Positions 1 to 64,000 of a stretch of DNA of 64,000 nucleotides are shown one piece after another. The DNA is from Thermoanaerobaculia bacterium (lineage in GTDB: Bacteria > Acidobacteriota > Thermoanaerobaculia > Gp7-AA8): the NCBI GenBank assembly GCA_963715895.1, contig OY970284.1, positions 2,441,484 through 2,505,483 of the forward strand. The letters run 5' to 3'. A program made the position numbers and the translations under genes. The notes under the pieces are model-generated. The model was not told the DNA's origin and did not search any database. It worked only from the letters and a program-made list of their open reading frames with translations. Numbering within the stretch: position 1 is the first letter of the stretch; each line of letters opens with the position of its first letter.

Positions 1-224
1 ACCGCGAAAGGGTCGCGCATTTTCTGATCACCAACAACTGTCGTGGCGACTCGGCGCGCAAACATCTCGCGGTGCACGTTGAGTAAGCCTTTGTTCCGAA
101 AGACTTTCGGTTGCTTCGACATCCTGATCCGTGATTATAGCGAACCAGCCCGTGTCCTTCCGAACGCGGCTGTGGATACTCATCAATGAACGACTAGTGA
201 ACAGCGTTTCTCGTCGTCCTGTGG

Positions 225-1157
225 TTACTGAGGAGTGTCCGAGGGAGACACGACTTCCGTCGGTTCGGCGACAGAGGCCGGAGTCTCCGCGGGGAGCACA
301 CGCTCCGTCAGTGCCACGAACGATGCGAGAAACCAGCAGGCGGTGATCGGAGTGGCGATGTTCTGCACCCAGGAGCCCGCCCCGTCAATCCCCGCCACCT
401 TTTCGGCGATGGTGAGGATGATCCCTATGCCGAGGAAGATGAGAGTGGGGATCAGCGCGGTGACGAAGTGAATGCCGAAGTTGTTCATCAGTTGCGACCA
501 GCCAATGTACAGGGAATCACGCACCGAGGCCTCGGGAATCGCAATGCAGACGACTTCGGACTTCATCGACATGAGCCATCCGAGCAGGATCGTAATCATG
601 AGGATGACCGCGGACAAACAACTGATCGCGATCGACCCGGCGGACTTGGATCCGAGCAGGAAAGGACCGAGGAACAGGACCGCTGGAGACAACGAGATCG
701 CACCGACGACCAGATCAACCTGAAGAACGCGCCACCATCCTGTGCGGCCCCCGGCGATCCACTCCCGCAGGCGGAAGACGCGAAAGGCTGCCACAGGGGG
801 GCGAGGCATCGCCGGCAGGGCGGCACGATAGCCGTCGAGATAGACGCGTATGTTCGCCGCGGAGACGAATGCGCTGACGGTCATTGCAACCGCGATGATG
901 AGCAACGCCGCCGCGACGATGACCAGGATGCTGAGAGCGGTGTAACGTTTCAACAGGTCTTCAATGCGGCTGCTGAATTTGGATAGATCGATGCTTGAGA
1001 ATCCGACCGCCGCGACCAGCCCGAGGCCCGCGGCAGCCGCCAGCAACGTCCCCGCTCCGCGCAGCAGGAGCGCCGGCCAGTTGGCGACCATGTTGTTGAA
1101 ACCAAGCCGCACCATGTCGGTCGCGGTGCCGCGCGGTGGTCGGAATGGGACGAACAT
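225..1157 (-). CDS. polytopic integral membrane protein, family not recognised (about 310 aa)
   Basis: C-terminal about 310 aa of the 225..1907 ORF are hydrophobic with multiple predicted TM helices. The N-terminal part of that ORF overlaps cheR antisense and looks like a GC-artefact. Start chosen at ATG 1157 (MFVPF...); alternative ATG at 1117. Confidence 0.45.
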   Translation of the reverse strand: MFVPFRPPRGTATDMVRLGFNNMVANWPALLLRGAGTLLAAAAGLGLVAAVGFSSIDLSKFSSRIEDLLKRYTALSILVIVAAALLIIAVAMTVSAFVSAANIRVYLDGYRAALPAMPRPPVAAFRVFRLREWIAGGRTGWWRVLQVDLVVGAISLSPAVLFLGPFLLGSKSAGSIAISCLSAVILMITILLGWLMSMKSEVVCIAIPEASVRDSLYIGWSQLMNNFGIHFVTALIPTLIFLGIGIILTIAEKVAGIDGAGSWVQNIATPITACWFLASFVALTERVLPAETPASVAEPTEVVSPSDTPQ

Positions 1158-1280
1158 CGCTCCTCCGTTCTCGGACGCGATTCTGGTCTGGATTGCTGGG
1201 GGATGGACCTGAATGGCAAGTGTATACCGGTCGATCCGACCACCTCGGGTTTGAGCACGCCGTTTGCTCTGTAGCGGCCA

Positions 1281-2138
1281 GTGGTTACGCGCGCTCTTCC
1301 GGAAGCCGAGCAGCAGGAGAAAGTCGATCTCGAGGCGATCGAGGTGGATCTGCTCACCCAAGGCATTTACCAGCACTACGGTTTCGACTTCCGCGACTAC
1401 TCGCTCCCGTCGCTCCGGCGCCGGCTTTGGAAGCGGGTCTATGCCGAGGGGTTGTCCACCATCTCCGCGCTGCAAGACAAGGTCCTGCACGACCCGGCCT
1501 GCATGGAGCGGCTGCTGCTCGATTTGTCGATCAATACGACGGCCATGTTCCGCGACCCGTCGTTCTACCTCTCCTTCCGGCAGAAGATCGTCCCGCTGCT
1601 GCGCACCTATCCCTTCGTCCGCATCTGGCACGCCGGCTGTTCCACCGGGGAGGAGGTCTATTCGATGGCCATCCTTCTGCAGGAGGAAGGGCTGTACGAG
1701 CGCAGCCGGATCTACGCGACGGACATCAACGAGGCCGTTCTGCAGCGCGCCAAGGACGGCATTTTTCCGTTGAGCTCGATGCAGGAGAACACGGCCAACT
1801 ACATCGCCGCGGGCGGGAAGGGGACGTTCTCCGAGTACTACACGGCGCGCTACGACTACGCGCTGTTCCGGCCGGCGCTGCGCGAGAACGTCGTCTTCGC
1901 CCAGCACAACCTGGTCACCGACGCCTCATTCAATCACTTCAACGTCATCTTCTGCCGCAACGTCCTGATCTACTTCAACAATCAACTCCAGGACCGCGTG
2001 CAGGAGCTCTTTCTCAACAGCATGGAGCTTTTCGGCATCCTCGGACTGGGCAAGAAGGAGACCATCCGTTACACAGCGGTGACGGATCACTACGAGGAGC
2101 TGGATGCCGCGGAGAGGCTGTATCGGAGGATTCGGTGA
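1281..2138 (+). CDS. cheR: CheR-type protein-glutamate O-methyltransferase
   Basis: Translation contains the diagnostic SAM-MTase motif IWHAGCSTGEEVYSMAILL and CheR-like N-terminal helical domain. GTG start at 1281 immediately after an in-frame stop. Confidence 0.85.
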   Translation: MVTRALPEAEQQEKVDLEAIEVDLLTQGIYQHYGFDFRDYSLPSLRRRLWKRVYAEGLSTISALQDKVLHDPACMERLLLDLSINTTAMFRDPSFYLSFRQKIVPLLRTYPFVRIWHAGCSTGEEVYSMAILLQEEGLYERSRIYATDINEAVLQRAKDGIFPLSSMQENTANYIAAGGKGTFSEYYTARYDYALFRPALRENVVFAQHNLVTDASFNHFNVIFCRNVLIYFNNQLQDRVQELFLNSMELFGILGLGKKETIRYTAVTDHYEELDAAERLYRRIR

Positions 2139-2145
2139 AAAGCGG

Positions 2146-2248
2146 CGCTACGCGCGTTGTCGGTTATCGGTTATCGGTTGATTGTGCTTGCGCGCGTTGT
2201 CAGGGAGAAACCAACCGACAACCGATAACCGACAACGCGCGCAGCGCA
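2146..2248. repeat. long imperfect hairpin (about 36-bp arms, about 31-nt loop) whose arms are tandem CGGTTRT heptamers; sits between cheR stop and cheB start
   Basis: Left arm gcgctacgcgcgttgtcggttatcggttatcggttg. Right arm caaccgacaaccgataaccgacaacgcgcgcagcgc, the reverse complement with 2 mismatches. Same heptamer as the 43137-43335 element. Confidence 0.75.
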
Positions 2249-2258
2249 GAGGGTCGCC

Positions 2259-2921
2259 ATGCTTGAGCGTCGCCACACCTGGTCTCCGGTGATCGAACGG
2301 CGGGACCGCGCAACCACGAAACCGCGCAACCGCGTTCCCGAGCTCATCGCCATCGGCTGTTCCCTCGGCGGGATGAACGCGCTGCAGGCAATCCTCAGCC
2401 GTCTCACGCACGACTTCTGTATACCGATCGTGGTCGCACAACACCGGCACCGGAGGTCGAGCGACGCGCTGGCGGCGTACTTCCGCAGGCAGACGGACCT
2501 GGAAGTCGTCGACGCCGAGGACAAACAATGGATCGAGCCCGGGCACGTCTATCTGGCGCCGGCCGACTATCACCTGTTCGTCGAGCGCAATGGCGCGCGG
2601 GGAGAGCTGAGCCTTTCGGTCGACGACGCCGTGCGCCACTCCCGGCCGTCGATCGACGTCCTCTTCGAATCAGCCGCGGAGGCCTACGGCAACCGGCTGC
2701 TCGGCATCGTCCTCACCGGCGCCAATGACGACGGCGCGCGCGGGGCGGCCAGGATCAAAGCGCTCGGCGGCATCGTCATCGCGCAGGATCCCGCGACGGC
2801 GGAAGCCCCGGCGATGCCCTGCGCCACGATCGACGCCGTGCAAGTGGATCGAATCTTGCGTCTTGAAGAGATTGCCCCATTCCTGATCGAGGTCTGCCAA
2901 GCCTCCTTGAGCCATTCATGA
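2259..2921 (+). CDS. cheB: CheB-type protein-glutamate methylesterase, catalytic domain only (no receiver domain)
   Basis: GCSLGGMNAL (active-site Ser region), QHRHR, conserved Asp/His context typical of CheB_methylest. 220 aa, no REC domain. Stop overlaps the start of the downstream kinase (ATGA). Confidence 0.8.
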   Translation: MLERRHTWSPVIERRDRATTKPRNRVPELIAIGCSLGGMNALQAILSRLTHDFCIPIVVAQHRHRRSSDALAAYFRRQTDLEVVDAEDKQWIEPGHVYLAPADYHLFVERNGARGELSLSVDDAVRHSRPSIDVLFESAAEAYGNRLLGIVLTGANDDGARGAARIKALGGIVIAQDPATAEAPAMPCATIDAVQVDRILRLEEIAPFLIEVCQASLSHS

Positions 2922-4501
2922 CGCCCGCTCCCGACGAAAATGTGAACATCCTGCTGGTCGACGACCAGGAGAGCAATCTGCTCGCGCTGGAGTCGATCCT
3001 CGACGGCATGAATCTCAATCTTGTCCGGGCGGAATCGGGCCGTGCCGCCCTTCGGGCTCTTCTGGACCGCGAATTCGCGGTGATCCTGCTCGACGTGCAG
3101 ATGCCCAACCTCGACGGCTTCGAGACGGCAAGCCTCATCCGCGAGCGCGACAAATCGCGCGGAACTCCGATCATCTTTCTCACGGCCCTGAGCCGCAGCG
3201 AGACGCATGTCTTCCGCGGCTACGAGTTGGGGGCCGTCGACTACATCTTCAAGCCGTACCAGGCGGAGATCCTTCGCTACAAGGTCAACGTCTTCGTCGA
3301 GCTGTTCCGGAAGACGCAGGCCCTCACGCGGCAGGCGCACGAGCTGAAACGCCTCAGCCGTCAGAACGAATTGATCCTGAACGCGGCCGCGGAAGGAGTG
3401 TTCGGCGTCACCCCCGACGGCAGGGCCACGTTCGTCAACCCGGCAGCGGCCAGGATGATCGGCCACAGCGCCTCCGACGTGATCGGACACGAAGTCCACC
3501 CGCTGATTCATCCATCGTTCCCGGGCGTCTCGACGTGCGACGTCGCGCGCTGCCCGCTCGACGCCGCGCTGCACGGCAATCGGGTGCGCGACGAGATCGT
3601 CGACACGTTCTTCCGCGACGACGGGACCAGTTTTCCGGTCGAGTTCTGCGCCTCGCCGATGCTCGATGACGAGGGGAACACCGTCGGCTCCGTCATCACG
3701 TTCCGCGACGTGACGGAGAAGCGCGCCGCGGCTGCCGCGGCCGAAAACGAACGGCGCTACCGGGAGGCCGAGGCGCAGAACCGCGCCAAAGACAACTTCC
3801 TGGCCACGCTCTCGCACGAACTGCGCACCCCGATGACCTCGATCCTCGGCTGGGTGCAGTTTCTCCGCTCCGGCGACTACTCCCCCGACGAGCTTCGCGA
3901 GGCGCTGCACATGATCGAGAACAGCGCCCAGCTGCAGAAGCGGCTGATCGACGACATGCTCGACGTCTCACGCATCATCCTCGGCAAGTTCCAGGTCGAC
4001 CTGCGGCCGACGCATCTGTCGGAGATCGTCGAAGCGGCTGTCACGAACGCGCGACCCGACGCCGCCGAACGCGGCGTCCGCCTGACCTCGGAAGTCGTCC
4101 GTCCGCCCGAGGACGTCGTCGAAGCCGACGCCGGGCGAATCCAGCAGGTCATCGGCAACATTCTCTCGAACGCCATCAAGTTCACGCCGCCGGGCAAGCA
4201 GGTCGACCTGCGCCTGGAGCGCGTCGATCACATGCTGCAGATCAGCGTGCTCGACGAAGGGGAGGGCATCGAGCCGTCCTTCCTCCCGCACGTCTTCGAG
4301 CGGCTGCGCCAGGCCGACGCTTCCTCCAAGCGCAGCGGCCTCGGCCTCGGCCTAGCCATCGCACGCCACATCATCGACCTCCATCACGGCGATATCCGCG
4401 CCGAGTCGGAGGGCTTGGGCAAAGGGGCGCGGTTCACCGTGACCCTGCCGGTGATCGAGCATGCGCAGGCCATGAGGGAGTCCGCGACATCGATCGCGTA
4501 A
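2918..4501 (+). CDS. hybrid response-regulator / PAS / histidine kinase (REC-PAS-HisKA-HATPase_c)
   Basis: N-terminal receiver (LLVDDQESN...ILLDVQMPNLDGFE). PAS (LNAAAEGVFGVTPDGRATFVNPAAARMIG). H-box (FLATLSHELRTPMTSILGW). G-boxes (GLGLGLAIARHIIDLHHGDIRAES). Translationally coupled to cheB. Confidence 0.85.
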   Translation: MTPAPDENVNILLVDDQESNLLALESILDGMNLNLVRAESGRAALRALLDREFAVILLDVQMPNLDGFETASLIRERDKSRGTPIIFLTALSRSETHVFRGYELGAVDYIFKPYQAEILRYKVNVFVELFRKTQALTRQAHELKRLSRQNELILNAAAEGVFGVTPDGRATFVNPAAARMIGHSASDVIGHEVHPLIHPSFPGVSTCDVARCPLDAALHGNRVRDEIVDTFFRDDGTSFPVEFCASPMLDDEGNTVGSVITFRDVTEKRAAAAAAENERRYREAEAQNRAKDNFLATLSHELRTPMTSILGWVQFLRSGDYSPDELREALHMIENSAQLQKRLIDDMLDVSRIILGKFQVDLRPTHLSEIVEAAVTNARPDAAERGVRLTSEVVRPPEDVVEADAGRIQQVIGNILSNAIKFTPPGKQVDLRLERVDHMLQISVLDEGEGIEPSFLPHVFERLRQADASSKRSGLGLGLAIARHIIDLHHGDIRAESEGLGKGARFTVTLPVIEHAQAMRESATSIA

Positions 4502-4507
4502 CCCAGT

Positions 4508-5143
4508 TCACAACAACGTACACGCCTCCCCAAACGCGAGCCGGGGGTGGCGCGGCTGGAGCTTCGCGGGGTCGCCGTAGCCGAGGTTGATGAGGAAGTT
4601 CGACTTCACATGTCCCTCGGGGAAGAACTCCTGATCACAACTCTCGCACTCGCGGCCGGCATCGAAGAACTCCCGGTCGAGCAAGGCGTTGTCGAAACCC
4701 GACATCGGGCCGCAGTCGAGCCCGAGGGCGCGTGCGGCGATGATCAGATACGCGCCCTGGAGCGATGAATTGCGCCGCGCCGTCATCTCGACGAGCTGGG
4801 GATTCGACGCGAACATCTCGCGCATCGACGGACTGTGCGGAAAGAGCCGCGGCAGCTTCTCGTAGAACTTCAGGTCGTAGGCGACGACCACCGTCACCGG
4901 CGCCGCCATCGTCTTGGCGACGTTGCCCGGCGCCAGAGTAGGACGAAGGCGCTCCTTCCCCGCTTTCGTGCAGATGAACACGAAGCGCGCAGGACTCGAG
5001 TTCGCGCTCGTCGGCCCCCACTTCATCGTGTCGTAGATCTCCCGTAGCAGTTCATCGCCGACCGGCTTGTCGAGCCATGCGGAATGAGTCCGGGCGTTGC
5101 GGAAAATGAGATCGAGACACGGTTCGTGGGCGGTTGTCGTCAT
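4508..5143 (-). CDS. nitroreductase-family flavoprotein (RutE/YdjA-like)
   Basis: [28 protein letters not shown]...; nitroreductase fold signatures. Start placed at ATG 5143. The upstream MPHW extension of the ORF-track ORF runs into the IS flank. Confidence 0.7.
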
Positions 5144-5258
5144 GGATTCGCCTCGGTGCACGTATCGCACCGATCCAGCCATTAGTCTCTGAGCTTCGCG
5201 GCAGGCCAATGCTACTGCGTGGTAAGTGAGCCAATAGGGAGACCAATGTGGCACAGAC

Positions 5259-6613
5259 CACAGTTGTCCAAATTAGGTTAGGAGAATTTGGCCCTCGACG
5301 GAAACGCCGGGCTCTGTAGGATTAGGCAGTTCGACCAAGAACGACCGATCAACAGGAGGCCCAGCGTTGAGTGCATTTTCTAGCGTATTCGGACAGATTC
5401 TCAAGTTGTTTCCCCGGGCAGAGTTCGAGCAGTTGGTTCGAGAGGCCAAGGCCGAGAGGCACGCTCGAGGGTTCACCTGTTGGCAGCAGTTCGTGGCGAT
5501 GCTGTTTTGCCAGTTGGGCAAGGCCCAATCGCTTCGTGAGATATGCCAGGGACTGGCCTCGGTGGAAGGGAAGCTCAATCACCTCGGTATCGAGGAGGCG
5601 CCGAACAAGTCCACCCTTTCCTACGCAAACGCCCACCGGCCGTGGGAGTTGTACCAGCTCGTTTTCGAGCAGATGTATCAGCGCTGCCGTCAGATTGCAC
5701 CGAAGCATAAGCTGCGGTTCAAGAACCCGTTGCTGTCGATCGACGCAACCGTGATCGAGCTTTGCGCGAGCCTGTTTGACTGGGCTCACTACAAGCAGAC
5801 CAAGGGAGCGGTGAAGCTTCACATGATTCTCGATCACAACGGGCTGCTACCGAGCTTCTGCCTCATCACCGAAGCCCGAAAGTACGACGTGACAGTGGCT
5901 CGGGACTGGGATTTCCCAGCCGGTACGATCATCGCTTTCGATCGTGGATACATCGACTTCCGCTGGTTTCGCTCACTCGACCAACGCGGCATCTTCTTCG
6001 TCACGCGACTCAAACGACGGACGACCTATTCTGTGGTCAAAGAGAACCCCATTCCTCAGAAGGGCGGCGTTCTTCGCGATGCCACCATCCAGCTGACCAG
6101 CCGGCAACTCAGAGGCGGTTCCTCTCCACTTCTTCGCTTGGTCGAGTATCGCGCTCAGGACGGCCGGACCTATGAGTTTCTCACCAACCATCTGAGCTTC
6201 GGACCAACCACCATCGCTGCCATCTATGAACAGCGATGGCAGATCGAGTCGTTTTTTAAAGCCATCAAGCAGAACCTGCGCATCAAGACCTTCGTGGGGA
6301 CCTCCGCGAATGCTCTTCACATCCAGGTCTGGACGGCTCTGATCGCCATCCTCACGCTTCGGTACCTCAAGCTACGCTCCACGTTCGGATGGGCTCTGTC
6401 GAATCTGCTCGCCATCTTGCGGTTCAACCTGTTCGCTTACCGCGATCTGTGGTCCTGGCTCAACGACCCGTTCACTCCACCGCCTCTCCCTCCACCCGCT
6501 CAACTCTCCCTCAATTTGGACAGCATCTGAGGGGGTCGATCTCACTTCCCGTCAAAAATGACTCGTACGCTCAGCAGAACCGGCCGTTTCTCAACCTAAT
6601 TTGGACAGCTGTG
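5259..6613 (+). mobile_element. IS4-family insertion sequence, copy 1 (1355 bp)
   Basis: 22-bp imperfect terminal IRs cacagTtgtccaaattaggtt / cacagCtgtccaaattaggtt. Flanked by perfect 9-bp direct repeat ggcacagac (5250-5258 and 6614-6622). Identical to copy 2 over its full length. Confidence 0.85.
5367..6530 (+). CDS. IS4-family DDE transposase
   Basis: 387 aa; C-terminal YEQRWQIESFFKAIKQNL (YREK-type) motif and DDE_Tnp_1-like architecture. TTG start as given in the ORF track. Confidence 0.85.
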   Translation: MSAFSSVFGQILKLFPRAEFEQLVREAKAERHARGFTCWQQFVAMLFCQLGKAQSLREICQGLASVEGKLNHLGIEEAPNKSTLSYANAHRPWELYQLVFEQMYQRCRQIAPKHKLRFKNPLLSIDATVIELCASLFDWAHYKQTKGAVKLHMILDHNGLLPSFCLITEARKYDVTVARDWDFPAGTIIAFDRGYIDFRWFRSLDQRGIFFVTRLKRRTTYSVVKENPIPQKGGVLRDATIQLTSRQLRGGSSPLLRLVEYRAQDGRTYEFLTNHLSFGPTTIAAIYEQRWQIESFFKAIKQNLRIKTFVGTSANALHIQVWTALIAILTLRYLKLRSTFGWALSNLLAILRFNLFAYRDLWSWLNDPFTPPPLPPPAQLSLNLDSI

Positions 6614-6715
6614 GGCACAGACACTCTTGTCTGTGCCGGATCTCGCCACGACCCAAGACGCAAGCCCTCAGCGGCGGGCGGCTCCGGCCGGGGCACAGAC
6701 AAGAGTGTCTGTGCC
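6614..6715. repeat. 102-bp inter-IS spacer made of two inverted copies of the 24-bp hairpin ggcacagaca-ctct/agag-tgtctgtgcc flanking 54 bp
   Basis: 6614-6637 ggcacagacactcttgtctgtgcc; 6692-6715 ggcacagacaagagtgtctgtgcc. Outer halves continue as caatgtggcacagac (5244-5258) and gtctgtgccacattgg (8071-8086). Confidence 0.8.
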
Positions 6716-8070
6716 CACAGTTGTCCAAATTAGGTTAGGAGAATTTGGCCCTCGACGGAAACGCCGGGCTCTGTAGGATTAGGCAGTTCGACCAAGAACG
6801 ACCGATCAACAGGAGGCCCAGCGTTGAGTGCATTTTCTAGCGTATTCGGACAGATTCTCAAGTTGTTTCCCCGGGCAGAGTTCGAGCAGTTGGTTCGAGA
6901 GGCCAAGGCCGAGAGGCACGCTCGAGGGTTCACCTGTTGGCAGCAGTTCGTGGCGATGCTGTTTTGCCAGTTGGGCAAGGCCCAATCGCTTCGTGAGATA
7001 TGCCAGGGACTGGCCTCGGTGGAAGGGAAGCTCAATCACCTCGGTATCGAGGAGGCGCCGAACAAGTCCACCCTTTCCTACGCAAACGCCCACCGGCCGT
7101 GGGAGTTGTACCAGCTCGTTTTCGAGCAGATGTATCAGCGCTGCCGTCAGATTGCACCGAAGCATAAGCTGCGGTTCAAGAACCCGTTGCTGTCGATCGA
7201 CGCAACCGTGATCGAGCTTTGCGCGAGCCTGTTTGACTGGGCTCACTACAAGCAGACCAAGGGAGCGGTGAAGCTTCACATGATTCTCGATCACAACGGG
7301 CTGCTACCGAGCTTCTGCCTCATCACCGAAGCCCGAAAGTACGACGTGACAGTGGCTCGGGACTGGGATTTCCCAGCCGGTACGATCATCGCTTTCGATC
7401 GTGGATACATCGACTTCCGCTGGTTTCGCTCACTCGACCAACGCGGCATCTTCTTCGTCACGCGACTCAAACGACGGACGACCTATTCTGTGGTCAAAGA
7501 GAACCCCATTCCTCAGAAGGGCGGCGTTCTTCGCGATGCCACCATCCAGCTGACCAGCCGGCAACTCAGAGGCGGTTCCTCTCCACTTCTTCGCTTGGTC
7601 GAGTATCGCGCTCAGGACGGCCGGACCTATGAGTTTCTCACCAACCATCTGAGCTTCGGACCAACCACCATCGCTGCCATCTATGAACAGCGATGGCAGA
7701 TCGAGTCGTTTTTTAAAGCCATCAAGCAGAACCTGCGCATCAAGACCTTCGTGGGGACCTCCGCGAATGCTCTTCACATCCAGGTCTGGACGGCTCTGAT
7801 CGCCATCCTCACGCTTCGGTACCTCAAGCTACGCTCCACGTTCGGATGGGCTCTGTCGAATCTGCTCGCCATCTTGCGGTTCAACCTGTTCGCTTACCGC
7901 GATCTGTGGTCCTGGCTCAACGACCCGTTCACTCCACCGCCTCTCCCTCCACCCGCTCAACTCTCCCTCAATTTGGACAGCATCTGAGGGGGTCGATCTC
8001 ACTTCCCGTCAAAAATGACTCGTACGCTCAGCAGAACCGGCCGTTTCTCAACCTAATTTGGACAGCTGTG
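6716..8070 (+). mobile_element. IS4-family insertion sequence, copy 2 (1355 bp, 100% identical to copy 1)
   Basis: Same IRs as copy 1. Flanked by perfect 9-bp direct repeat gtctgtgcc (6707-6715 and 8071-8079), which is the reverse complement of the copy-1 TSD. Confidence 0.85.
6824..7987 (+). CDS. IS4-family DDE transposase (second identical copy)
   Basis: Protein identical to 5367..6530. Confidence 0.85.
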   Translation: MSAFSSVFGQILKLFPRAEFEQLVREAKAERHARGFTCWQQFVAMLFCQLGKAQSLREICQGLASVEGKLNHLGIEEAPNKSTLSYANAHRPWELYQLVFEQMYQRCRQIAPKHKLRFKNPLLSIDATVIELCASLFDWAHYKQTKGAVKLHMILDHNGLLPSFCLITEARKYDVTVARDWDFPAGTIIAFDRGYIDFRWFRSLDQRGIFFVTRLKRRTTYSVVKENPIPQKGGVLRDATIQLTSRQLRGGSSPLLRLVEYRAQDGRTYEFLTNHLSFGPTTIAAIYEQRWQIESFFKAIKQNLRIKTFVGTSANALHIQVWTALIAILTLRYLKLRSTFGWALSNLLAILRFNLFAYRDLWSWLNDPFTPPPLPPPAQLSLNLDSI

Positions 8071-8134
8071 GTCTGTGCCACATTGGTCCCTGGTTTCCGG
8101 CACCAACGGACAACGCGGCGCGAAGCGCCGCGCC

Positions 8135-9523
8135 TTACTCCGCTGTTGCGATCTGGTATTGCTCGATCTTCCCGTCCGGCATGATGAAGGTCGTCAGGCG
8201 CAGCGTCTTGTTCGGGAACTTGATCCGGTAGCGGCGAAGGGTCATGCCGCCGCGGAGGGACTGGGCGGCCTGGACGAACTCCTGCGGGACGCCGAGGGGG
8301 GCGAGGCTGGAGGCAAAGTCCTTGATGGCCTGATCGTCGAAATAGGCGTTTGCGTTGGAGGTGAATTGCGTCCGGTCGAGGCGGCCTTTTTGGAGCTCGT
8401 CGAAGATCTCGTGCATCTGCTCGGTCGTCTTCGGCGTGGCCGGGTCGGTTGAGGCGAAGATCGTTTTGGAGATGCCGGCGGCGATCTGTTCCGAGGCGCC
8501 GGTGGCGTCGAGATTCGTCAGGACGGCGATGGCCACGCGATCGTCGGGATAGACCTCGTTACGCGCGGTGAAGCCGGAAACCTCGCCGCCGTGCGAGAGG
8601 ATGCGCCGACCGTCGGCCATGCCGATGCCGACGCCGAGGCCGTAGTGGGAGCCGACGCCGTTGTTCAGCTCCACCTCGGTCTCCAGAACCCGATACGACT
8701 CCGGTTTCAGGATAGTCTGATCGATCACCGAGATATCCCACAGCGCCAGGTCATGCGCGGTCATGGCCAGCTCGCCCGCGGCAAACATCCATCCGCGTCC
8801 TTCTTTCGGAGCGGGACGGAGCGGTCCGAGCGCGTAGCGGAGATAGCGCATCGGATCCTCGGGGCCGAGGGGAGCGGCATCGGTGTTGGAGACGGTGGTC
8901 ATCTTGAGAGGGACGAAGACCCGTTTCTGCAGGTAGTCCAGCAGCGGCATGCCGGCCACCTTCTCGGCGATCATTCCGGCGATCACGTAGTTGGTATTGC
9001 TGTATTGCCACTTCGCGCCCGGCTCGAAGTCGAGGGCCTTCTTCGCCCAGCCTGCCGCGATCTCCGGCGCCGTCACCGGCTGCATCATCATCGGCATGAC
9101 GTAATCCTGCGGCCAGAAATCCTGATAGCCGGAGGTCATCGAGAGGATCTGGCGGATGGTGACGTCGCCTGCGCGCGTGAGGTCGGGCAGCCAGCGGATG
9201 ACCTTGTCATCGAGCGAGAGTTTGCCCTCCTCGGCGAGCATGAGGATCGCGGTGGCCGTGAATTGCTTGCTGATCGAGCCGATCGAGTAGCGCATCTGCG
9301 GCGACGCAGGCAGCTTCGTCTCCAGGTTCGCGATTCCGTACGCGTGTGTGTAAACGATCTTTCCATCGCGGACGACGGCGATCGACGCGCTCGGCGCGCC
9401 GGTCTTTGCAAGGATGTCGGCAGCAGACTTGTCGATGCTGGCCCGCATCTCGGCGGGCAACTCCTGCGCGTGCAGGGCGGCGGTGAGGGCGAAGGCGAGG
9501 AGTGCGGTAACGATTCTGCGCAT
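8135..9523 (-). CDS. secreted serine hydrolase of the beta-lactamase / penicillin-binding-protein-like (class C) family
   Basis: Signal peptide MRRIVTALLAFALTAALHAQ. SxxK (SISKQF), YxN (YSNTNY) and HGG motifs. Start at ATG 9523. Confidence 0.8.
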   Translation of the reverse strand: MRRIVTALLAFALTAALHAQELPAEMRASIDKSAADILAKTGAPSASIAVVRDGKIVYTHAYGIANLETKLPASPQMRYSIGSISKQFTATAILMLAEEGKLSLDDKVIRWLPDLTRAGDVTIRQILSMTSGYQDFWPQDYVMPMMMQPVTAPEIAAGWAKKALDFEPGAKWQYSNTNYVIAGMIAEKVAGMPLLDYLQKRVFVPLKMTTVSNTDAAPLGPEDPMRYLRYALGPLRPAPKEGRGWMFAAGELAMTAHDLALWDISVIDQTILKPESYRVLETEVELNNGVGSHYGLGVGIGMADGRRILSHGGEVSGFTARNEVYPDDRVAIAVLTNLDATGASEQIAAGISKTIFASTDPATPKTTEQMHEIFDELQKGRLDRTQFTSNANAYFDDQAIKDFASSLAPLGVPQEFVQAAQSLRGGMTLRRYRIKFPNKTLRLTTFIMPDGKIEQYQIATAE

Positions 9524-9640
9524 GGCGCGGGATTCTAATGGACGTTGCATCCTGAGGCGGCGGCAGCCCCGGCAGAGCGCGCCGAAGGACCCCAACCTGA
9601 AACCCGGACGGGCGGCGGAATGTCGACTAACCCTCGACTA

Positions 9641-9952
9641 ACCCGCATTTCTCACAGCATTGCTTCGCTTCTTGTCACGCCCTTTCGTCGAGAGCCTTCT
9701 CCTCCCGCGGTTTTTTGCGGGAGGAGAAGGTGCCGACAGGCGGATGAGGAGGGCGTATACGCGTCAGAAACGATTCTCGCGTCGTTGGCCGAACGGCGCT
9801 TGAAAGCACGAATCGCGCGCGAATAACGCACGCGTGAATGCCCCCTCATCCGCCTGTCGGCACCTTCTCCCCCGCAAGAAACCGCGGGGGAGAAGGCCCT
9901 CGACGGTAACAGAGTGCCGACGATTTACGTGAGAGTGTGAGAAATGCGGGCT
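9641..9952. repeat. modular MITE-like element copy A (57-nt hairpin module in inverted pair around a variable core; outer IR cccgcatttctcaca / tgtgagaaatgcggg)
   Basis: Module ccttctccYcccgcggttttttgcgggRggagaaggtgccgacaggcggatgaggRgggcg. Its reverse complement (cccctcatccgcctgtcggcaccttctcccccgc...gcgggggagaagg) follows 90 bp later. Related copies are at 32054, 46737, 55003 and 62619. Confidence 0.65.
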
Positions 9953-10067
9953 AATCCGCCACCCAACCGGGATACAACTTGGGGGTCCTTCGACCGTCCT
10001 GCGCCGCGCAATCGCTTTCGCGATTACGCGGCTCCGGCGGCTCAGGATGACAGTGTTCGGATCGTGT

Positions 10068-12209
10068 TTACTTCGTTGCCGGCTCTGCCTTCAGTCCCCG
10101 TTCGATCAGCAGCGGCTCGACGATCGGGTCGCGGCCGCGGAAGGCGCGGTACATCGCCGCCTCATCCTGCGTGCCGCCGCGCGAGAGGATCATGTCGCGG
10201 AAGCGCTGGCCGTTGGCGCGGGTCATTCCGCCGTGCTCCTTGAACCAGTAGTACGCATCGTCGTCGATCAATTCGGACCAGAGATACGCGTAGTAGCCGG
10301 CCGAGTAGCCGCCGCCCCAGATGTGCGAGAAGTACGTCGTGTGATAGCGCGGGGGCACTTCGGTCATGTCGATCTTGAAGCGCTTGAGCGCGGCCGGCTC
10401 GAAGGCGTTCGCGTCAACCTGTTCCGCGCCGGGCGCCTGCGTGTGCCAGGCCATGTCCAGCAGCGCGGCGGCGAGGTACTCGACGGTGGCATAGCCCTGG
10501 TTGAACGTGCGCGACTTCTTGATGCGGTCGACCAGCGCCTGCGGCATCGGCTTGCCGGTCTGGTAGTGCTTGGCGTAATTGGCGAAGACTTTCGGCTCGA
10601 GCGCCCAATGCTCGTTGAACTGCGACGGGAACTCGACGAAGTCGCGGGGCACGTTGGTGCCGGCCAGCGTCGGGTACTTCACGTTCGAGAGCATGCCGTG
10701 TAGGGCGTGTCCGAACTCGTGGAAGATCGCCGTGACGTTGTCGAAGGTCAGCAGCGCCGGCTGGCCGGCGGCCGGCTTGGTGAAGTTGAGAACGTTGAAG
10801 ACAGCCGGCTTGGTGCCGAGCAGGCCTGACTGATCGACGAAGCTGTCCATCCAGGCGCCGCCGCTCTTGTTCGGGCGCGAGAAGTAGTCTCCGTAGAAGA
10901 GCGCCATCGACTTGCCGTCGGCGTCGAAGACTTCGAAGACGCGCACGTCCGGCTGGTAGACCGGGATGTCGTGGCGCTCTTTGAAGGTCAGGCCGTAGAG
11001 CTGGTTGGCGGCGTAGAAGACACCGTTCTGCAGGACGTTGTTCAGCTCGAAGTACGGACGGACCTGCGATTCATCGAGGTCATACTCCGCTTTGCGCACC
11101 TTCTCCGCATAGAGCTCCCAATCCTGCGGGCCGAGCGGGAAGCCGCCCTTCTCGGCGTCGATCACCTTCTGCATCTTCGCCGCCTCGGCGCGCGCCTTGG
11201 CTGTCGACGCGGGGACGAGATCGCTCATCAGTTTGATGGCGATCTCCGGCGTCTTGGCCATCTGATCGTCGAGCGAGTAGGCGGCATAGGTCGGATATCC
11301 GAGGAGCTTGGCCTTGGTGGCGCGAAGCTGGGCCAGGCGGGTGACGATGGCCTTGGTGTCATTCGGGCCGCCGTGATTGCCGCGCTGGATGGAGGCGTTG
11401 AACAGTCGCTCGCGCACGGCGCGGTTTTGCAGGTAGGTGAGGGCCGGCTGCTGCGTGGTGTTCTGCAGCGTCAGGACGTACTTCCCTTCGAGCTTGCGCT
11501 CCTTGGCCCGGTCGGCCGCGGCGGCGATATCGGAGTCGGGCAGTCCTGCCAGCTCGGCCTTCGTGTCGACCACGATCGCGGAGGCGTCGGTGTCGGCCAG
11601 AACATGCTCGCGAAACTTCGTGGTCAGCGTCGACTCTTCCTGATTCAGCGCGCGCAGGGTGGCCTGATCGGCGTCATTGAGCTGCGCGCCGGCGCGGATG
11701 AAGTTCCTGTAGTAGCGCTCGATCAGGTATTGCGATTCGGCGTCGAGCCCGCTGCCGGTGCGCTTGTCATAGAGAGCTTTGACCCGCGCGAACAGCTTCG
11801 GATTCATGTAGATCGAGTCCTGGTGCGCCGACAACTTCGGCGATTCCTCGGCCTCTATCTTCTGGAAGGCGTCGTTCGTATTCGACTGCGTCAGGTTGAA
11901 GAAAATCTTCGCGGCGCGCGTCAGCAGCTCCCCGGAGCGCTCCATCGCTTCGATCGTGTTGGCGAAGGTTGGCGGGGCGGGATCGTTGGCGATGGCATCG
12001 ATCTCGACGAGCTGACGCTTCATCCCTTCTTCGATGGCGGGCTGGTAGTCGGTGTCTTTGATGATGTTGAACGGCGGCGCCTGGAACGGGAGCGGGCTGG
12101 CCGTGAACAACGGGTTCTGGCGTTCCGGCGTGGCAGCCGGTTGCGCCTGCAGGGCGAAGGCGGCCAGCACGATGACTGCCGCAAAGATCGACGGGTTGCT
12201 CGTTTTCAT
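10068..12209 (-). CDS. dcp: M3-family peptidyl-dipeptidase Dcp / oligopeptidase A-like, secreted
   Basis: HEXXH zinc motif FHEFGHALHGM, M3 family-wide conservation. Signal peptide MKTSNPSIFAAVIVLAAFALQAQ (start ATG 12209). Confidence 0.85.
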   Translation of the reverse strand: MKTSNPSIFAAVIVLAAFALQAQPAATPERQNPLFTASPLPFQAPPFNIIKDTDYQPAIEEGMKRQLVEIDAIANDPAPPTFANTIEAMERSGELLTRAAKIFFNLTQSNTNDAFQKIEAEESPKLSAHQDSIYMNPKLFARVKALYDKRTGSGLDAESQYLIERYYRNFIRAGAQLNDADQATLRALNQEESTLTTKFREHVLADTDASAIVVDTKAELAGLPDSDIAAAADRAKERKLEGKYVLTLQNTTQQPALTYLQNRAVRERLFNASIQRGNHGGPNDTKAIVTRLAQLRATKAKLLGYPTYAAYSLDDQMAKTPEIAIKLMSDLVPASTAKARAEAAKMQKVIDAEKGGFPLGPQDWELYAEKVRKAEYDLDESQVRPYFELNNVLQNGVFYAANQLYGLTFKERHDIPVYQPDVRVFEVFDADGKSMALFYGDYFSRPNKSGGAWMDSFVDQSGLLGTKPAVFNVLNFTKPAAGQPALLTFDNVTAIFHEFGHALHGMLSNVKYPTLAGTNVPRDFVEFPSQFNEHWALEPKVFANYAKHYQTGKPMPQALVDRIKKSRTFNQGYATVEYLAAALLDMAWHTQAPGAEQVDANAFEPAALKRFKIDMTEVPPRYHTTYFSHIWGGGYSAGYYAYLWSELIDDDAYYWFKEHGGMTRANGQRFRDMILSRGGTQDEAAMYRAFRGRDPIVEPLLIERGLKAEPATK

Positions 12210-12274
12210 GGGCAGAGGAACAAGGGAGGGGGGCGGTGTCATCCCTTGTTTTGGGGAGTTGGGCGTCGGGAGTC

Positions 12275-12373
12275 GGTACGTAGGTCGGACTCTCTAGTCC
12301 GACCGGAGCTTGGGAAATGTATCTCGTCAACACCGCGCAAGTACCGGTCGGACTGAAGAGTCCGACCTACGTA
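12275..12373. repeat. two inverted copies of a small hairpin (acgtaGGTCGGACTctctAGTCCGACC)
   Basis: 12275-12306 and 12346-12373; a third copy lies at 36136-36164. The second copy overlaps the last codons of the FMN reductase gene. Confidence 0.6.
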
Positions 12374-12876
12374 GCGGAGTTGGCGAGGGCCGTCAGCGCT
12401 TCGCGGATCACGGCTGCCACCTCGCCTCCGATGTTCTCGTCGCGCACCTTCGTCGGAGCCTTCCACGTCCCCAGCACCCGCCAGTTCATCGTCGTCAGGA
12501 TCTCGACGAGCGAGGCCTGCGCGAACTGTCCACCGATGGGCGACGCGCTGAGGATTGCCACCGGTTTGTCGATCAGCGCGCCGTCGGAGACGAGCCAATC
12601 GAGCGCGTTCTTCAGCGAGCCGGGGAGGCCGTGCGCGTACTCCGGCGTCGAGATGAGGATGCCATCTGTCGCCGTGAGCAGCGCACGTAACGCAGCGACT
12701 GCGGGCGGCGGGTTCGCGCCTTCTTCGTCATCGTCGGGATTGAAGTGGGGAAGGGACGCGAGGCCGTCGTAGATGACGACCTCGATCCCCTCGGGCGCGA
12801 GCCTCACCGCGGCCTGCAGCATGGCGCGGTTCGAGGATCGCCCGCGCAAGCTGCCGGAGATCGCGATGATTTTCAC
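12367..12876 (-). CDS. NAD(P)H-dependent FMN reductase family protein
   Basis: MKIIAISGSLRGRSSNRAML...ILISTPEYAHGLPGSLKNALDW; classic FMN_red/ArsH-like flavodoxin fold signatures. Confidence 0.8.
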   Translation of the reverse strand: MKIIAISGSLRGRSSNRAMLQAAVRLAPEGIEVVIYDGLASLPHFNPDDDEEGANPPPAVAALRALLTATDGILISTPEYAHGLPGSLKNALDWLVSDGALIDKPVAILSASPIGGQFAQASLVEILTTMNWRVLGTWKAPTKVRDENIGGEVAAVIREALTALANSAT

Positions 12877-14987
12877 TTCCCCGTCAGCCCTCTCTCCTCC
12901 AGCAACGGCTCCACCTTCGGATCGCGTCCGCGGAAGGCGCGATACATCGCCGCCGGATCCTCGGTGCCACCGCGCGACAGAATCATCTTGCGGAACTTGT
13001 CGCCGTTCGCGCGGGTCATGCCGCCGTTTTCCTTGAACCAGTAGTAGGCGTCGTCGTCGAGCACTTCGCTCCAGAGGTAGGCGTAATAGCCGGCCGCGTA
13101 GCCGCCGCCCCAGATGTGGGAAAAGTAGGTCGAGTGGTAGCGCGGGGGGACCTGCTCCATGTAGACGTTGAACTGTTTCAGCGACTCCGGCTCGAAGGCA
13201 TTCACATCGAGAAGCGGTGCATCGGCAGGGATCGAATGCCAGGCCATATCGAGGAGGGCCGCGCCGAGGTACTCCGTCGTGGCGAAGCCCTGGTTAAAGG
13301 TCCGTCCCTTGGTCAGCTTCTCGACAAGCTCCTTCGGCATTGGCGCGCCGGTCTTGTAGTGCTTCGCGTAGTTCGCGAAGACCGACGGCTCCATCGCCCA
13401 GTGCTCGTTGAACTGCGACGGGAACTCGACGAAGTCGCGCGGAACGGCGGAGCCTCCGAACGACGGGTATTTCACGTTCGAGAACATGCCGTGCAGCGCA
13501 TGGCCGAACTCGTGGAACATCGTCGTCACTTCGGTGAAGGTCAGCAGCGCGGGCTGGCCGGCCGCCGGCTTCGTGAAGTTCTCATTGTTCGTGACCACCG
13601 GCTTCGTACCGAGAAGCTTGCTCTGGCCGACGAAGCTGCTCGTCCACGCGCCGCCGGCCTTGTTCGGCCGTGAGTAATAGTCGATGTAGAAGAGCGCCAG
13701 CGGTTTGCCATCCACGTCGAACACATCGAAGACGCGGACGTCCGGCTGGTAGACGGGGATGTCGTGACGTTCCTTGAAGGTGATGCCGTAGAGTTTCGTC
13801 GCGGCGAAGAAGACGCCGTTCTGGAGGACGTTGTTGATCTCGAAGTACGGCCGGACCTGTCCCTCGTCGAGGTCGAATTCGTTCTTGCGCACCTGCTCGG
13901 CGTAGAACTGCCAGTCGTACGGCTCGAGGGTGAAGCCGCCTTTCTGTGCGTCGATCAGTTTCTGCATCCGCGCCGCCTCGGCGCGCGCCTTCGCGGTCGC
14001 CGCCGGGACCATGTCGGTCATGAGCTTGATGGCGTTCTCCGGGTTCTTGGACATCTCATCGGCCAGGTTGTAGGAGGCGTAACTGGAAAACCCGAGGAGC
14101 TTCGCGCGCTGGGCGCGGAGCTGGGCGAGGCGGGTGATGATGGCCTTGGTGTCGTCATCGCCGCCGTGATTGCCGCGCGCGATCGAGGCCTCGTAGAGGC
14201 GCTTGCGCAGATCGCGATTCTTCAGGTAGGTCTGCGCGGGCTGCTGGGTGGTGTTCTGGAGCGTGAGGAGCCACTTTCCCTCGAGTCCGCGGCCCTTGGC
14301 GCGCTCGGCGGCCGCGGCGACGTCGGAGTCAGGCAGGCCGTCGAGCAGCGACTTGTCGTCGATCACGATGGCCGAGGCGTTCGTATCGGCCAGAACTCGG
14401 TCGCGGAACTGATTGGTCAGCTTCGACTGCTCCTGATTCAACGCCCGCAGCGCGGTCTTGTCGGCTTCATTGAGCTGCGCGCCGGAGCGGATGAAATTTC
14501 TGTAATAGCGCTCCACCAGGAACTTCGACTCGGCGTCCAGACCGAGCTTGTCGCGGCGGTCGTAGAGCGACTTGATGCGCGCGAAGAGTTTCGGATCGAG
14601 GTTGATGGCGTCGCGATGCGCGGCCTGCTTCGGCGCCAGCGCTGCCTGCGCTTTCTGCAGCGTCGGGTTCGTGTTCGACTGCGTCAGCCCGCCGAAGACG
14701 CGCTGCACCCGGCGCAGCAGCTCGCCCGAGCGCTCCATCGCTTCGATCGTGTTCGCGAAGGTCGGCGCCTCGGGGTTGTTGGCGATGGCCTGTACCTCGG
14801 CCAGCTCCTGTTTCATCCCTTCTTCGATGGCCGGCTGGAAATCGCCGTCCTTGATCCGGTCGAACGGCGGCGCCTGGAAGGGCAGCGAGCTCTTTTCGAA
14901 AAATGGATTTGCCTTGGGTGGATCGTCGGCGAGGGCGGTAAACGGGAGGAGGATGAGGAGGACGGCAGCGGCGTAGCGCAATTTCAT
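12873..14987 (-). CDS. dcp: second M3-family peptidyl-dipeptidase Dcp paralog, secreted
   Basis: FHEFGHALHGM; collinear with the 10068..12209 product (roughly 70% identity by eye). Signal peptide MKLRYAAAVLLILLPFTALA; alternative upstream ATG at 15002. Confidence 0.85.
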   Translation of the reverse strand: MKLRYAAAVLLILLPFTALADDPPKANPFFEKSSLPFQAPPFDRIKDGDFQPAIEEGMKQELAEVQAIANNPEAPTFANTIEAMERSGELLRRVQRVFGGLTQSNTNPTLQKAQAALAPKQAAHRDAINLDPKLFARIKSLYDRRDKLGLDAESKFLVERYYRNFIRSGAQLNEADKTALRALNQEQSKLTNQFRDRVLADTNASAIVIDDKSLLDGLPDSDVAAAAERAKGRGLEGKWLLTLQNTTQQPAQTYLKNRDLRKRLYEASIARGNHGGDDDTKAIITRLAQLRAQRAKLLGFSSYASYNLADEMSKNPENAIKLMTDMVPAATAKARAEAARMQKLIDAQKGGFTLEPYDWQFYAEQVRKNEFDLDEGQVRPYFEINNVLQNGVFFAATKLYGITFKERHDIPVYQPDVRVFDVFDVDGKPLALFYIDYYSRPNKAGGAWTSSFVGQSKLLGTKPVVTNNENFTKPAAGQPALLTFTEVTTMFHEFGHALHGMFSNVKYPSFGGSAVPRDFVEFPSQFNEHWAMEPSVFANYAKHYKTGAPMPKELVEKLTKGRTFNQGFATTEYLGAALLDMAWHSIPADAPLLDVNAFEPESLKQFNVYMEQVPPRYHSTYFSHIWGGGYAAGYYAYLWSEVLDDDAYYWFKENGGMTRANGDKFRKMILSRGGTEDPAAMYRAFRGRDPKVEPLLEERGLTGK

Positions 14988-15006
14988 GCCGACCTTATAC
15001 ACGGGG

Positions 15007-15161
15007 TTGCGGGGTCTCGCGGTTGCGAGGTCGCGGGGTGGGGGGGCTGGGTTGGTTGGTTTGTGGGTTGCTGCGTGGAGTCACTGCCGAATTGTTACAA
15101 CTCTGCAACCGAGCAACTCAGCAACCACGAGACCGCGAGACCGCGCAACCGCGAGACCGCC
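15007..15161. repeat. inverted repeat with arms of tandem GCGGTCTCGCG-type units (about 30-bp arms, about 88-bp spacer that itself contains GGTTG/CAACC inverted repeats) in the divergent region between dcp2 and the BNR gene
   Basis: Left ttgcggggtctcgcggttgcgaggtcgcgg; right ccacgagaccgcgagaccgcgcaaccgcgagaccgcc. Confidence 0.6.
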
Positions 15162-15182
15162 TCACGGATATTATGCGCGCCC

Positions 15183-18100
15183 ATGCGATTGCTCTTGCGC
15201 TGCTTTGTTCTCTCGCTCGTCGCCGTGACTTCCTTCGCCGCGGTCGATCCGACTCTCTTCCAGGATCTTCACTGGCGACTCCTCGGTCCGTTCCGCGCGG
15301 GGCGCGTGCTGGCGGTTACCGGCGTGCCGGGCGAGCCGGAGCATTTCTATTTCGGCAGCGTCAACGGCGGTGTGTGGGAAACGAAGGACGCCGGACGGAC
15401 GTGGCTGCCGATCTTCGACGGTCAGCCGGTCGGTTCGATCGGTGCCATCGCCGTGGCGCCGTCGAATCCGCGCGTGCTGTACGTCGGTAGCGGCGAGGCA
15501 GACATGCGCTCGGACATCGCCCAGGGCAACGGGATGTACAAGTCGGGCGACGGCGGCAGGACGTGGTCGCGCATCGGCCTGACCGACTCGCAGCAGATCG
15601 GGCGCATCATCGTGCATCCGGCGAACGCGGACGTCGTCTACGTCGCCGCGCTTGGACATCCGTACGGTCCGAACGCCGAGCGCGGCGTGTTCCGCTCGCG
15701 CGATGGGGGAGCGACGTGGCAGCGCGTGCTCTCGCGCAACAACGACAGCGACACCGGCGCGATCGACCTGGTCTTTGAGCCGGGCAATCCGAACGTTCTC
15801 TATGCCTCACTGTGGCAGACGCGCCGCACGCCATGGAGCGTCTACCCGCCGTCGAATGGTCCCGGCAGCGGTCTCTTCAAATCGACGGACGGCGGCGATC
15901 ACTGGACCGAAATCACCGGACACGGCTTTCCGGCCAAGCCGGGCCACATCGGCATCGCCGTCGCGCCGTCGAGCCCGCAGCGCGTCTACGCCGTCGTCGA
16001 TGCTCCCGAGGGGGGCATGTACCGGAGTGATGACGGGGGAGCGAACTGGATTCGCGCCAGCAGCGACGCGCGTGTCTGGTCACGCGGCTGGTATTTCGGC
16101 GGCGTGACCGTCGAGCCGAAAGATGCAGATACGGTCTACTCGATCAACGTCAACGTCTACCGCTCGACCGACGGCGGAAAGAACTTCGCGCCGGTCAAAG
16201 GCGCGCCGGGCGGCGACGACTATCATCAGCTCTGGATCGATCCCGATCATCCCGAGCGCCGCATTCTCGGCGTCGATCAGGGGACCGTGGTCTCGGTCAA
16301 CGGCGGCCGCACCTGGAGCAGTTGGTTCAACCAGCCGACCGGCCAGTTCTACCACGTCGTCACCGACAACCGGTTTCCCTACTGGGTCTACGGCGCGCAG
16401 CAGGACTCAGGCGCGGCCCGGATCCCGAGCCGCACCAGCACGATCGACGGCATCACGCTGATGGACTTCCGCGAGACGACCGCCGGCGGCGAGAGCGACA
16501 ACATCGCCCCCGATCCCAAGGATCCGGACATTCTGTACGGCGGCCGCGTGGAGCGTCTCGACACCCGCACGCACCAGACGCGGTCGATCGATCCGACGCT
16601 CGCCTATCCCGGCAACGACCGCCGCACCTGGACGCTGCCGCTCATCTTCTCGCCGCGCGATCCGAGGGTCCTCTACTTCGCGAACCAGCGCCTCTTCCGC
16701 ACGGAAGACGGCGGCGAGCACTGGACGGTGATCAGCCCCGACCTGACCCGCGAGAATCCGCCTGTCCCGCCGAATCTCGATCCGGTCACCGCGGCAGACA
16801 AAGCGCAGCCCGGGCCGCGCCACGGGGTCATCTACGCCATCGCGCCGTCGCGCATGATCGATCACGACCTCTGGGTGGGCACCGATGACGGCCAGATCTG
16901 GCGGACCCACGACGAAGGGGGACATTGGGAGAACGTGACGCCGGCGGCGCTCACGCCCTGGTCGAAGGTCGGCATCATCGACGCCTCGCATTTCGACGGC
17001 GAGACGGCCTACGCGGCCGTCGACCGCCATCGTCTCGACGATTTCAAGGCCTACATCTACCGCACGCACGACGGCGGCAAGTCGTGGCAGCTGGCCGTGT
17101 CGGGGATCGGCGAGACTCGTCAACGTCGTGCGCGAGGATCCGGTGCGGCGCGGGATGCTTTACGCCGGCACCGAGCGCGGCGTGTACGTCTCCTTCGACG
17201 ACGGCGATCACTGGCAGACTCTCCAGCTCAACCTCCCCACGACCTCGGTGCGCGACATCGACGTCCACGACGACGACGTCGTCATCGCCACGCACGGGCG
17301 CGCCTTCTGGGCCATCGACGACGTGACGCCGCTGCGGCAGGACGTGCCGGCGGGCGACTTCCTCTTCAAGCCGGCGGTCACCGTGCGCGAACGGCCGGCC
17401 GGCTTCACCGGCTCGCCGATGCCGAAGGATGAGCCGATGGCGCCGAATCCTCCGTTCGGCGCATATATCGACTACGTGATTCGCACCGCCGCGGCGCAGC
17501 CAGTCACCGTGGAGATTCTCGATGCGAACGACGCCCTCGTGCGCCGCTACAGCAGTGCCGACGTTCCGCCGGCGATGGATCCGAAGAGGCTGGGGACGGC
17601 ACCGGAATGGTTTACCACGCCGTCGACCGTGTCCGCTTCCCCGGGGATGCACCGCTTCATCTGGCCGCTGCACTACCCGGCGCCGTCGGGACTTGCAGGA
17701 CGCCGCTCGGGCGGAGGCGCGTTTTCCGACGGCATCTGGGCGCCGCCGGGCAACTACAAGGTGGTGTTGACCGTGAACGGCCAGAAGTTCACGCAGCCGC
17801 TGACGGTGGTTCCCGATCCAAGGATCCATCTGCCGGCGAACGCGTACAGCGAACAATTCACCCTCGCCCGCGAGGTCGAACAAACGCGCGCGGCCGTCGC
17901 TGCCGCGCTCGCCGACGCGGCGGCATTGGTGAAACGAACGGACATTCCCGATCCCCTGCGCCGCAAGGCAACCGAGGTCTCCGGCACGATTGCCGGCGAC
18001 GAATTCACAGCGCCGCCGCCGTCGGAGTCATCACTTCGTTTCATCGGTCAGGCGCTTTCCAAACTGGCCGGCGCCATCGACAGCGCCGACGGGGCGCCGA

Positions 18101-18201
18101 CGCCGGATGCGCGCGCGAGCTGGGCAACGCTGAAACCGGCTGCCGATGCTGCGCTGGCGGCGTGGACGGCGGTGAAGGGAGAGGCGCCGCCAGCGAAATA
18201 G
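15183..18201 (+). pseudogene. sortilin/Vps10-like BNR (Asp-box) repeat glycosyl-hydrolase-family protein, interrupted by a single-base frameshift near 17116-17118 (true pseudogene or sequence error)
   Basis: Signal peptide MRLLLRCFVLSLVAVTSFAA. Many SxDxGxTW Asp-box repeats. Reading frame switches between ...AVSGIGET (ends 17117) and VNVVREDPVRRGMLYAGTERG (from 17119). Skipping one nucleotide restores a continuous protein of about 1005 aa. Confidence 0.6.
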
Positions 18202-18207
18202 ACCAAG

Positions 18208-18633
18208 TCAGATCGGCCCGGGCGAGGCTTTGCGGTGCGTAGGACCGCGGTCGCGAAGGACCGGCCGTTCCGCGTGCCCGCCGGACCGGCCGATGATCTC
18301 GAGCAGATCGGACGTCGTCACGATTCCGGCCAGCTTCCGGTTCTCCGTGACGATGATCGAATGGATGCGGTGGCCGCGCATGAGGTTCGCCGCGCGGCTG
18401 ATCAATTCATGCGATTCGATCGTGACCGGTTTGGTGCTCATGACATCGCGTACCCGAATGTCAGGATTGACCCCGGCACAGTCAATAGCCGCCAACAGGC
18501 CGGCCACTGCTCCGCCGTCGAGAACGACGAGGTGCTCGATCCGGTATTGACTCATGAGCTCCGCCGCCTCTCCCACCGGCGAATCCGGCGTGACCGTGCG
18601 AACGGGATGCTTCATCACTTCTGTGACGCGCAT
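18208..18633 (-). CDS. CBS-domain pair protein
   Basis: Two CBS motifs (VRTVTPDSPVGEAAELMSQYRIEHLVVLD ... VMSTKPVTIESHELISRAANLMRGHRIHSIIVTE). Start at ATG 18633. Confidence 0.7.
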   Translation of the reverse strand: MRVTEVMKHPVRTVTPDSPVGEAAELMSQYRIEHLVVLDGGAVAGLLAAIDCAGVNPDIRVRDVMSTKPVTIESHELISRAANLMRGHRIHSIIVTENRKLAGIVTTSDLLEIIGRSGGHAERPVLRDRGPTHRKASPGPI

Positions 18634-18762
18634 GGCTTGGCTCCTTCCGGTACGAAAAGGATGCAAGCGGGTGGCCGGAAAGTGTGGATGGGCACGGTCG
18701 GGGATTGGCAAGCGGGTCAGTCACCTCACCGAGTTTGCCGCGAAAGCGCGGCTTCGCCGCCG

Positions 18763-18861
18763 GGCACAGACAAGAGTGTCTGTGCCACATTGCCCCTCGG
18801 TATTGCTGCAATGTGGAGTCTTCGCCGGATCTAATGTGGCACAGACACTCTTGTCTGTGCC
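18763..18861. repeat. inverted pair of the 24/30-nt hairpin element (ggcacagacaAGAGtgtctgtgccacattg ... aatgtggcacagacaCTCTtgtctgtgcc), nested inside an outer IR cgcggcttcgccgcc / ggcggcgaagccgc
   Basis: 18763-18786 and 18838-18861. Same element as at the IS locus and inside the PFOR gene. Confidence 0.8.
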
Positions 18862-18888
18862 GTGCGGCGAAGCCGCACGTTTGCCCGC

Positions 18889-20064
18889 CTACGCCTCCCT
18901 GGCCATAGCCGACGCCGGCAGCGGCAGGGGAGCGCCGGGCTCGTAGCTGCAAAGGGGATCGTCGGCGAAGACGTTCCACTCCGTGGCCCAGGCACGGGCT
19001 CGTGAGCCGCCGCAGATCTGGCGGAACTCGCAGTGCCCGCATTTGCCTTGCAGATTTTTTGGATCGCGAAGAGCGACGAAGAGATCGCTGCCGCGGTAGA
19101 TCGATCCGAGGGGACGATAGCGGAGATTGCCGGCGCTGAAAGGAAGGAACTCGCTGGCGCGCACATCACCGGCGTGAGAGATGAAAACGAAGCCGCTGGC
19201 GCCGTTGCGCGCGGAATCCATCACGCTCTGCAGACCATCAGCATCGTTCGATTCGTATCCGCTGAAATCCGACCAGTTGGCGTTCGCGGCATTGTCGAGC
19301 CGGGCATCGAGAGAGCGTTGCAGACGAAAGCGCCGGTACTGTGGCGCTTCGACCACTCTGACCAGGAACTTTTCGCGTCCCCTGATTTCGTCGATCGTCG
19401 CGAATAGGTCTTCGGCTTCCTTCGCGCTGATTGCCGCGGCGTGCGAGCTCTTGAGAGGCACGAGAAAATAGAGATTCCAGCGAACGATCTCCATCGATCG
19501 GAGGAGATCCGCCATGGCCTCGAGATCGCCGGCGTTCTGCTTCGTGATCAGCGTGTTGACCTCGATGGCCAGCCCCGCTTCTTTGGCGAAGCCGGCGGTC
19601 CGCATCGTCAGGTCGAATGTGGCCGCGACGCCATGGCCGGCTTCATGAATCTCCGGCACGGAGCCGTCGATGCCGATGACGATACGGGTCAGGCCGTTGC
19701 GCTCGAGGTTGGCGATGGCCTCCGTGGTGAGCTGCAAAGTCGGGCTCACCACCAGCGCGGGATCGAGACCACGCCGCCGCGCGTAGTTGACGATCTGGTC
19801 GACGTCGCCGCGTTCCAGAGGATCGCCGCCGGTCATGATCAACTCCCGCGGACTCAGGCTGGCGATCTGATCGATCGTCTTGTACGCCTCATACGTGGTC
19901 AGCTCGTTCGTTCCGCGGCTCTCCGTTGCGCCGATAGTGCAGTTGCGGCAATGGAGATCGCAAGCTCGGGTGAGCTCCCACATGACCACCGGATGTGCTT
20001 CGAATGACGGCATGGTGACACGACGATAGGCGCGACGAGCGGCCCCGGCGATGACTGGGATCAT
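18889..20064 (-). CDS. radical SAM enzyme with C-terminal SPASM/twitch Cys cluster
   Basis: CxxxCxxC = CDLHCRNC in the ELTRACDLHCRNC context; C-terminal CGHCEFRQICGG...C. No adjacent precursor-peptide-like small ORF seen. Confidence 0.8.
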   Translation of the reverse strand: MIPVIAGAARRAYRRVTMPSFEAHPVVMWELTRACDLHCRNCTIGATESRGTNELTTYEAYKTIDQIASLSPRELIMTGGDPLERGDVDQIVNYARRRGLDPALVVSPTLQLTTEAIANLERNGLTRIVIGIDGSVPEIHEAGHGVAATFDLTMRTAGFAKEAGLAIEVNTLITKQNAGDLEAMADLLRSMEIVRWNLYFLVPLKSSHAAAISAKEAEDLFATIDEIRGREKFLVRVVEAPQYRRFRLQRSLDARLDNAANANWSDFSGYESNDADGLQSVMDSARNGASGFVFISHAGDVRASEFLPFSAGNLRYRPLGSIYRGSDLFVALRDPKNLQGKCGHCEFRQICGGSRARAWATEWNVFADDPLCSYEPGAPLPLPASAMAREA

Positions 20065-20108
20065 TTGGACCAGTGATGGGCATCACCAGGAGACGTGTAG
20101 AAAGCCGG

Positions 20109-20182
20109 CTCACGCGGAGGCGCGGAGGCGCGGAGAGAAAGACATGATGAGTTCTCCTCTCCGCGTCTCCGCATCTCCGCGT
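20109..20182. repeat. hairpin with GCGGAGRC-type heptad arms (30-bp stem, 12-nt loop) in the divergent rSAM / Pat-like intergenic
   Basis: tcacgcggaggcgcggaggcgcggagagaa / ttctcctctccgcgtctccgcatctccgcgtga. Confidence 0.7.
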
Positions 20183-20277
20183 GAAAAATGCGTCCGGTGA
20201 CACCCGTCACATGCCATCGTGACTACCCTCGCCTCCCCGAAAGAGCGTACAAACATACTGTCCACTCGGAGGCAGTC

Positions 20278-22959
20278 ATGACCGCAGTCGCGTATCCCAT
20301 GCAGTTCGAAGCCGATGTCGTTCTCCGGACGGGGCATACCTTGCACCTTCGTCCCGTCCGTCCCGATGACCGGGAGCGGCTGCTGGCGTTTTACGGCCAC
20401 CTCTCGCCGGAAAGCCTGCACGCGCGGTTCTTCGACCTTTGCACGCCCGAGCGGGCCCTGACCTATTCACCTGCCGACGTCGACTACGACCGCGAATTCG
20501 GCGTGATCGGCGAGAACCTCGACGGCATCGTGGCCGTGGCGCATTACTTCGCATCACGGCGCCGGCCGGATGTGGCGGAAGTCGCCTTCGCCATCGCCGA
20601 CTCCGGGCAGGGCCGCGGCATAGGAACGAAACTGCTCGAGGTGCTCATCGCCGCGGCGCGGACGCACGGCATCCATCGCTTCGAGGCGGACGTGCTCTCG
20701 GACAACGAGCGCATGCTGGCCGTCTTCCTGGACATGGGCTTCGTCACCGATACCGAGCTCGATGAGGGAACCATTCATCTGTCGTTTCCGATCGCGGCGA
20801 CAGCGCTGGCGGACGAGCGCGCCGCGGAGCGCTCGCAGACCGCGGCCGCCGCTTCGATGCGCGCCATCTTCGCGCCGCGCTCGATCGCCGTCATCGGCGC
20901 CAGCCGCCGGCATGGCCAGCTCGGGAACGAGATCGTCCGGAACCTTGTCGCCACCGGCTATCAGGGATCGCTGTTCGCGGTGAATCCGAACGCCGCCGAC
21001 GTCGAGTCGGTGCCGGCCTTTCCGAGCATGGCCGCCATCAAAGACGAGGTCGAGTTGGCCATCATCGCGGTGCCGGCCGCGTTCGTGGAATCGGTGCTCG
21101 ACGATTGCATCGCCAAGCATGTCAGCGCGGTGGTGGTCATCAGCGCCGGCTTCGGCGAGATCGGCCAGGAGGGGCGCGCCATCGAGCGGCGCCTGCTGGA
21201 AAAAGTCCGCGCCGCCGGCATGCGCATGGTCGGACCCAACTGCATGGGTGTCCTCAACACCGATCCCGAGGTGCGCATGCATGCCACGTTCGCCGCGGCC
21301 TTTCCGCCGACCGGCAACGTGGCCATGTCGAGCCAGAGCGGGGCCCTCGGCCTGGCGGTTCTCGACTACGCGCGTTCGCTGCACATCGGCTTCTCGACCT
21401 TCGTCTCCGTCGGCAACAAGGCCGACGTCTCCGGCAACGATCTCATTCAGTACTGGGCCGACGATCCGCGCACAGATGTAATCCTTCTCTACCTGGAGAG
21501 CTTCGGTAACCCGCGCAAGTTCGTGGAGATCGCGCGGCGGGTGGGCAGGCAGAAACCGATCGTGGCCGTGAAGGCGGGGCGGTCGGCGGGAGGCGCGCGC
21601 GCCGCGTCGTCCCACACCGGGGCGCTCGCCTCCAGCGACGCCATCGTCGACGATCTCTTCCGGCAGTCGGGCGTGATCCGCACCGATACCCTCGAAGAGA
21701 TGTTCGACGTGGCCTCGCTCCTGGCCAAGCAGCCGCTTCCGAAAGGGAACCGCGTGGCCATCGTGACGAATGCCGGCGGACCGGGGATCCTGGCTGCCGA
21801 TGCCTGCGACGCCAACGGCCTGGCACTGGCGCAATTGAGTGTGACTACGACAGACCAGCTCCGCGCGCTTCTCCCCTCCGCCGCGAGCGTCGGCAATCCG
21901 ATCGACATGATTGCCTCGGCCACCGCCGATCAATATCGAGCTGCGCTGCGGCTGCTCCTGGCGGACCCCGAGGTCGATTCGGTCATCGCCATCTACATCC
22001 CGGTGCTGGCAACGGAAGCAGCCGCGGTGGCGGCGGCGATCCAGGGCTGCGCGAAAGAGACGGAGGGGAAGACGCTGCTGGCTACGTTCATGGGAACAGC
22101 CGGCACGCCGATGCCGCTCGATCCTGTCCCGGCGTTTCCTTTTCCGGAGCGCGCCGTGCAGGCGTTGGCCGCGGCGACGCACTATGCCGAGTGGCGGAGG
22201 ACGCCGGTCGGGACCGCGGTCCGGTTCAACGACATCGACCCCATCCGCCTTCGCGCGATCGTCGATGCCGCGCTCGAGCGCGGCGGCGGCTGGCTCGATC
22301 CGATGGACGTCGCCGCCGTGTTGAACGCAACCGGTATCGATGCGCCGGCCATCGCTCTCGCTCGCAGCGCGGACGAAGCGATGGAAGCGGCGATCTGTAT
22401 CGGCTTCCCTGTGGCGCTGAAGGCATACGGTCCCGAGCTGCTGCACAAGAGCGAAGTCGGCGGCGTGAAGCTGTCGCTCCGCGACGAATCGGCCGTCTGC
22501 TCCGCGTACGAGGAGCTGGCCTCCTCCCTCGGCGGCCTGATGACCGGCGCGGTCATTCAGGCGATGGCGCCGGACGGGGTGGAAATGATGATCGGCGTGA
22601 CGCTCGACCCGGCCTTCGGCCCCGTCATCGCCGCCGGCGCCGGCGGAACCCTGGTCGAGCTCATGGACGACGTCGCCTTCCGGCTTCTCCCGCTGACCGA
22701 TGCCGATCCGGAGGCCATGCTCACCGGCCTGCGCTGCATGAAATTGCTCCGCGGCTTCCGCGGTGCAAAGCCGTCGGACATCCCGGCTCTGCACAACGCC
22801 ATCCTCCGCGTGTCGTCGTTGGTGGAGATCTGTCCCGAGATCCGGGAGCTCGACCTGAACCCGATCAAAGTCCGCGACTCGGGCACGTTGACGGTCGACG
22901 CGCGGATCCGCGTGGAAACGCCGGTCCGAACGCAGCCGTCACTGCGGATTGCGTATTGA
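20278..22959 (+). CDS. GNAT acetyltransferase fused to NDP-forming acyl-CoA synthetase (CoA-binding + ATP-grasp) domains; Pat-like protein acetyltransferase candidate with GNAT at the N-terminus
   Basis: N-terminus GNAT (VAHYFASRRRPDVAEVAFAIADSGQGRGIGTKLLEVLI). Then succinyl-CoA-synthetase-like CoA-binding (IAVIGASRRHGQLGNEIVRNL...MVGPNCMGV) and ATP-grasp beta domain. Good SD (ggagg) before ATG 20278. Confidence 0.8.
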   Translation: MTAVAYPMQFEADVVLRTGHTLHLRPVRPDDRERLLAFYGHLSPESLHARFFDLCTPERALTYSPADVDYDREFGVIGENLDGIVAVAHYFASRRRPDVAEVAFAIADSGQGRGIGTKLLEVLIAAARTHGIHRFEADVLSDNERMLAVFLDMGFVTDTELDEGTIHLSFPIAATALADERAAERSQTAAAASMRAIFAPRSIAVIGASRRHGQLGNEIVRNLVATGYQGSLFAVNPNAADVESVPAFPSMAAIKDEVELAIIAVPAAFVESVLDDCIAKHVSAVVVISAGFGEIGQEGRAIERRLLEKVRAAGMRMVGPNCMGVLNTDPEVRMHATFAAAFPPTGNVAMSSQSGALGLAVLDYARSLHIGFSTFVSVGNKADVSGNDLIQYWADDPRTDVILLYLESFGNPRKFVEIARRVGRQKPIVAVKAGRSAGGARAASSHTGALASSDAIVDDLFRQSGVIRTDTLEEMFDVASLLAKQPLPKGNRVAIVTNAGGPGILAADACDANGLALAQLSVTTTDQLRALLPSAASVGNPIDMIASATADQYRAALRLLLADPEVDSVIAIYIPVLATEAAAVAAAIQGCAKETEGKTLLATFMGTAGTPMPLDPVPAFPFPERAVQALAAATHYAEWRRTPVGTAVRFNDIDPIRLRAIVDAALERGGGWLDPMDVAAVLNATGIDAPAIALARSADEAMEAAICIGFPVALKAYGPELLHKSEVGGVKLSLRDESAVCSAYEELASSLGGLMTGAVIQAMAPDGVEMMIGVTLDPAFGPVIAAGAGGTLVELMDDVAFRLLPLTDADPEAMLTGLRCMKLLRGFRGAKPSDIPALHNAILRVSSLVEICPEIRELDLNPIKVRDSGTLTVDARIRVETPVRTQPSLRIAY

Positions 22960-23056
22960 TCGTCAACGCACTTCACCTTACGCGCTCTCCTCGGCGGCCT
23001 CTCGCCGGCTAGTGATGCCTGTGAAGCGACGCCCGGGGGCGTTCAGGTCATTCGCG

Positions 23057-23380
23057 CTTGGGATCACGCCACTCCCGAAGGCCTTCAAGATCACACGCGC
23101 GTGAGATTTGCGACTCGCGACGGTATTCAAGATCACACGCGCATGAGATTTGGGACTCGCGACGGTATTCAAGATCACACGTGCATGAGACTTGGGACCC
23201 GCGACGGCCTTCAAGATCACCCGCGCATGAGATTTGGGATCAGGGATCGCCTCGAGGTCATGCGTGTCTGATATTTGTCCCCATGCGATCTGGCCTCGAG
23301 GTCATGCGTGTTTGATATTTGCCCCCATGCGATGTGGACTGAGGTCTTACGCATCTGATATTGACCCCCGCGTGGTAGCC
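23057..23380. repeat. array of 42-44-bp tandem repeats: 4 direct units (ttcaagatcacACGCGCatgagatttgggactcgcgacggta) followed by 3 units in inverted orientation
   Basis: Units at 23083, 23126, 23168, 23210 (direct) and 23252, 23296, 23340 (about reverse complement). Not CRISPR-like: no unique spacers. Confidence 0.7.
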
Positions 23381-23475
23381 GTCACCTGTTCAGAATTCGT
23401 ATGGATGCGGCGTTGCCGTTTCCTAAAGGCAGCCAACTGCCTCTGGAAGGCAGGCAACTCTGGAGATTGGACGTT

Positions 23476-23705
23476 TGCGACGCCGCATTAGCGGCTCAAG
23501 AGGGTAGCCAGGGGTGCGAGCGTTTTTTGCGAGCACCCCTGGAACCCGATGCGATCTGAAATCGTGACGCGTCAGCGGCACCGGATGGAGTCCCCGGTTA
23601 CTCCAGTGCCGCTAACGCGGCACCAAACCATGCATCTCTTCACCAGGGGTGCTCGCAAAAAACGCTCGCACCCCTGGCTACCGTCTTGTTGCCGCTAACG
23701 CGGCG
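23476..23705. repeat. long inverted repeat (about 63-bp arms, about 100-nt spacer); each arm itself contains the hairpin ccaggggtg...cacccctgg with a T6/A6 loop
   Basis: Left cgccgcattagcggctcaagagggtagccaggggtgcgagcgttttttgcgagcacccctgg. Right is its reverse complement with 3-4 mismatches. Lies just 3' of the giant adhesin gene. Confidence 0.7.
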
Positions 23706-23747
23706 AATAGAGCGGCGGCTCGCACCGCCGCTCTTCCTTCGATTCCA

Positions 23748-26700
23748 TCAACCTCTTGGCCGGATGGCGATGGCGGCGGCGATGGCGAGGGTGAGCGCCA
23801 GAAGCATCAATGCGTAGCCGCTCATCGCCGGCACCTCTTCGAGCAGGACGACCGGGGCGGTCGACGAGTTGTTGGCGGGCACCGGATCTGTTTCGTTGCC
23901 CGAGACGGTGGCGGTATTGGTCATCGTTCCGGCCACGTGGCCGGTTCCGTGGATGACGATGGTGGCGGTGGCGCCGTTGGGGATCGTGCCGAGGTTGCAG
24001 GTGACGGTTGTCGTCCCGCTGCAGGAGCCCTGCGTCGGGGTGGCGGTCGCCAGCGTGAAGTTGGCCGGGAGGGGATCGGTGACTACGACGCCGGTGGCAG
24101 TGCTGGGGCCGTGGTTGGTGACGACGAGCGTGTAGTCGAACTGCGACTGCTCGAGCAGCGGAGTCGGTGCCGTCTTGACGATTCCGAGGTCGGCCGATGG
24201 TGTGCCGGTCGTGCCGCCGTTGCCGGTGTTGTCGGTGTTGTTCGCCGGGTTTGGATCGGGCTCGGTCGCTGAGGCGGTGGCGCTGTTGTCGAATGCACCG
24301 GCGGCGGTGATCGTGGCTGTAACGGTGATGGTGACGTTGGCACCCGAGGCAAGGCTGGCGATGGTGCAGGGAAGGGCCGCGCAGCCGCCGCCGGTGACGT
24401 TGGTAATGGTCAGGTTCGTCGGCGTGTCGGTGACCTGGACGTTCGTGGCCGTGGACGGTCCGGCGTTGGCAACGACGATCGTGTAGCTGATGGTCTGGCC
24501 ACTGGTAAAGGGACCCGTCGTCGTCAGCGTCTTGACCAGGGAGACGTCGGCCGATGCCGCGGCGGTACCGCCGTTGCCAGTATTGTCGGTGTTGTTGCCG
24601 CTGTTGGGATCGGGCTCGGTGGCGGAGACGGTGGCGGTGTTGTCGAACGAGCCGGCTGCGTTGATCGTTGCGGTGACGTTGATGGTGACGTTGGCGCCCG
24701 AGGCGAGGCTGGCGATGGTGCAGGGCAGAGCGGCGCAGCCGCCGCCGCTGACGTTGGTGATGGTCATGTGCGTCGGGGTGTCGGTGACCTGGACGTTCGT
24801 GGCGGTGGACGGTCCGGCGTTGGCGACAACGATCGTGTAGCTGATGGTCTGGCCGACGGTGAAGGGACCGGCGGTCGTCAGCGTCTTCACCACGGAAACG
24901 TCGGCGGAGGCGCCGGTGACACCGCCGTTGCCGGTGTTGTCGGTGTTATTGCCCGGATTCGGATCAGGCTCCGTCGCCGACACCGTGGCGCTGTTGTCGA
25001 ACGCGCCGACGGTAGTGATCGTGGCGGTGACGTTGATGGTTACGTTGGCGCCCGAGGCCAGGCTGGCGATCGTGCAGGGGAGAGCGGCGCAGCCGCCACC
25101 GCTGACGGTGTTGATGGTCATGTTCGTCGGCGTATCGGTGACCTGTATGTTCGTGGCGGTGGACGGTCCGGCGTTGGCGACGACGATGGTGTAGCTGATG
25201 GTTTGGCCGGCGGTGAAGGGGCCGGAAGTCGTCAGCGTCTTGACGACGGAGACGTCGGCGGACAAGGTCGCCGTGCCGCCGTTGCCTGTGCTGTCGGTGT
25301 TGTTGTTCGTGTTCGGATCGAACTCCGTTGCCGAGACCGTCGATGTGTTGTCGAACGAGCCGGCGGCGGTGATCGTGGCCGTGACGTTGATGGTGACGTT
25401 CGCTCCGGAGGCCAGGCTGGCGATGGTGCACGGCAGCGCGGCACAACCGCCGCCGCTGACGTTGGTGATGGTCATGTTCGACGGTGTGTCGGTGACCTGA
25501 ACGTTGGTCGCGGTCGACGGACCGGCGTTGGCGACCACGATCGTGTAGCTGATCGACTGGCCTGCGTTGAAGGGGCCGGCGGTGGTCAGCGTCTTGACGA
25601 CCGAGACGTCGGCCGAGGCGACGGCGGTGCCGCCGTTGCCGGTGCTGTCGGTGTTGTTGGCGAGGTTCGGATCGGGCTCGGTCGCCGACACGGTAGAGCT
25701 GTTGTCGAAGGCACCGACGGCGGTGATCGTGGCGGTGACGTTGATCGTCGTATTGGCGCCCGAGGCCAGGCTGGCGATGGTGCAGGGGAGTGCGGCGCAA
25801 CCGCTGCCGCTGACGCTGGTGATGTTCAGGTTCGTTGGCGTGTCGGTGACCTGCACGTTGGTCGCCGTCGACGGTCCGGCGTTGGCCACGACGAGCGTGT
25901 AGCTGATCGACTGGCCGAGCGCGTATGGCCCGGAGGTCACCAGGGTCTTGACGACCGACACGTCGGCGGAGGCCAGGGCGGTGCCGCCGTTGCCGGTGTT
26001 GTCGGTGTTGTTGCCGATGTTCGGATCGGGCTCCGTCGCGGAGACGGTGGCGCTGTTGTTGAACGCCCCGGAGGCGTTGATCGTTGCCGTGACGGTGATG
26101 GTGACGTTGGCCCCCGAGGCCAGGCTGGCGATGGTGCAAGGGAGTGCCGCGCATCCGCCGCCGTTGACGTTTGTGATGGTCAGGTTCGTCGGTGTGTCGG
26201 TGACCTGCACGTTGGTGGCCGTCGACGGACCGGCGTTGGCCACGACGAGCGAGAAGGTGATCGACTCGGTTTCCGTGAACGGCCCGCTGGTGGTCAGCGT
26301 CTTGACCACGGAGACGTCGGCCGAGGCGGCGGCGGTGCCGCCGTTGCCGGTGCTGTCGGTATTGTTCGACGGATCGGGATCGGGCTCCGTGGCCGACACG
26401 GTAGCGGTGTTGTCGAACGAGCCGACGGCTGTGATGGTGGCGGTGACGTTGATGGTCGTGTTGGCGCCCGAGGCCAGGCTGGCGATGGTGCAAGGGAGTG
26501 CGGCGCAACCGCTGCCGCTGACGCTGGTGATGGAGAGGTTCGACGGTGTGTCGGTAACCTGCACGTTGGTGGCCGTCGAGGGGCCGGCATTGGCGACGAC
26601 GATCGTGTAGCTGATCGTTTCGCCGACGGTGAACGGTCCCGCGGTGTCGAGGGTCTTGTCGACCGATACGTCGGCCGAGGCGCCGGTGATGCCGCCGTTG

Positions 26701-29700
26701 CCCGTGTTGTCGGTGTTGTTGCCGGGATTCGGATCGGGCTGCGTTGCCGACACCGTGGCGCTGTTGTCGAAGGCGCCGGGGGAATTGATCGTGGCGGTGA
26801 CGGTGATGGTGGCGTTCCCACCCGCGGCCAGGCTGGCGATGGTGCAGGGGAGGGCCGCGCAGCCGCCGCCGGTAACGTTGGTGATGGTTTCGTTCGTCGG
26901 CGTGTCGGTGACCTGGACGTTGGTCGCGGTGGCCGGACCGGCGTTCGCTACGAAGATGGTGTAGGTGATCGACTGGCCGGAGGTGAAGGGGCCGCTGGTG
27001 GTCAGCGTCTTGACCACGGAGACGTCGGCCGCGGTGGCCAGGATGACCGTCGTGCTGTCGCTGTTCGAATTGACACCCTGCACGGTGGCAGTGGCGGTGT
27101 TCGTCACGGAAGCGTTGGCGATGTCGGTGCCGGTGATGATGTAGGCCGCCGTGCAGGTGATCGACTCGCCGGGATCGAGGAAGTTGTCGAGATCGCCGAC
27201 CGTCGAGACGGCCGGGCAGGTCACGGTGGCCTTGTTGTCGGCGACGGTGACCGGACCCTGGAGCGGTGCGGAGCCGCTGTTCGTCACCAGGTAGTTGTAG
27301 TGAATGGTATCGCCGGGGTTGAGGTAGGTCGTCTCGACGGAGGTCTTGTCGAGCGTCAGGCCGGTGGTGGCGTAGGTGGCGGAGGAGTTGGCGGAGTCGT
27401 GCGGCGTTCCGCTGAACGTTCCGGTGGCGTGGGCCGTGTTCGTGTGCGATCCGGGTGTGATCGCCACCGGGCCGGCCACGCAGGTGATGATGTGGTTGTC
27501 GTTGGCCGCCACGGCCACGGGAAGGGTGACCGAGGCGAATCCGGCGTTGCACCCCGAGACGTCGATGGTGTCGTCGGTGATGCTGATCGGGCTTAGCGGA
27601 ACGTCGCCGGTGTTCTCCACGGTGAAGCGGTAGAAGACCGGGCCGGAGCTGAGCGGGAGGAAGATCGACCAGGGGCCGCTGGCGCTCGCGCTGATCTGTT
27701 TGAGCAGTGAAATGGAAGGATGGGGCGTGCCGGCGTCGAGCGATCCGCTGGCGGTGTTCCCATTCACGGTGGCGGCGTTGATGATGTACGAGACGTTGCC
27801 GCTGGTGTTGTTATAGGTCCCGACCGCGGGGACGGTGACCTGAAGGCTGACGGTGCAGATGCCCCCGCCGGCGATCGTTCCGCCGGAGAACGAGATCGAG
27901 CCGGCGCCGGTGACCGGCGAGAAGCTGGGAGCGCCGCATCCGGACGTCGCCGGCGACGGCGACGGTCCCACCGTCATCGCTCCGGGAGATGTGGGGAAGG
28001 TGTCGGCGAAGGCGACGCCGCTGATGGCGTCGTTCTGATTGGGATTGGTGATGGTGAAGGTCAGGATCGACGTCCCGCCGGCCAGGATCGGCGTCGGATT
28101 GAATCCCTTGGCGATGACCGGCGGGACGAGCGCGGTCAGGGTTGCGCTGCCGACGCTGCTGATGTTCGTCCCGCTCTCGGTCGTCGAGAGGGTGCCGCTG
28201 ACGTTGCCGTGCGGTCCGGCGCTCGTAGCGGTGACGTGGACGCTGACGGTGCACGAGCCGCTGGCGGGGATGGTGCCGCCGCTGAACGTCAGCGACGTTG
28301 CCGCGGCTGCCGGTGCCCAAGTACCGCCGCAAGTCGTGCTGGCAGTCGGCGTAGCCGCGACCTGCACACCCGAGGGGAGCGAGTCGGTGAACGCGGCGCC
28401 GGTGAGCGCGGCCGTGTTCGTATTGGTGAGCGTGAACGTCAGCGTCGAGACTCCGCCGGCCGCCACCGGATTCGGCGAGAAGGCCTTGGCGATGGTCGGT
28501 TGAACCGCGGCCTTGCAGCCGGTGAAGGTGACGTTGTCGATGTTGCTGTCGGAGCCTGCGTTGGTGTTGCCGGAGTTGTACGGATAGATGCGGAAGAAGG
28601 TGAGACCCGACGAATTGAGGCCGCTGTTGACGGTGATCGGGCCGAAGGATTGCCAGGTGTTCGTCGACGTGATGGCGGTGGCGCTGTTGAAGATCGACGC
28701 CGCTGGCTCGCTCGTGCCGGCGCCCTTCGTCGTCGTGCCGAAGAAGACGGCCAGTCCCTTCGGGCCGTTCGGTGTCTTTTCCAGCGCGTCGAAGTTGAGC
28801 GTGACGCTCGATACGCCCGTCGTGTTGATGGCGAACTCGTAGTAGTCGTCGTTCGCCGTGACCAGCGTGGTGCCGGTGGTGATGGCCCCGTTCGATCCCC
28901 ACGACGAGGTGCCGTCAGCAGTCGTCGAGCTGTTCGTCGCCTGGATGGTCGGGTTCGACAGACCGGGGCCGGGCTCGGCCTGCGCGGTGCCGACGTTGTT
29001 CGTCGACGGTGCCGGCGAGGTGAGCGTGAAGCCGGTCGGGAACGTCCACTTGGCCAGCGTCAGACCGCAGAGCCCCGTTCCCGGAGGCGGCGCGGTGTTG
29101 ACCGTCAGCGTCGCCGTGGCGTTGTGGCCGGTGTCGGTGGTGTCGATGAAAAGGTGATTGGTGGTATTGACCAGCGATCCGGTCGCGCTCGGGGTGACGT
29201 TGACCTTGATCACGCAGTTGCTGTTGGCCGCGAGCGTGCCGTTGGAGAACGAGATCGAGCTCGATCCGGCGGTGGCGGTGAGCGTCGGCGCGCCGCATCC
29301 GCTGGTCGTCGCTCCAGCCGGATTGGCAACGAGGAGGTTCGCCGGAAGGTTGTCGACGAAGTTGTAGCCGCCCACCGTGCCGCCGTTCGGATTCGTGAGC
29401 GTGATCGTGAGCGCGGAGACGCCGTTCAGCGACGTGGGGTTGGGGCTGAAGCTCTTGGCGATCGTGGCCGAGGTCGGATCGATGACGTTCGCGATCCGGG
29501 CGCCGGTGGTGAAGTCGCCGTTGTAGTGGTAGCTGCTGCCGGAGAAGTCGTAGAGCAGCGTATTGAGGGGCTGGCTGGTGCCGCCGCCGCTCACGACCTT
29601 GATCGTGTACGTGGTGACGACGTTGTTGCCGCCGGCCTTGAAGTCGCCGCCGACACAGGAGCGGTAGTTGGGGCTGTTGGGATCGTTCTCCCAGAGGCAG

Positions 29701-30419
29701 GAATCGGCGTAGAGCTTGTCGCTCGCGGTGGGGAAGGGGCCCGGAACGAACGGTGAGTCATCGGCGGAGTAGGTCGTCGAAACGGAGAGGACCTGGAAGA
29801 TGGTGTTCGGGAAGTTGATGAAGGCCTCGAACTGGTTGTATCCCTGCGTGGCCGTTCCCCCGAGAAGCTGAATGACGTAGGTGTTGCCGACCACCATGTC
29901 CATCGACCCGCCGGCGGGGACGGAAACGAGGGTGGGGATGGTCGCCCCGAACTTGACGTCGGAGACGGAGTTGCGGTTCTGCGAGATGAGGTGCTCGACG
30001 TAGATCTCGCGCGGTGTCGACGTGGAGATCGTGCCCGAGAGGTCGGTGGCGGTGATGTGGTACCGGCGGGTGGTATCGAATGCCGCCGCGGTCTTGACGA
30101 TAGCCACCTCGAAGAATGCGTCTTTGCACTGGCCGGCAGGGATGGACGGAATGGTGATCGTGGTGAGCGAGCCGGCGCGCAGATCGACGAACGCGTTGGC
30201 CGTGTCCCAGACGTAATTGACGGCGACGTTCGTGGTGGCCACGCTGCTGCAGACGCGCGCGCCGACCGGGAAGTTGCCGGGGCCGGTGGCGGGTGAGTTG
30301 CTGTCGAGTCCGACGACGTTCCAGGATACCGGGGCGATGGTCAGCGTCACCGCGGCGTTCGCGGCAACCGGGGCCAGCAGTGTGAAGAGACACATAGCGA
30401 TCAAAGAGATACGGCGCAT
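23748..30419 (-). CDS. giant (2223 aa) secreted cell-surface protein with about 12 tandem DUF11 ('conserved repeat domain') repeats and an IPTL-CTERM-like C-terminal sorting signal
   Basis: Signal peptide MRRISLIAMCLFTLLAPVAANA. About 118-aa units (VSVVKTLTTSGPFT.GQ.ISYTIVVANAGPSTATNVQVTDTP...GGGCAALPCTIASLASGAN.TI.VTATI...) repeated with near-identical 354-bp DNA period between about 24100 and 26950. C-terminus VPAMSGYALMLLALTLAIAAAIAIRPRG. Confidence 0.85.
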   Translation of the reverse strand: MRRISLIAMCLFTLLAPVAANAAVTLTIAPVSWNVVGLDSNSPATGPGNFPVGARVCSSVATTNVAVNYVWDTANAFVDLRAGSLTTITIPSIPAGQCKDAFFEVAIVKTAAAFDTTRRYHITATDLSGTISTSTPREIYVEHLISQNRNSVSDVKFGATIPTLVSVPAGGSMDMVVGNTYVIQLLGGTATQGYNQFEAFINFPNTIFQVLSVSTTYSADDSPFVPGPFPTASDKLYADSCLWENDPNSPNYRSCVGGDFKAGGNNVVTTYTIKVVSGGGTSQPLNTLLYDFSGSSYHYNGDFTTGARIANVIDPTSATIAKSFSPNPTSLNGVSALTITLTNPNGGTVGGYNFVDNLPANLLVANPAGATTSGCGAPTLTATAGSSSISFSNGTLAANSNCVIKVNVTPSATGSLVNTTNHLFIDTTDTGHNATATLTVNTAPPPGTGLCGLTLAKWTFPTGFTLTSPAPSTNNVGTAQAEPGPGLSNPTIQATNSSTTADGTSSWGSNGAITTGTTLVTANDDYYEFAINTTGVSSVTLNFDALEKTPNGPKGLAVFFGTTTKGAGTSEPAASIFNSATAITSTNTWQSFGPITVNSGLNSSGLTFFRIYPYNSGNTNAGSDSNIDNVTFTGCKAAVQPTIAKAFSPNPVAAGGVSTLTFTLTNTNTAALTGAAFTDSLPSGVQVAATPTASTTCGGTWAPAAAATSLTFSGGTIPASGSCTVSVHVTATSAGPHGNVSGTLSTTESGTNISSVGSATLTALVPPVIAKGFNPTPILAGGTSILTFTITNPNQNDAISGVAFADTFPTSPGAMTVGPSPSPATSGCGAPSFSPVTGAGSISFSGGTIAGGGICTVSLQVTVPAVGTYNNTSGNVSYIINAATVNGNTASGSLDAGTPHPSISLLKQISASASGPWSIFLPLSSGPVFYRFTVENTGDVPLSPISITDDTIDVSGCNAGFASVTLPVAVAANDNHIITCVAGPVAITPGSHTNTAHATGTFSGTPHDSANSSATYATTGLTLDKTSVETTYLNPGDTIHYNYLVTNSGSAPLQGPVTVADNKATVTCPAVSTVGDLDNFLDPGESITCTAAYIITGTDIANASVTNTATATVQGVNSNSDSTTVILATAADVSVVKTLTTSGPFTSGQSITYTIFVANAGPATATNVQVTDTPTNETITNVTGGGCAALPCTIASLAAGGNATITVTATINSPGAFDNSATVSATQPDPNPGNNTDNTGNGGITGASADVSVDKTLDTAGPFTVGETISYTIVVANAGPSTATNVQVTDTPSNLSITSVSGSGCAALPCTIASLASGANTTINVTATITAVGSFDNTATVSATEPDPDPSNNTDSTGNGGTAAASADVSVVKTLTTSGPFTETESITFSLVVANAGPSTATNVQVTDTPTNLTITNVNGGGCAALPCTIASLASGANVTITVTATINASGAFNNSATVSATEPDPNIGNNTDNTGNGGTALASADVSVVKTLVTSGPYALGQSISYTLVVANAGPSTATNVQVTDTPTNLNITSVSGSGCAALPCTIASLASGANTTINVTATITAVGAFDNSSTVSATEPDPNLANNTDSTGNGGTAVASADVSVVKTLTTAGPFNAGQSISYTIVVANAGPSTATNVQVTDTPSNMTITNVSGGGCAALPCTIASLASGANVTINVTATITAAGSFDNTSTVSATEFDPNTNNNTDSTGNGGTATLSADVSVVKTLTTSGPFTAGQTISYTIVVANAGPSTATNIQVTDTPTNMTINTVSGGGCAALPCTIASLASGANVTINVTATITTVGAFDNSATVSATEPDPNPGNNTDNTGNGGVTGASADVSVVKTLTTAGPFTVGQTISYTIVVANAGPSTATNVQVTDTPTHMTITNVSGGGCAALPCTIASLASGANVTINVTATINAAGSFDNTATVSATEPDPNSGNNTDNTGNGGTAAASADVSLVKTLTTTGPFTSGQTISYTIVVANAGPSTATNVQVTDTPTNLTITNVTGGGCAALPCTIASLASGANVTITVTATITAAGAFDNSATASATEPDPNPANNTDNTGNGGTTGTPSADLGIVKTAPTPLLEQSQFDYTLVVTNHGPSTATGVVVTDPLPANFTLATATPTQGSCSGTTTVTCNLGTIPNGATATIVIHGTGHVAGTMTNTATVSGNETDPVPANNSSTAPVVLLEEVPAMSGYALMLLALTLAIAAAIAIRPRG

Positions 30420-30711
30420 AGATGGACCTCGCAAATGCCAATACCGGGTGCTGGAAGCTGGACAAATAGCCAGCGCACTCCCCCGGCTGGTTATGGGAAA
30501 ACGATTTTGGACCCGCGTCACTGTAACCGGTTCCAATCACAGTGCCGTCAATCCTGAATGATGAGACCGTGAAAATCGGTGCGGCCAGGGTTCTGCGTGG
30601 CAGAACGATCGAGCGAAGAGGTTGGCCGAGCCTTTGGCAACCAGCGAAGCCGGCCGTGCCGGCCCTACCCGCCCTTGATACCCTCCCTACCCCGTGGGGT
30701 GGCGTGCGGCA

Positions 30712-30727
30712 TCACATCGACATGTGA
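30712..30727. promoter_or_regulatory. palindrome TCACAT-cgac-ATGTGA about 30 bp upstream of the Fnr/Crp-family gene; candidate Crp/Fnr-type operator
   Basis: Sequence only; inverted TGTGA/TCACA half-sites with N6 spacing but in outward orientation. Confidence 0.3.
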
Positions 30728-30756
30728 CGATGGTCGCACGAAAGATGAGGTGCGAT

Positions 30757-31476
30757 ATGCCGACTCCCTACAACCTTGCCATTCACAACTCCTGCGCCGA
30801 CTGCACGGTGCGCACGGATCACCTGTTCTGCAACATGAGCACGTCGACGCTTGCGGCGATGGACGCGATGAAGTTCACCAGCGTCTACCCGAAAGGATCG
30901 ACCCTGTTCGTGGAAGGGGAAAAACCGCGCGGCGTATTCGTCGTCTGCAGCGGACGGGTGAAGCTGACCACCTCCTCGAGCGAGGGGCGCACGCTCATCG
31001 TGCGCATCGCCGGTCCCGGCGAGGTCCTCGGCGCGAGCGGCGCCATTCTCGGCCGTCCATACGAGCTCTCCGCGGAGACCCTCGAGCCGGCGCAACTGAA
31101 CTTCATCGGACGCGACGACTTCATGCGCCTGCTGAACGGCCATCCGGAAGCGTGCATGCACGCCGCCCAGCAGCTCAGCGAGAAGTATCACTCCGCGCAG
31201 CGCGAGATCCGTTCCCTCGGCCTGTCCCAGACGACCAGCGAGAAGCTGGCCCGGCTCATCCTCGACTGGTGTGAGAAAGAAGGCGACGAAACGCCGCGCG
31301 GCACGCGCCTCCAGGTGCTGCTCACGCACGAGGAGATCGCGCAGATGATCGGCACCACGCGCGAAACCGTGACCCGTATCTTCAGCGACTGGCGCAGGAA
31401 GAACATGATCGAGATCAAGGGCTCGAATTTCTTCATCCGCGAGCATCAGCAGTTGAGCGATATGGTCACGGTGTGA
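30757..31476 (+). CDS. Crp/Fnr-family transcriptional regulator with N-terminal Cys cluster (possible Fe-S / redox sensing, Fnr-like)
   Basis: N-terminal C-x2-C-x8-C (NSCADCTVRTDHLFC). cNMP-binding beta-roll. C-terminal HTH (EEIAQMIGTTRETVTRIFSDWRR). SD gaggtg 5 nt before ATG 30757. Confidence 0.8.
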   Translation: MPTPYNLAIHNSCADCTVRTDHLFCNMSTSTLAAMDAMKFTSVYPKGSTLFVEGEKPRGVFVVCSGRVKLTTSSSEGRTLIVRIAGPGEVLGASGAILGRPYELSAETLEPAQLNFIGRDDFMRLLNGHPEACMHAAQQLSEKYHSAQREIRSLGLSQTTSEKLARLILDWCEKEGDETPRGTRLQVLLTHEEIAQMIGTTRETVTRIFSDWRRKNMIEIKGSNFFIREHQQLSDMVTV

Positions 31477-31557
31477 GACAAAACGCACCGTCTCGTGTGC
31501 CAGCTGTCACAGCGGCGTTACAGGCTCCCCTCTATCTTCGCCACTGAGGTGAAGCCT

Positions 31558-31977
31558 GTGACGACCGAACTTGCTGTAGAACCCCATCTGCTCGAATCGA
31601 CGCTGCTCCACCATCAGGCCATCGAGGTCTGGCCCGCGGGAAGAACCCTTTTCTACGAAGGGGAGGACGCACGCGGCGTCTACTTGATTCACTCCGGCTC
31701 CGTCGATCTGATCTTCTCGGCGAAGGACGGCCGCGCCAAGACACTGCGCGTCGCCCACACCGGCCAGATTCTCGGATTGAGCTCCGTTTTCTCGCACCGC
31801 CCGCACGACTACACCGCCACCGTCCTCTCCACCAGCGACCTCGGCTACGTCGACCAGGTCACGTTTCACAGGCTCCTGGAGACCTCGCCCGCCCTGCTGT
31901 TCGGCGTACTGCGCCTGCTGAGCGAAGACGTGAACTCGTGCTACGAGTGCATGCGAGAGATCGCGCTAGCGCGGTAG
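31558..31977 (+). CDS. cyclic-nucleotide-binding-domain protein (Crp-like effector domain without recognisable HTH)
   Basis: ELAVEPHLLESTLLHHQAIEVWPAGRTLFYEGEDARGVYLIHSGSVDLIF...; GTG start at 31558 preceded by gaggtg. Upstream ATG at 31495 also possible. Confidence 0.55.
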   Translation: MTTELAVEPHLLESTLLHHQAIEVWPAGRTLFYEGEDARGVYLIHSGSVDLIFSAKDGRAKTLRVAHTGQILGLSSVFSHRPHDYTATVLSTSDLGYVDQVTFHRLLETSPALLFGVLRLLSEDVNSCYECMREIALAR

Positions 31978-31982
31978 GGCTG

Positions 31983-32051
31983 TTTCACGCGGAGACGCGG
32001 AGTCGCGGAGGGGAAGCGATGTACCTCTCGTCTCCGCTTCTTCGCGTGAAA
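31983..32051. repeat. hairpin of the GCGGAGRC heptad family (tttcacgcggagacgcggagtcgcggag / tctcgtctccgcttcttcgcgtgaaa)
   Basis: Same family as 20109-20182 and 40476-40510. Immediately followed by MITE-like copy B. Confidence 0.6.
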
Positions 32052-32053
32052 AA

Positions 32054-32370
32054 GCCCGGCACTTCTCACACTCTGACGTAAATCGCCGCCACCCTGTACC
32101 CCGTCGAGGGCCTTCTCCCCCGCGGTTTCTAGCGGGGGAGAAGGTGCCGACAGGCGGATGAGGGGGCGCTCGCGCGTGTGTTATTCGCGCGCGAGTCGTG
32201 CTTTCAAGCGGCGATTGCGCCAACGGCGCAAGATCGTTTCTGACGCGTATGCGCCCTCCTCATCCGCCTGTCGGCACCTTCTCCCCCCGCAAAAAACCGC
32301 GGGGGGAGAAGGCCCTCGACGGGGTAAAGAGTGCCGATGATTTACGTGAGAGTGTGAGAAATGCGGGCTC
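32054..32370. repeat. modular MITE-like element copy B
   Basis: Two inverted 57-nt hairpin modules (ccttctcccccgcggtttctagcgggggagaaggtgccgacaggcggatgagggggcg and its complement). Outer IR ttctcacactctgacgtaaatcg / cgatgatttacgtgagagtgtgagaa. Confidence 0.65.
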
Positions 32371-32460
32371 GTGTGATCCCCATCACCCGCCCCCTTGACG
32401 CGCGTCATCCGTCGCTGTTCGTGCGCGACGTACCTTGCAGTTCGAAGGAGACGCGCCGCC

Positions 32461-35400
32461 ATGTCGCTCGCCGAAGTCCTCAATCCGCATCAGAAAGCAC
32501 CGCAGAAGAACGTCGTCGAATACGCGATGGTCGACGGCAACGAAGCCGTGGCCCGCATCGCCTACGCGATGAACGAAGTGATCGCCATCTATCCGATCAC
32601 GCCATCCTCCTCGATGGGTGAATGGGCGGATGCCTGGTCGGCGGCAAAGCAGAAGAATCTCTGGGGGACGATTCCGGCGGTCGTGGAGATGCAGAGCGAG
32701 GGGGGCGCGGCGGGAGCGGTGCATGGCGCGTTGCAGACCGGATCGCTTGCCACGACCTTCACCTCGTCGCAGGGCCTGCTGCTGATGATCCCGAATATGT
32801 ACAAGATCGCCGGCGAGCTCACCCCGGCGGTGTTCCATGTCGCGGCGCGCTCCCTGGCCACGCACGCGTTGTCGATCTTCGGCGATCACTCCGACGTGAT
32901 GTCGGTCCGCTCGACCGGCTGGGTGATGCTCTGCTCGGCCAGCGTTCAGGAAGCACAGGATTTCGCCATGATCGCGCACGCCGCCACGCTAGAGGCGCGC
33001 ATCCCCTTCCTGCATTTCTTCGACGGCTTCCGCACGTCGCACGAGATCGCCCGGATCGAAGTGCTTTCCGAGGATCAGATGAGGGCGATGATCGACCTCG
33101 AGCTGGTCTTCGATCACCGCTCCCGCGCCCTGTCGCCCGATCATCCGGTCATCCGCGGTACGGCGCAGAACCCGGATGTCTTCTTCCAGTCGCGGGAACG
33201 GTCCAATCCGTTCTATCGCGACTGCGCATCGATCGTCGTCGAGACGATGGAGCGCTTCGCGCGCGTCACCGGCCGCGCCTACGCGCCGTTCGAATATCAC
33301 GGTGATCCTGTAGCTGAGCGCGTAGTGATCGTCCTCGGCTCGGCCGCCGAGACGCTGCATGAGACCGTCGACGTGTTGCGGGATCAGGGAGAACGCGTCG
33401 GCGTGCTGAAGGTGCGGCTCTATCGCCCCTTCGACAACCAACGCTTCCTCGATGCACTGCCGGAGTCGGCCCGCGCCATCGCCGTGCTCGACCGCACCAA
33501 GGAGCCCGGCGCCGCTGGTGAGCCGCTCTATCTCGACGTCGTCAACGCTCTCTTCGACTCCGACCGCCGCCCGCGCGTGATCGGCGGACGCTACGGCCTC
33601 TCCTCGAAGGAGTTCACTCCGGCCATGGCCAAAGGCGTTTTCGATCATCTCCTCGACCCCAAGCCGCGGAAACAGTTCACCGTGGGGATCGTCGACGACG
33701 TGACGCACCTGAGCATCGACTACGACCGGGCGTTTTCTACTGAGACCACTGACGTCTACCGCGCCATGTTCTACGGACTGGGGTCGGACGGCACGGTCGG
33801 CGCGAACAAGAACACCATCAAGATCATCGGCGAGGAGGGTGGCCGCTTCGCGCAGGGCTACTTCGTCTACGACTCGAAAAAAGCGGGGGCGATCACGGTG
33901 TCGCACCTTCGTTTCGGACCTCGGCCGATCCGCTCGACGTATCTGGTCACCAGCGCGAACTTCATCGCCTGCCACCAGCCACAGTTCGTCGAACGCGTCG
34001 ACATGCTGAAGGACCTGGCGCCGGGCGGGACGTTCCTGCTCAACGCGCCGGCGGGTTTCATTCTGCCGCGCACGTTCGCGGCGCAGTTGGCCGCGAAGAA
34101 GGCACGCGTCTTTGCCATCGACGCCACGCGCGTGGCCGCCGAGTGCGGCCTCGGCAACCGCATCAATACTCTGATGCAGGTCTGCTTCTTTGCCACCGCC
34201 GAGGTGCTGCCGATCGAGGAGGCGCTGGAAGCCGTCCGCGAGACCATCCGCAAGACCTACGCGAAGAAGGGCGAGAAGGTCGTGGCCATGAATCTCCGCG
34301 CGGTCGACGCCGCGCTGCAGAGTCTGCGTCCGATCGCGATCGACACGGAAGCACAGACAAGAGTGTCTGTGCCACAAGAGACAGGAGTGTCTGTGTCACA
34401 AAAGGAGAGCCAATGTGGCACAGACACTCTTGTCTGTGCCGGGCCGCTCCGCGACGTCATCCTGCCGATCATCGAAGGCCGCGGTGAGGATCTCCCGGTC
34501 AGCGCCATGCCGTGCGACGGCACGTTCCCTTCCTCCACCGCGCGCTACGAGAAGCGCAACCTCGCCACCGAGATCCCGGTGTGGGATCCGGTCTCCTGCA
34601 TCCAGTGCGGCAAGTGTGCGATGGTCTGTCCGCACGCGGCCATCCGGATCAAGGCCTATGACCAGTCGCTGCTGGAAGGCGCGCCGGCCACGCTCAAGTC
34701 GCTGACGCCGATGCACAAGGATTGGGCAGGGCTGGCGTACACCATCCAGGTCGCACCGGAGGACTGCACCGGTTGCACGATCTGCGTCGACGTCTGCCCG
34801 GCCAAGAGCAAGAGCGTTCCAGACCGCAAGTCGCTTTACATGCAGCCGCAGCCGCCGCTGCGCGATGCGGAGCGCGAGAACTGGAACTGGTTCCTCGATC
34901 TGCCGGAGCTCGACCGATCGAAACTCAATCCGACGCTGATCCGGCATCAGCAGCTCCAACAGCCGATGTTCGAGTTCTCCGGCGCCTGCTCCGGCTGCGG
35001 CGAGACGCCGTATGTAAAGCTGCTCACACAGCTCTTCGGCGACCGCCTGGTCGTGGCCAATGCCACCGGCTGCTCGTCGATCTACGGCGGCAATCTGCCG
35101 ACGACGCCCTGGTCGACGAACCGTGACGGCCGCGGCCCCGCCTGGGCGAACTCCCTCTTCGAGGACAACGCCGAGTTCGGCCTCGGCTTCCGCGTTTCGA
35201 TCGACAAACAGCGTGACTTTGCCATCGAGCTGCTGAAGTCTCTCGCCCCCGCCGTCGGCGAGAACCTGGCGGCCTCGATCATCGATGCCACCCAGCGCGA
35301 CGATGCCGAGATCTTCGAGCAGCGCAAGCGCGTCGAGCTGCTCAAAGTCGCTCTGCGCCGCCTGGAGCTGAAGACCCGGATGCACAAGCTCGATCCGACC

Positions 35401-36087
35401 GACGAGCAACAGCTCCTGGCGCTGGCCGACTTGCTCGTTAAAAAGTCCGTGTGGATCCTCGGCGGCGATGGCTGGGCCTACGACATCGGCTTTGGCGGAC
35501 TCGATCACGTCCTGGCCAGCGGCCGGAACGTGAAGGTGCTCGTCCTCGACACCGAGGTCTATTCGAACACTGGCGGACAGATGTCGAAGGCGACCCCCCG
35601 CGCGGCCGTGGCCAAGTTCGCCGCCGGCGGCAAGGCCGCCAGGAAGAAGGACCTCGGCCTGATCGCGATGACGTACGGGCACGTCTATGTCGCCAGCGTG
35701 GCCATGGGCGCGCGTGACGAGCACACGCTCAAATCGTTCATCGAAGCCGAGGCGTATGACGGCCCGTCGCTGATCATCGCCTACAGCGCCTGTGTCGCCC
35801 ACGGCTACGATCTGGGGACATCGCTGCAGCACCAGAAGACGCTGGTCGAATCCGGCCAGTGGCTGCTCTACCGCTACAACCCCGAGCGCACCGCTGAAGG
35901 CAAGAACCCGCTCCAGCTCGACTCGCGCGCCCTCAAGCTCCCCGTCGAGAAGTTCCTTCGGATGGAGAACCGCTTCAACCAACTGCTGAAGAACGACACC
36001 GAGGAATCCCGCAACGTGATCGCCGCCGCGCAGCACGACGTCGACGCACGGTGGAAGATGTACAGCTATTTGGCGGCGGAGAAGTGA
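32461..36087 (+). CDS. por: pyruvate:ferredoxin (flavodoxin) oxidoreductase, single-chain NifJ/Por type (1208 aa)
   Basis: Domains I-III, two ferredoxin-type 4Fe-4S motifs (CIQCGKCAMVCP, CTGCTICVDVCP), TPP-binding GDGWAYDIGFGGLDHVLASGRNVKVLVLDTEVYSNTGGQ. Start at ATG 32461 (MSLAEVLNPHQKAPQKNVVEYAMVDGNE). Confidence 0.9.
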   Translation: MSLAEVLNPHQKAPQKNVVEYAMVDGNEAVARIAYAMNEVIAIYPITPSSSMGEWADAWSAAKQKNLWGTIPAVVEMQSEGGAAGAVHGALQTGSLATTFTSSQGLLLMIPNMYKIAGELTPAVFHVAARSLATHALSIFGDHSDVMSVRSTGWVMLCSASVQEAQDFAMIAHAATLEARIPFLHFFDGFRTSHEIARIEVLSEDQMRAMIDLELVFDHRSRALSPDHPVIRGTAQNPDVFFQSRERSNPFYRDCASIVVETMERFARVTGRAYAPFEYHGDPVAERVVIVLGSAAETLHETVDVLRDQGERVGVLKVRLYRPFDNQRFLDALPESARAIAVLDRTKEPGAAGEPLYLDVVNALFDSDRRPRVIGGRYGLSSKEFTPAMAKGVFDHLLDPKPRKQFTVGIVDDVTHLSIDYDRAFSTETTDVYRAMFYGLGSDGTVGANKNTIKIIGEEGGRFAQGYFVYDSKKAGAITVSHLRFGPRPIRSTYLVTSANFIACHQPQFVERVDMLKDLAPGGTFLLNAPAGFILPRTFAAQLAAKKARVFAIDATRVAAECGLGNRINTLMQVCFFATAEVLPIEEALEAVRETIRKTYAKKGEKVVAMNLRAVDAALQSLRPIAIDTEAQTRVSVPQETGVSVSQKESQCGTDTLVCAGPLRDVILPIIEGRGEDLPVSAMPCDGTFPSSTARYEKRNLATEIPVWDPVSCIQCGKCAMVCPHAAIRIKAYDQSLLEGAPATLKSLTPMHKDWAGLAYTIQVAPEDCTGCTICVDVCPAKSKSVPDRKSLYMQPQPPLRDAERENWNWFLDLPELDRSKLNPTLIRHQQLQQPMFEFSGACSGCGETPYVKLLTQLFGDRLVVANATGCSSIYGGNLPTTPWSTNRDGRGPAWANSLFEDNAEFGLGFRVSIDKQRDFAIELLKSLAPAVGENLAASIIDATQRDDAEIFEQRKRVELLKVALRRLELKTRMHKLDPTDEQQLLALADLLVKKSVWILGGDGWAYDIGFGGLDHVLASGRNVKVLVLDTEVYSNTGGQMSKATPRAAVAKFAAGGKAARKKDLGLIAMTYGHVYVASVAMGARDEHTLKSFIEAEAYDGPSLIIAYSACVAHGYDLGTSLQHQKTLVESGQWLLYRYNPERTAEGKNPLQLDSRALKLPVEKFLRMENRFNQLLKNDTEESRNVIAAAQHDVDARWKMYSYLAAEK
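34351..34440. repeat. inverted pair of the 24/30-nt hairpin element inserted in-frame inside the por coding sequence
   Basis: 34351-34373 gcacagacaagagtgtctgtgcc; 34411-34440 caatgtggcacagacactcttgtctgtgcc; degenerate third copy 34381-34399. Translated as ...EAQTRVSVPQETGVSVSQKESQCGTDTLVCAG... without stop or frameshift. Confidence 0.8.
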
Positions 36088-36194
36088 GGGGGGCGGTGGA
36101 TTAGTGGATCAGGTTCCGGCCCCGTATTCGAGAAAACGTAGGTCGGACTCTCTAGGCCGACCGGTGCTCGCGCGGGCCGATCGCTCCAACCGCA

Positions 36195-36575
36195 TTCTTC
36201 ACGAGCGGTCGTGTAGCCTCCAGAGCCTCATGGGTGTGGCTTGAAGCCTCTCAGGGTGGACTCTGAGCCTCCTCCATGACGCTTTAGGCCTACCCCATGA
36301 GGCGTCGAGCCTCCTCAGTAGATCCATGGATCTACCCAAGTGGGCTCTAAGCCTACCCCATGAGGCTGTAGGTCTCTTCAGTAGATCCATGGATCTACTC
36401 AAATAGGCTTTAAGCCTACCCCATGAGGCTTTAAGCTTTAAGCCTATTCGGTAGATCCATGGATCTACACCATGAGGCTTAAAGCCTACCCTATGAGGCT
36501 TGAAGCCTATTCAGTAGATCCTGGGATCTACTCGAGACGAAAAAAAGCCTATTCAGTAGATTCAGAATCTACTCG
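36195..36575. repeat. array of about 6 units (about 63 bp) each carrying an 18-bp palindrome GTAGATCCATGGATCTAC and a second IR AAGCCTaccccatgAGGCTT
   Basis: Perfect palindromes at 36318-36335, 36381-36398, 36451-36468; variants at 36514-36531 and 36555-36571. In the convergent por / 36562 gene intergenic, bordering the low-GC islet. Confidence 0.75.
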
Positions 36576-37080
36576 ACTGCCGATTCGAGCCTCTCGCACG
36601 CGGGAACACCAACCCCGTCACGAGGTCGCCGGCCACTGCATCGCCATCGACAGTCCAGGCACTTCCGCCAGCTCCTCGGGCGTGCGCCGACGCCACGCCT
36701 TCCAGCTCCCGCGTCAGCACCGCATCGACCGACGTCCCCTCCCGCCGCGCCAGAGCCCGCAGCACGTCCCGCTGATACCGCGGAACTCGCGCCCGCAGCT
36801 CCACCAGCCGGATCGCCTCCGGCAGCACCGACGGCGCATCCTTCCCGAGCGCAGCTTCGATGACGGACTGCTCGTACTTCTGCATCGCCACCGCCACCAG
36901 CTCCTCCCTCGTCATCCGCTCGCCGAGCGCGGTCCAAACCGCTACAATCGCTCCATCCTCGATCTCCCGTTTCAGATCCCTGAGGGTGAGCCCAAGCAGA
37001 TCCGCCGCCGTCATGAGCGCGAAGTTGGGACGGGGAGCGAGGAAGATGTGATGGATGCGGGAGCGGGTGGATTCGTCCAT
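36562..37080 (-). CDS. hypothetical protein (possible small HTH / antitoxin-like helical protein)
   Basis: 172-aa ORF with genome-typical codon bias; segment AADLLGLTLRDLKREIEDG resembles an HTH. 3' end overlaps the palindrome array. No firm family assignment. Confidence 0.4.
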   Translation of the reverse strand: MDESTRSRIHHIFLAPRPNFALMTAADLLGLTLRDLKREIEDGAIVAVWTALGERMTREELVAVAMQKYEQSVIEAALGKDAPSVLPEAIRLVELRARVPRYQRDVLRALARREGTSVDAVLTRELEGVASAHARGAGGSAWTVDGDAVAGDLVTGLVFPRARGSNRQSSRF

Positions 37081-37114
37081 GAAGTTCTCCTCATCGAGCC
37101 CTTAGACACAACAT

Positions 37115-38224
37115 TTAGTCCGCCGCCGAGTTGTTATCTGCAGTAGGCCAGCGAGTGCTCGAGTAGCCCACGTGCGATCGTTGCGGAACGCGACGCTTTC
37201 CCGGGTCGAAGGGATACCACTCGACTTTCTTCGCGACCATGAGTGAAACGAGAGGCAAGCATAGAGGCTCACCTAAGTTGCGCCGAATGTGGGCGAGCAG
37301 GAAAGCGACCGACGCCGACGCGTTCAGCCATTCGGCAACATCTTCAATCGTAAACGCCAACGCAGGTGGATCAAAATGTGCGAAATGATTTCGAACGTCT
37401 TTGAGGCGAATGAACTGATTGATTTCGCCTGGACATTTCTCGAGAGGCTTTCCCGTGATCTTGCCGACCCATCTCAACTTGTCGCGTATGCTTTGCCCAT
37501 GAGTCGGGCCGAGTGACTCTGGGTCGAACGTCCATCCATGGCTCGCGGCCTCGTACTTCGCCCGGTAATAGAGTTGATGCAGCGTGTTATCTACGGCCGC
37601 GACCACTGTGCTGAAATAGGCGAACAGTTCGCGAAGCCACTCGTCCTCGAACATCAAGTCTGACCGCTCGACAAGGTTCCTGTATATCTCCATCCAGGCT
37701 TGCAGCAATACCAGTTGAAGAGAGGAGAACGCCCGTCCTTCACGATCGAGCTGTGGTACAACAGGAAACGAGTCGGAAACTGCGGTCGGAAACATGAACG
37801 TAAGCGCTTCATCAAGCTTTTCGTTGCACGGCGCGTGAAATTTTGGCGCGGCAGCAACGGACGCGTCAAGCCAACCTGAGATGAGCGGTGGAAAGTTGAA
37901 ACGGCCGGGATCGAATGTCTGATGATCTGCTAGCTGATCGCAAATCGACTGCCAGCGAAACGGACGCGTGATCTGTTGCGTTTTCTCACGTTTCCATCTG
38001 AACACCAGCCAATCAGCCTCTCTCCATTTCGTGAAGGACATTGTCTGTTTGTAGTACGACTCAAGAATCATCGAAGTCGTGGCGCGAACGCGCGCCTTGT
38101 CCGGAGGTCCTATCTGAAAACGAAGAGGATAGTACGTGCCCCGCGTGGCTAAAGGACTCGTAGTCATGTCGTACGTGAGTTCGTCATCCATCGAGACGAA
38201 TTGTATGAGATTGCGGGCTTCCAT
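37115..38224 (-). CDS. hypothetical 369-aa protein in low-GC islet; carries an R-N-x-x-A-H motif (DVRNHFAHF) like HEPN / AbiD-AbiF (Abi_2) abortive-infection proteins
   Basis: GC about 50-55% versus about 68% for neighbours. Motif RNHFAH about 100 aa from the C-terminus. No other recognisable domain. Family assignment is inference only. Confidence 0.5.
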   Translation of the reverse strand: MEARNLIQFVSMDDELTYDMTTSPLATRGTYYPLRFQIGPPDKARVRATTSMILESYYKQTMSFTKWREADWLVFRWKREKTQQITRPFRWQSICDQLADHQTFDPGRFNFPPLISGWLDASVAAAPKFHAPCNEKLDEALTFMFPTAVSDSFPVVPQLDREGRAFSSLQLVLLQAWMEIYRNLVERSDLMFEDEWLRELFAYFSTVVAAVDNTLHQLYYRAKYEAASHGWTFDPESLGPTHGQSIRDKLRWVGKITGKPLEKCPGEINQFIRLKDVRNHFAHFDPPALAFTIEDVAEWLNASASVAFLLAHIRRNLGEPLCLPLVSLMVAKKVEWYPFDPGKRRVPQRSHVGYSSTRWPTADNNSAAD

Positions 38225-38481
38225 GCCGAGGCAGCCACATGCAGATTGGTGTGACCCCGGTAGCTCTAGCCACGATTGGGGTCAGGTCTAAAGTCGAAAG
38301 TTCCGAAAGACCAAAGATGAAAGCGACCCGTCTGAATCGGTACCTTCGGATTTAGACCTGATAGGCTCCCTTATCGTTCGTGGTAGAGGCGCGAATGAGA
38401 AGAGAAGGCCTACCACTCCGCCACCTATGCCTGGTATGGTACCCTCTTACTTCCACAGAGATTGCACGCGAAAGGAAGGTA

Positions 38482-39156
38482 ATGGTCGAAGCCAATCCGA
38501 GTCAAGTCAAGAGTGCCTGGATCGCGGCTCTTGCCACGATCCTCGCAGCGGTCATCGGTGCTGGTGCCCTGATACTTGTGAACAGCCACAGGAATCAAGA
38601 AAGTCAGCATCAGGAGATCGCAGCTCTACAGCATGAAGCAACCACACTTCGTGGCGAACTGGAACAGAAAACCAAGGAAGTCAACACGCTCTCCGCTTCT
38701 CTCGCAACGAAGCGGAACCAACCTGCCCCGGGCCAGTTGACTGCGGGACCTGGAGCAACGGATTCCGCCAGCTTAGCGACGACAACAGGCGACGACAATG
38801 GCTTTGTGCTCGTGCTTGATCGATGCGTGCGCGCTGGACCAGCGGTGACGTGCAGCATGACCTTTCGGAATACTGGAGTTGAACGTCGTCTCATGATCGA
38901 ACTGGGTGATGGAAACACTCACGCTCTTGACGACCAGGGGATCCAGCGTGTCGCGCCAGAGGGGGAAGTCGCCGGAGTACATGGAGACTGGCCGTCCGTC
39001 GTTGTGCCTTCCGGTCTCACCGTTCCCGTAAAGATCCGTTTTCGAGACATCCCCGGTTCGGTGAAACAATTCGCTTTCATGAACGTGCAGTTTTCGCACA
39101 GCGATGGAAATGGGGGGCATCATATAGAACTACGCTCGATCCCAATCGTGAATTGA
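38482..39156 (+). CDS. membrane-anchored hypothetical protein (N-terminal TM, coiled coil, C-terminal beta-rich domain) in low-GC islet
   Basis: MVEANPSQVKSAWIAALATILAAVIGAGALILV then EIAALQHEATTLRGELEQKTKEVNTLSASL. SD aggaagg before ATG 38482. Divergent from the 37115..38224 gene. Confidence 0.5.
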   Translation: MVEANPSQVKSAWIAALATILAAVIGAGALILVNSHRNQESQHQEIAALQHEATTLRGELEQKTKEVNTLSASLATKRNQPAPGQLTAGPGATDSASLATTTGDDNGFVLVLDRCVRAGPAVTCSMTFRNTGVERRLMIELGDGNTHALDDQGIQRVAPEGEVAGVHGDWPSVVVPSGLTVPVKIRFRDIPGSVKQFAFMNVQFSHSDGNGGHHIELRSIPIVN

Positions 39157-39230
39157 GGCAACAGGGCGAGTTGTTTGGAGTTTGGGCCGTATCTGGAAAA
39201 TCAATTTAGCTGGCGGCCCCCAATCCAAGT

Positions 39231-39515
39231 TTACATTGAATTCCAGGCATCCACACCAGATCCATCAGCGACGCACCTATCCAGTGCCTCGAGCGCTTCA
39301 GCAGTCGAAATGGGATTGCGGCGCTCGGCTCTACGGAGCAATCTCGAAACCGCCCTCCTCCGACCGGCTGGGTCGTTGATAGGGCGGTGCTCACGGTGTG
39401 CCTCCGCAAGAGCGGCTCGGCGAACAAAGGAGCTACGCGTCTCGCCGGCCTTGCGTGCCGCAGCGTCAATGACCCGGAGATCGGTCTCGGGCAGTGAAAC
39501 GAGAACCTTGCGCAT
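39231..39515 (-). CDS. ribbon-helix-helix (CopG/antitoxin-like) DNA-binding protein
   Basis: MRKVLVSLPETDLRVIDAAARKAGETRSSFVRRAALAEA = RHH signature. Start at ATG 39515. Confidence 0.55.
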   Translation of the reverse strand: MRKVLVSLPETDLRVIDAAARKAGETRSSFVRRAALAEAHREHRPINDPAGRRRAVSRLLRRAERRNPISTAEALEALDRCVADGSGVDAWNSM

Positions 39516-39531
39516 CCAAATAGTATATCTA

Positions 39532-39543
39532 ACGGATATCCGT
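39532..39543. promoter_or_regulatory. perfect palindrome ACGGATATCCGT in an AT-rich stretch 17-28 bp upstream of the RHH gene; candidate autoregulatory operator
   Basis: Sequence aaatagtatatctaACGGATATCCGTagagg; RHH repressors typically bind such inverted repeats. Confidence 0.3.
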
Positions 39544-39622
39544 AGAGGTTGGTTCTTCCGCTTCGCGCCTTCGCGGCTTCGCGTGAGATCGATGTTCACG
39601 CGAAGCGCAGATATCCACTGCC

Positions 39623-39889
39623 TCACACCATCGCGCAACGCGCTTCCGTCGCGATCGGATCCTCACCTGCTTCCGTGAGGATGATCTCGTACAGTGCGAG
39701 CGTGTCGGCGATGAGGGCGTCGTCGATGCGGCGTACGGCGTGGCCTTCATGTTCGAGGATGTAGTCGCCGACGGCGAGCTCCCCGTGGAGCAGGTCGAGC
39801 TGCACTTCGCGGGTCATGCCCCAGAAATCACATTCGACGACTGTTTCATCGATGAACCGGACAATCTGGCCAGGAGCTCCGAGACACAT
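39623..39889 (-). CDS. hypC: HypC/HybG/HupF-family [NiFe]-hydrogenase maturation chaperone (orphan)
   Basis: Begins MCLGAPGQIVRF... (conserved N-terminal Cys2 of HypC); 88 aa; ...GDYILEHEGHAVRRIDDALIADTLALYEIIL. No other hyp/hydrogenase genes in the window. Confidence 0.75.
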   Translation of the reverse strand: MCLGAPGQIVRFIDETVVECDFWGMTREVQLDLLHGELAVGDYILEHEGHAVRRIDDALIADTLALYEIILTEAGEDPIATEARCAMV

Positions 39890-39968
39890 GACGCACCTCC
39901 GAGCCGTGACGATCGCATGCGGCCGGGTTGGCGTCGAGATCGGACCGCACACGTCCACGTGATTCGCG

Positions 39969-40510
39969 TCACGCGGAGGCGCGAAGCACTTATGGAGGGC
40001 GGTTGTGCGCGGAGGCGCGGACCACAATTCAGCCCCGCGCTCGGCGCAGCGCGAGCGCGGGGAATCGGTGGTGATGTGGAAGTGCGGCCGCGGAGGCGGC
40101 CGCTACAAGCTGTGCGGATCCGCTTCTGTTGCGAATTGGGCGGCGTTGTCCCGGCCGCCTCCGCGGCCGGCAAATGGGCGACCCCTCGTACCCCGCGCTC
40201 GCGCTACGCAGAGCGCGGGGCTGGATTGTGGAGCGCGCCTTCGCGCGAACCGGGAGCGCTGGCGCCAATCGCGTTTGGTTGTGGGCGATAGCCCGCGGAG
40301 TCAGGGGCGGCGCGGGCCGGGGGCGAGACCTCAGCGCTCCGCAAACCACCGCCCCGCCCGGCAAGATGCCAAACGTCTGCGGTAACCCGGCGGCGGGACG
40401 CACGCCGGGCCAGCCGGCGAGACGCCAGCGCTCCGGAAAACCCCCGCCGCCCGACCCGGTGAGACGCCACGGCTCTTTTTCTCCGCGTCTCCGCGTCTTC
40501 GCGTGAAACC
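39969..40510. repeat. 540-bp non-coding region: GCGGAGRC-family arm (39969-40023), GC-rich hairpins ccccgcgctcg...cgagcgcgggg (40033-40059, 40184-40211), about 100-nt direct repeat (ggcgagacNNcagcgctccgNaaaccNccgccNcgcccgg, at about 40322 and 40419), and matching right arm tttttctccgcgtctccgcgtcttcgcgtgaaacc (40476-40510)
   Basis: Seen directly in sequence; same arm family as 20109 and 31983. Confidence 0.55.
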
Positions 40511-40512
40511 GT

Positions 40513-41301
40513 CTACCCCTTCCCCATCACCCGCTCCAGCTCTTCCCGCCGATTGCGGCTCAGCGGAAGCTCCGTTCCATCCTTCAGCCGCACCGCGTAG
40601 TCGCCGCCGGAGGCGCGGAGGAGGATGTCGATGCGGTCGAGGCGGACGATGGCGGAGCGGTGGAGGCGGAAGAAGAGGGCGGGGTCGAGCTTCTCTTCCA
40701 GCGTCTGCATCCGTTCGCGCACGGCGAAGGTCTTGTCGCCGGCGTGCAGTTCGGCGTAGGGACCGCTGGCGGTGATGTAGTCGATCTTCGACACCGGGAC
40801 GACGCGCATCTGGCCGCGCTGCTCCACCGGGATGCGGTCGAGGTAGTGGCGCTTCGGAGGTTCCGGCGCGGCGCTTTCGTGCAGGAGCGTGGCCAGTTGT
40901 TTCGTCAGGCGTTCCACCTGCCGCAGCTCGATGGTCTTGCGGGCCCGGGCCAGGGCCTGCGCGAAGCGCTCGTCGTCGAACGGTTTGACGAGATAGTCGA
41001 TGGCGGCCACCTCGAAGGCCTTCAGCGCGAACTGATCGAACGCGGTCACGAAGATCGTCACCGGCATCCGGTCGGCGCCGATGGCGGCGACGACTTCGAA
41101 GCCGGTCATGCCGGGCATCTGCACGTCGAGAAAGACGAGATCGGGTGCGAACTTTCGGATGGCCGCCACCGCTTCCGGCCCATTCGAGGCTGTACCGACG
41201 ACGTCCACGGACGGATCGCGGGCCAGGAGGTCCTCGATGCGCTGGCGCGCCAGAAGCTCGTCATCGGCGATGACGACGTGCAATGTCTTCGTCTCAGGCA
41301 T
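40513..41301 (-). CDS. LytTR-family response regulator (REC + LytTR DNA-binding)
   Basis: LHVVIADDELLARQRIEDLL...LDVQMPGMTGFEV; C-terminal LytTR (YLDRIPVEQRGQMRVVPVSKIDYITASGPYAELHAGDKTF). Confidence 0.85.
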   Translation of the reverse strand: MPETKTLHVVIADDELLARQRIEDLLARDPSVDVVGTASNGPEAVAAIRKFAPDLVFLDVQMPGMTGFEVVAAIGADRMPVTIFVTAFDQFALKAFEVAAIDYLVKPFDDERFAQALARARKTIELRQVERLTKQLATLLHESAAPEPPKRHYLDRIPVEQRGQMRVVPVSKIDYITASGPYAELHAGDKTFAVRERMQTLEEKLDPALFFRLHRSAIVRLDRIDILLRASGGDYAVRLKDGTELPLSRNRREELERVMGKG

Positions 41302-42436
41302 GCGTGTCCGTCCGGAAGGGAAGGATCATCTCCGCGATCGCTCCTCCCTCGCTGTGCGAGGTAAGAGTGAACGATGCCGCGTCACCGTACAACTCCGTGA
41401 GGCGTGCGCGGGTGTTGCCGAGACCGACGCCCGTGGCGGCGGCCGGCTCAACGCCGGGGCCGTTGTTGATTACGGTGATGACCAGCTCGTCATCGCGTCT
41501 GCGCGCCGCGATCGCGACGACACCCTCGCCGGTGGCGCGTGCGGCCCCGTGCTCGAGGGCGTTCTCGACGATCGGCTGGAGGATCAGGCGCGGGACGAAT
41601 GCCGCAAGCGTCTCCTGGCCGGCGTCGATGCTCGTTCGCAGATGCCCCTGGAAGCGTACTTCCATGATGTCGATGTAGCGGCGGAGAAACGACAGCTCCT
41701 GGCCGAGGGTCACCTCGTGCTCGGCTTCGCTGTCCATCGTCAGGCGCAGCAGCTCGCTGAGGCGGGCAATCATCCTCCGGACTCCGGCCGGATCGCGCTC
41801 CACCAGCGCGGCGATGGCGTGGAGGGTGTTGAAGAGGAAGTGTGGATTGAGCTGCATCCGCAGCGCGTCGAGGCGCGCGTCGGCAAGCTGGACCTGCAGC
41901 AGCGCGGCGCGCGCGCCGAGGGCGCTCGCTTCCCGGATGCGAAGCTGATCGCGGATGAAGTACTTGCGCGCGTAGCCCGCGATGAGCACGGCCACGAAGA
42001 CCAGGAAGTGATTCACGAAACGGAAGCGGCCGATGTCGCGCAGCGGCTCGAAGAGCGCCGGCGGCGGGCGATGCGCAACGGCTGTCTCGAAGAACTGTTC
42101 ACGCAGCTCGGCCAGGCCGGAGTAGACGATGACGGAGATGACGATCCCGATCGCGAGCAGAGCGGGGATCTGCACGACCCAGCGCGACCGCTCGATGCTG
42201 AAGCGGCTGCTGAGCCAGAAGACGAACGGCGTCAGCGCCGCCCAGATCCACGACTCGAGGAACGCCAGCGCGATCGGGCCGACCGGAGAGATGCCGCGAA
42301 AGCCGAATCCGCGCGGGTCGAGAAGACGGTTGACCGACGCAAGCGTCGCCAGCGACGTCCAGAAGACGAAGATGAAAAACAGCTCGCGGCGCGACAGTCG
42401 TCTCCAGGATGCCGTCATCACGCTCGAAACTAGCAC
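41294..42436 (-). CDS. LytS/AlgZ/YehU-type sensor histidine kinase (TM + His_kinase PF06580-like + HATPase_c)
   Basis: LNPHFLFNTLHAIAALV (H-box of this family), ...QPIVENALEHGAA...VINNGPGV. Several N-terminal TM helices. Overlaps the response-regulator start. Confidence 0.8.
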   Translation of the reverse strand: MLVSSVMTASWRRLSRRELFFIFVFWTSLATLASVNRLLDPRGFGFRGISPVGPIALAFLESWIWAALTPFVFWLSSRFSIERSRWVVQIPALLAIGIVISVIVYSGLAELREQFFETAVAHRPPPALFEPLRDIGRFRFVNHFLVFVAVLIAGYARKYFIRDQLRIREASALGARAALLQVQLADARLDALRMQLNPHFLFNTLHAIAALVERDPAGVRRMIARLSELLRLTMDSEAEHEVTLGQELSFLRRYIDIMEVRFQGHLRTSIDAGQETLAAFVPRLILQPIVENALEHGAARATGEGVVAIAARRRDDELVITVINNGPGVEPAAATGVGLGNTRARLTELYGDAASFTLTSHSEGGAIAEMILPFRTDTHA

Positions 42437-42607
42437 GAACGACGCCGTCCCCCGCCACGCTTCGTTTCACCGGCGTGCAGTTCATGACATGCCCGTGCAG
42501 ATCGATGAAAAGCCGAAAGGAAGGCCGCCGGCGATTTGTCGTGATGCACGACTGGCAACCAGCAGCAATCGATCGACAAACCCAAGCGCCAGCCAAGGAG
42601 AATCAAC

Positions 42608-43075
42608 ATGAAAAGCACCAGTAAATGGATCACCGCAGCAGCCGTCCTCGGGCTGTCAGCCACCCTCGCCTTCGCCGGTACCGGCATGGGCGAAGGGCAC
42701 GGTCATGGCTTCGAAGGCAAGGGGCGACATCACGGGTTCAGCAAGCTCGCCAGCAAGCTGAACCTCACCGATGCGCAGAAGGTGCAGTGGAAAGCGATCC
42801 GCAAGAGCTCGCACGAGCAGAATGCGGCGTTCTTTCAGCAGTCGCGCCAGACGTGGCAGGAACTTCACGCGGCGAAGAAAGCCGGCGACACGGCGAAGGC
42901 CGATTCACTCAAGCCGGCGCTTCAGTCGCAGCGCGCGCAGATGAAGCAGATCCGCGCCGCCGAGGAGCAGCAGTTCGTCAAGATCCTCACGCCGGAGCAG
43001 AGCGCGCAGTACCAGACCCTCAAGGCCGAGCGGGCCGCGCGTCATGCCGCACGTGAGTCGCAAGAGAAGAAGTAA
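42608..43075 (+). CDS. Spy/CpxP-family periplasmic protein (LTxxQ motifs)
   Basis: Signal peptide MKSTSKWITAAAVLGLSATLAFA. LNLTDAQK and LTPEQSAQ LTxxQ repeats; His/Gly-rich N-terminus (GEGHGHGFEGKGRHHG). Confidence 0.7.
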   Translation: MKSTSKWITAAAVLGLSATLAFAGTGMGEGHGHGFEGKGRHHGFSKLASKLNLTDAQKVQWKAIRKSSHEQNAAFFQQSRQTWQELHAAKKAGDTAKADSLKPALQSQRAQMKQIRAAEEQQFVKILTPEQSAQYQTLKAERAARHAARESQEKK

Positions 43076-43099
43076 GCAGCACGCATCGCAGCAGTGAAT

Positions 43100-43127
43100 G
43101 AGGAGGCGGCGACGCCTCCTTTTTTTG
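43100..43127 (+). terminator. Rho-independent terminator after the spy/cpxP-like gene
   Basis: gaggaggcg-gcga-cgcctcct followed by ttttttt. Confidence 0.65.
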
Positions 43128-43136
43128 GCCTTCGGC

Positions 43137-43335
43137 GTTGTCGGTTATCGGGGCGGTTATCGGTTATCGGTTGTCGGTTGTCTGGGGCGCGGTAGGTAGA
43201 AGGGTGGGGAATCGGAGTTTCGGATCACACCAACGTCTGACCTCCGACAACCGACAACCGACAACCGACAACCGACAACCGACAACCGACAACCGACAAC
43301 CGATAACCGACAACCGACAACCGATAACCGATAAC
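43137..43335. repeat. large inverted repeat whose arms are tandem CGGTTRT / YAACCGA heptamers (about 5 on left, 12 consecutive on right) separated by about 63 bp
   Basis: Left gttgtcggttatcggggcggttatcggttatcggttgtcggttgtc. Right gacaaccga(caaccga)x6 taaccgacaaccgacaaccgataaccgataaccgacgac. Same heptamer as the cheR-cheB hairpin. Confidence 0.8.
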
Positions 43336-43457
43336 CGACGACCCAACCCCACCCAAAACACCCCAGTGCAGTCCATGCCATGCCTGTGCAACTCGCGTAA
43401 ATCACGCAAGCGGCGGCATTTGTGCAGTGTTAGAGCGTAACGAAGGGAGTAAGGGTC

Positions 43458-44759
43458 ATGAAACGCAAATTGATCATCGGAGCCATCCTGGTCGCCGTCC
43501 TCGGCACCACCGGTGTTTTCGTCTATCGCGACGCGTTCGCGAAGCCGGCGGCAGCATTCCGGTTCGTCACCGTGGAGCGCGGCAATCTGCAGCAGTCGGT
43601 CTCCGCTACCGGAACGCTCGGCGCGGTGACGACGGTCAGCGTCGGCACGCAGGTCTCGGGACAGGTTGCCCAACTGCTCGTCGACTATAACGATGTGGTG
43701 AAAAAGGGCCAGCTCCTGGCGCGGATCGATCCGACTCTGGCGCAGCAGGGGGTCGTCGATGCGCAGGCCAATCTCGACAAGGTGCGGGCGCAGCTCCTTC
43801 AGGGGCAGCGCGACAACAACCGCAACCGTGAGCTGAACACCGATGGCCTGCTGGCCAAGAGCGCCTTCGAGCAGAGCCAGTCATCGGTCGAGGTGGCGCA
43901 AGCGGATGTGAAGTCGGCTCAGGTGGCGCTTGACCGCGCGCGGCAGAATCTCGCCTACACCAATATCTACGCGCCGATCGACGGCGTCGTCGTCGACCGC
44001 AACGTGCAGCAGGGGCAGACCGTCGCGGCCAGCCTCTCGGCGCCGCAGCTCTTCCTGATCGCCAACGATCTCGCGCACATGCAGATCCTGGCGCAGGTGG
44101 GGGAGAGCGACATCGCCCAGATCAAGGAAGGGGAGCCGGTGTCGTTCAGCGTGCAGGCGCTGCCGAACCAGAAATTCAACGGAACCGTGCAGCAGGTCCG
44201 TCTGCAGTCGACGGTGGCCGACAACGTCGTCGACTACACCGTCGTCATCGCCGTCGACAACGCTCAGAACAAGCTTCTGCCGGGCATGACGGCACGCGTC
44301 GATCTCCAGACGCAGTCTGCCACGAACGTGCTGAAGGTCTCGAACGCGGCACTGCGCTTCAAGCCGACCGATGAACAGCTCGCGCAGCTCGGCGTACAGA
44401 AGGCGGCCGCTCCCGCGAAGACCACGACAACATCCACAGCGACGTCGACGATGTCGCCTGCCGAGCGCGCGGCGCGGAAAGCGGCGCGGGGCGGGCAAAG
44501 GCCCTCGATCGCCACGCTTTACTACCTCGACCAGAACGGCAAGCTTGCCTCCGCGAACGTCGCCACCGGCGTGAGCGACGGAACGTCGACCGAGATCAAG
44601 ACGCGCGGTGACTCCGTCATCAAGGAAGGGACGAACGTCGTAGCCGGTATCGCAGCGCCGTCGACTGCCACCGCTGCCACCGCCACCACCGGCTCGTCCG
44701 CGAGCCCGTTCACCCCAAGCGGAGGGCAGCAGCGTCCTGGAAGCCGGGGAGGCATCTAA
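43458..44759 (+). CDS. macA: HlyD/MacA-family periplasmic adaptor subunit of a tripartite efflux system
   Basis: N-terminal TM anchor, long coiled-coil (LAQQGVVDAQANLDKVRAQLLQGQRDNNRNRELN...), lipoyl/beta-barrel motifs (IYAPIDGVVVDRNVQQGQTV). Confidence 0.8.
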   Translation: MKRKLIIGAILVAVLGTTGVFVYRDAFAKPAAAFRFVTVERGNLQQSVSATGTLGAVTTVSVGTQVSGQVAQLLVDYNDVVKKGQLLARIDPTLAQQGVVDAQANLDKVRAQLLQGQRDNNRNRELNTDGLLAKSAFEQSQSSVEVAQADVKSAQVALDRARQNLAYTNIYAPIDGVVVDRNVQQGQTVAASLSAPQLFLIANDLAHMQILAQVGESDIAQIKEGEPVSFSVQALPNQKFNGTVQQVRLQSTVADNVVDYTVVIAVDNAQNKLLPGMTARVDLQTQSATNVLKVSNAALRFKPTDEQLAQLGVQKAAAPAKTTTTSTATSTMSPAERAARKAARGGQRPSIATLYYLDQNGKLASANVATGVSDGTSTEIKTRGDSVIKEGTNVVAGIAAPSTATAATATTGSSASPFTPSGGQQRPGSRGGI

Positions 44760-45514
44760 TGAGCGACGTCGTCATCGAAACGCGGCAGATCACGAAGACG
44801 TACGAGAGCGGATCGAAGAGCGGGTCGAATTCCGTGCATGCCTTGCGCGGAATCGACCTGACCGTCAACCGCGGCGAGTTCATCGCCGTGATGGGCACCT
44901 CGGGCTCAGGCAAGTCGACGCTGATGAACGTCCTCGGATGCCTCGATACGCCGACGTCGGGCTCCTATCTGCTCGACGGCGTGCATGTCGAGTCGCTCGG
45001 CAAGAACGAGCTCGCGGCCATCCGCAATCAGAAGATCGGCTTCGTTTTCCAGGGGTTCAACCTGCTGGCGCGCACGAGTGCGGTAGAAAACGTGCAGCTT
45101 CCGTTGCTCTATGACCGCAGCGGCAAGAAGCGCGACACGCATGCTCTTGCCATCGCCGCGCTGGAGAGCGTCGGACTGGGAGAGCGCGTCGATCACGAGC
45201 CGAGCGAGCTCTCGGGCGGGCAGCAGCAGCGCGTAGCCATCGCACGCGCGCTGGTCACCGAGCCGGCCATCATTCTCGCCGACGAGCCGACCGGCAATCT
45301 CGACTCGCACACGTCGGTGGAAGTGATGGCGCTGTTTCAAGCGCTGAATGACAAGGGCATCACCATCGTCCTGGTCACGCACGAGCCCGACATCGCCGTC
45401 TACGCAAAGCGAATCGTTGAATTCCGCGACGGCAGCATTCGCCGCGACGAGCTCGTGAAGGAGCGCCGCAACGCGGCCAGGGATCTCGAAGAGGAAGAAA
45501 GGAGCGCAGCATGA
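44759..45514 (+). CDS. ABC transporter ATP-binding protein (MacB/LolD type)
   Basis: Walker [11 protein letters not shown]-loop, signature [15 protein letters not shown], Walker [13 protein letters not shown]. Start overlaps macA stop (TAATG). Confidence 0.85.
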
Positions 45515-46728
45515 AGATCCAGATTCTCGTGAAGCTCGCCCTCCAGGCAATCCGCAAGAACAAGATGCGGGCGACACTGACGATGCTCGGCATCATCATC
45601 GGCGTGGCCGCGGTCATCGTGATGGTGGCCATCGGCTCCGGCGCCCGCGCCCGCATCCAGTCGCAGATCAACAACCTCGGCACGAACATGATCGTCATCA
45701 CGCCCGGTTCGGCCAATACCGCCGGCGTGAGCCAGGGCGCGCAGGCCTTTCCGACGCTATCGCTCGATGACGTGACCAAGATCCGCACCGAGGCGCAGTA
45801 CGTGACCGGCGTGTCCCCGGTCGTCGTCAGCAGATCGCAGGTGGTGGCGCAATCCGGAAACTGGCGGACGACGATCAACGGTGTCGATACCGACTACCAG
45901 ACCATCCGCGACTGGCAGACGGCCGACGGCGCTTTCTTCGGTGCCGACGACGTGCGCGGCCAGCGTGCCGTGGCCGTGGTCGGCCACACGGTGGCGCAGC
46001 GTCTCTTCGGCGACAACGAGCCGGTGGGTCAGGACATCCAGATCGCCAATTCGCCATTCAAGATCGTCGGCGTGCTGACGGTGAAGGGTCAGACCGCATC
46101 CGGCACCGACTCCGACGACGTGATCTTCGTGCCCTACACCACCGCCGCGGCGCGTCTCAACGGCAAGAGCCGCATCCCGCAGATCGTGGCCTCGGCGGGC
46201 TCCCAGCAGGACATCCCCGCCGCACAGGATGAGATTCGCGGCCTCGTGCGCGAGTCACATCGTCTGGCCAGCGGCGACGAAGACGACTTCACGGTCCGCA
46301 ATCAGACTGATCTTGCCCAGGCGGCAGAGAGCTCGACCACCGTGATGACCATGCTTCTCGCGGCCATCGCCTCGATCTCGCTGCTCGTCGGCGGCATCGG
46401 CATCATGAACATCATGCTGGTGTCGGTCACCGAGCGAACCCGCGAGATCGGCATCCGCCTGGCCATCGGCGCCCGCGGCTCCGACGTCCTCACGCAGTTC
46501 CTCGTGGAGAGCATCGTCATGGGCATCCTCGGCGGCGCCATCGGTCTCGCGGTCGGCGTCACCGGCGCCAAGGTGCTCGGCCATTTCACCGGATGGGAGA
46601 CCGTGATCTCCCCGATCGTGATGCTGATCGCCATCGGCTTCTCCGGCGCGGTCGGGGTGTTCTTCGGCTACTACCCGGCAAGAAAGGCGGCGGCACTGAA
46701 TCCGATTCAGGCGCTGCGGTATGAGTGA
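45511..46728 (+). CDS. ABC transporter permease, MacB/FtsX family
   Basis: N-terminal TM (LTMLGIIIGVAAVIVMVAIGSGA), large periplasmic domain, C-terminal FtsX 3-TM bundle (...IGIRLAIGARGSDVLTQFLVES...). Confidence 0.8.
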   Translation: MKIQILVKLALQAIRKNKMRATLTMLGIIIGVAAVIVMVAIGSGARARIQSQINNLGTNMIVITPGSANTAGVSQGAQAFPTLSLDDVTKIRTEAQYVTGVSPVVVSRSQVVAQSGNWRTTINGVDTDYQTIRDWQTADGAFFGADDVRGQRAVAVVGHTVAQRLFGDNEPVGQDIQIANSPFKIVGVLTVKGQTASGTDSDDVIFVPYTTAAARLNGKSRIPQIVASAGSQQDIPAAQDEIRGLVRESHRLASGDEDDFTVRNQTDLAQAAESSTTVMTMLLAAIASISLLVGGIGIMNIMLVSVTERTREIGIRLAIGARGSDVLTQFLVESIVMGILGGAIGLAVGVTGAKVLGHFTGWETVISPIVMLIAIGFSGAVGVFFGYYPARKAAALNPIQALRYE

Positions 46729-46736
46729 CGGAGGCC

Positions 46737-47028
46737 GCCTCACTCTCATGTAAATCGCCGGCGCCCTCTTTACCCATCGACGGCCTTCTCCCCCGCGGTT
46801 TCTGGCGGGGGAGAAGGTGCCGACAGGCGGATGAGGGGGCGCTTGCGGGTGCGTTATTCGTGCGCGACACGTGTTTTCAAGCGGCCCTTGGGCCAACGAC
46901 GCAAGATCGTTTCTGACGCGTATGCGCCTCCCTCATCCGCCTGTCGGCACCTTCTCCCCCCGCAAAAAAACCGCGGGGGGAGAAGGCTCTCGGCGAAAGG
47001 GCGTGGCAAGAAACGAAGCAATGCTGTG
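46737..47028. repeat. modular MITE-like element copy C (left outer IR truncated; right end runs into the parE-like toxin gene)
   Basis: Contains the 57-nt hairpin module in inverted pair. Right-end homology to copy A ends at cacagcattgcttcg (47014-47028, reverse strand). Confidence 0.6.
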
Positions 47029-47262
47029 TGCGCGGTAGTAGATGACGAATCCTACCCGGCGTAGAAACACCTGACGGACGTTTCGCGTCCTCGTGTTCGT
47101 GGCTCGCCGGCCAATGCCGGGAGTGGTGGCGAGTATTGCCGACATCGACCGGAAGTCTTCGTCGACTGCATTCGGCGCTGCGGTCTGGTTCATTTGCCAC
47201 CACGCGTCGGCGATATCGAGTTGCAGTTGGGCCTGCGGTGTTATGTCGATCGGGAGAGCCGT
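47029..47262 (-). pseudogene. ParE/RelE-type toxin gene remnant: no canonical start codon, and 3' end replaced by MITE-copy-C sequence
   Basis: ParE-like ...IDITPQAQLQLDIADAWWQMNQTAAPNAVDEDFRSMSAILATTPGIGRRATNTRTRNVRQVFLRRVGFVIYYRAH. After this the ORF continues into repeat-encoded ...SIASFLATPFRREPSPPAVF. Frame overlaps the antitoxin stop. Confidence 0.45.
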
Positions 47263-47420
47263 TCCTTCTCCCAGCGTTTCAGAAAGACCTCGAGGGGAAT
47301 CCCCTCGCCGCGGTCTGCCTGAGCGATCGCTTCCTGGAGGGCAGCATCGAGCTCTTCGTCGATTTCCACCATTTCGCCGGTTTCCGGATCCAGATTGAAC
47401 TGCGGTTCGCGTTTGCTCAT
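47241..47420 (-). CDS. small antitoxin-like protein (59 aa) upstream of the parE-like remnant
   Basis: MSKREPQFNLDPETGEMVEIDEELDAALQEAIAQADRGEGIPLEVFLKRWEKERLSRST; position, size and overlap typical of a ParD/Phd-type partner. Below the ORF-track length cut-off. Confidence 0.5.
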   Translation of the reverse strand: MSKREPQFNLDPETGEMVEIDEELDAALQEAIAQADRGEGIPLEVFLKRWEKERLSRST

Positions 47421-47443
47421 GACGGAATTCTACCTCGGTGTTC

Positions 47444-48511
47444 CTATCGGACACGCACATAGCGGCCTCCGGGCAGCGCCTTGAGCCAGCCGCCGAGCTC
47501 GAGTTGCAGAACAGGCTCGGAGAGCACCGCCACCGGGCAGCCGAGCGTCTCGGCGGCGGTGTCGATATGCGTCCCGAGCTCGCGGCGGAAGACCTCGAGC
47601 ACTTCGCGCAGCGGCGATTCAGGTTGCACCGGTGCAGAGGCCGGAACTTTCCAATCGCCTTGAAGCTCGTTGAGGATGTCGTCGGTGGTGTGGACCAGCT
47701 TTGCGCCGGTTTGGATCAGCCGGTGCGTCCCCTCCGATCCTGGCGAGAAGATCGAGCCGGGGACGGCGTAGACCTCGCGGTTCTGCTCCAGGGCCGTGCG
47801 CGCCGTGATCAGCGAGCCGCTACGGCCGTTCGCCTCGATGATCACGGTGCCGAGCGTGATGCCGCTGATGATCCGGTTGCGGATCGGGAAGTTGTAACGG
47901 AACGGTGGAGTGCCCGGCGGAAACTCGGTGAGGATCAGCCCGCGCTTTTCGATGGCGCGGAAGAGTTGCCGGTTCGAGCGCGGATAGACGATATCGATCC
48001 CCGTGCCGAGGACGGCCATCGTTTCGCCGGAGGCATCGAGGGTGGCCTGATGCGCCGCGGCGTCGACGCCGAGGGCCAGGCCGGAGACGACGGCCAAGCC
48101 GGCCGAGACCAGCTCGCGGCCGAGGTGTGCCGCGACGCTGAGCGCGTACGGCGAGGCGCGGCGCGAGCCGACCATCGCCACCGCCGGCTTCCGGGCCAGG
48201 GCGAGATTGCCGTGATAGAAGAGAGCCAGCGGCGGATCGACGAGTTGCCTGAGCAGCGGCGGGTATTCGTCATCGGCCAGCGTGACGGTGGAGCCGCGCA
48301 GGGTGTCGACCTGTTTGCGAAGTTCATCGTTCCGCCATGGCGCGGCGGCATCAGGTCCATCGATACTTAGCACCTGCCGCAATTTGGCGGGGGATGCATT
48401 GCAGATCGTCGCAAGCGGGTCGAAGGCTTTGATGAGGAGACGGATGCGGGCAGGTGAGAGAGGTAACAGGGCATACGCGATCAAACGATCGCGGAGCGGG
48501 ACTTCGGGCAT
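47444..48511 (-). CDS. dprA: DNA-processing protein DprA (Smf)
   Basis: Rossmann-like DprA core (VAMVGSRRASPYALSVAAHLGRELVSAGLAVVSGLALGVDAAAHQATL...YPRSNRQLF...GSLITARTALEQNREVYAVPG). Start ATG 48511; the upstream part of the 564-aa ORF is an artefact. Confidence 0.85.
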   Translation of the reverse strand: MPEVPLRDRLIAYALLPLSPARIRLLIKAFDPLATICNASPAKLRQVLSIDGPDAAAPWRNDELRKQVDTLRGSTVTLADDEYPPLLRQLVDPPLALFYHGNLALARKPAVAMVGSRRASPYALSVAAHLGRELVSAGLAVVSGLALGVDAAAHQATLDASGETMAVLGTGIDIVYPRSNRQLFRAIEKRGLILTEFPPGTPPFRYNFPIRNRIISGITLGTVIIEANGRSGSLITARTALEQNREVYAVPGSIFSPGSEGTHRLIQTGAKLVHTTDDILNELQGDWKVPASAPVQPESPLREVLEVFRRELGTHIDTAAETLGCPVAVLSEPVLQLELGGWLKALPGGRYVRVR

Positions 48512-48634
48512 GAGCGTGCTGGTGCCGCGGGAGGGAGCGATGCGTGTGGGACGCCGCCGCGACAATGGTAATCTCCCCGCCGTGTCCGGTAAAGTCCGAA
48601 CTCCATCGCCCGCAGCCCCGGAAGGAGATCGACG

Positions 48635-49207
48635 ATGAAAGGGATGCTTCGCCTCGGGACTTTGTTGATCGCGCTGTTGCTGGCGATCGGCTGTTCGCAT
48701 CAGTCCGATCTGTCGCGGCCGGCGTCTCAGGACAACTTCGGTGTGCAGATGGCGCGGATGAATCTCTGGCGCGAAGCAATGTTCCGCTTCGAGCGCGCCA
48801 TCCAGATCAATCCCGGTGACGCCCAGGCGCACAACAATCTCGCCGTCGCCTACGAGGCCAACGGGGACTTCGAGAAGGCGCGCAAGGAGTATCTCGAAGC
48901 GCTGAAGCTCGATCGCACCAATCCCTACATTCAGAAGAACTACAGCCGCTTCGTGGAGTCCCTCTCGCGCAACAAGAAACGGCAGCTGCCGGGAGTGAAC
49001 GCGGCTGTCCAGCCCAAAGGGCCGGTGAACAACCCTCAGGGGGGTGGGACGGTTACCACCGCGCAGCCCGCAGGCATCGAGGTACCGCCGCCCTCCGCCG
49101 TGAGCCCGCCGGGCGCTCCGCCGAGCGATCGCCCGCAACCGCAGCCGCCCACGCAGCCATCACCACCGCCCACGCCGCCGCCAACTCTGCCAGGAGGTGC
49201 TGCATGA
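48635..49207 (+). CDS. TPR-repeat lipoprotein with Pro-rich C-terminal tail
   Basis: Lipobox LLAIGC. TPR (AIQINPGDAQAHNNLAVAYEANGDFEKARKEYLEALKLD). C-terminal PPPSAVSPPGAPPSDRPQPQPPTQPSPPPTPPPT. Confidence 0.7.
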   Translation: MKGMLRLGTLLIALLLAIGCSHQSDLSRPASQDNFGVQMARMNLWREAMFRFERAIQINPGDAQAHNNLAVAYEANGDFEKARKEYLEALKLDRTNPYIQKNYSRFVESLSRNKKRQLPGVNAAVQPKGPVNNPQGGGTVTTAQPAGIEVPPPSAVSPPGAPPSDRPQPQPPTQPSPPPTPPPTLPGGAA

Positions 49208-49887
49208 AGCACATTGCCATCGTCGCCTTCGCCTTGCTGTTGCCGCTCACGTCGCTGGCCGGGGTGACGGAGGTCAAACTGAAGCTTCCGCTGAAGGCGA
49301 AGCTCTCGATCGCCGGCGACGAGAAGGTCGCCATCGCTCCCTTCGTCATCGCCAACCGCGAAAAGAAGAACGACCGCGCATCGAAGGTGGACGTGCAAGC
49401 GGAGTTTCAGCGCTACCTGAAGAAGCAGTTGACCAAGAATACGAAGCTGCGCCTCGTCGACGTGCCCCAGACCCGTCTGCCCGGTACCGACATGAAGGCC
49501 CTCGAGGCAAATCGCGATTACTGGAAGAGCCTGGGCGCGAAGACAGGCGCGGATTACATCGTCACCGGCATCGTCGATTTCGACGTCAACGACAAGTCCG
49601 GATACAAAACCGAAGAGTACGTCTCACCGGCGGATGGTAGGACGTATTACCGCCAGGTGCTCATCGAGACCACCGGCTTCGTCTTCGATATCGACATGGC
49701 CGTCTTCAATGCCGACACAGGCGAGAAAGTGCTCGAAGACAATTTCCGCGATTTCAAAGAGTTCGATCAACGCAATTACGACGAGATCCTCGGTCTATTC
49801 GAGAATCTCCGGTCCATGGAGACTCAGCTCGTTGGTATTTTCGTGCCCCAGGAGACCTCGGCTTCGAGATACGTGTTCACGGAGTAG
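49204..49887 (+). CDS. secreted hypothetical protein
   Basis: Signal peptide MKHIAIVAFALLLPLTSLAGV; no recognised domain. Overlaps the TPR gene stop, so probably co-transcribed with the 49898 outer-membrane protein. Confidence 0.55.
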   Translation: MKHIAIVAFALLLPLTSLAGVTEVKLKLPLKAKLSIAGDEKVAIAPFVIANREKKNDRASKVDVQAEFQRYLKKQLTKNTKLRLVDVPQTRLPGTDMKALEANRDYWKSLGAKTGADYIVTGIVDFDVNDKSGYKTEEYVSPADGRTYYRQVLIETTGFVFDIDMAVFNADTGEKVLEDNFRDFKEFDQRNYDEILGLFENLRSMETQLVGIFVPQETSASRYVFTE

Positions 49888-49897
49888 GGAGTAGTTC

Positions 49898-52867
49898 ATG
49901 GAGGCTCAATTGAAGCGAACGATCGCTCTGCTGTTTTTCGTCTCCATTCTGTTCACGCCGAGCGCCTATCCGTTCGGCCAGAACAAGATCGTCTACGACA
50001 AGTTCCATTGGAACATCTACCACGCCACGCATTTCGACATCTATTTCTACGATGAGGAAAAGCCGGCGCTGGAGAAAGTCGTGGACATGGCCGAGAGCGC
50101 CTATGACGACCTCTCGCGGAAGTTCAACTTCCAGATCTCCAAGAAGATCCCGATCATCTATTACGCCACGCATTCGGCATTCGAGCAGACGAACGTCGAC
50201 CTCAATTTCATCCCCGAGGGCGTCGGCGCGTTCGCCGAGCCAACGCGAAACAGGATGGTCATCCCCATCGACACCACGGACGAGAAGCTGCTGCAGCTCA
50301 TCCAGCACGAGCTCACGCACGTCTTCGAGTACGAGATCCTCTTCCAGGGCAAGCTCGGGAAAGAGGTGACCTCGAATCCGCCGACCTGGTTGATGGAAGG
50401 GCTGGCGTCGTTCATGGGGAACGACGAGGATTCGAAAGACCGGATGGTGTTGCGCGATGCCGTGGTCAACGATCAGGTCCCGCCCATCTCGCACGCACAG
50501 GGTGGCGGATACTTCGCGTATCGTTTCGGTCACGCTGTCTTCGCATACATCCAGCAGAAGTACGGGTGGGAAGGTCTGCGCGATTTCATTTACGAATACC
50601 GCAACACCCTCGGCAATTCCATCGACAAAGCCCTCAAGCGGGCCTTCGACCTCAAGCCGGACGAGTTCGACTCGCAGTTCCGTACCTGGCTTCGCAAGCA
50701 GTACCTGCCGGCCCTCATCGCCAAAGGCGAACCGCAGGAGTACGGCGACCCGTTCCGGATCGGGCCTGGTATCGCCAGCGAAGACATCTCGCCGGTGCCG
50801 TCGCCCTCGGGCGATCTTCTGGCGTCGTATGCAACCTATAAGGACTCCGTCGACGTCATTCTCTACAACATCCCCGAGCGGCGCCTGCTCCGCAATCTGA
50901 CCAGCGGCTATACGACGAAATACGAATACGCCATCGCCCAGATGTTCACGGTCGGGCCGGTCATGGGCCGCGATCTGGCCTTCTCGCCGAGCGGCGATCA
51001 GATTGCGCTCTTTGCGAAAAAGGAACGGGGCCGCAACCTTCTGCTGATCAATGCCCTCACCGGCACCATCGAGCGGTCTGTGAAGATGGAGTTTGAACAG
51101 CAGCTATCACCGACGTACTCACCGGACGGGAAGACCATCGCCTTCGCCGGTTTCAAGGGCAACATCCCTGACATTTATTTCTACGACATCGCCAGCGGGG
51201 CGATCAAGAACGTCACGAACGACAAATTCTTCGACGGCGCACCTGTCTTCTCGCCTGATGGCAAATGGCTCGTCTATTCGTCGGTCGTCAATGGGTACGC
51301 CAAGCTGTTCAAGCTGAATCTCGCCAATTACGACGAGCGATACCAGCTCACGACCGGCCAGTGGAACGATATTGACGCCTGGTTCTCTCCTGACGGGAAG
51401 CGGATTTTCTTCGCCTCGGACAAGCAGACCGGCCGCAATATGGAACTGGCCGCGCAGATTCTTCAGAACGCCGAGGCGAAGGCGAAACCGGAAGGCCCGA
51501 CGCCGCCGGCCGACATGACCAAGTACGCCGCCTACAACATCTATTCGCTCAACCTGGCCAGCGGCGACGTCCTCCAGTACACGGACGTCGTAGGCGGATG
51601 TTTTACGCCGGTCGTCTTCACCGGCACCAACAATCGGGAGCGGATGGTCTACGCCTCCTACTACAAACGCCACTGGCGCCTCTACTCGACCACCACCGAC
51701 AAGCCTCTGCATGAAGCGGAAAAGACCACGCTTCCGTCGGCGCCTCTGCTGGCAACGGCCCGTACGCTCTTCCAGCCGCCTGTGGAAGTGACGATCGATC
51801 CGGAGAAGATCGAGAAGCCAAACGACCACAAGCTCTTCATCGACGACGTCGAGGTCAATGCCGGCGTGACGTCGGATAATCTCCTCGTTTCGCGATCCGT
51901 CATCTATATGAGCGACATGCTCGGCGACAAGCGTTTCATCGCCTCGCTCGATTCGGTGTCCTCGTTCTCGAACTTCGACTTCCTTTATCTCGATCTGCAC
52001 AACCGCACCAACTGGGGCTTCCGCGTATTCGACAGCCGGGCCTTCTATTCGACACTGAACACCGATTTCACGATCGACCGCCATCAGCTCTATCGGGAGA
52101 CCGGCGCGATCGCCATCCTCAGTCATCCCTTCGACCGCTATCACCGCGTCGATGCAGGCATCGGCTATGAGGCGCGCGACGTGAACTATCCGTTCCTGGA
52201 TGATTCCGGCAATATCTTCTTCGTCAATCGCCGCGACAATTTCCCGCTTGTCACGGCCAGTTTCAGCGGCGATACCACGGCCTTCAAGGAGTTCGGCCCG
52301 ATCTCCGGACATCGCTATGACGTCGGGGTTCTTTTTGCGCCGAACGTTCACCGCAGCACCCTCAACAGCATCGGCGGCAGCGGTGGGTCCGTGCTGACGA
52401 ACGACTATACGCTCGACGCCCGGCAGTATCTTCCGATCACGTCGCGCGCGCTCCTGGCGACGCGTCTTTTCGTAGGCTACTCGCGTGGCGACTTCCCGAA
52501 CTTCTACTACTTCGGTGGATTGAACACCTTGCGCGGTTTCGATTTCCAGTCGATCATCGGTACGACCGCCGCGTATGCGAACGTCGAACTGCGCTTTCCG
52601 CTGATCGACGTCCTTGCCACGCCGGTCATTGCCTTCACCGGCATTCGCGCGAACGTTTTCTTTGATATCGGCGGGGCGAAGCTGCCGGGTCAGCAATATA
52701 CGTTCTACAAGGATCACCGGCTAGTGGATGGTCTCGCGTCCGTCGGCTACGGCCTTTCCCTGAACATGCTCGGCCTCGAGCTGCACTGGGACTTCGCCAA
52801 GCGGACGGATCTTCGCAACACCTTCGGCAAGTTCCGCACGGAGTTCTGGATCGGCGAGGTGTTCTAA
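49898..52867 (+). CDS. large outer-membrane protein: N-terminal HExxH metallopeptidase-like domain, TolB/PD40-like beta-propeller repeats, C-terminal beta-barrel (Omp85/BamA-like)
   Basis: Signal peptide. LQLIQHELTHVFEYE (HExxH). Repeated SPDG(K/D)xI(A/F)F... PD40-like blades. C-terminus ...FGKFRTEFWIGEVF ends in aromatic residue typical of OM beta-barrels. Confidence 0.65.
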   Translation: MEAQLKRTIALLFFVSILFTPSAYPFGQNKIVYDKFHWNIYHATHFDIYFYDEEKPALEKVVDMAESAYDDLSRKFNFQISKKIPIIYYATHSAFEQTNVDLNFIPEGVGAFAEPTRNRMVIPIDTTDEKLLQLIQHELTHVFEYEILFQGKLGKEVTSNPPTWLMEGLASFMGNDEDSKDRMVLRDAVVNDQVPPISHAQGGGYFAYRFGHAVFAYIQQKYGWEGLRDFIYEYRNTLGNSIDKALKRAFDLKPDEFDSQFRTWLRKQYLPALIAKGEPQEYGDPFRIGPGIASEDISPVPSPSGDLLASYATYKDSVDVILYNIPERRLLRNLTSGYTTKYEYAIAQMFTVGPVMGRDLAFSPSGDQIALFAKKERGRNLLLINALTGTIERSVKMEFEQQLSPTYSPDGKTIAFAGFKGNIPDIYFYDIASGAIKNVTNDKFFDGAPVFSPDGKWLVYSSVVNGYAKLFKLNLANYDERYQLTTGQWNDIDAWFSPDGKRIFFASDKQTGRNMELAAQILQNAEAKAKPEGPTPPADMTKYAAYNIYSLNLASGDVLQYTDVVGGCFTPVVFTGTNNRERMVYASYYKRHWRLYSTTTDKPLHEAEKTTLPSAPLLATARTLFQPPVEVTIDPEKIEKPNDHKLFIDDVEVNAGVTSDNLLVSRSVIYMSDMLGDKRFIASLDSVSSFSNFDFLYLDLHNRTNWGFRVFDSRAFYSTLNTDFTIDRHQLYRETGAIAILSHPFDRYHRVDAGIGYEARDVNYPFLDDSGNIFFVNRRDNFPLVTASFSGDTTAFKEFGPISGHRYDVGVLFAPNVHRSTLNSIGGSGGSVLTNDYTLDARQYLPITSRALLATRLFVGYSRGDFPNFYYFGGLNTLRGFDFQSIIGTTAAYANVELRFPLIDVLATPVIAFTGIRANVFFDIGGAKLPGQQYTFYKDHRLVDGLASVGYGLSLNMLGLELHWDFAKRTDLRNTFGKFRTEFWIGEVF

Positions 52868-52870
52868 GGG

Positions 52871-53545
52871 TTACAGCGCGTTGATGTCTTCCGTCTCCAG
52901 GATGGCTTTCGGTGCGCCGTTACGCGCCGCGGCGATCATTGCCCGGCCGATCTGTTCGGTCGTGGTCATGTACTTTGGCAGGAGACGCTTCAGCAGAGGC
53001 ATCAGCGGCCGCGCGATCACGTAGAACAGGCGATAGAGACGGGTCTTTGACGTCTCGCCGTGCATCGGCTGAATGCCCGCCGGGCGGAACATGTAGGCCG
53101 CCTTGAACGGCAGCCGGAGCAGCGCGTTCTCGGTACTGCCCTTGACGCGCGCCCACATGGTGCGGCCGTGTTCGGTGCTGTCCGTGCCGCTTCCGGACAC
53201 GTAGATGAATGTCATCGCCGGATTGCGTTTCGCCAGGACCGTCGCCGCCGCGAGGGTGATGTCGTAGGTCACGCGACGGTACTCATCCTCGGTCTTGCCG
53301 GCCGCGGAGACGCCGAGGCAGAAGAAACAGGCATCGTAGCCGGAGAGGTCGGAGGCGATGTCTGTGAAGTCGAACAGATTGTCGCGTGCGATCTCGTGCA
53401 GTTTCGGGTACTGCTGTCCGGTTGCCTTGCGTCCGATCGAGAGGACCCGATGCACATCAGGGTCGAGAAGGCACTCGCGGAGCACGCCTTGTCCGACCAT
53501 GCCGGTTGCGCCGAAGAGGACCACATCCATGCTGGCAGGATACAA
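52871..53545 (-). CDS. NAD(P)H-binding (NmrA / atypical SDR-like) protein
   Basis: Rossmann GxxGxxG: VVLFGATGMVGQGVLREC. Confidence 0.7.
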   Translation of the reverse strand: MYPASMDVVLFGATGMVGQGVLRECLLDPDVHRVLSIGRKATGQQYPKLHEIARDNLFDFTDIASDLSGYDACFFCLGVSAAGKTEDEYRRVTYDITLAAATVLAKRNPAMTFIYVSGSGTDSTEHGRTMWARVKGSTENALLRLPFKAAYMFRPAGIQPMHGETSKTRLYRLFYVIARPLMPLLKRLLPKYMTTTEQIGRAMIAAARNGAPKAILETEDINAL

Positions 53546-53583
53546 TCTTCCGCCCAGGTATCGCTGGTCTATAGGAGAAACAG

Positions 53584-54723
53584 ATGCCCGTCATCCATCA
53601 CGTCACCCCCCGTAACGGCGACGTCCTTTTGCTCGTCGGGACGATGAAGGGCGCCTTCATCTTTCGCGCGAACAAGAAGCGCGGGAAGTGGGACATGGGA
53701 GGCCCCTACTTTCCCGGCAGCGCGGTCTATGCCATGGCCTACGACGGCCGCGGCAACCGGCACCGCATCTGGGCCGGTCCGCAGAGCATGCACTGGGGAG
53801 CGCTCCTCCGATCGAGCGATGACTTCGGCGAGAGCTGGACCGATCCGGAAGTGGCGAACGTCAAGTTTCCGGAAGGAACGGAAGCGGCGCTGAAGAACAT
53901 CTGGCAGATCACTCCCGGCCGTGAGACGGAGCGAAACACGCTCTACTGCGGCGTCGAGCCGGCCGCTCTCTTCAAGTCGACCGATTCCGGCAAGTCGTGG
54001 GCGTTGGTCGAAGGGCTCTGGAACCATCCGCAGAGACCGAAATGGCAGCCTGGTGGCGGTGGGATGTGCCTGCACACGGTCCTTCTCGACCCCGCCAACC
54101 CGAAGAAGATCCGCATCGCCGTGTCGACGGCCGGCATGTATGTGACCGAGGACGGCGGCGCGACCTGGCGTCCGTCGAACAAAGGGGTGCGCGCCGACTT
54201 CCTCCCGGAGAAGTATCCGGAGTTCGGCCAGTGCGTTCACAAGGTCGTGCAGTCGAAGCAGAAACCGGAGCGGATGTTTCTGCAGAACCATTGGGGTCTC
54301 TATCGCAGTGACGATGCCGGCGAAAGCTGGGTCGACATCGCCAGCGACGTTCCATCCGACTTCGGTTTCGGCATGGCCATTCATCCCGAGGATCCCGACT
54401 GCGCATGGATCGTCCCGCTCGAATCGGACGGCTTCCGCTGTACACCGGAAGGAAAGCTCAGGGTCTATCGGACACGCAATGCCGGCGGGCACTGGAAAGC
54501 GTTGACGAAGGGATTGCCGCAGAAAGGAGCGTACGAGGCGGTTCTCCGCGACTCCCTGGCGGTCGATTCGCTCGACCCGGTGGGCGTCTATTTCGGGACG
54601 AGGAGTGGAAAGCTCTTCGGCTCGTCCGACGAAGGGAAGAGCTGGGAGGAAATGGCGGACGGTCTTCCGCCGGTGGTTTCTGTGAAAGCGGCGCGCGTCT
54701 CATTCGCCAGGAAGAAGGCGTGA
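53584..54723 (+). CDS. BNR/Asp-box repeat protein (sialidase-like / Ycf48-like beta-propeller)
   Basis: Repeated S.D.G.SW Asp-boxes (SSDDFGESW, STDSGKSW, TEDGGATW, SDDAGESW, SSDEGKSW). Confidence 0.7.
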   Translation: MPVIHHVTPRNGDVLLLVGTMKGAFIFRANKKRGKWDMGGPYFPGSAVYAMAYDGRGNRHRIWAGPQSMHWGALLRSSDDFGESWTDPEVANVKFPEGTEAALKNIWQITPGRETERNTLYCGVEPAALFKSTDSGKSWALVEGLWNHPQRPKWQPGGGGMCLHTVLLDPANPKKIRIAVSTAGMYVTEDGGATWRPSNKGVRADFLPEKYPEFGQCVHKVVQSKQKPERMFLQNHWGLYRSDDAGESWVDIASDVPSDFGFGMAIHPEDPDCAWIVPLESDGFRCTPEGKLRVYRTRNAGGHWKALTKGLPQKGAYEAVLRDSLAVDSLDPVGVYFGTRSGKLFGSSDEGKSWEEMADGLPPVVSVKAARVSFARKKA

Positions 54724-55004
54724 TGCCGTTCGTCTTCGTGATCCCGGGACCGTTGCGTGAGCTGGCCGGTGGCCGCGCGGAGATTCGCGTCGACGGCGCG
54801 GCCGGCTCCGTATCCGAGGCGCTGGCGCTGCTCGGCAGCGACTACCCCAAGGTTCACGACCGCATCGTCACCGAGCTCGGCGAGGTCCGCCCTCACATCA
54901 ACATCTTCATCGACGGCGACAGTTTCCGCGACCTCGGCGGGTTGGGTGCTCCGATCCGAAGCGGCGCGGAGATCATTATTCTGCCCGCGGTTAGTGGGGG
55001 ATAG
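54723..55004 (+). CDS. MoaD/ThiS-family ubiquitin-like small protein ending in Gly-Gly
   Basis: 93 aa, MPFVFVIPGPLRELAGGRAEIRVDGAAGSVSEALALLGSDYPKVHDRIVTELGEVRPHINIFIDGDSFRDLGGLGAPIRSGAEIIILPAVSGG*. ATG overlaps the stop of the BNR gene (TGATG). Confidence 0.65.
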   Translation: MPFVFVIPGPLRELAGGRAEIRVDGAAGSVSEALALLGSDYPKVHDRIVTELGEVRPHINIFIDGDSFRDLGGLGAPIRSGAEIIILPAVSGG

Positions 55005-55262
55005 TCCCAAAGTGGATACCGGCCAGGGCGCGGCAAGTACTGCCCCCTCATCCGCCTGTCGGCACCTTCTCCCCCAGCTGAAAAGCGCTGGGGGAGAAGG
55101 ACTCTCGATGTAAGGGAAGCGCAAGCTCTTGTTCTCTCGGGGCGGTCGCAGGGTTTGGAAGAAATCTTCGTGTTACGTGCTCGCGCTTCCCTAATATCGA
55201 GAGTCCTTCTCCCCCGCGTTTTTCAGCGGGGGAGAAGGTGCCGACAGGCGGATGAGGGGGCG
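55003..55262. repeat. modular MITE-like element copy D (variant core; shares about 40-bp left-flank homology with copy E)
   Basis: ccccctcatccgcctgtcggcaccttctcccccagctgaaaagcgctgggggagaagg ... ccttctcccccgcgtttttcagcgggggagaaggtgccgacaggcggatgagggggcg. Confidence 0.6.
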
Positions 55263-55317
55263 GTGCTTGCAATGCTCTTCTCTGCATCCGAGGTGGTTGC
55301 GGCTCGGATGCGGTGCC

Positions 55318-55986
55318 CTACGTCCCCCCGTCCTCCACATTCTTCAAATAGAACGACAGCGACTCCAGGTTGATGCGGAGGTCGACGGATTTGACCTTCA
55401 CGCCGGGGCGGGCGCGGAGCTGGGTGGGGGCGAAATTGAGGATGGCGTTCAGGCCGACGTCGGCGAAGGCGTCGTAGACGCTCTGGGCGGATTCGGCGTT
55501 GACGGCGACGATACCGATGTCGACCTGCTGATCGCGCACGATGGTCGGGAGATCCTCCCACGCCAGGACTTCGATGCCGATGCGGGAGCGGCGTCCGATT
55601 TTCGCAGGGTCGTTGTCGATGAGCGCGGTGATCTGGAAGCCGTGATCGTTGAAACCGCCGTAATCGGCTAACGCCATGCCGAGGTTGCCGGCGCCGGCGA
55701 TGAGAACGCGGCGGGTGCGGTCGAGGCCGAGCTCGCGCACGAGGTGGTCCTTCAGGCGCGACACGTTGTAGCCGACGCCGCGCGTGCCGAACTCGCCGAA
55801 GCAGGCCAGGTCTTTGCGGATCTGCGCGGAGTTGAGGTGGAAACGCTCGGCCAGTTCCGCCGAGGAGACGGTCTTCTGGCCGCAGGACTCGAGGAAGGTG
55901 AGACAACGAAGGTAGACCGACAACCTGCCGGTCGTCATCTCCGAGATCGTTTCGCGTTCGTTGTGGTTCAGCCGGTCGTTCGACAT
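55318..55986 (-). CDS. rex: redox-sensing transcriptional repressor Rex
   Basis: N-terminal winged-helix, Rossmann GAGNLG (VLIAGAGNLGMALADY); located directly downstream of nuoN. Confidence 0.85.
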   Translation of the reverse strand: MSNDRLNHNERETISEMTTGRLSVYLRCLTFLESCGQKTVSSAELAERFHLNSAQIRKDLACFGEFGTRGVGYNVSRLKDHLVRELGLDRTRRVLIAGAGNLGMALADYGGFNDHGFQITALIDNDPAKIGRRSRIGIEVLAWEDLPTIVRDQQVDIGIVAVNAESAQSVYDAFADVGLNAILNFAPTQLRARPGVKVKSVDLRINLESLSFYLKNVEDGGT

Positions 55987-55995
55987 GAGTCGGGA

Positions 55996-57498
55996 CTACG
56001 GCAGGAGCGCGCGGGCTGCTGCTCCGGCCGCATTGAAAAGAGGCGTTGGAAAGAGGCCGATGGCGAAGATGCCGATGAGTGAGATCAGCAGTGCACCGGT
56101 GCCGAAGATGTCTGCGTCGATGAGAACGGAGATCGGGAGCCGGGAGTCGGAGATTGCGTTAGTCTCACCATGCGAATTCGCGGTCTCGGGCTCCTTCATG
56201 TAGAGAAAGTAGACCACGCGCAGATAGTAATAGACCGAGACGATGCTGGTCAGGATGCCGATGAAGGCGATGGTCATATGACCGGAGTCGACGGCGGTCT
56301 TAAAGATGTAGAACTTGGCGATGAAACCGGCGGTGGGGGGGAGGCCGGAGAGCGAGAACATGCAGATGGTCAGTGCCAGGCCGTAGAACGGGCGGCGGAA
56401 GCCGAGGCCGGCGATGTCGTCGAGCGTCTGCGGATCGTTCTGGTTCTTGGCCAGCATGGAGATGACGCCGAAGGCGCCGATGTTCATCAGGGCGTAGGTG
56501 ATGACGTAGACGCTGATGGCGGCCACCGACTCATCGCGCAACGAGAGGAGAGCGATCAGCATGTAACCGACGTGGGCGATGCCGGAGTAGGCCAGCATCC
56601 GCTTCAGGTCGCGCTGGGCGATGGCCACGGCGTTGCCGATGATCATCGAGAGGATCGACAGCGCCGCCACCATCTTCATCCACGAGGCCTGCTGGATGAC
56701 CGGCGTCATCGACGAGAAGATGCGCACCAGGGCGATGAGCGTCGCTGCTTTGGGCGCGACGGAGAGCCAGCCGGCGATGGGTGACGGGGCGCCCTGATAG
56801 ACGTCCGGCGCCCATCCGTGGAACGGCGCCACGGCGAGCTTGAAGCCGAGGCCGGACATCAGGAGAATGAAGGCGATGGTGAGGAGCGGATTGCCGGGAT
56901 CGGCCGTGGCGAAGTAGCGCGAGAAGGCGGCCAGGTTCGTCGAGCCGGTGGCGCCGTAGAAGAGCGCCGTTCCATAGAGGACGAAGCCGGTGGCGAACGC
57001 CCCCATCAGGAAGTACTTGAGACTGGCCTCGTTGGAGACGGCGATCCGGCGGTGGAAGCCGACCAGGACGAAGATGCAGATCGAGAGTAGCTCCAGCCCG
57101 AGGATGACGATGAGGAGGTCGAGCCCCTTGGCCATCATCATCATCCCGACCGTTCCCCACATCAGCAGGGCGTAGAACTCGCCGCGCTCGAACCCCTCAC
57201 GGGCCAGGTAGGCGCGGGCGAAGAGCGTGGCCAGGACGGCGGCCAGGAGAAAGGTGTAGTCGAAGATCGCGGTGATGCCGCTGATCTGGTAGGTGCCGCC
57301 GAAGAAGTTGCCGCCGACGAGAAGGCGCTCGCTCCAGCCGGCGGCGAGGAAGACGATCACGGCCAGCGGCGACGTGGCACCGCGCAGTTTCGGAGCGAAG
57401 GCGTCGAAAAGGATCAGCAGGATGCCGCCGATCGAGAGGATCAGCTCGGGGAGGATGGCATTCAGCCAGCCGGGTTCGAGCAGCGGGGTCAGGTTCAA
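55996..57498 (-). CDS. nuoN: NADH-quinone oxidoreductase subunit N
   Basis: NuoN/ND2 antiporter-like TM protein; TTG start (SD ggaggtg) overlapping nuoM stop (TTGA). Confidence 0.8.
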   Translation of the reverse strand: MNLTPLLEPGWLNAILPELILSIGGILLILFDAFAPKLRGATSPLAVIVFLAAGWSERLLVGGNFFGGTYQISGITAIFDYTFLLAAVLATLFARAYLAREGFERGEFYALLMWGTVGMMMMAKGLDLLIVILGLELLSICIFVLVGFHRRIAVSNEASLKYFLMGAFATGFVLYGTALFYGATGSTNLAAFSRYFATADPGNPLLTIAFILLMSGLGFKLAVAPFHGWAPDVYQGAPSPIAGWLSVAPKAATLIALVRIFSSMTPVIQQASWMKMVAALSILSMIIGNAVAIAQRDLKRMLAYSGIAHVGYMLIALLSLRDESVAAISVYVITYALMNIGAFGVISMLAKNQNDPQTLDDIAGLGFRRPFYGLALTICMFSLSGLPPTAGFIAKFYIFKTAVDSGHMTIAFIGILTSIVSVYYYLRVVYFLYMKEPETANSHGETNAISDSRLPISVLIDADIFGTGALLISLIGIFAIGLFPTPLFNAAGAAARALLP

Positions 57499-59054
57499 CG
57501 GACACCTCCAACGTCGACGAATGACGGGGTATGGCGAGGGAGGGTGTTCCTGGCGATCATGGCCTTGCTGGCATCGGTCTTGTGGACGATCTGCAGGAGT
57601 TGCTGGACGCTCGGTGTCATCTTGCGCAGGAAGGTATTGGGGCGGATGCCGATCCAGACCATCAGGATGACCAGCGGGACCAGCGCGGCGATCTCGTTCC
57701 AGGCGATCTCGCGAACGTTGCGGTTCTCGTCCTTCGTGATCGGCCCGAAGAAGACGCGCTGGATGAGCCAGAGAAGGTAGATGGCCGCCAGGATGACTCC
57801 CGTCGCCGCGACCACCGTCCATCGCGGGAACGTCTGGAACGATCCAGCCAGGATCAGGAACTCGCCGATGAAGCCGTTCAGGCCCGGCAGACCGACCGAG
57901 GAGAGCATGGAGATGATGAAGAACGTTGCGAAGACCGGCATGGTCTTCGCCAATCCGCCGTAGTCGGCGAGAAGGCGCGTGTGCCGCCGTTCGTAGATCA
58001 CGCCGACGCAGAGGAAGAGGGCGCCGGTGGAGAGGCCATGGTTGACCATCTGCAGGATCGAGCCTTCGATCGAGGTCTGGGTCAGGGCGAAGATGCCCAG
58101 CACGCAGAAGCCGAGGTGGGAGACCGAGGAGTAGGCCACGAGCTTCTTCATGTCCGGCTGCACCCACGCCACCAACGCACCGTAGATGATGCCGATGACC
58201 GCCAGAGCGATGAGCAGGCCGGCGTATTTGGCGGTGGCATCGGGGAAGAACGGCAACACGAAGCGGAGGAAGCCGTAGGTGCCCATCTTCAGCATCACCC
58301 CGGCCAGGATGATCGAGCCGCCGGTAGGCGCTTCAACGTGCGCGTCAGGGAGCCAGGTGTGCAGCGGGAAGAGCGGGACCTTGATGGCGAAGGCGAGCGC
58401 GAATGCGAAAAAGAGCAGCGTCTGCGCGTGCGGCGCCAACGACGTGCCGTACAGCTCGGTGATGGCGAAGGTGATCGTTCCGGTGTCGTGGTAGTGGGCG
58501 AAGCCGAGATAGATGATGCCGAGCAGCATCAGCAGCGAGCCGGAGATGGTGAAGAGGAAGAACTTGATGGCCGCGTAGATCCGGTTCGCGCCGCCCCAGA
58601 CGCCGATCACCAGATACATCGGCAACAGCGTCAGCTCGAAGAAGACGTAGAAGAGAATCAGGTCGCTGGCGACGAAGACGCCGATCATGGCCGCTTCCAT
58701 GATCAGGAAGGCGATGACGTACTCCTTCGGATGCTTGTGGATGGTGTTCCATGAGGAGAGGAACACCACCGGCGTCAGAAGGGTGGTCAGCAGGATGAGC
58801 CAGAGCGAGATGCCGTCGACGCCGAGCGAGTAGCGGATTCCCCACTGCGGGATCCAGGCGAGCGACTCGACGAGCTGCAAGCCGGCCACCCCTTCCTTGA
58901 ATTGACCGACGATGCCGAGCGAGACGATGAAGGTGGCGATGGACGCGAGCAGTCCAAAGGCCTTGATCGCATTCGCCGCCGTCTTCGGAAAGACGAGCAG
59001 CAGCACGGCCGAGGCGATGGGGAGCCAGAGGGTGAGGGAGAGGACGTTAGTCAT
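57495..59054 (-). CDS. nuoM: NADH-quinone oxidoreductase subunit M
   Basis: NuoM/ND4 family (MTNVLSLTLWLPIASAVLL...); start ATG 59054. Confidence 0.85.
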   Translation of the reverse strand: MTNVLSLTLWLPIASAVLLLVFPKTAANAIKAFGLLASIATFIVSLGIVGQFKEGVAGLQLVESLAWIPQWGIRYSLGVDGISLWLILLTTLLTPVVFLSSWNTIHKHPKEYVIAFLIMEAAMIGVFVASDLILFYVFFELTLLPMYLVIGVWGGANRIYAAIKFFLFTISGSLLMLLGIIYLGFAHYHDTGTITFAITELYGTSLAPHAQTLLFFAFALAFAIKVPLFPLHTWLPDAHVEAPTGGSIILAGVMLKMGTYGFLRFVLPFFPDATAKYAGLLIALAVIGIIYGALVAWVQPDMKKLVAYSSVSHLGFCVLGIFALTQTSIEGSILQMVNHGLSTGALFLCVGVIYERRHTRLLADYGGLAKTMPVFATFFIISMLSSVGLPGLNGFIGEFLILAGSFQTFPRWTVVAATGVILAAIYLLWLIQRVFFGPITKDENRNVREIAWNEIAALVPLVILMVWIGIRPNTFLRKMTPSVQQLLQIVHKTDASKAMIARNTLPRHTPSFVDVGGVR

Positions 59055-59066
59055 TGCTTCGCCCTC

Positions 59067-59167
59067 GGGGGTCGGGGGTCGGGGGTAGGAGGTCGGAGAA
59101 GGCAGGCCGAGGGCGCGAAAACCAGAGCGGGTTTTCTCCGACTCCCGACCCCCGACTCCCGACTCCC
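59067..59167. repeat. hairpin with GGGGTCG / GGGAGTC heptad arms (about 33-bp arms, about 33-nt loop) filling the nuoL-nuoM spacer
   Basis: ggggtcgggggtcgggggtaggaggtcggagaa / ttctccgactcccgacccccgactcccgactccc. Confidence 0.75.
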
Positions 59168-59169
59168 GC

Positions 59170-61089
<1,920 letters not shown>

Positions 61090-61095
61090 GTACGG

Positions 61096-61193
61096 GAAGG
61101 ATGAAGGCAGAGGGCAGAAGGCAGAAGTGTGAGTCGAGAGGCCTCAGGCCGCTACGACTTCATCCTTCTGCCTTCTGCTTTCTGCCTTCATCC
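61096..61193. repeat. hairpin with GAAGGCA heptad arms immediately upstream of nuoL
   Basis: gaaggatgaaggcagagggcagaaggcagaag / cttcatccttctgccttctgctttctgccttcatcc. Confidence 0.75.
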
Positions 61194-61237
61194 TTTGTTC
61201 TCTCCTCGCATCTGCCGATGCGGGGAGCGTCTCCGCA

Positions 61238-61648
61238 TCAGCTCTGATCTTTTACACGTTCCTGGTAGTCATCGGAGGAGGCCGGGTCGAGCTCCCAGCG
61301 GTGTTCGTCGCGACTCCGTTCCTTTTCTCCGACTTTCAGCTCCTCGTCGTCGGCGTACGAGATTCCCATCGCCGCCGCCGTCTCCTCGGTGTCATTCTGG
61401 CCGGGGGTTGGCTGGCTCCCGGCCGACGCCTCGTCGCCCTGCGACTCGGCCATCTCCCACTGTGCGTCGATATCGCCTCCGGACAGCGACGGATCGACGC
61501 CGTTGTTCTCGCGCAACCGTCCCGCGAGCTTCTGCGTCCCCGCCTCGACGTCCGGCATGGCCGGCTCGATGCGGTCGTCGATGCCATTGCGATTCCTGTC
61601 CTTCCGCTCGTCCTCTTCCCAGTCAATGAGCTTCTCTGTCTTGTCCAT
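61238..61648 (-). CDS. acidic, low-complexity hypothetical protein (136 aa) inserted between nuoK and nuoL
   Basis: MDKTEKLIDWEEDERKDRNRNGIDDRIEPAMPDVEAGTQKL...; no TM, very acidic; flanked on both sides by heptad-arm hairpins. Confidence 0.5.
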   Translation of the reverse strand: MDKTEKLIDWEEDERKDRNRNGIDDRIEPAMPDVEAGTQKLAGRLRENNGVDPSLSGGDIDAQWEMAESQGDEASAGSQPTPGQNDTEETAAAMGISYADDEELKVGEKERSRDEHRWELDPASSDDYQERVKDQS

Positions 61649-61693
61649 TTTCGGCTCCTGTTGAGCCTGAAAATGCGACGTTCGTGCCGTCTT

Positions 61694-61781
61694 GAGCTGT
61701 TAGCTCTTAGCTGTTGGCTCTTAGGGGACCGAAGTCACAGATTTGGATGTCCCTAAGAGCTGACAGCTAACAGCTAAGAGC
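61694..61781. repeat. hairpin with AGCTNTT heptad arms between nuoK and the acidic ORF
   Basis: gagctgttagctcttagctgttggctcttagggga / tccctaagagctgacagctaacagctaagagc. Confidence 0.75.
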
Positions 61782-61787
61782 TTTCTC

Positions 61788-62090
61788 TTACCACCTCATC
61801 AAATTCGCCTCATCTACGTCGATCGTGTGCCGGTGATGGAACAGGGAGATGAAAATGGCCAGGCCGACGGCGGCTTCGGCGGCGGCGATGGCCATGACGA
61901 AAAAGACGAAGAGCAGTCCGTGGATCTGATGGAACTGGCGGGCGTAGGCGACGAAGGTCAGGTTGACCGCGTTCACCATCAGCTCGATGCACATGAAGAT
62001 GGTGATGCCGTTCTTCCGCGTCAGCACGCCGCAGACGCCGAGGGTGAAGAGGATGGCGCTGAGGATCAGGAACCAGTGGGTCGGAATCAT
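61788..62090 (-). CDS. nuoK: NADH-quinone oxidoreductase subunit K
   Basis: 100 aa, [49 protein letters not shown]...; start overlaps nuoJ stop (ATGA). Confidence 0.85.
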
Positions 62091-62611
62091 AGTTTGTTCT
62101 CCCCCGTCGGAGGTGGGATTGCGCCCGTGCGGCCGCTGAGGATCAACGCGCCGACGATCGCCGCCAGCAGAAGGATCGAGACCATCTCGAACGGGAAGAT
62201 GTAGGCCTCGAACAGGCGGATCCCGACGGTCCGCGCATCCGAAACGAACGGCCCGTCGGGCAGCTTCGTCACGCCGAATTTGGCGAGGTAGTAGATGAGT
62301 GCCAGCCCGAATGCGGCGCTGGTGGTGTAGCCGAGGAACTGTTGCACCGGGCGCGTGCGGGGCTCCTCCTGATGCTGCAGGTTCAGCAGCATGATCACGA
62401 AGAGGAACAGCACCATGATCGCGCCGGCATAGACGATCACCTGCAACGCCGCCAGGAACGGCGCCTCGAGCAGCACGTACATCACCGCCAGCGCGAAGAA
62501 CGACGCCACCAGCGACAGCGCCCCCACCACCGGGTTGCGGTGCAGCACGACCACAGCCGCGAAGATCACGGCGATAGCGGCGAAGAAGAAGAAGATGGCG
62601 AAGGTGATCAT
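62087..62611 (-). CDS. nuoJ: NADH-quinone oxidoreductase subunit J
   Basis: 174 aa NuoJ/ND6-like TM protein. Confidence 0.8.
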
Positions 62612-62618
62612 GGTCTCG

Positions 62619-62930
62619 GGGTCTCAAAACGTGGATACGGCAAGGGCATGGCAAGCACCGCCCCCTCATCCGCCTGTCGGCACCTTCTCCCCCAGCTGAA
62701 AAGCGCTGGGGGAGAAGGGCTCTCGATGTTAGGGAAGCGCAAGCTCTTGTTCTCGGGGCGGCCGCACGGTTCTGGAACTAATCTTCGCGTCACGCGCAGA
62801 GCCCAAGGCTTAGTACTGCAGACTGCTTGAGCCACTGGCCACGCCCTTTCGTCGAGAGTCCTTCTCCCCCCGCGGTTTTTTGCGGGGGGAGAAGGTGCCG
62901 ACAGGCGGATGAGGGGGGCGTATACGCGAC
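62619..62930. repeat. modular MITE-like element copy E occupying the position where nuoI would be expected (between nuoH and nuoJ)
   Basis: Same 57-nt modules as the other copies; right end gcgtatacgcgacataaacgat is homologous to the interior of copy A. Confidence 0.6.
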
Positions 62931-62969
62931 ATAAACGATCTACCGACCCTGGTTCGATTGAAAGCGTCG

Positions 62970-63974
62970 TCATATCCACCTCTTGGCGATGAACCACGCC
63001 ACGAGAACCACGTTCCCCAACGCCATCGGAAGGAACACTTTCCATCCGAGTTTCATCAGCAGGTCGTACTTGAGGCGGGGGATCGTCCAGCGGACCCAGA
63101 CGAAGATGAAGAGGATGATGCTGACTTTGACCAGGAAGGCCAGCACCGACACCGCGAAGCCGAAGGCGTTCGGCGGCTCGTTGTACCAAGGGATGTCCCA
63201 CCCGCCGAGATACAGCGTGGTGATCAGCGCCGACATCGTGGCCATGGCCATGTACTCGGACATGAAGAAGAGCGCGAACTTCATCGACGAGTATTCGGTG
63301 TGGTATCCAGCCACCAGCTCGGCGTCGGCTTCCGCGAAGTCGAATGGCAGCCGGTTCGTCTCGGCGAAGGCGGAGACGAAGAAGACGATGAAGCTCATCC
63401 ACATCGCCGGCGAGCAGATGTTCCAGGCCGGGAGCTTGATGGTGTTGAAGAGGACGAACGAGCCGGTCTGGCGCCAGACCACGTCCGTCAGCGAGAGCGA
63501 TCCGGCCACCATCAGCGCGCTGACCGCGGCCAGCGTGAGCGACAACTCGTACGAGATCATCTGCGCCGAGGCCCGGATGCCGCCAAAGAGCGAATACTTG
63601 TTGGCCGACGCCCAGCCGGCCATGACGATGCCGTAGACGCCCATCGACGCCAGCGCGAAGATCAGCAGGATGCCGATGTTGACGTTGGCGATGATCGGCT
63701 CGAAGAGGCGGCCGCCCGGCAGCAGGAAGGGCCGGCCCCACGGGACGACGGCGATCGTCGTCAGCGCCGGGATCAGGCCGAACATCGGCGCGATCGTGTA
63801 GAGGATCTTGTTCGCCTTGGCCGGCAGCATGTCCTCTTTGAGCACGAACTTCAGCGCGTCGGCGAACGACTGGAAGAGGCCGAAGGGTCCGACGCGGTTG
63901 GGGCCGGGACGGTCCTGAATCAGCGCGCTGCCGCGCCGTTCCACCCAGACCATGATCGGGGTGACGTTCAGCAT
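62970..63974 (-). CDS. nuoH: NADH-quinone oxidoreductase subunit H
   Basis: 334 aa NuoH/ND1 family (MLNVTPIMVWVERRGSALIQDRPGPNRVGPFGLFQSFADALK...). Confidence 0.85.
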   Translation of the reverse strand: MLNVTPIMVWVERRGSALIQDRPGPNRVGPFGLFQSFADALKFVLKEDMLPAKANKILYTIAPMFGLIPALTTIAVVPWGRPFLLPGGRLFEPIIANVNIGILLIFALASMGVYGIVMAGWASANKYSLFGGIRASAQMISYELSLTLAAVSALMVAGSLSLTDVVWRQTGSFVLFNTIKLPAWNICSPAMWMSFIVFFVSAFAETNRLPFDFAEADAELVAGYHTEYSSMKFALFFMSEYMAMATMSALITTLYLGGWDIPWYNEPPNAFGFAVSVLAFLVKVSIILFIFVWVRWTIPRLKYDLLMKLGWKVFLPMALGNVVLVAWFIAKRWI

Positions 63975-64000
63975 CGCTCCCAGGACGACGGCGATTTTCA

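What the first reader, a model, noticed from the sequence alone, without database searches (positions are those of the whole stretch)
36195..36575. Array of 18-bp perfect palindromes GTAGATCCATGGATCTAC with about 63-bp periodicity
At least three perfect and two variant copies, each preceded by a second IR AAGCCT-N8-AGGCTT, form a degenerate tandem array in a convergent intergenic region. Both palindromes are centred on CCATGG/CATG. This looks like an iteron-like binding-site array, satellite or relic of an integrative element rather than a terminator (no T-runs).
Basis: seen in the sequence. Interest (0 to 1): 0.5.

Follow-up and report, generated by a model that had tools for sequence, protein, structure and literature searches.

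The report
Phased palindrome array beside defence-gene switch
The palindrome array is real. It is one partly decayed copy of a fast-evolving 21-bp-period repeat array that, in soil Thermoanaerobaculia, usually lies just downstream of a conserved, unnamed DNA-binding protein gene next to swappable anti-phage defence genes; what it does is still unproven.

Summary
There are three perfect GTAGATCCATGGATCTAC copies and two variants, interleaved with AAGCCT-N8-AGGCTT hairpins, and none in 100 shuffles. The array is not an isolated decayed duplication.

- **Adjacent gene.** The ORF at 36562..37080(-) belongs to an unnamed family with about 670 hits, mostly Thermoanaerobaculia. Its AlphaFold2 model (pLDDT 93) shows an excisionase/BldC-type winged helix plus a ribbon-helix-helix.
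- **Array association.** 41 of 60 metagenome loci with enough downstream DNA carry a tandem array of period 21 or a multiple. There are more than 60 such TRF rows in 169 kb downstream and at most one in 214 kb upstream.
- **Array variability.** The unit sequences are unrelated between loci. Only the period and the dyad symmetry recur. Copy number varies (9-15) between strains with the same or nearly the same protein.
- **Wider module.** At least 65 of 80 loci have a divergent XRE repressor gene followed by a different defence gene (SIR2, GmrSD, DRT, AbiU, TIR, nSTAND and others).
- **This window's copy.** It has lost the XRE gene and the promoter and carries a frameshift.

The best-supported reading is a helically phased DNA platform for the adjacent protein (confidence 0.35). 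The rivals are a transcribed BIME-like hairpin array and a neutral satellite. It is not a canonical iteron, centromere, CRISPR array or terminator.

The parts
36088..36620 (-). Whole intergenic repeat region, from the family-frame stop of the adjacent gene to the PFOR stop. It is read on the strand of the 172-aa gene.
   Evidence: It folds far better than shuffles as RNA (-208 kcal/mol, z = -10.1) and as DNA (z = -11.4). GC falls to 46-50 % against about 63-67 % in the flanks.
36318..36335 (.). Perfect 18-bp palindrome GTAGATCCATGGATCTAC
36381..36398 (.). Perfect 18-bp palindrome GTAGATCCATGGATCTAC
36451..36468 (.). Perfect 18-bp palindrome GTAGATCCATGGATCTAC
36514..36531 (.). Variant palindrome GTAGATCCTGGGATCTAC (2 mismatches). 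This gene-proximal copy is conserved in L004, L007, L017 and other loci.
36556..36572 (.). Variant 17-bp palindrome GTAGATTCAGAATCTAC, the most gene-proximal copy
36286..36305 (.). Short hairpin unit, variant (AGGCCT-ACCCCATG-AGGCGT)
36349..36368 (.). Short hairpin unit, variant (AAGCCT-ACCCCATG-AGGCTG)
36412..36431 (.). Short hairpin unit AAGCCT-ACCCCATG-AGGCTT. It is a 21-bp unit, as in L004, L007 and L017.
36482..36501 (.). Short hairpin unit AAGCCT-ACCCTATG-AGGCTT
36540..36546 (-). T7 run on the gene strand between the two proximal palindromes. It is conserved in L004 and L017.
36141..36162 (.). REP-like hairpin GGTCGGACTCTCTAGGCCGACC that closes the array. The same element also occurs as an inverted doublet at 12283-12367.
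   Evidence: In related loci it was found 10 times downstream and 0 times upstream of the gene.
36562..37080 (-). Gene for the Xis-type winged-helix plus ribbon-helix-helix protein (172 aa here). An extra C in the run at 36678-36680 shifts the C-terminal frame; the family-frame stop is the TGA at 36618-36620.
37115..38224 (-). orf369, a low-GC, uncharacterised cargo-type gene that occupies the place of the XRE plus defence-gene cassette of related loci
32395..36087 (+). Pyruvate:ferredoxin oxidoreductase gene, the convergent core-genome neighbour that marks the orthologous locus in L013, L017, L018, L022 and L086-L089

Best explanation
**What it is.** The array is this genome's copy of a lineage-wide cis element. 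That element is a rapidly turning-over array of dyad-symmetric units held to a 21-bp period, about two turns of B-DNA (42- and 63-bp higher-order units here). It lies in the 3' flank of a conserved gene for a protein of about 150 aa.

**The adjacent protein.** The protein combines an excisionase/BldC/MerR-type winged helix with a ribbon-helix-helix.

**Proposed mechanism.** The protein would act as a ribbon-helix-helix dimer carrying two winged helices. It would nucleate on the gene-proximal GTAGA...TCTAC palindromes and assemble cooperatively along the phased units. The result would be a higher-order nucleoprotein array that serves as an architectural or titrating sink.

**The wider module.** The gene is one half of a divergent XRE/Xis-RHH switch. 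That switch flanks an exchangeable single-gene anti-phage defence cassette.

**This window's copy.** It looks partly decayed: the XRE gene and the promoter are lost, the C-terminus is frameshifted, and the array is short.

**Shown:**
- the anatomy of the array;
- the association of 21-bp-period arrays with the gene;
- the constant period with unrelated unit sequences;
- copy-number variation between strains;
- the fold of the protein;
- the XRE plus variable-defence-gene context.

**Inferred:** that the protein binds the array at all, and what that binding achieves.
For: 1. **Synteny.** L004 (a Thermoanaerobaculia MAG) has an 86 %-identical gene followed by the same palindromes, 21-bp hairpin units and terminal hairpin.
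2. **Specific association.** Across 80 loci, TRF rows with period 21, 41-44, 63-65, 83-85, 106 or 127 numbered more than 60 in 169 kb downstream of the gene and at most one in 214 kb upstream. 41 of 60 loci with at least 600 bp downstream have such an array.
3. **A ruler, not a sequence.** At least 17 unrelated unit consensus sequences share the period. No k-mer is shared beyond chance, while dyad symmetry is enriched: mean best stem 5.85 against 3.78 in shuffles, maximum 4.5. Higher-order periods of 43, 64, 85, 106 and 127 (21n+1) break the reading frame, so the arrays are not coding, and they keep the mean period near 21.2-21.3 bp.
4. **Protein fold.** The AlphaFold2 model has pLDDT 93 and pTM 0.81.
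   - C-domain matches: CopG/StnY 6.4, PutA RHH 6.4, omega 5.0.
   - From prior knowledge, several of these relatives are described as binding phased DNA repeats cooperatively.
5. **Core conservation.** Palindrome cores are invariant while linkers vary (0 of 18 against 13 of 24 variable columns, p = 1e-4).
6. **Covarying residues.** The only alignment columns that separate loci with GTAGA..TCTAC palindromes from the rest are W49 and E54, in the wing of the winged helix. This is confounded by phylogeny.
7. **No fixed strand polarity.** L004's main array is inverted relative to the window's, and L048 and L064 carry both orientations.
Against: - There is no binding data.
- The winged-helix region and the predicted ribbon strand of the ribbon-helix-helix are highly conserved across loci whose arrays share no sequence. 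Sequence-specific reading of every array by this protein is therefore impossible; it would need shape or structure recognition, or nucleation plus spreading.
- Distant homologs (33-52 % identity) keep the XRE partner but show no clear 21-bp array, and 19 of 60 closer loci lack one. The array is therefore dispensable for the protein.
- The array lies downstream of a strong promoter-like site with no terminator before it. It also shows a weak sense-strand G.U-type bias: 32 of 46 arrays fold better in sense (p = 0.011), and G.T exceeds A.C mismatches in 19 arrays against 6 (p = 0.015). This fits a transcribed RNA element.
- Arm spacing within units is not a constant 10.5 bp.
Confidence: 0.35

Rival explanations
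1. Transcribed hairpin array, BIME-like. The array would be the structured 3' end of the transcript driven by the strong XRE-controlled promoter. Stacked RNA hairpins would stabilise the mRNA and/or stop read-through into the convergent neighbour. No dedicated DNA-binding partner would be involved.
For: - A TTGACA-16/17-TAATAT/TAACAT promoter-like site points into the gene, and 63 of 80 loci have TTGAC[AGT] within 90 bp upstream.
- No intrinsic terminator lies between the gene and the array.
- Folding is extreme (z = -10).
- There is a weak sense-strand G.U bias.
- The units are inverted arms in alternating orientation with two kinds of spacer. The array sits at the 3' end of a gene in a convergent gap and ends in a dispersed REP-like hairpin, as in E. 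coli BIMEs.
- TA genes are sometimes inserted between the gene and the array, as if the array marked the end of the operon.
Against: - An RNA role gives no reason for a strict 21-nt period across unrelated units.
- The polarity of the units relative to the gene is not conserved (L004 against the window; L048 and L064 carry both orientations).
- The G.U bias is small and could result from transcription-coupled deamination.
- In the window, other hairpin arrays use 7-8-bp units rather than 21, and the non-21n arrays flanking the related loci show no preferred period.
- No Rfam family matches.
Confidence: 0.3
2. Selectively neutral satellite. Replication slippage and quasi-palindrome (hairpin-templated) correction would seed and expand hairpin repeats from REP-like elements at a recombination-prone flank of a gene-exchange hotspot. 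The array would have no function.
For: - Turnover is rapid. There are 9, 10, 11, 13 or 15 copies of one unit in strains with the same or nearly the same protein, and 0 in the window.
- Arrays are very homogeneous internally.
- Arrays are absent from 19 of 60 loci and from distant homologs.
- The genome carries many other hairpin-forming tandem arrays.
- Many contigs break inside the arrays.
Against: - Neutral slippage does not explain the same 21-bp period arising independently in at least 17 unrelated units.
- It does not explain the restriction of these arrays to one side of one gene family.
- It does not explain palindrome cores being conserved relative to linkers.
Confidence: 0.2
3. Relic or functional end of a mobile element. 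The array would be an att-arm or oriT-like region where an excisionase or relaxosome-accessory-type protein bends DNA for a recombinase or relaxase supplied in trans.
For: - The protein has an excisionase fold plus a ribbon-helix-helix, as in recombination directionality factors and in TraM/TraY.
- The module is multi-copy, sits in different genomic contexts and carries different cargo, including at the same hypC-PFOR locus.
- L013, L017 and L018 have a 199-bp duplication of the PFOR 3' end.
Against: - No integrase or relaxase was called within 8 kb in the orthologous loci.
- There are no relatives in phage, plasmid or IMG/VR collections.
- No matching repeat was found at the other end of the cassette: 0 REP-like hairpins and at most one 21n array upstream.
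Confidence: 0.1
4. Repeat-RNA effector. This would be a type III antitoxin-like array or a phased 21-nt guide-RNA precursor, processed into units that act with the neighbouring defence gene.
For: - The period is constant while the sequence varies, as in ToxI-type arrays.
- The array is adjacent to defence genes.
Against: - The array lies downstream of, not upstream of, its partner gene.
- The partner has a DNA-binding fold, not that of an endoribonuclease.
- The defence cargo is unrelated from locus to locus.
- The window's array has no such partner at all.
Confidence: 0.05

Closest known systems
BIME/REP clusters of enterobacteria and pseudomonads
   Same: - Both are extragenic and lie at the 3' end of genes, often in convergent gaps.
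- Both consist of palindromic units in alternating orientation with short and long linkers.
- Copy number varies between strains.
- A dispersed REP-like hairpin (GGTCGGACT..AGTCCGACC) closes the array here.
   Different: - The units are locus-specific rather than genome-wide.
- The period is strictly 21 bp.
- The arrays are tied to one gene family.
- No RAYT transposase has been identified.
Plasmid centromere arrays bound by small RHH or wHTH proteins (parC/ParR, omega heptads, pSK1 Par, sopC 43-bp repeats)
   Same: - Both are tandem, helically phased, often dyad-symmetric repeats.
- Both lie next to the gene of a small DNA-binding protein.
- That protein has a ribbon-helix-helix and/or a winged helix.
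   Different: - No ParA, ParM or TubZ partner is present.
- The module is chromosomal and multi-copy.
- The array sequence does not track the protein sequence.
- The array sits beside defence cassettes.
Cooperative Xis/RDF/BldC assemblies on phased sites (lambda and L5/Pukovnik attR, RdfS filaments, BldC head-to-tail oligomers)
   Different: - Known sites are few (2-7) and are direct repeats.
- Here there are up to about 18 dyad units of 21 bp.
- No integrase or att core is present.
- The protein carries an extra ribbon-helix-helix domain.
Iterons of theta-replicating plasmids
   Same: Both are roughly 21-22-bp-period repeat arrays next to the gene of a DNA-binding protein.
   Different: - No Rep-family protein is present.
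- No AT-rich DNA-unwinding region or DnaA boxes were identified.
- The units are palindromic.
- The unit sequences are not conserved among homologous proteins.
Type III toxin-antitoxin repeat RNAs (ToxI and relatives)
   Same: Both are tandem arrays with a fixed period and a sequence that varies between homologous loci, in a defence context.
   Different: - The array follows the gene instead of preceding it.
- The partner is a DNA-binding fold rather than an RNase.
- There are far more copies.
- Unit orientation is variable.

Membership tests
Plasmid iterons / oriV | Adjacent gene encodes a Rep-type initiator | tested here: not met
   There is no significant Pfam, NCBIfam or PHROG hit. The fold is an Xis-type winged helix plus a ribbon-helix-helix.
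Plasmid iterons / oriV | Repeat sequence specific to, and co-conserved with, its initiator | tested here: not met
   Proteins 60-90 % identical have arrays with no shared 9-mers. No motif is shared among 20 unit types.
Plasmid iterons / oriV | Direct repeats with a period of about 17-22 bp | tested here: met
   The period is 21 bp or a multiple, in the window (42, 63) and in 41 of 60 related loci. The units are dyad-symmetric, however.
Partition centromere (parC/parS/sopC type) | Partner NTPase (ParA, ParM or TubZ) in the same operon | tested here: not met
   The neighbours are an XRE gene, defence genes and core genes. No NTPase partner was called.
Partition centromere (parC/parS/sopC type) | Small RHH or HTH centromere-binding protein encoded next to a phased repeat array | tested here: inconclusive
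   The fold and the adjacency fit. Binding has not been tested.
REP/BIME | The same palindromic unit dispersed many times through the genome | tested here: not met
   The 18-mer occurs only at this locus in the 64-kb window. In 185,579 species' genomes it gave 5 hits, only one of them a true relative. Only the terminal GGTCGGACT hairpin is dispersed, with 3 copies in the window. The complete source genome could not be searched.
REP/BIME | Clustered units in alternating orientation in extragenic 3' regions | tested here: met
REP/BIME | Cognate RAYT (Y1 transposase) in the genome | not testable with these tools
   Only 64 kb of the roughly 6.6-Mb genome is available.
CRISPR array | Identical direct repeats separated by unique spacers of similar length | tested here: not met
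   The intervals between palindromes are themselves repeated hairpin units and linkers. In related loci the units abut without spacers.
Intrinsic terminator | GC-rich hairpin directly followed by a U-tract | tested here: not met
   The scan found 0 sites in the window region and 0 in L017 and L024. The T7 run lies 9 nt after an AT-rich palindrome.
Type III TA antitoxin array | Repeats upstream of, and co-transcribed with, an endoribonuclease toxin gene | tested here: not met
   The array is downstream of a gene for a DNA-binding-fold protein. The next gene is convergent.
Excisionase (RDF) arm sites of an integrative element | Excisionase-fold protein | tested here: met
Excisionase (RDF) arm sites of an integrative element | Integrase gene and att core/duplication bounding the element | tested here: not met
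   No integrase was called within 8 kb in L086-L089. No matching repeat lies on the other side of the cassette.
Known RNA families (Rfam 15) | Match at or above the gathering score | tested here: not met
   Only sub-threshold matches to eukaryotic miRNA-precursor hairpins were found (31 bits against a gathering score of 100).

The most novel reading that the evidence does not exclude
The XRE / Xis-RHH pair with its 21-bp-phased, sequence-hypervariable dyad array would be a previously undescribed platform for holding and exchanging single-gene anti-phage defence cassettes. In this reading the array is a structure-read (not sequence-read) nucleoprotein or cruciform scaffold. It would either set the firing threshold of the switch by titrating the protein, or serve as the recombination anchor that lets cassettes be swapped at the 5' end of the conserved gene.
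Probability: 0.15. Interest if true: 0.85.

Novelty: new variant of a known kind. Interest (0 to 1): 0.55.

Why it matters
If the array really is the cis partner of the Xis-RHH protein, three things follow.

- **A new module.** It would define a new regulatory or architectural module that accompanies a very diverse set of defence genes in an abundant, uncultured soil lineage. The cargo seen here includes SIR2, GmrSD, a DRT reverse transcriptase, AbiU/AIPR, a Pycsar-type TIR, nSTAND3, an AAA_15/21 ATPase, Mrr, DUF4407 and DUF6602. The conserved gene plus array could then serve as a genomic signpost for finding new defence genes; orf369 and several cargo genes with no family match are candidates.
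- **A natural ruler.** It would be a case where only a helical ruler (21 bp) and dyad symmetry are conserved while the sequence is free. That makes the question of shape versus sequence read-out directly testable.
- **Practical consequences.** The arrays behave as VNTRs and break short-read assemblies of these genomes.

If the array is only a BIME-like 3' hairpin stack or a satellite, it is of modest interest.

Tried and rejected
**Searches that found nothing useful**
- Rfam at permissive thresholds gave only sub-threshold miRNA-like hairpins.
- Pfam, NCBIfam, PHROGs and PDB sequence searches of the 172-aa protein gave nothing significant.
- The first AlphaFold2 run on a shallow alignment gave pLDDT 56 and was unusable. 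It was rescued by adding distant homologs.
- Viral-contig scans for two palindromes and for the protein found nothing. One scan failed for lack of conserved columns.
- PLSDB and INPHARED searches found no match.
- An exact look-up of the window's own protein contig was not on record.
- The second protein-database search with a profile returned only close relatives.
- Four literature searches returned no description of such arrays.

**Hypotheses rejected**
- Coding heptad repeats are rejected: units of 20-22 bp and 21n+1 higher-order periods break the frame.
- The arrays are not decoys for the XRE repressor. Its locus-specific operators at the promoter do not resemble the array units, and array similarity does not track XRE identity.
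- There is no universal short motif in the units.
- A CCATGG restriction-modification signature is rejected.

**Inconclusive tests**
- Per-position conservation within long arrays was uninformative, because the arrays are too homogeneous.
- The sense/antisense folding and wobble tests are only weakly significant and do not decide between DNA- and RNA-level function.
Full report
**1.

- The window contains perfect GTAGATCCATGGATCTAC at 36318, 36381 and 36451, a 2-mismatch copy at 36514, and a 17-bp variant (GTAGATTCAGAATCTAC) at 36556-36572. None of 100 shuffles gave any match.
- TRF reports 36281-36531 as a 63-bp array with 3.9 copies and score 271.
- Each palindrome is preceded by a short hairpin of the type AAGCCT-ACCCCATG-AGGCTT. 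It is perfect at 36412 and 36482, with variants at 36286 and 36349.
- Read on the strand of the neighbouring gene, the region follows a simple grammar. AGGCTT and AAGCCT arms alternate, and the gap between them is one of two kinds:
  - an 8-nt loop, giving a 21-bp unit;
  - the 18-bp palindrome with its flanks, giving a roughly 40-bp extended palindrome and a 42-bp unit.
- The 63-bp period is therefore 42 + 21. The one 70-bp interval comes from a 7-bp micro-duplication at 36428-36443.
- GC falls to 46-50 %.
- The region folds far better than shuffles, as RNA (z = -10.1) and as DNA (z = -11.4).
There is a T7 run on the gene strand at 36540-36546, but no canonical terminator is detected.
- In the three youngest units the palindrome has 0 of 18 variable columns, against 13 of 24 in the linkers (p = 1e-4).

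**2. It is not an isolated duplication**

- The exact 18-mer is rare. It gave 5 hits in one genome per 185,579 species, near my chance estimate of about 9.
- One hit (L004, a Thermoanaerobaculia MAG) shows the same arrangement in mirror image:
  - a gene 86 % identical to the window ORF 36562..37080(-);
  - then GTAGATCC-type palindromes at about 41-bp spacing;
  - then 8.5 copies of a 21-bp hairpin unit (AAGCCAC-ACCCCG-GTGGCTT);
  - then a conserved terminal hairpin.
- The ORF belongs to an unnamed family of about 670 database clusters, mostly from Thermoanaerobaculia and often several per MAG. A profile search finds 576 clusters at 50 % identity.

**3. The association between gene and array is specific, and what is conserved is a ruler**

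- I fetched 80 metagenome loci encoding homologs of 61-92 % identity and ran TRF on all of them.
- TRF rows with period 21, 41-44, 63-65, 83-85, 106 or 127 numbered more than 60 in 169 kb downstream of the gene. At most one (period 85) was found in 214 kb upstream.
- 41 of 60 loci with at least 600 bp of downstream DNA have such an array within 1.5 kb.
- The unit sequences are unrelated. At least 17 different 21-mers occur, with no k-mer shared beyond chance.
- Dyad symmetry is clearly enriched: mean best stem 5.85 against 3.78 in shuffles, never above 4.5.
- Higher-order periods of 43, 64, 85, 106 and 127 (21n+1) exclude a coding heptad and keep the mean period near 21.2-21.3 bp.
- Arrays turn over quickly. 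In orthologous loci sharing the same convergent PFOR gene and the same or nearly the same protein, one unit (GAGTCyAyGATCAGACTC) is present 15, 9, 10, 13 and 11 times. It is absent from the window, which has instead amplified the 63-bp palindrome-plus-hairpin unit.
- Many contigs end inside the arrays.
- The array is closed by a REP-like hairpin (GGTCGGACT-N4-AGTCCGACC; window 36141-36162). This hairpin is itself a dispersed element: it forms an inverted doublet at 12283-12367, and in related loci it occurs 10 times downstream and 0 times upstream of the gene.

**4. The neighbouring protein**

- Sequence libraries give nothing significant.
- With distant homologs added to the alignment, AlphaFold2 gives a confident model (pLDDT 93, pTM 0.81). 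It shows a beta-alpha-alpha-beta-beta winged helix at about residues 19-68, a long helix, an extended segment at residues 86-100, and further helices.
- They place the C-domain with ribbon-helix-helix proteins: CopG/StnY 6.4, PutA 6.4, TacA, ParD, TraM, Arc and omega 5.0.
- From prior knowledge, several of these relatives are described as assembling cooperatively on phased DNA repeats.
- The window's copy has one extra C in the run at 36678-36680, which shifts the C-terminal frame. The family-frame stop is at 36618-36620. P0002/L007 shares this frame.

**5. The wider module**

- At least 65 of the 80 loci have a divergently transcribed XRE-family HTH gene about 90 bp upstream.
- 63 of 80 have a TTGAC[AGT] -35 element within 90 bp upstream of the gene. 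In L017 and L024 the scan finds TTGACA-16/17-TAATAT/TAACAT, at 10 of 12 matches.
- In the loci inspected by eye, a locus-specific palindromic operator lies over the -10 element and the transcription start. These operators do not resemble the array units, and array similarity does not follow XRE identity.
- The gene after XRE is different almost everywhere and is typically an anti-phage defence gene. Cargo genes seen are:
  - nSTAND3/PDC-S73;
  - an AAA_15/21 ATPase (PDC-M55A);
  - GmrSD (HEC-06);
  - SIR2;
  - AbiU/AIPR;
  - DRT RT_UG13a;
  - a CAP12/Pycsar TIR;
  - Mrr_cat;
  - DUF4407 and DUF6602;
  - several with no family.
- At the same chromosomal site (hypC ... PFOR), related strains carry different cargo. 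L086 has a 154-aa protein that looks nuclease-like by eye, L052 has a 341-aa protein, and the window has orf369 and orf258.
- TA pairs are sometimes inserted between the gene and the array.
- Distant homologs (33-52 % identity) keep the XRE partner but have no clear 21-bp array. In L096/L097 a homolog of the window's orf369 is the XRE-side cargo next to a 37 %-identical family member.
- The XRE/Xis-RHH pair is therefore the older unit, and the 21-bp array is an addition in the clade of closer homologs.
- The window's copy lacks the XRE gene and the promoter, and orf369 points into the gene. It looks rearranged and partly decayed.

**6. How it most likely works**

The constant period of about 21 bp across unrelated, mostly dyad-symmetric units points to a physical ruler, and two turns of B-DNA is the obvious one. 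The adjacent gene encodes a protein with two DNA-binding domains.

My preferred reading (confidence 0.35) is a cis-acting DNA platform:

- Ribbon-helix-helix-mediated dimers would nucleate on the gene-proximal GTAGA...TCTAC palindromes. These are the only part shared by all homologs of at least about 84 % identity.
- They would then assemble along the phased units, acting as an architectural element or a titrating sink within the XRE-controlled switch.

Two weak supports exist:

- The only protein columns that separate loci with these palindromes from the rest are W49 and E54, in the wing of the winged helix. This is confounded by phylogeny.
- Unit polarity relative to the gene is not conserved.

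The main objections are these:

- The protein's DNA-reading parts are conserved while the arrays are not, so any binding beyond the proximal palindromes must be shape-based or must work by spreading.
- Arrays are missing from a third of the loci.
- There is no binding data.

**7. Rivals**

- **Transcribed, BIME-like hairpin stack at the 3' end of the promoter-driven transcript (0.30).**
  - For: no terminator lies before the array, folding is extreme, and there is a weak sense-strand G.U-type bias. 32 of 46 arrays fold better in sense (p = 0.011), and G.T exceeds A.C mismatches in 19 arrays against 6 (p = 0.015).
  - Against: it does not explain the fixed period or the variable polarity.
- **Neutral satellite produced by slippage and hairpin-templated correction (0.20).**
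  - For: the VNTR behaviour and the many other hairpin arrays in this genome.
  - Against: it does not explain the period or the one-sided association with one gene family.
- **Relic or cis site of a mobile element (0.10).** No integrase was called nearby, no second boundary repeat was found, and there are no phage or plasmid relatives.
- **Repeat-RNA effector of type III-antitoxin or guide type (0.05).** Gene order and protein fold argue against it.

**8. Comparison with known systems and novelty**

- The array resembles BIMEs in anatomy.
- It resembles plasmid centromeres and Xis/BldC arrays in its pairing with a phased-repeat-binding fold.
- It resembles iterons only in period.
- It fails defining tests for each of these (see the membership table).
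- I found no description of the protein family, of the arrays, or of their link to defence cassettes in Pfam, NCBIfam, PHROGs, PADLOC, Rfam or the searchable literature.
- I rate it a new variant of a known kind: a phased repeat array coupled to a small DNA-binding protein. Its unusual property is that period and symmetry are conserved while sequence is not, and its genomic context in a defence-cassette hotspot is interesting.

**9. Verdict**

The finding is real and more interesting than a decayed duplication, but its function is unproven and this window's copy is probably degenerate. Interest is 0.55.

Noticed in passing
window 2156-2236, 15002-15160, 20113-20182, 43137-43343, 59065-59168, 61103-61189, 61690-61782; also L004 4296-4441 and L096 3526-3588: Inverted pairs of short tandem arrays (7-10-bp units, for example GTTGTCG x7 facing CCGACAA x14) lie in intergenic DNA. 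Each pair would form a long hairpin whose stem is built of tandem heptamers. They are frequent in this genome and its relatives, and their role is unknown; they might be terminators or insulators.
   Followed up: partly
window 23084-23369: Two adjacent tandem arrays of 42 bp (x3.7) and 44 bp (x2.8) lie between convergent genes 20188..22959(+) and 23748..30536(-). No Xis-RHH homolog is nearby. Arrays with roughly 2 x 21-bp units are therefore not wholly exclusive to the module.
   Followed up: partly
window 12283-12304 and 12346-12367: An inverted doublet of the REP-like hairpin GTAGGTCGGACT-N4-AGTCCGACC lies in an intergenic gap. The same element closes the palindrome array at 36141-36162 and the arrays in several related loci. 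It is probably a dispersed REP/REPIN-type element of this lineage.
   Followed up: partly
window 37115-38224 (-): orf369 has 52-57 % GC in a genome of 63-67 %, with no Pfam, PADLOC or PDB match. By eye it has an Rx4H motif (VRNHFAH) reminiscent of HEPN. It has 33 homologs, and in L096/L097 its homolog is the cargo behind an XRE gene next to a 37 %-identical Xis-RHH family member. It is a candidate new defence gene.
   Followed up: partly
window 36678-36680: One extra C relative to L017 shifts the C-terminal frame of the Xis-RHH gene, so the ORF reads through into the first palindrome. L007/P0002 shares the shifted frame, so it is probably a real variant and not a sequencing error.
   Followed up: yes
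window 24211-27038, inside ORF 23748..30536 (-): A 354-bp repeat in 8 copies (82 % matches) lies inside a 2262-aa secreted or surface protein with repeated domains.
   Followed up: no
whole window: GATC is 2.8-fold over-represented (601 observed, 216 expected) and CTAG about 15-fold under-represented (14 observed, 216 expected). CCATGG is near expectation (15 observed, 21.6 expected). Arrays in related loci are nevertheless rich in ACTAGT.
   Followed up: no
L017/L018 5270-5670 and L013: A 199-bp tandem duplication includes the last 34 codons of the PFOR gene and its downstream hairpin, just beyond the end of the array.
   Followed up: no
L002 1-98 (Rubrobacteraceae MAG contig start): The same 18-mer sits at the centre of a perfect palindrome of about 98 bp at the very start of a contig. 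It is unrelated to the module. It is either an assembly fold-back artefact or a hairpin end.
   Followed up: no
window 39231-39638 (-): An RHH/HicB-like antitoxin ORF (Pfam HicB_lk_antitox E = 6e-5, RHH_1 E = 1.5e-3, both below the curated cut-offs) lies between the cargo genes and hypC. It overlaps the longer but probably spurious + strand ORF 39175..39678.
   Followed up: partly
L031, L034, L015, L040, L020, L035 (0-700 bp downstream of the gene): Toxin-antitoxin pairs are inserted between the Xis-RHH gene and its 21-bp array, so both flanks of the conserved gene accept insertions. By eye they are AbrB/VapB-type, HicAB and VapBC.
   Followed up: no

What the first reader, a model, noticed from the sequence alone, without database searches (positions are those of the whole stretch)
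37115..39160. Low-GC two-gene islet with a possible HEPN/Abi_2-like protein, bordered by repeat arrays
GC drops to about 50-55% across two divergently transcribed genes. One is a 369-aa protein with no recognisable domain except an R-N-H-F-A-H motif (Rx4H, as in HEPN RNases and AbiD/AbiF abortive-infection proteins). The other is a TM-anchored coiled-coil protein. The islet is bounded upstream by the 63-bp palindrome array (36195-36575) and downstream by an RHH gene with an operator-like palindrome. Compositional contrast plus repeat boundaries suggest horizontally acquired DNA, possibly an uncharacterised anti-phage module.
Basis: inference. Interest (0 to 1): 0.6.

Follow-up and report, generated by a model that had tools for sequence, protein, structure and literature searches.

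The report
Stand-alone mobile HEPN RNase-like gene
The low-GC patch holds a horizontally mobile, single-gene member of an uncatalogued family of HEPN-type (probable RNA-cutting) proteins that is a reasonable but untested anti-phage candidate, while the neighbouring membrane protein is an unrelated orphan gene and not its partner.

Summary
The sequence features are real. The region 37115-39515 has the lowest GC in the window (0.553 against 0.632, z = -3.0). GC3 is 0.56-0.61 against 0.79-0.88 in native genes.

The 369-aa protein matches no Pfam, NCBIfam, PADLOC or PHROG model. It belongs to a coherent family of about 200 clusters (50% identity) spread over at least six phyla. Family-wide, the only invariant residues are R278, N279 and P286, inside R-N-H-x-x-H-F-D-P-P.

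The gene is stand-alone: no neighbour is conserved across about 50 loci. It is poorer in GC than its flanks in 52 of 56 loci. A copy 85.5% identical in DNA sits in a different context in a related organism. One relative fuses this HEPN domain to a Type I R-M specificity subunit inside a defence island.

It is not a member of Abi_2, ApeA or HepT-MntA. The TM/coiled-coil gene is an ORFan, so the "two-gene module" is not supported. An anti-phage role is plausible but untested.

The parts
37115..38224 (-). Gene for the stand-alone HEPN-like protein. It is annotated as 369 aa. The probable true start is the ATG at 38191, giving 358 aa.
   Evidence: ORF. There are 33 homolog clusters at 90% identity and about 198 at 50%. 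Family N-termini align to Met12, and a 358-aa call exists in the same cluster. GC is 0.54 and GC3 0.61.
37137..38206 (-). Segment shared at 85.5% nucleotide identity with loci L058/L059, where the gene lies in a different genomic context. This is the apparent mobile unit: the coding sequence plus about 15 nt upstream.
   Evidence: blastn. Other shared genes between the two organisms are only 70-73% identical.
37892..38125 (-). Core of the N-terminal domain (residues 34-111). It is a small alpha/beta unit specific to this family, with no known structural relative.
37718..37891 (-). Poorly modelled linker (residues 112-169). It carries the conserved W118-L-D120 and D160-R-E-G163 motifs.
   Evidence: These residues are invariant in A1. 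D120, P154 and G163 are at least 90% conserved in A2. pLDDT is 44-62.
37235..37717 (-). C-terminal HEPN-like helical bundle (residues 170-330). Helices 170-186, 194-229, 265-283 and 293-317 form the core, with a helical insert at 235-257 between helices 2 and 3.
37376..37393 (-). Predicted catalytic motif R278-N-H-F-A-H283 (Rx4H), at the C-terminal end of helix 3.
   Evidence: R278 and N279 are invariant, and H280 and H283 are at least 90% conserved, in 90 members. The position matches the HEPN rule given in PMC3710099.
38282..38361 (.). Imperfect 25-nt inverted repeat in the divergent intergenic region upstream of the HEPN-like gene. It is probably local and is not part of the family.
   Evidence: Repeat. 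The fold gives z = -3.0. Upstream regions of relatives cannot be aligned with it.
38482..39156 (+). ORFan gene for a membrane-anchored coiled-coil protein with a C-terminal beta-rich region (224 aa; the ORF is open from 38380). It shares the compositional islet but is not a conserved partner.
   Evidence: It found only itself among 5.8 billion proteins. It is absent from all family loci. GC3 is 0.56 and the TM segment scores KD 2.55.
39231..39515 (-). Ribbon-helix-helix (CopG/VapB-like) gene of 94 aa with atypical GC3. It has no toxin partner in the window.
   Evidence: RHH_1 E 0.0015 and HicB_lk_antitox E 5.9e-5. VapB E 9.4e-5. GC3 is 0.60. A 76%-identical homolog is in L062.
39576..39606 (.). 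Perfect 11-nt palindrome with a 9-nt spacer upstream of the RHH gene. It lies inside a 44-nt element that is dispersed in related genomes.
   Evidence: Palindrome. Window 39562-39605 is 100% identical in L060 and 91% in L062. A related copy is at 40471-40511.
36562..37080 (-). Native-GC 172-aa gene lying 35 nt downstream of the HEPN-like gene. It belongs to a large multi-copy Thermoanaerobaculia family and is not a dedicated partner.
   Evidence: More than 670 homolog clusters. It is usually paired with an XRE-type HTH gene elsewhere. GC is 0.67 and GC3 0.79.

Best explanation
Gene 37115-38224 (-) encodes a stand-alone protein of a previously uncatalogued family in the HEPN superfamily. The gene moves horizontally on its own.

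Shown:
- The C-terminal half (about residues 170-330) adopts the HEPN four-helix bundle.
- An invariant R-N-x-x-x-H motif sits at the end of helix 3.
- The gene has no conserved neighbour and has foreign composition in almost every host.
- It occurs at high identity in different genomic contexts.

Inferred, by analogy with characterised HEPN nucleases (HepT, PrrC, ApeA, DARNA):
- Two protomers dimerise through the bundle, so that R278/N279/H283 from each form a composite, metal-independent RNase site that cleaves cellular RNA (tRNA anticodon loops or mRNA).
- The family-specific N-terminal region keeps the nuclease inactive until a trigger appears. This region comprises the alpha/beta core at 34-111 and the conserved W-L-D and D-R-E-G loops. 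The trigger is most plausibly a product of phage infection.
- The outcome would be growth arrest, that is, abortive infection.

The adjacent TM/coiled-coil ORFan and the RHH gene share the low-GC patch, but they are not functional partners of the family.
For: Fold:
- AlphaFold2 model has pLDDT 81.4 and pTM 0.80.
- The top Foldseek hits are HEPN toxins.

Motif:
- R278, N279 and P286 are the only invariant columns in 90 members that are 21-65% identical to the window protein. H280, H283, D285 and P287 are at least 90% conserved.
- The motif closes helix 265-283 and leads into the loop before helix 293-317. Asn follows Arg, and a helical insert lies between helices 2 and 3. All three match the rules in PMC3710099.

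Sequence:
- HEPN_Apea is the only Pfam family hit recurrently (8 of 90 members, best E 0.0036), plus one HEPN_Cthe2314 hit.
- The family consensus matches HEPN_Apea (E 0.033) across the helix that ends in the motif.
- Three members give weak Csx1 hits.

Stand-alone and mobile:
- No neighbour cluster is shared by more than 4 of about 50 loci.
- A tight co-directional neighbour is present in only 8-10 of about 49 loci.
- The gene's GC is below its flanks in 52 of 56 loci, by 7 points on average.
- It is 85.5% identical in DNA over 1070 bp to L058/L059, where it follows a MazE-PIN pair. Homology ends at the CDS borders.
- Distribution is patchy: Acidobacteriota, Myxococcota, Desulfobacterota, Bacteroidota, Cyanobacteria, Verrucomicrobiota and others.

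Defence link:
- P0134 fuses this HEPN domain to a Type I R-M specificity subunit (E 2.7e-126). It lies after HsdM and before an OLD-type ATPase/TOPRIM protein plus a UvrD helicase and an integrase.
- Among 150 flanking genes, N6 methylases are the commonest family. PADLOC hits include Type I, II and IIG R-M, a CBASS-type cyclase, mad genes and PDC-S31.
- An Abi_2-like gene is one of the two genes following the L035 member, about 1.7 kb downstream.
- ApeA and DARNA show that single-protein HEPN systems work this way.
Against: - No HEPN profile reaches its curated threshold. The consensus scores 15.1 bits against a 24.4-bit cut-off, and the window protein itself hits nothing.
- Foldseek E-values are 0.6-2.5 with probabilities of at most 0.47.
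- RNase activity, dimerisation, toxicity and phage protection are all untested.
- Many family loci abut housekeeping genes, and defence-island enrichment was not quantified against a background.
- No member was found on plasmids or in GenBank phages, and only 1 was found in 2.9 million viral contigs.
- How a solo toxin is held in check is pure inference. The conserved N-terminal motifs lie in low-confidence parts of the model.
Confidence: 0.55

Rival explanations
1. The protein is the toxin of a toxin-antitoxin or addiction system whose antitoxin escaped detection. The antitoxin could be a fast-evolving small protein, a small RNA, or one supplied in trans. On this view the gene stabilises mobile DNA and does not defend against phage.
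For: - The closest structural relatives are HepT toxins of HEPN-MNT TA systems.
- Family genes often lie among TA-type genes: MazE-PIN in L058/L059, BrnT in L001, HicB-like in L003, and RHH in the window.
- Small unannotated ORFs flank several members, for example 109 aa in L003 and 73 aa in L055.
Against: - No neighbour is conserved at BLAST level across about 50 loci.
- A tight co-directional small ORF is present in only about 10% of loci, and some of those are fragments of the gene itself.
- No MNT nucleotidyltransferase appeared among the recurrent neighbour families.
- Phe replaces the AMPylated Tyr of the HepT Rx4HxY motif.
- Upstream regions show no conserved sequence or repeats, and Rfam finds nothing.
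- The window RHH and the L003 HicB-like protein are unrelated.
Confidence: 0.15
2. The two or three low-GC genes (HEPN-like, TM/coiled-coil, RHH) form one functional anti-phage module. The membrane protein would act as sensor or effector.
For: - The three genes share atypical composition (GC3 0.56-0.61) and are adjacent.
- The HEPN-like and TM genes are divergently arranged around a 257-nt region that contains a hairpin.
Against: - The TM/coiled-coil protein has no homolog at all.
- No family locus, including the copy at least 90% identical in protein, has anything similar nearby.
- DNA homology with L058/L059 stops at the CDS borders of the HEPN-like gene.
- The RHH homolog in L062 occurs without the other two genes.
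Confidence: 0.04
3. The protein is a HEPN-fold protein with a non-defence cellular role, such as RNA processing, regulation or nucleotide binding. Its patchy distribution would reflect ordinary accessory-genome turnover.
For: - Many loci show only housekeeping neighbours, for example uvrA, tRNA synthetases, glycogen phosphorylase and glutamate dehydrogenase.
- HEPN domains also serve in RNA processing and as non-catalytic binding domains (PMC3710099).
Against: - The fully conserved catalytic-type R-N-x-x-x-H motif argues for an active nuclease.
- Consistently foreign GC, relocation between close relatives and sporadic phyletic spread are atypical for housekeeping functions.
- One member is fused to an R-M specificity subunit in a defence island.
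Confidence: 0.12
4. The protein is not a HEPN domain at all. It would be a generic four-helix bundle that happens to carry a conserved R-N-H-x-x-H-F-D-P-P motif with some other role, such as metal or ligand binding.
For: - No profile hit passes threshold.
- Foldseek matches are not significant.
- The extra His280 and the D-P-P tail are not canonical HEPN features.
Against: - HEPN proteins head both structure searches.
- HEPN_Apea is the only Pfam family hit repeatedly, and it aligns through the motif.
- An Abi_2-like HEPN protein aligns exactly at the motif.
- Motif position, the polar residue after Arg and the insert topology all fit published HEPN rules.
Confidence: 0.1

Closest known systems
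ApeA (HEPN_Apea, PF18739), a single-protein anti-phage abortive-infection system
   Same: - It is a single gene with no partner.
- It has a C-terminal HEPN domain with inserts.
[quoted passage not shown]
- For ApeA too, the closest structural homolog of the HEPN part is HepT (5YEP, 7AE8).
- HEPN_Apea is the only Pfam model that repeatedly touches this family.
   Different: - Hits are below threshold (15 bits against a 24.4-bit cut-off).
- ApeA is about 580 aa or more, with an N-terminal domain of about 200 aa plus a Mid domain of about 110 aa, and its inserts lie between H3 and H4. This family is about 350 aa, with a small alpha/beta core of about 80 aa, a conserved loop region, and its insert between H2 and H3.
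- No PADLOC defence model matched.
- Ligand activation and doughnut-shaped oligomers are unknown here.
HepT toxin of HepT-MntA (HEPN-MNT) toxin-antitoxin systems (PDB 5YEP, 7AE8)
   Different: - HepT is a minimal HEPN of about 130 aa and is always paired with an MNT nucleotidyltransferase antitoxin that AMPylates a Tyr in Rx4HxY.
- Here there is a 165-residue N-terminal extension.
- No MNT neighbour was seen.
- Phe284 occupies the Tyr position.
Abi_2 / AbiD-AbiF family (PF07751)
   Same: - The proteins are of similar size (about 350 aa) and are single-protein HEPN abortive-infection factors.
- The motif neighbourhood resembles that of an Abi_2-like protein: L-K-D-V-R-N-H-L-x-H-F-D-P-P-C-F against I-N-D-L-R-N-R-I-A-H-H-E-P-V-C-F.
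   Different: - None of 90 members hits PF07751 at E <= 1.
- hhalign aligns only 22 columns, with probability 5.7%.
- AbiF is reported to be restrained by an RNA antitoxin. No conserved upstream RNA, repeat or structure exists here.
PrrC / RloC and other HEPN nucleases embedded in Type I R-M loci
   Same: One family member (P0134) has its HEPN domain fused to HsdS, directly after HsdM. This echoes the known physical and functional coupling of HEPN anticodon nucleases to Type I R-M systems (PMC3710099).
   Different: PrrC and RloC carry an ABC-ATPase N-terminal domain and are silenced by the R-M complex. The window protein and nearly all family members are solo and have no R-M neighbour.
DARNA (PD-T7-3)
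   Same: It is a single-protein HEPN abortive-infection system with an uncharacterised second domain acting as sensor. Its HEPN assignment rests on structure evidence of similar strength.
   Different: The domain order is opposite: DARNA has an N-terminal HEPN domain and a C-terminal helical sensor of about 300 aa. No sequence relationship was detected.

Membership tests
HEPN superfamily | Four-helix up-down bundle, with a variable insert between helices 2 and 3 | tested here: met
HEPN superfamily | Conserved Rx4-6H motif at the end of helix 3, with a polar residue (N, D or H) after the Arg | tested here: met
   R278-N-H-F-A-H283 closes helix 265-283. R278 and N279 are invariant and H283 is at least 90% conserved in 90 members. 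The rule is quoted from PMC3710099.
HEPN superfamily | Significant sequence-profile match to a curated HEPN family | tested here: not met
   Only sub-threshold hits were found. HEPN_Apea matches 8 of 90 members with best E 0.0036, and the consensus scores 15.1 bits against a 24.4-bit cut-off. The window protein itself hits nothing.
HEPN superfamily | Metal-independent RNase activity from a composite dimer active site | not testable with these tools
   This needs biochemistry or a multimer structure. No coordinates or multimer prediction were available.
Abi_2 (AbiD/AbiF, PF07751) | Match to the PF07751 profile | tested here: not met
   There was no hit at E <= 1 for the window protein or for any of 90 members. 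hhalign against an Abi_2-like protein aligns only 22 columns at the motif, with probability 5.7%.
Abi_2 (AbiD/AbiF, PF07751) | Upstream non-coding RNA antitoxin (reported for AbiF) | tested here: not met
   There are no tandem repeats upstream and no Rfam match. The local hairpin gives z = -3.0, but upstream regions of 6 relatives cannot be aligned.
ApeA | HEPN_Apea domain above threshold, or a defence-database ApeA model match | tested here: not met
   Pfam hits are sub-threshold only. No PADLOC model matched the protein or gave recurrent hits across the family beyond weak Csx1. That PADLOC 2.0.0 contains an ApeA model is from my own knowledge and was not verified.
ApeA | N-terminal (about 200 aa) plus Mid (about 110 aa) domains packed on the HEPN domain; total about 580 aa or more | tested here: not met
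ApeA | Single-gene system | tested here: met
   No neighbour is conserved and there is no consistent operon partner.
HepT-MntA type VII toxin-antitoxin | Adjacent MNT nucleotidyltransferase antitoxin gene | tested here: not met
   No neighbour is conserved. No nucleotidyltransferase family appeared among the 25 most recurrent neighbour families.
HepT-MntA type VII toxin-antitoxin | Rx4HxY motif with a modifiable Tyr | tested here: not met
   The motif reads R-N-H-x-x-H-F. Phe284 is at least 90% conserved in A1.
   The TM/coiled-coil protein found only itself. tblastn against 63 family-related loci gave no hit better than E 0.055. The neighbour of the copy that is at least 90% identical in protein differs.

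The most novel reading that the evidence does not exclude
The family is a new single-protein abortive-infection system. It would combine a HEPN RNase with a previously unseen N-terminal sensor domain (an alpha/beta core plus conserved W-L-D and D-R-E-G loops). It is spread by bare-gene transfer across at least six bacterial phyla and is missing from every current defence catalogue.
Probability: 0.4. Interest if true: 0.55.

Novelty: new variant of a known kind. Interest (0 to 1): 0.4.

Why it matters
If the family is an active, infection-triggered RNase, it adds a compact (about 350 aa) single-gene immunity system with a novel sensor domain to the HEPN repertoire.

- It would do so in phyla where defence systems are poorly sampled experimentally (Acidobacteriota, Bacteroidota, Myxococcota).
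- It would give Pfam, PADLOC and DefenseFinder a new model covering roughly 200 protein clusters that are now annotated only as hypothetical.
- The HsdS-HEPN fusion offers a natural example of coupling between an R-M system and a HEPN nuclease.
- If the protein is not defence-related, it is still a clean case of a mobile orphan HEPN gene.

For this window specifically, the result removes the idea of a two-gene module. It also shows that the low-GC patch is a mosaic of unrelated acquisitions.

Tried and rejected
1. Direct profile searches of the 369-aa protein (Pfam, NCBIfam, PADLOC, PHROGs) and PDB sequence searches with the single sequence and the family profile. None found anything meaningful.
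2. Conserved-partner search by all-against-all BLAST of ORFs within 4 kb in about 50 loci. It found no partner. Recurrent clusters occur in at most 4 loci and have no PADLOC hit.
3. The 172-aa downstream gene as a candidate antitoxin. Rejected: it belongs to a family of more than 670 clusters that is multi-copy and normally paired with an XRE HTH gene, independently of the HEPN family.
4. The RHH gene as a shared partner with L003's HicB-like gene. Rejected: the two are unrelated.
5. An empty-site test for presence/absence, using PFOR as anchor in metagenomes. The nearest relative is 81% identical, and none of 80 loci keeps the window's downstream genes, so the test was uninformative. L060 and L062 share the 172-aa gene, the RHH gene and a 44-nt element, but in a different order, because these are repeated elements.
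6. An RNA antitoxin or ncRNA upstream. Rejected.
8. Plasmid or phage carriage. No GenBank phage or PLSDB plasmid matched, and only one IMG/VR contig did.
9. Foldseek against AFDB was unavailable.
10. The 29-nt inverted repeat flanking the TM gene (38255-38283 / 39138-39166, 72% complementary) was judged a chance match.
Full report
**Observation.** The ORFs are as described: 37115-38224 (-), 369 aa, and the divergent 38380-39156 (+), 258 aa. Independent gene calls on a matching public contig give 369 aa and 224 aa, the latter starting at 38482. GC falls to 0.52-0.58 between about 37000 and 39400, against 0.62-0.69 on either side. The stretch 37115-39515 has GC 0.553, which is z = -3.0 against all 2.4-kb windows, and it contains the lowest-GC 2.4 kb of the whole 64 kb.

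Third-position GC separates native genes from three atypical genes:
- Native: PFOR 0.85, the 172-aa gene 0.79, LytTR regulator 0.88, histidine kinase 0.86.
- Atypical: 369-aa gene 0.61, TM/coiled-coil gene 0.56, RHH gene 0.60.

So the compositional islet covers three genes, not two. The 63-nt palindromic array exists at 36224-36565, but a native-GC gene (36562-37080) lies between it and the islet. The RHH gene (39231-39515) has a perfect 11-nt palindrome upstream at 39576-39606.

**The 369-aa protein is an orphan by every curated library but has a real family.** Pfam, NCBIfam, PADLOC and PHROGs return nothing for it, and a PDB sequence search returns nothing meaningful. A word-indexed search found 33 clusters, all labelled "hypothetical". 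An exhaustive profile search found 198 clusters at 50% identity, of which 118 have E < 1e-30, and nearly all cover the full length. In genomes the family occurs in MAGs and isolates labelled as Thermoanaerobaculia, Chloracidobacterium, Pyrinomonadaceae, Polyangiaceae/Myxococcota, Desulfomonilaceae, many Bacteroidota (Pedobacter, Mucilaginibacter, Spirosoma, Flavobacterium and others), Nostoc, Akkermansia and Chrysiogenia.

**Conservation points at the motif.** Among close relatives, many positions are invariant or at least 90% conserved. These include W118, D120, D160-R-E-G163, most of D212-N-T-L-H-Q-x-Y-Y-R221, and the R278-N-H-x-x-H-F-x-P-P287 block. Across 90 members that are only 21-65% identical to the window protein, the sole invariant columns are R278, N279 and P286. 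H280, H283, D285 and P287 are at least 90% conserved.

**Structure.** AlphaFold2 run on the family alignment gives pLDDT 81.4 and pTM 0.80. The model has three parts:
- A small alpha/beta N-terminal core (about residues 34-111) at high confidence.
- A poorly defined segment (about 112-169) that nevertheless carries the conserved W-L-D and D-R-E-G motifs.
- A helical bundle (helices 170-186, 194-229, 265-283 and 293-317) with a helical insert at 235-257.

**Independent sequence evidence.** I scanned all 90 members against Pfam at E <= 1. The only family hit repeatedly was HEPN_Apea (8 members, best E 0.0036), plus one HEPN_Cthe2314 hit. The consensus of the C-terminal half matches HEPN_Apea (E 0.033, 15.1 bits, cut-off 24.4) over the stretch that ends exactly in R-N-H-x-x-H-F-D-P. 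PADLOC gave three weak Csx1 (HEPN) hits and no other recurrent defence family. An Abi_2-like protein that is one of the two genes following the L035 member aligns with the family profile only over 22 columns centred on the motif (hhalign E 0.0067, probability 5.7%).

I conclude, with about 85% confidence, that the domain belongs to the HEPN superfamily. It is not a member of any curated HEPN family: Abi_2, ApeA and HepT each fail at least one defining test.

**Genomic behaviour: a solo, mobile gene.**
- All-against-all comparison of ORFs within 4 kb of the gene in about 50 loci found no shared neighbour beyond near-duplicate loci and two clusters present in 3-4 loci. Those clusters have no PADLOC hit.
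- Only 8-10 of about 49 loci have a co-directional neighbour within 60 nt. Several of those are fragments of the gene itself.
- The gene is poorer in GC than its flanks in 52 of 56 loci, by 7 points on average.
- Copies grouped in the same 90%-identity protein cluster, on contigs L058 and L059, lie after a MazE-PIN pair in an otherwise different neighbourhood. The only long DNA match to the window is the gene itself: 85.5% over 1070 bp, window 37137-38206, ending at the CDS borders. The LytTR and kinase genes shared by the two organisms are only 70-73% identical.
- No homolog is on PLSDB plasmids or in GenBank phages, and only one was found among 2.9 million viral contigs.

**Links to defence.**
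- One family member (P0134, 652 aa) is a genuine Type I R-M specificity subunit (PADLOC E 2.7e-126) whose C-terminus is this family's HEPN domain.
- In its locus it follows HsdM. It precedes an AAA_15/OLD-TOPRIM protein plus a UvrD helicase (a Gabija-like pair), then an rve integrase.
- Among 150 immediate neighbours across about 40 loci, the most frequent Pfam family is N6_Mtase (3). Resolvases, IS200 transposases and AbiEii-type AAA_21 ATPases occur twice each.
- PADLOC hits among those neighbours include Type I, II and IIG R-M components, a CBASS-type cyclase, mad2/mad3 and PDC-S31.
- Many other loci simply adjoin housekeeping genes. The association is therefore suggestive and was not quantified.

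**The other genes.** The TM/coiled-coil protein retrieved only itself from 5.8 billion proteins and is absent from all family loci. It is an ORFan with a clear TM segment.

The RHH protein is a weak CopG/VapB/HicB-type match. It is unrelated to the HicB-like gene next to the L003 family member. It has an 80%-identical DNA homolog in L062 that retains the upstream palindrome.

The 172-aa gene lying 35 nt downstream belongs to a large multi-copy Thermoanaerobaculia family (more than 670 clusters). Elsewhere it is paired with an XRE HTH gene. It is therefore native and not a partner.

No conserved RNA lies upstream of the HEPN-like gene. There are no repeats and no Rfam hit. A local hairpin (z = -3.0) is present, but it is not shared with relatives.

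**Mechanism.** The fold, the motif and the solo mobile behaviour are shown. The rest is inferred by analogy with HepT, PrrC, ApeA and DARNA. I propose that the protein dimerises through the HEPN bundle to form a composite, metal-independent RNase site from R278, N279 and H283. The family-specific N-terminal region would keep it silent until an infection-derived cue appears. RNA cleavage would then arrest the cell. ApeA is the closest functional model. It is a single protein with a C-terminal HEPN domain whose nearest structural relative is also HepT, it is activated through a pocket formed with the N-terminal domain, and it cleaves tRNA anticodon loops.

Rival readings, with rough weights:
- Toxin with a cryptic antitoxin: 0.15.
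- Non-defence HEPN function: 0.12.
- Not HEPN at all: 0.10.

**Novelty and verdict.** This is a divergent, uncatalogued HEPN family with a new N-terminal domain, so I rate it a new variant of a known kind. It is moderately interesting as a defence-system candidate and as a gap in the databases. A specialist would not find another HEPN family in a variable region surprising. The "two-gene module bordered by repeat arrays" framing should be dropped.

Noticed in passing
window 36224-36565; related copies near 9548-10055, 32102-32336, 46784-47009, 55042-55262 and 62659-62947; also L058 1137-1366 and L059 4918-5147: The units of the 63-nt palindromic array are a dispersed intergenic repeat family (REP- or MITE-like). 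It occurs at several places in the window and in a related organism's contigs. It is not a boundary specific to this islet. Rfam's only hits in the region are spurious miRNA-hairpin matches to these palindromes.
   Followed up: partly
window 39562-39605 (related copy at 40471-40511); L060 10489-10532; L062 2018-2062: A 44-nt element that contains the perfect 11-nt RHH-upstream palindrome is 100% identical in L060, where it lies directly after that genome's copy of the 172-aa gene. It is 91% identical in L062. It is either a dispersed short element or a shared operator.
   Followed up: partly
window 36562-37080 (-); L003 6600-7112; L060 10001-10465; L062 10001-10513: The 172-aa protein belongs to a large (more than 670 clusters), highly conserved Thermoanaerobaculia family with several copies per genome and no Pfam domain. 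It is typically paired divergently with an XRE-type HTH gene. In the window that HTH partner is missing, and the HEPN-like gene occupies the upstream position.
   Followed up: partly
L048 288-8023 (contig PFUG01000445.1, Deltaproteobacteria MAG): A defence island reads HsdM, then an HsdS-HEPN fusion (P0134), then an OLD-type AAA_15/TOPRIM protein plus a UvrD helicase (Gabija-like), then HTH and rve integrase genes and STAND/AAA ATPases. It is a natural fusion of a Type I specificity subunit to this family's HEPN domain.
   Followed up: partly
window 40007-40246: In the very GC-rich (0.73) spacer between HypC and the LytTR regulator there is a large nested inverted repeat. The outer arms are 56 nt (40007-40062 / 40191-40246, 89% complementary). 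The inner arms are 24 nt (40085-40108 / 40146-40169, 92% complementary). Its nature is unknown.
   Followed up: no
window 38191-38224: The annotated start (ATG at 38224) is probably 11 codons too far upstream. Family members align from Met12 (ATG at 38191). A TACAAT -10-like hexamer ending 8 nt before that ATG is conserved in L058, which hints at a near-leaderless transcript.
   Followed up: partly
L016 and L019 (records titled 'Enterobacterales' and 'Klebsiella pneumoniae' MAGs): The flanking DNA has about 69% GC, which is incompatible with the taxon names. These bins are probably mislabelled or contaminated.
   Followed up: no
window about 5000-8200 and 49200-50700: These are two further stretches of moderately low GC (0.55-0.575 in 1-kb windows). 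They might be other acquired segments.
   Followed up: no
window 39623-39889 (-): A HypC/HupF hydrogenase-maturation chaperone gene (TIGR00074, E 1.4e-14) stands next to the RHH gene. No other hyp genes were seen in the stretch examined (34000-42000). Its GC3 is intermediate (0.73).
   Followed up: no
L143 8007-9053 (IMGVR_UViG_2889676293_000002): This is the only family member found on a predicted viral or proviral contig (25% identity to the window protein). It may be a prophage-borne copy.
   Followed up: no

What the first reader, a model, noticed from the sequence alone, without database searches (positions are those of the whole stretch)
43137..43335. Extreme heptamer-arm inverted repeat: 12 consecutive YAACCGA units opposite about 5 CGGTTRT units, sharing its heptamer with the cheR-cheB hairpin
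Directly after a canonical terminator (43100-43127), a second structure has a right arm of 12 perfect tandem heptamers (caaccga/taaccga) and a shorter left arm of the complementary heptamer. The 2146-2248 element uses the same heptamer (cggttatcggttatcggttg ... caaccgacaaccgataaccgacaac). So at least this heptamer forms a dispersed family with variable copy number, i.e. VNTR-like slippage within hairpin arms.
Basis: seen in the sequence. Interest (0 to 1): 0.65.

Follow-up and report, generated by a model that had tools for sequence, protein, structure and literature searches.

The report
Heptamer-armed hairpin, one of many
The odd hairpin is real: it is one copy of an abundant family of non-coding hairpins whose two arms are short tandem repeats, and here one arm has recently ballooned by replication slippage, so it is a lively example of a poorly understood kind of bacterial repeat and probably not a new device.

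Summary
**Observation: confirmed.** After the terminator at 43100-43127 lies a hairpin with 13 perfect YAACCGA units (43248-43338) opposite 5-6 CGGTTRT units (RNA fold -130.5 kcal/mol, z = -9.1). The cheR-cheB spacer holds a smaller copy.

**Source and class.** The source is a Thermoanaerobaculia (Acidobacteriota) genome. The window holds at least 8 such "tandem-armed hairpins" with different 7-8 nt units, several of them inside operons.

**History of this copy.** Relatives whose HlyD is 84-98% identical carry a hairpin at this same site, with only 2-4 heptamer units per arm. The 13-unit arm, which has 8 identical units in a row, is therefore a recent lineage-specific expansion.

**Behaviour across about 52 orthologous nuo loci.**
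- Junctions are empty or filled.
- Units change on both arms.
- Stem mismatches show no G·U excess.

**Polarity.** The G-rich arm is almost always the 5' arm: 26/28, 40/40 and 35/38 in three samples.

**Precedent.** Paired heptamer/octamer arrays were reported before in Xanthomonas and Geobacter metallireducens, with no function established.

**Verdict.** This is a REP/MITE-like selfish or near-neutral repeat shaped by slippage and DNA-level arm copying. It is a new member of a known but unexplained kind. Its function at this locus is probably nil or marginal.

The parts
42608..43075 (+). Upstream gene: LTXXQ/Spy-like periplasmic protein
   Evidence: Pfam PF07813, E = 2.9e-14. Syntenic in L003, L005, L007-9, L012 and L207.
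43100..43127 (+). Canonical intrinsic terminator of the LTXXQ gene (9-bp GC stem, 4-nt loop, T7)
   Evidence: Terminator scan. Invariant in all five aligned relatives.
43137..43182 (.). Left (5', G/T-rich) arm: GTTGTCG, GTTATCG, a GGGC interruption, then 4 perfect CGGTTRT units (43154-43181)
43183..43243 (.). Spacer or loop. It may be the decayed remnant of the inner octamer arms and loop seen in relatives, but the similarity is only marginal.
   Evidence: Alignment A1. Similarity to L012/L007 inner region: z = 2.0, with 18-23 of 500 shuffles as good.
43244..43343 (.). Right (3', C/A-rich) arm: 13 perfect YAACCGA units (43248-43338) plus degenerate ends
   Evidence: TRF: 14.3 copies, score 172. 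Unit parse.
43248..43303 (.). Block of 8 identical CAACCGA units with no partner on the left arm: the inferred recent slippage expansion on the loop side of the right arm
   Evidence: The closest allele, L208, has only about 3 degenerate units here.
43309..43337 (.). Outermost right-arm units, 100% complementary to 43154-43182 and orthologous to the right end in L208 and L012
   Evidence: pair I2; flank comparison.
43344..43457 (+). Conserved leader and probable promoter region of the HlyD-MacB efflux operon. It begins immediately after the element.
   Evidence: Conserved block from ACCCCAGTGCA onward in all relatives, including the non-syntenic L010. No sigma-70 consensus hit.
43458..46728 (+). 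Downstream operon: HlyD-family adaptor, ABC ATPase, MacB-type permease
   Evidence: Pfam.
2146..2248 (.). Second copy with the same heptamer (3 units per arm) and an outer clamp GCGCTACGCGCG/CGCGCGCAGCGC. It fills the cheR-cheB spacer.
   Evidence: The clamp-plus-heptamer junction recurs in L033, L039 and L093.
15002..15160 (.). Class member: compound hairpin with octamer units (GGTTGCGG/GGTCTCGC outer, GTTGSNNN inner)
20112..20182 (.). Class member of the CGCGGAGN octamer family, with termini TCACGCGGAG...CTCCGCGTGA
   Evidence: The same family occurs in a Lysobacterales MAG contig and in viral contigs.
31987..32047 (.). Class member of the CGCGGAGN family
59065..59168 (.). Class member (TCGGGGG / CGGGAGT units) filling the nuoL-nuoM junction, which is a 4-nt ATGA overlap in many relatives
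61103..61189 (.). Class member (GAAGGCA / GGATGAA units) between DUF6335 and nuoL
61690..61782 (.). Class member (TSTTAGC units) between nuoK and DUF6335

Best explanation
**What it is.** The feature is one copy of a lineage-wide class of non-coding 'tandem-armed hairpins'. These are REP/MITE-like extragenic palindromes whose two arms are short arrays of a 7-8 nt unit, with the G-rich arm on the 5' side.

**Shown.**
- A hairpin has occupied the gap between the LTXXQ-gene terminator and the conserved leader of the HlyD-MacB operon since before lineages with 84%-identical HlyD diverged.
- Relatives carry 2-4 heptamer units per arm there, plus inner octamer arms and a loop that recurs at another locus.
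- Families share non-repeat parts between unrelated loci, so copies spread.
- Junctions can be empty or filled.
- Units are replaced on both arms over time.

**Inferred.**
- In the window's lineage, replication slippage recently expanded the right outer arm to 13 units (8 identical), leaving 5-6 on the left.
- Arms stay roughly 90% complementary because of DNA-level copying between arms (template switching on the hairpin) and recent origin. Classical selection on an RNA stem is not the cause.
- At this particular site, a neutral gap between transcription units, the element most likely has no dedicated function. At most, the long unpaired C-rich arm could help stop read-through.
For: **The structure is real.**

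**It is a class, not a single family.**
- 8 paired period-7/8 arrays occur in the window. Partner scores are 11.5-33.5 against a null 99th percentile of 11. Period-6 and period-9 arrays are coding and unpaired.
- 30 such hairpins (before removing copies shared by the near-identical L007/L009) occur in 264 kb of Thermoanaerobaculia DNA.

**Site persistence with copy-number change.** L003/L207 (98%), L208 (97%), L005 (97%), L007-9 (87%) and L012 (84%) all have a hairpin directly after the same terminator. Outer arms there are 2-4 units.

**Dispersal by copying.**
- The loop GTTCGGCGATTCGGCGCT occurs at the HlyD site and at L027 in the same MAG.
- The junction AACACC-CCGAGACCGCG occurs at 6 or more sites.
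- The clamp GCGCTWCGCGCG-TTGTCGG occurs in 4 sequences (the window plus L033, L039, L093).

**Filled versus empty sites.**
- L007 and L012 carry a hairpin where L008, L001 and the window have a 10-nt spacer.
- Among about 52 loci the nuoL/nuoM junction is an ATGA overlap or otherwise hairpin-free in 27, tandem-armed in 22 and another palindrome in 4. The DUF6335/nuoL junction scores 18, 23 and 11.

**Units replaced on both arms at one site.**
- GGATGAA/TTCATCC became GGCAGAA/TTCTGCC.
- An intermediate is visible in another series. L132 is perfect (CGGGTGT/ACACCCG), L143 is mismatched (left CGGGTGT, right ACAGCCG) and L148 is re-matched (CGGCTGT/ACAGCCG).

**Arms can homogenise separately.** L081 and L135.

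**No RNA signature.**
- Sense-strand stem mismatches are 33 G·U-type, 54 A·C-type and 78 transversion-type, against 1557 matches.
- No strand folds consistently better.
- There is no Rfam hit.

**Not terminators.** Copies sit inside the che and nuo operons.
Against: - Slippage has not been observed directly. No second isolate or read set of this strain was available, and near-identical assemblies of relatives (L001/L003/L207 and L007-9) show no length differences in their short arrays.
- Occupancy of the same site over 84-98% protein identity, and re-matching of arms after unit change, could equally reflect selection for a folded structure.
- The near-universal G-first polarity implies some filter or mechanism that this explanation does not derive.
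- No mobilising enzyme and no clear target-site duplication were found.
- The same units (CGGTTRT, CGCGGAG) recur in distant phyla and in viral contigs. That could point to a conserved binding protein.
- The claim that the window's spacer is a decayed inner arm rests on marginal similarity (z = 2).
Confidence: 0.5

Rival explanations
1. **Functional RNA hairpin.** The elements are transcribed and selected as stable stem-loops. Possible roles are RNase III processing sites or 3'-exonuclease barriers that set differential mRNA stability within operons, or bridges that keep the Shine-Dalgarno sequence and the start codon close. At the target the hairpin, together with the unpaired C-rich arm, would act as a back-up (Rho-type) insulator behind the intrinsic terminator.
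For: - Most copies lie between co-directional genes, 0-60 nt from gene ends, including inside the che and nuo operons.
- Stems of about 28-35 bp are long enough for RNase III (established knowledge).
- Arms are re-matched after unit turnover.
- At DUF6335/nuoL the insert sits between a conserved SD-bearing hairpin and the ATG. The flanks sum to about the same SD-ATG spacing as in empty sites, about 13-14 nt.
- G-first polarity would hide the C-rich arm from Rho whichever strand is transcribed (inference).
- Rehm et al. 2015 (PMC4692102) found most Xanthomonas arrays transcribed.
Against: - There is no G·U enrichment on the sense strand (33 against 54 A·C) and many transversion mismatches.
- There is no sense-strand folding advantage.
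- Many orthologous junctions do well with no hairpin at all.
- Arms can be non-complementary (L081, L135, L143).
- The target sits behind a strong terminator and upstream of the conserved leader, so it may be barely transcribed.
Confidence: 0.25
2. **Protein-binding array.** Each 7-8 nt unit is a binding site for a host or element-encoded protein, such as a nucleoid-associated or global regulator or a transposase. Paired arrays would then be operators or transposase-binding ends.
For: - Aklujkar et al. 2009 (PMC2700814) annotated the analogous paired arrays in G. metallireducens as 'predicted global regulator binding sites' and saw ISGme8/9 at a fixed distance from them.
- The same units recur across phyla and in viral contigs: CGGTTRT and CGCGGAGN with identical termini.
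- The polarity rule could reflect a directional enzyme.
Against: - At least a dozen unrelated units coexist in one lineage and even at one junction. That would need many proteins.
- Units drift freely at a site.
- A period of 7-8 does not match the DNA helical repeat.
- The only transposase in the window (IS4-like) has unrelated ends and sits in a different palindrome.
Confidence: 0.12
3. **Contingency (phase-variation) locus.** Changes in heptamer copy number alter the spacing of promoter elements and switch HlyD-MacB efflux expression.
For: - The variable tract lies upstream of an efflux operon.
- Copy number differs between lineages.
Against: - The tract ends before the conserved leader/promoter block and about 115 nt before the ATG.
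- It is not between promoter hexamers.
- Identical architecture occurs at sites with no promoter, inside operons.
Confidence: 0.05
4. **G-quadruplex-forming repeats**, as proposed for the Xanthomonas GGGAATC arrays.
For: Some units are G3N4 (CGGGAGT, CGGGTGT). A G4 motif is present in 2 of 8 window elements.
Against: The target and 5 other window elements have no G4 motif on either strand. Units such as CGGTTRT, GAAGGCA and TSTTAGC cannot form three-tetrad G4s.
Confidence: 0.03

Closest known systems
Paired (convergent) GGGAATC heptamer arrays of Xanthomonas (Rehm et al. 2015, PLoS One, PMC4692102)
   Same: - Tandem heptamer arrays on opposite strands lie close together: 70-75 pairs per genome, up to 14 units.
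- They are intergenic and near stop and start codons.
- Position is mostly conserved between species, with length differences.
- The G-rich arrays are convergent, which is the same G-first polarity found here.
   Different: - Xanthomonas has one dominant unit, interpreted as G-quadruplex-forming.
- Here there are a dozen or more units, and most, including the target's, are not G4-capable.
- The elements here include composite hairpins.
- The phylum is different (Acidobacteriota).
'Predicted global regulator binding sites' classes 1-3 of Geobacter metallireducens (Aklujkar et al. 2009, BMC Microbiol, PMC2700814)
   Same: - Several classes of 3-5 tandem hepta- or octanucleotides occur as pairs on opposite strands at variable distance.
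- Their function is unknown.
- Unit consensi resemble units here: TCTCCGTS against TCTCCGCG, and GTTGCTYN against GTTGCTNN at 15105-15126.
   Different: - They were only catalogued there and interpreted as protein-binding sites.
- No comparative or turnover analysis was done.
- An association with ISGme8/9 was reported there and is not seen here.
REP / REPIN elements mobilised by RAYT transposases
   Same: - They are short non-coding extragenic palindromes and are abundant.
- They sit between genes and inside operons.
- Several families occur per genome.
- They show presence/absence polymorphism.
- A REPIN is two inverted repeats around a spacer.
- They are IS target sites.
   Different: - There is no GTAG or CGTC tag.
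- The arms are tandem arrays that slip in register.
- Units drift within a site.
- No RAYT was identified, though only 64 kb of the genome was seen.
STRR heptamer arrays of heterocystous cyanobacteria and TAACTGA direct repeats of Beggiatoaceae, cyanobacteria and Bacteroidetes (MacGregor 2015, PMC4679880)
   Same: - They are intergenic tandem heptamers, with several unit families.
- They are oriented relative to start codons and spread across phyla.
- TAACCGA differs from TAACTGA by one base.
   Different: Those are overwhelmingly direct, unpaired arrays: one inverted case among 170 sets in BOGUAY. Many Bacteroidota hits of the CGGTTRT scan are of this unpaired type.
MITEs
   Same: They are small, non-coding and dispersed, with terminal inverted repeats and filled/empty sites.
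   Different: - There is no clear target-site duplication. ATGA flanks the nuoL/nuoM inserts but is required to keep both ORFs intact.
- No parent IS with matching ends was found.
- The arms are internally repetitive.

Membership tests
Paired tandem hepta/octamer arrays (Xanthomonas / G. metallireducens type) | Two arrays of the same 7-8 nt unit on opposite strands within about 200 nt | tested here: met
   Partner score 33.5 against a null 99th percentile of 11.
Paired tandem hepta/octamer arrays (Xanthomonas / G. metallireducens type) | Intergenic, close to gene ends, many copies per genome | tested here: met
   There are 8 in 64 kb and 30 in 264 kb. The whole genome was not available.
Paired tandem hepta/octamer arrays (Xanthomonas / G. 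metallireducens type) | Position conserved between related genomes, with array length differences | tested here: met
Paired tandem hepta/octamer arrays (Xanthomonas / G. metallireducens type) | Convergent orientation of the G-rich arrays (G-first) | tested here: met
   target GC skew +0.29 on the 5' arm, -0.24 on the 3' arm; 26/28 and 40/40; 35/38.
Xanthomonas G4-type repeats specifically | Unit with a G3+ tract giving a four-tract G-quadruplex motif | tested here: not met
   no G4 motif in the target on either strand.
REP / REPIN | Unpaired GTAG (or CGTC) tag at one end of a 20-40 nt palindrome | tested here: not met
   no consistent tag at the ends of the 8 window elements.
REP / REPIN | Cognate RAYT (Y1 HUH transposase) gene in the genome, flanked by the repeats | not testable with these tools
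   Only 64 kb of the 6.64 Mb genome is held. Among the 18 window proteins scanned against Pfam, only the two copies of an IS4-like DDE transposase hit a transposase family.
MITE | Target-site duplication flanking the insert | tested here: inconclusive
   ATGA lies on both sides of nuoL/nuoM inserts, but selection requires it. There is no clean duplication at the L007/L008 site.
MITE | Autonomous IS with the same terminal inverted repeats | tested here: not met
   The IS4-like element in the window ends in CACAGTTGTCCAAATTAGG, unrelated to any unit. Only the window was tested.
Intrinsic (Rho-independent) terminator | GC-rich stem followed directly by a U-tract | tested here: not met
   No T-run follows 43343. 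The scan finds only the 43100 terminator. Class members sit inside operons.
Known structured RNA family (Rfam 15) | Match at the gathering score to any covariance model | tested here: not met
   0 matches in the whole window.
SSR contingency locus | Repeat tract inside an ORF or between promoter elements of the regulated gene | tested here: not met
   The tract ends before the conserved leader block and 115 nt before the ATG. The promoter itself has not been mapped.

The most novel reading that the evidence does not exclude
Tandem-armed, G-first hairpins are a cross-phylum class of self-organising non-coding DNA that needs no dedicated transposase.

- **Birth:** copies are seeded or captured at gene junctions through microhomology and template switching. 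Native CATCC or GGGAGT next to the insert matches the unit.
- **Growth:** they grow by slippage.
- **Maintenance:** the arms stay complementary by inter-arm copying on the DNA hairpin.
- **Filter:** they are filtered by a polarity rule, perhaps because a C-rich arm that emerges first would load Rho inside operons.
- **Spread:** a few families (CGCGGAGN with TCACG...CGTGA ends, and CGGTTRT) move between phyla, possibly on phages.

This would also explain the long-noted excess of heptamer repeats in bacterial intergenic DNA.
Probability: 0.22. Interest if true: 0.8.

Novelty: new member of a known kind. Interest (0 to 1): 0.5.

Why it matters
An excess of heptanucleotide repeats in bacterial intergenic DNA has been noted since 2007 and remains unexplained (as cited in PMC4692102), and cyanobacterial heptamer arrays were reported even earlier.

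This lineage offers an unusually clean natural experiment:
- the same gene junctions are found empty, filled, or filled with different units across a graded series of relatives;
- intermediates of unit replacement are visible;
- a strict G-first polarity holds across phyla.

Together these make concrete hypotheses testable: slippage plus inter-arm copying, Rho avoidance, and hairpin bridging of the SD-ATG spacing.

There is also a practical point. These elements break short-read assemblies and sit inside core operons, so they affect MAG contiguity and annotation.

Tried and rejected
- **Source genome look-up.** Exact-protein look-up of the window's HlyD and of P0001 found nothing on record. 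The source genome could therefore not be fetched, and no same-strain comparison was possible.
- **First array detector.** My first home-made array detector was too strict: it found 8 arrays and 2 pairs. I replaced it with TRF plus partner alignment.
- **Exact-partner matching.** In the cross-phylum loci this under-called pairs, so I replaced it with alignment scoring.
- **Arm extractors.** Two automated arm extractors failed before a split-point scan worked.
- **RNA-level selection.** Rejected as the main force. No strand folds consistently better and there is no G·U excess.
- **Terminator role.** Rejected: there is no U-tract and copies sit inside operons.
- **REP membership.** Rejected on the missing GTAG/CGTC tag.
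- **G-quadruplex idea.** Rejected for the target.
- **Known RNA families.** No match.
- **'Spacer = decayed inner arms'.** Could not be established; the similarity is marginal at z = 2.
- **Nested insertion.** I first read the composite as an octamer element nested inside a heptamer hairpin. However, the same composite, with the same loop, recurs at L027, so it more likely moved as one unit.
- **Cross-phylum sharing of CGCGGAGN.** This rests on MAG bins and IMG/VR predictions and could be affected by mis-binning.

Full report
**1. The observation**

Reading 42900-43560 shows the end of an ORF, a textbook terminator (GAGGAGGCGGCGACGCCTCC plus T7, 43100-43127; scan) and then the structure described.

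- **Right arm.** It holds 13 perfect YAACCGA units at 43248-43338, the first 8 of them identical CAACCGA. TRF reports 14.3 copies over 43244-43343.
- **Left arm.** At 43137-43182 it has 5 perfect CGGTTRT units and one degenerate unit, broken by GGGC.
- **Pairing.** The inner 29 nt of the left arm pair perfectly with the outermost 29 nt of the right arm (pair I2). The surplus units therefore sit on the loop side of the right arm.
- **Statistics.** Three-unit runs occur 15 times in the window against 0.00 expected. The region folds at -130.5 kcal/mol, z = -9.1.
- **Second copy.** The cheR-cheB spacer (2146-2248) holds a smaller copy with the same heptamer.

The count is 13, not 12.

**2. It is one of a class**

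- TRF lists many short-period arrays. Pairing each array with the reverse complement of its flanks shows that every intergenic period-7 or period-8 array in the window is one arm of a hairpin. There are 8 clear cases, with partner scores of 11.5-33.5 against a null 99th percentile of 11. Period-6 and period-9 arrays lie in coding DNA and are unpaired.
- Units differ from locus to locus: CGGTTRT, GGTTGCGG/GGTCTCGC, CGCGGAGN, TCGGGGG, GAAGGCA and TSTTAGC.
- Several copies lie inside operons: cheR|cheB and nuoK|DUF6335|nuoL|nuoM. They therefore cannot be efficient terminators.
- No Rfam family matches anywhere in the window.

**3. Source and orthologous loci**

The HlyD-family protein next to the element has close relatives named Thermoanaerobaculia bacterium. 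A 100%-identical entry sits on a 6.64 Mb contig that could not be fetched. Contigs encoding relatives at 98%, 97%, 87% and 84% identity were fetched. In every syntenic relative the same terminator is followed by a hairpin:

| Loci | HlyD identity | What follows the terminator |
|---|---|---|
| L007-9, L012 | 87%, 84% | Composite: outer arms GTTGTCGGTTGTCGG / CAACCGACAACCGA, inner octamer arms (GGTTGCGG GGTCTCGC), loop CAGTTCGGCGATTCGGCGCTGC |
| L003/L001/L207 | 98% | Left heptamers and inner arms kept; right heptamers lost |
| L208 | 97% | The window's right end, but only about 3 degenerate units, with intact inner arms |
| L005/L006 | 97% | Units GAGTCGG/GGGGTCG opposite CCGACCC/CCGATTC: same TCGG core, other positions changed on both arms |

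The site has therefore been occupied for a long time. The 13-unit arm is specific to the window's lineage, and the run of 8 identical units is what recent slippage would leave. The window's spacer is only marginally similar to the relatives' inner arms and loop (z = 2.0), so whether it is their remnant is open. Downstream, a conserved block starting at ACCCCAGTGCA (43355 onward) is shared even with a non-syntenic relative. The element thus fills exactly the gap between a terminator and the next operon's leader.

**4. Dispersal**

Hits came from many phyla.
- Thirteen hits are from 9 Thermoanaerobaculia MAGs, 5 of them from the same MAG as L012. Seven of these 13 have an inverted partner.
- Blastocatellia, Terriglobales, Saprospiraceae and Lysobacterales also show paired forms. 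Most Bacteroidota hits are unpaired direct arrays.
- Family-specific non-repeat parts recur at unrelated loci: the composite's loop at the HlyD site and at L027, the junction AACACC-CCGAGACCGCG at 6 or more sites, and the clamp GCGCTWCGCGCG-TTGTCGG in 4 sequences, including the window's cheR-cheB copy.

These are therefore copied families, not only locally grown microsatellites.

**5. Dynamics at gene junctions**

*One filled/empty pair.* L007 and L012 carry an 82-nt hairpin exactly where L008, L001 and the window have the 10-nt spacer GGAGTAGTTC. L007-L008 identity drops from 99.5% to 96.9% at that point, so recombination moves alleles around.

*About 52 orthologous nuoL loci.*

| Junction | No hairpin | Tandem-armed hairpin | Other palindrome |
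|---|---|---|---|
| nuoL/nuoM | 27 (mostly a 4-nt ATGA overlap) | 22 | 4 |
| DUF6335/nuoL | 18 | 23 | 11 |

*Units change while outer ends and loops persist.*
- GGATGAA/TTCATCC became GGCAGAA/TTCTGCC between shared ends AAGGATGAAGG...CCTTCATCCTT.
- An intermediate is visible in another series: CGGGTGT/ACACCCG (L132), then left CGGGTGT against right ACAGCCG (L143, mismatched), then CGGCTGT/ACAGCCG (L148).
- Normalised arm complementarity is 0.76-0.78 within a locus and about 0.33 between loci.
- Arms can also homogenise separately (L081, L135).

*Hints about how copies arise.* At two filled/empty junctions the native sequence beside the insert matches the unit: CATCC against TTCATCC, and GGGAGT against GGGAGTC. 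This suggests local seeding or microhomology-guided copying. It rests on only two cases.

**6. RNA or DNA?**

In the nuo set the transcribed strand is known. Across 52 unique hairpins, stem mismatches are 33 G·U-type, 54 A·C-type and 78 transversion-type, against 1557 matches. Structured RNAs normally show a strong G·U excess, and here there is none. Folding the two strands of 30 hairpins shows no sense-strand advantage. Pairing therefore looks maintained by recent origin and DNA-level copying between arms, not by classical selection on an RNA stem. This lowers the RNA-function rival but does not exclude it.

**7. An unexpected rule**

The 5' arm is the G-rich one. For an inverted repeat this reads the same on both strands, so it does not depend on gene or replication direction.

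| Sample | G-first |
|---|---|
| Unique hairpins in the window and Thermoanaerobaculia loci | 26 of 28 (p = 3e-6) |
| Unique hairpins at the nuo junctions | 40 of 40 |
| Paired hairpins in other phyla, many with unrelated units | 35 of 38 (p = 7e-8) |
| CGCGGAGN pairs in viral contigs | 31 of 32 |

- Non-tandem palindromes at the same junctions split 9:3.
- Rehm et al. describe the Xanthomonas pairs as convergent, which is the same polarity.
- I have no demonstrated cause. One testable idea is that a C-rich arm emerging first would expose a Rho-loading tract inside operons.
- At the target, which lies outside an operon, about 8 C-rich units are unpaired. That would be tolerated, or could even help stop read-through.

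**8. Comparison with what is known**

- Paired heptamer or octamer arrays were reported in Xanthomonas (PMC4692102; 70-75 pairs, up to 14 units, conserved positions with length differences, interpreted as G4) and in G. metallireducens (PMC2700814; classes 1-3, interpreted as regulator sites). Some unit consensi there resemble units here.
- The target meets the defining features of that kind, except G4 potential.
- It fails the REP tag test (REP definition from PMC3733652).
- It fails the terminator test.
- MITE features are inconclusive.
- STRR and TAACTGA repeats are direct arrays, not paired ones.

**9. Verdict**

It is a new member (Acidobacteriota, multi-unit, composite) of a known but unexplained kind.

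- **Best explanation (confidence 0.5):** a REP/MITE-like selfish or near-neutral hairpin, long resident at this site, whose right arm recently expanded by slippage. Arms are matched by DNA-level copying, and there is no dedicated function here.
- **Main rival (0.25):** a functional RNA stem-loop.
- **What stands out at class level:** the turnover at junctions, the lack of a wobble signature and the G-first rule. These are the interesting parts and deserve a genome-wide follow-up.

Noticed in passing
window 5254-8080: Two tandem copies of an IS4-like element (387-aa DDE_Tnp_1 + DUF4372 transposase at 5367-6530 and 6824-7987). Each is inserted into a 24-nt palindrome, GGCACAGACACTCTTGTCTGTGCC, which also occurs at 34355-34401 and upstream of nuoL in L142/L143. 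This is a separate REP-like family that acts as an IS target.
   Followed up: partly
all tandem-armed hairpins (window, L013-L126, L127-L206, L235-L354): G-first polarity rule: the G-rich arm is 5' in 26/28, 40/40, 35/38 and 31/32 cases across more than a dozen units and several phyla. The CTTCGCG family (window 39561-39610, L007 4639-4700) is an exception.
   Followed up: yes
window 20112-20182 and 31987-32047; L013 5170-5370; viral loci L245, L246, L249-L251: The CGCGGAGN octamer hairpins have fixed non-repeat ends (TTCACGCGGAG...CTCCGCGTGAA). The same element occurs in a Lysobacterales MAG contig and in more than 120 IMG/VR contig stretches (median GC 0.65). This suggests cross-phylum spread or (pro)phage carriage. 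MAG binning has not been verified.
   Followed up: partly
window 39968-39986 and 40480-40506: The two arms of a CGCGGAG-type hairpin are separated by about 500 nt of other palindromic repeats. In L005 the same arms are about 300 nt apart. Hairpin loops seem to be landing sites for further elements.
   Followed up: partly
window 46729-47032; L001 3578-4220; L005 7807-8450: After the MacB permease gene the window has a roughly 240-nt near-perfect palindrome. The 96%-identical relatives instead carry a different palindromic element (78% similar to window 23468-23704, matching on both strands) plus small ORFs. This is whole-element replacement at a 3' intergenic site.
   Followed up: partly
window 23084-23369 and 36281-36531: Longer-period intergenic tandem repeats: 42-44 nt in about 3.7 and 2.8 copies, and 63 nt in about 3.9 copies. 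Their nature is unknown.
   Followed up: no
window 23748-30536 (- strand): A giant 2262-aa ORF containing 8 copies of a 354-nt (118-aa) repeat, probably a repetitive surface or adhesin-like protein.
   Followed up: no
rc of window 61190-61240; L127-L195 about 60-170 nt upstream of nuoL: A small conserved hairpin (GATGCGGGG..CTCCTCGCATC...GATGCGAGGAGA) follows the DUF6335 stop and carries the only SD-like motif for nuoL. Where a tandem-armed hairpin is inserted, the SD lies about 90-110 nt from the ATG. The flanks still sum to the spacing seen in empty sites, so folding may restore SD-ATG proximity.
   Followed up: partly
L007 vs L008, position about 17644: Nucleotide identity between two otherwise 99.5%-identical metagenome contigs drops to 96.9% exactly at a hairpin presence/absence site. 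This looks like a homologous-recombination breakpoint at the element.
   Followed up: partly
L132, L138, L139, L141, L146, L153 upstream of nuoL; L140 and L169 downstream of nuoL; L010 9700-9890: Another abundant non-tandem palindromic element with ends like GTCATCCTGAGC...GAAGGATC / GATCCTTCG...GCTCAGGATGAC occupies the same junctions in other lineages.
   Followed up: no
L002, L004, L208 (contig ends): Short-read metagenome contigs of close relatives end inside the hairpin at the HlyD locus, so these elements fragment assemblies.
   Followed up: partly
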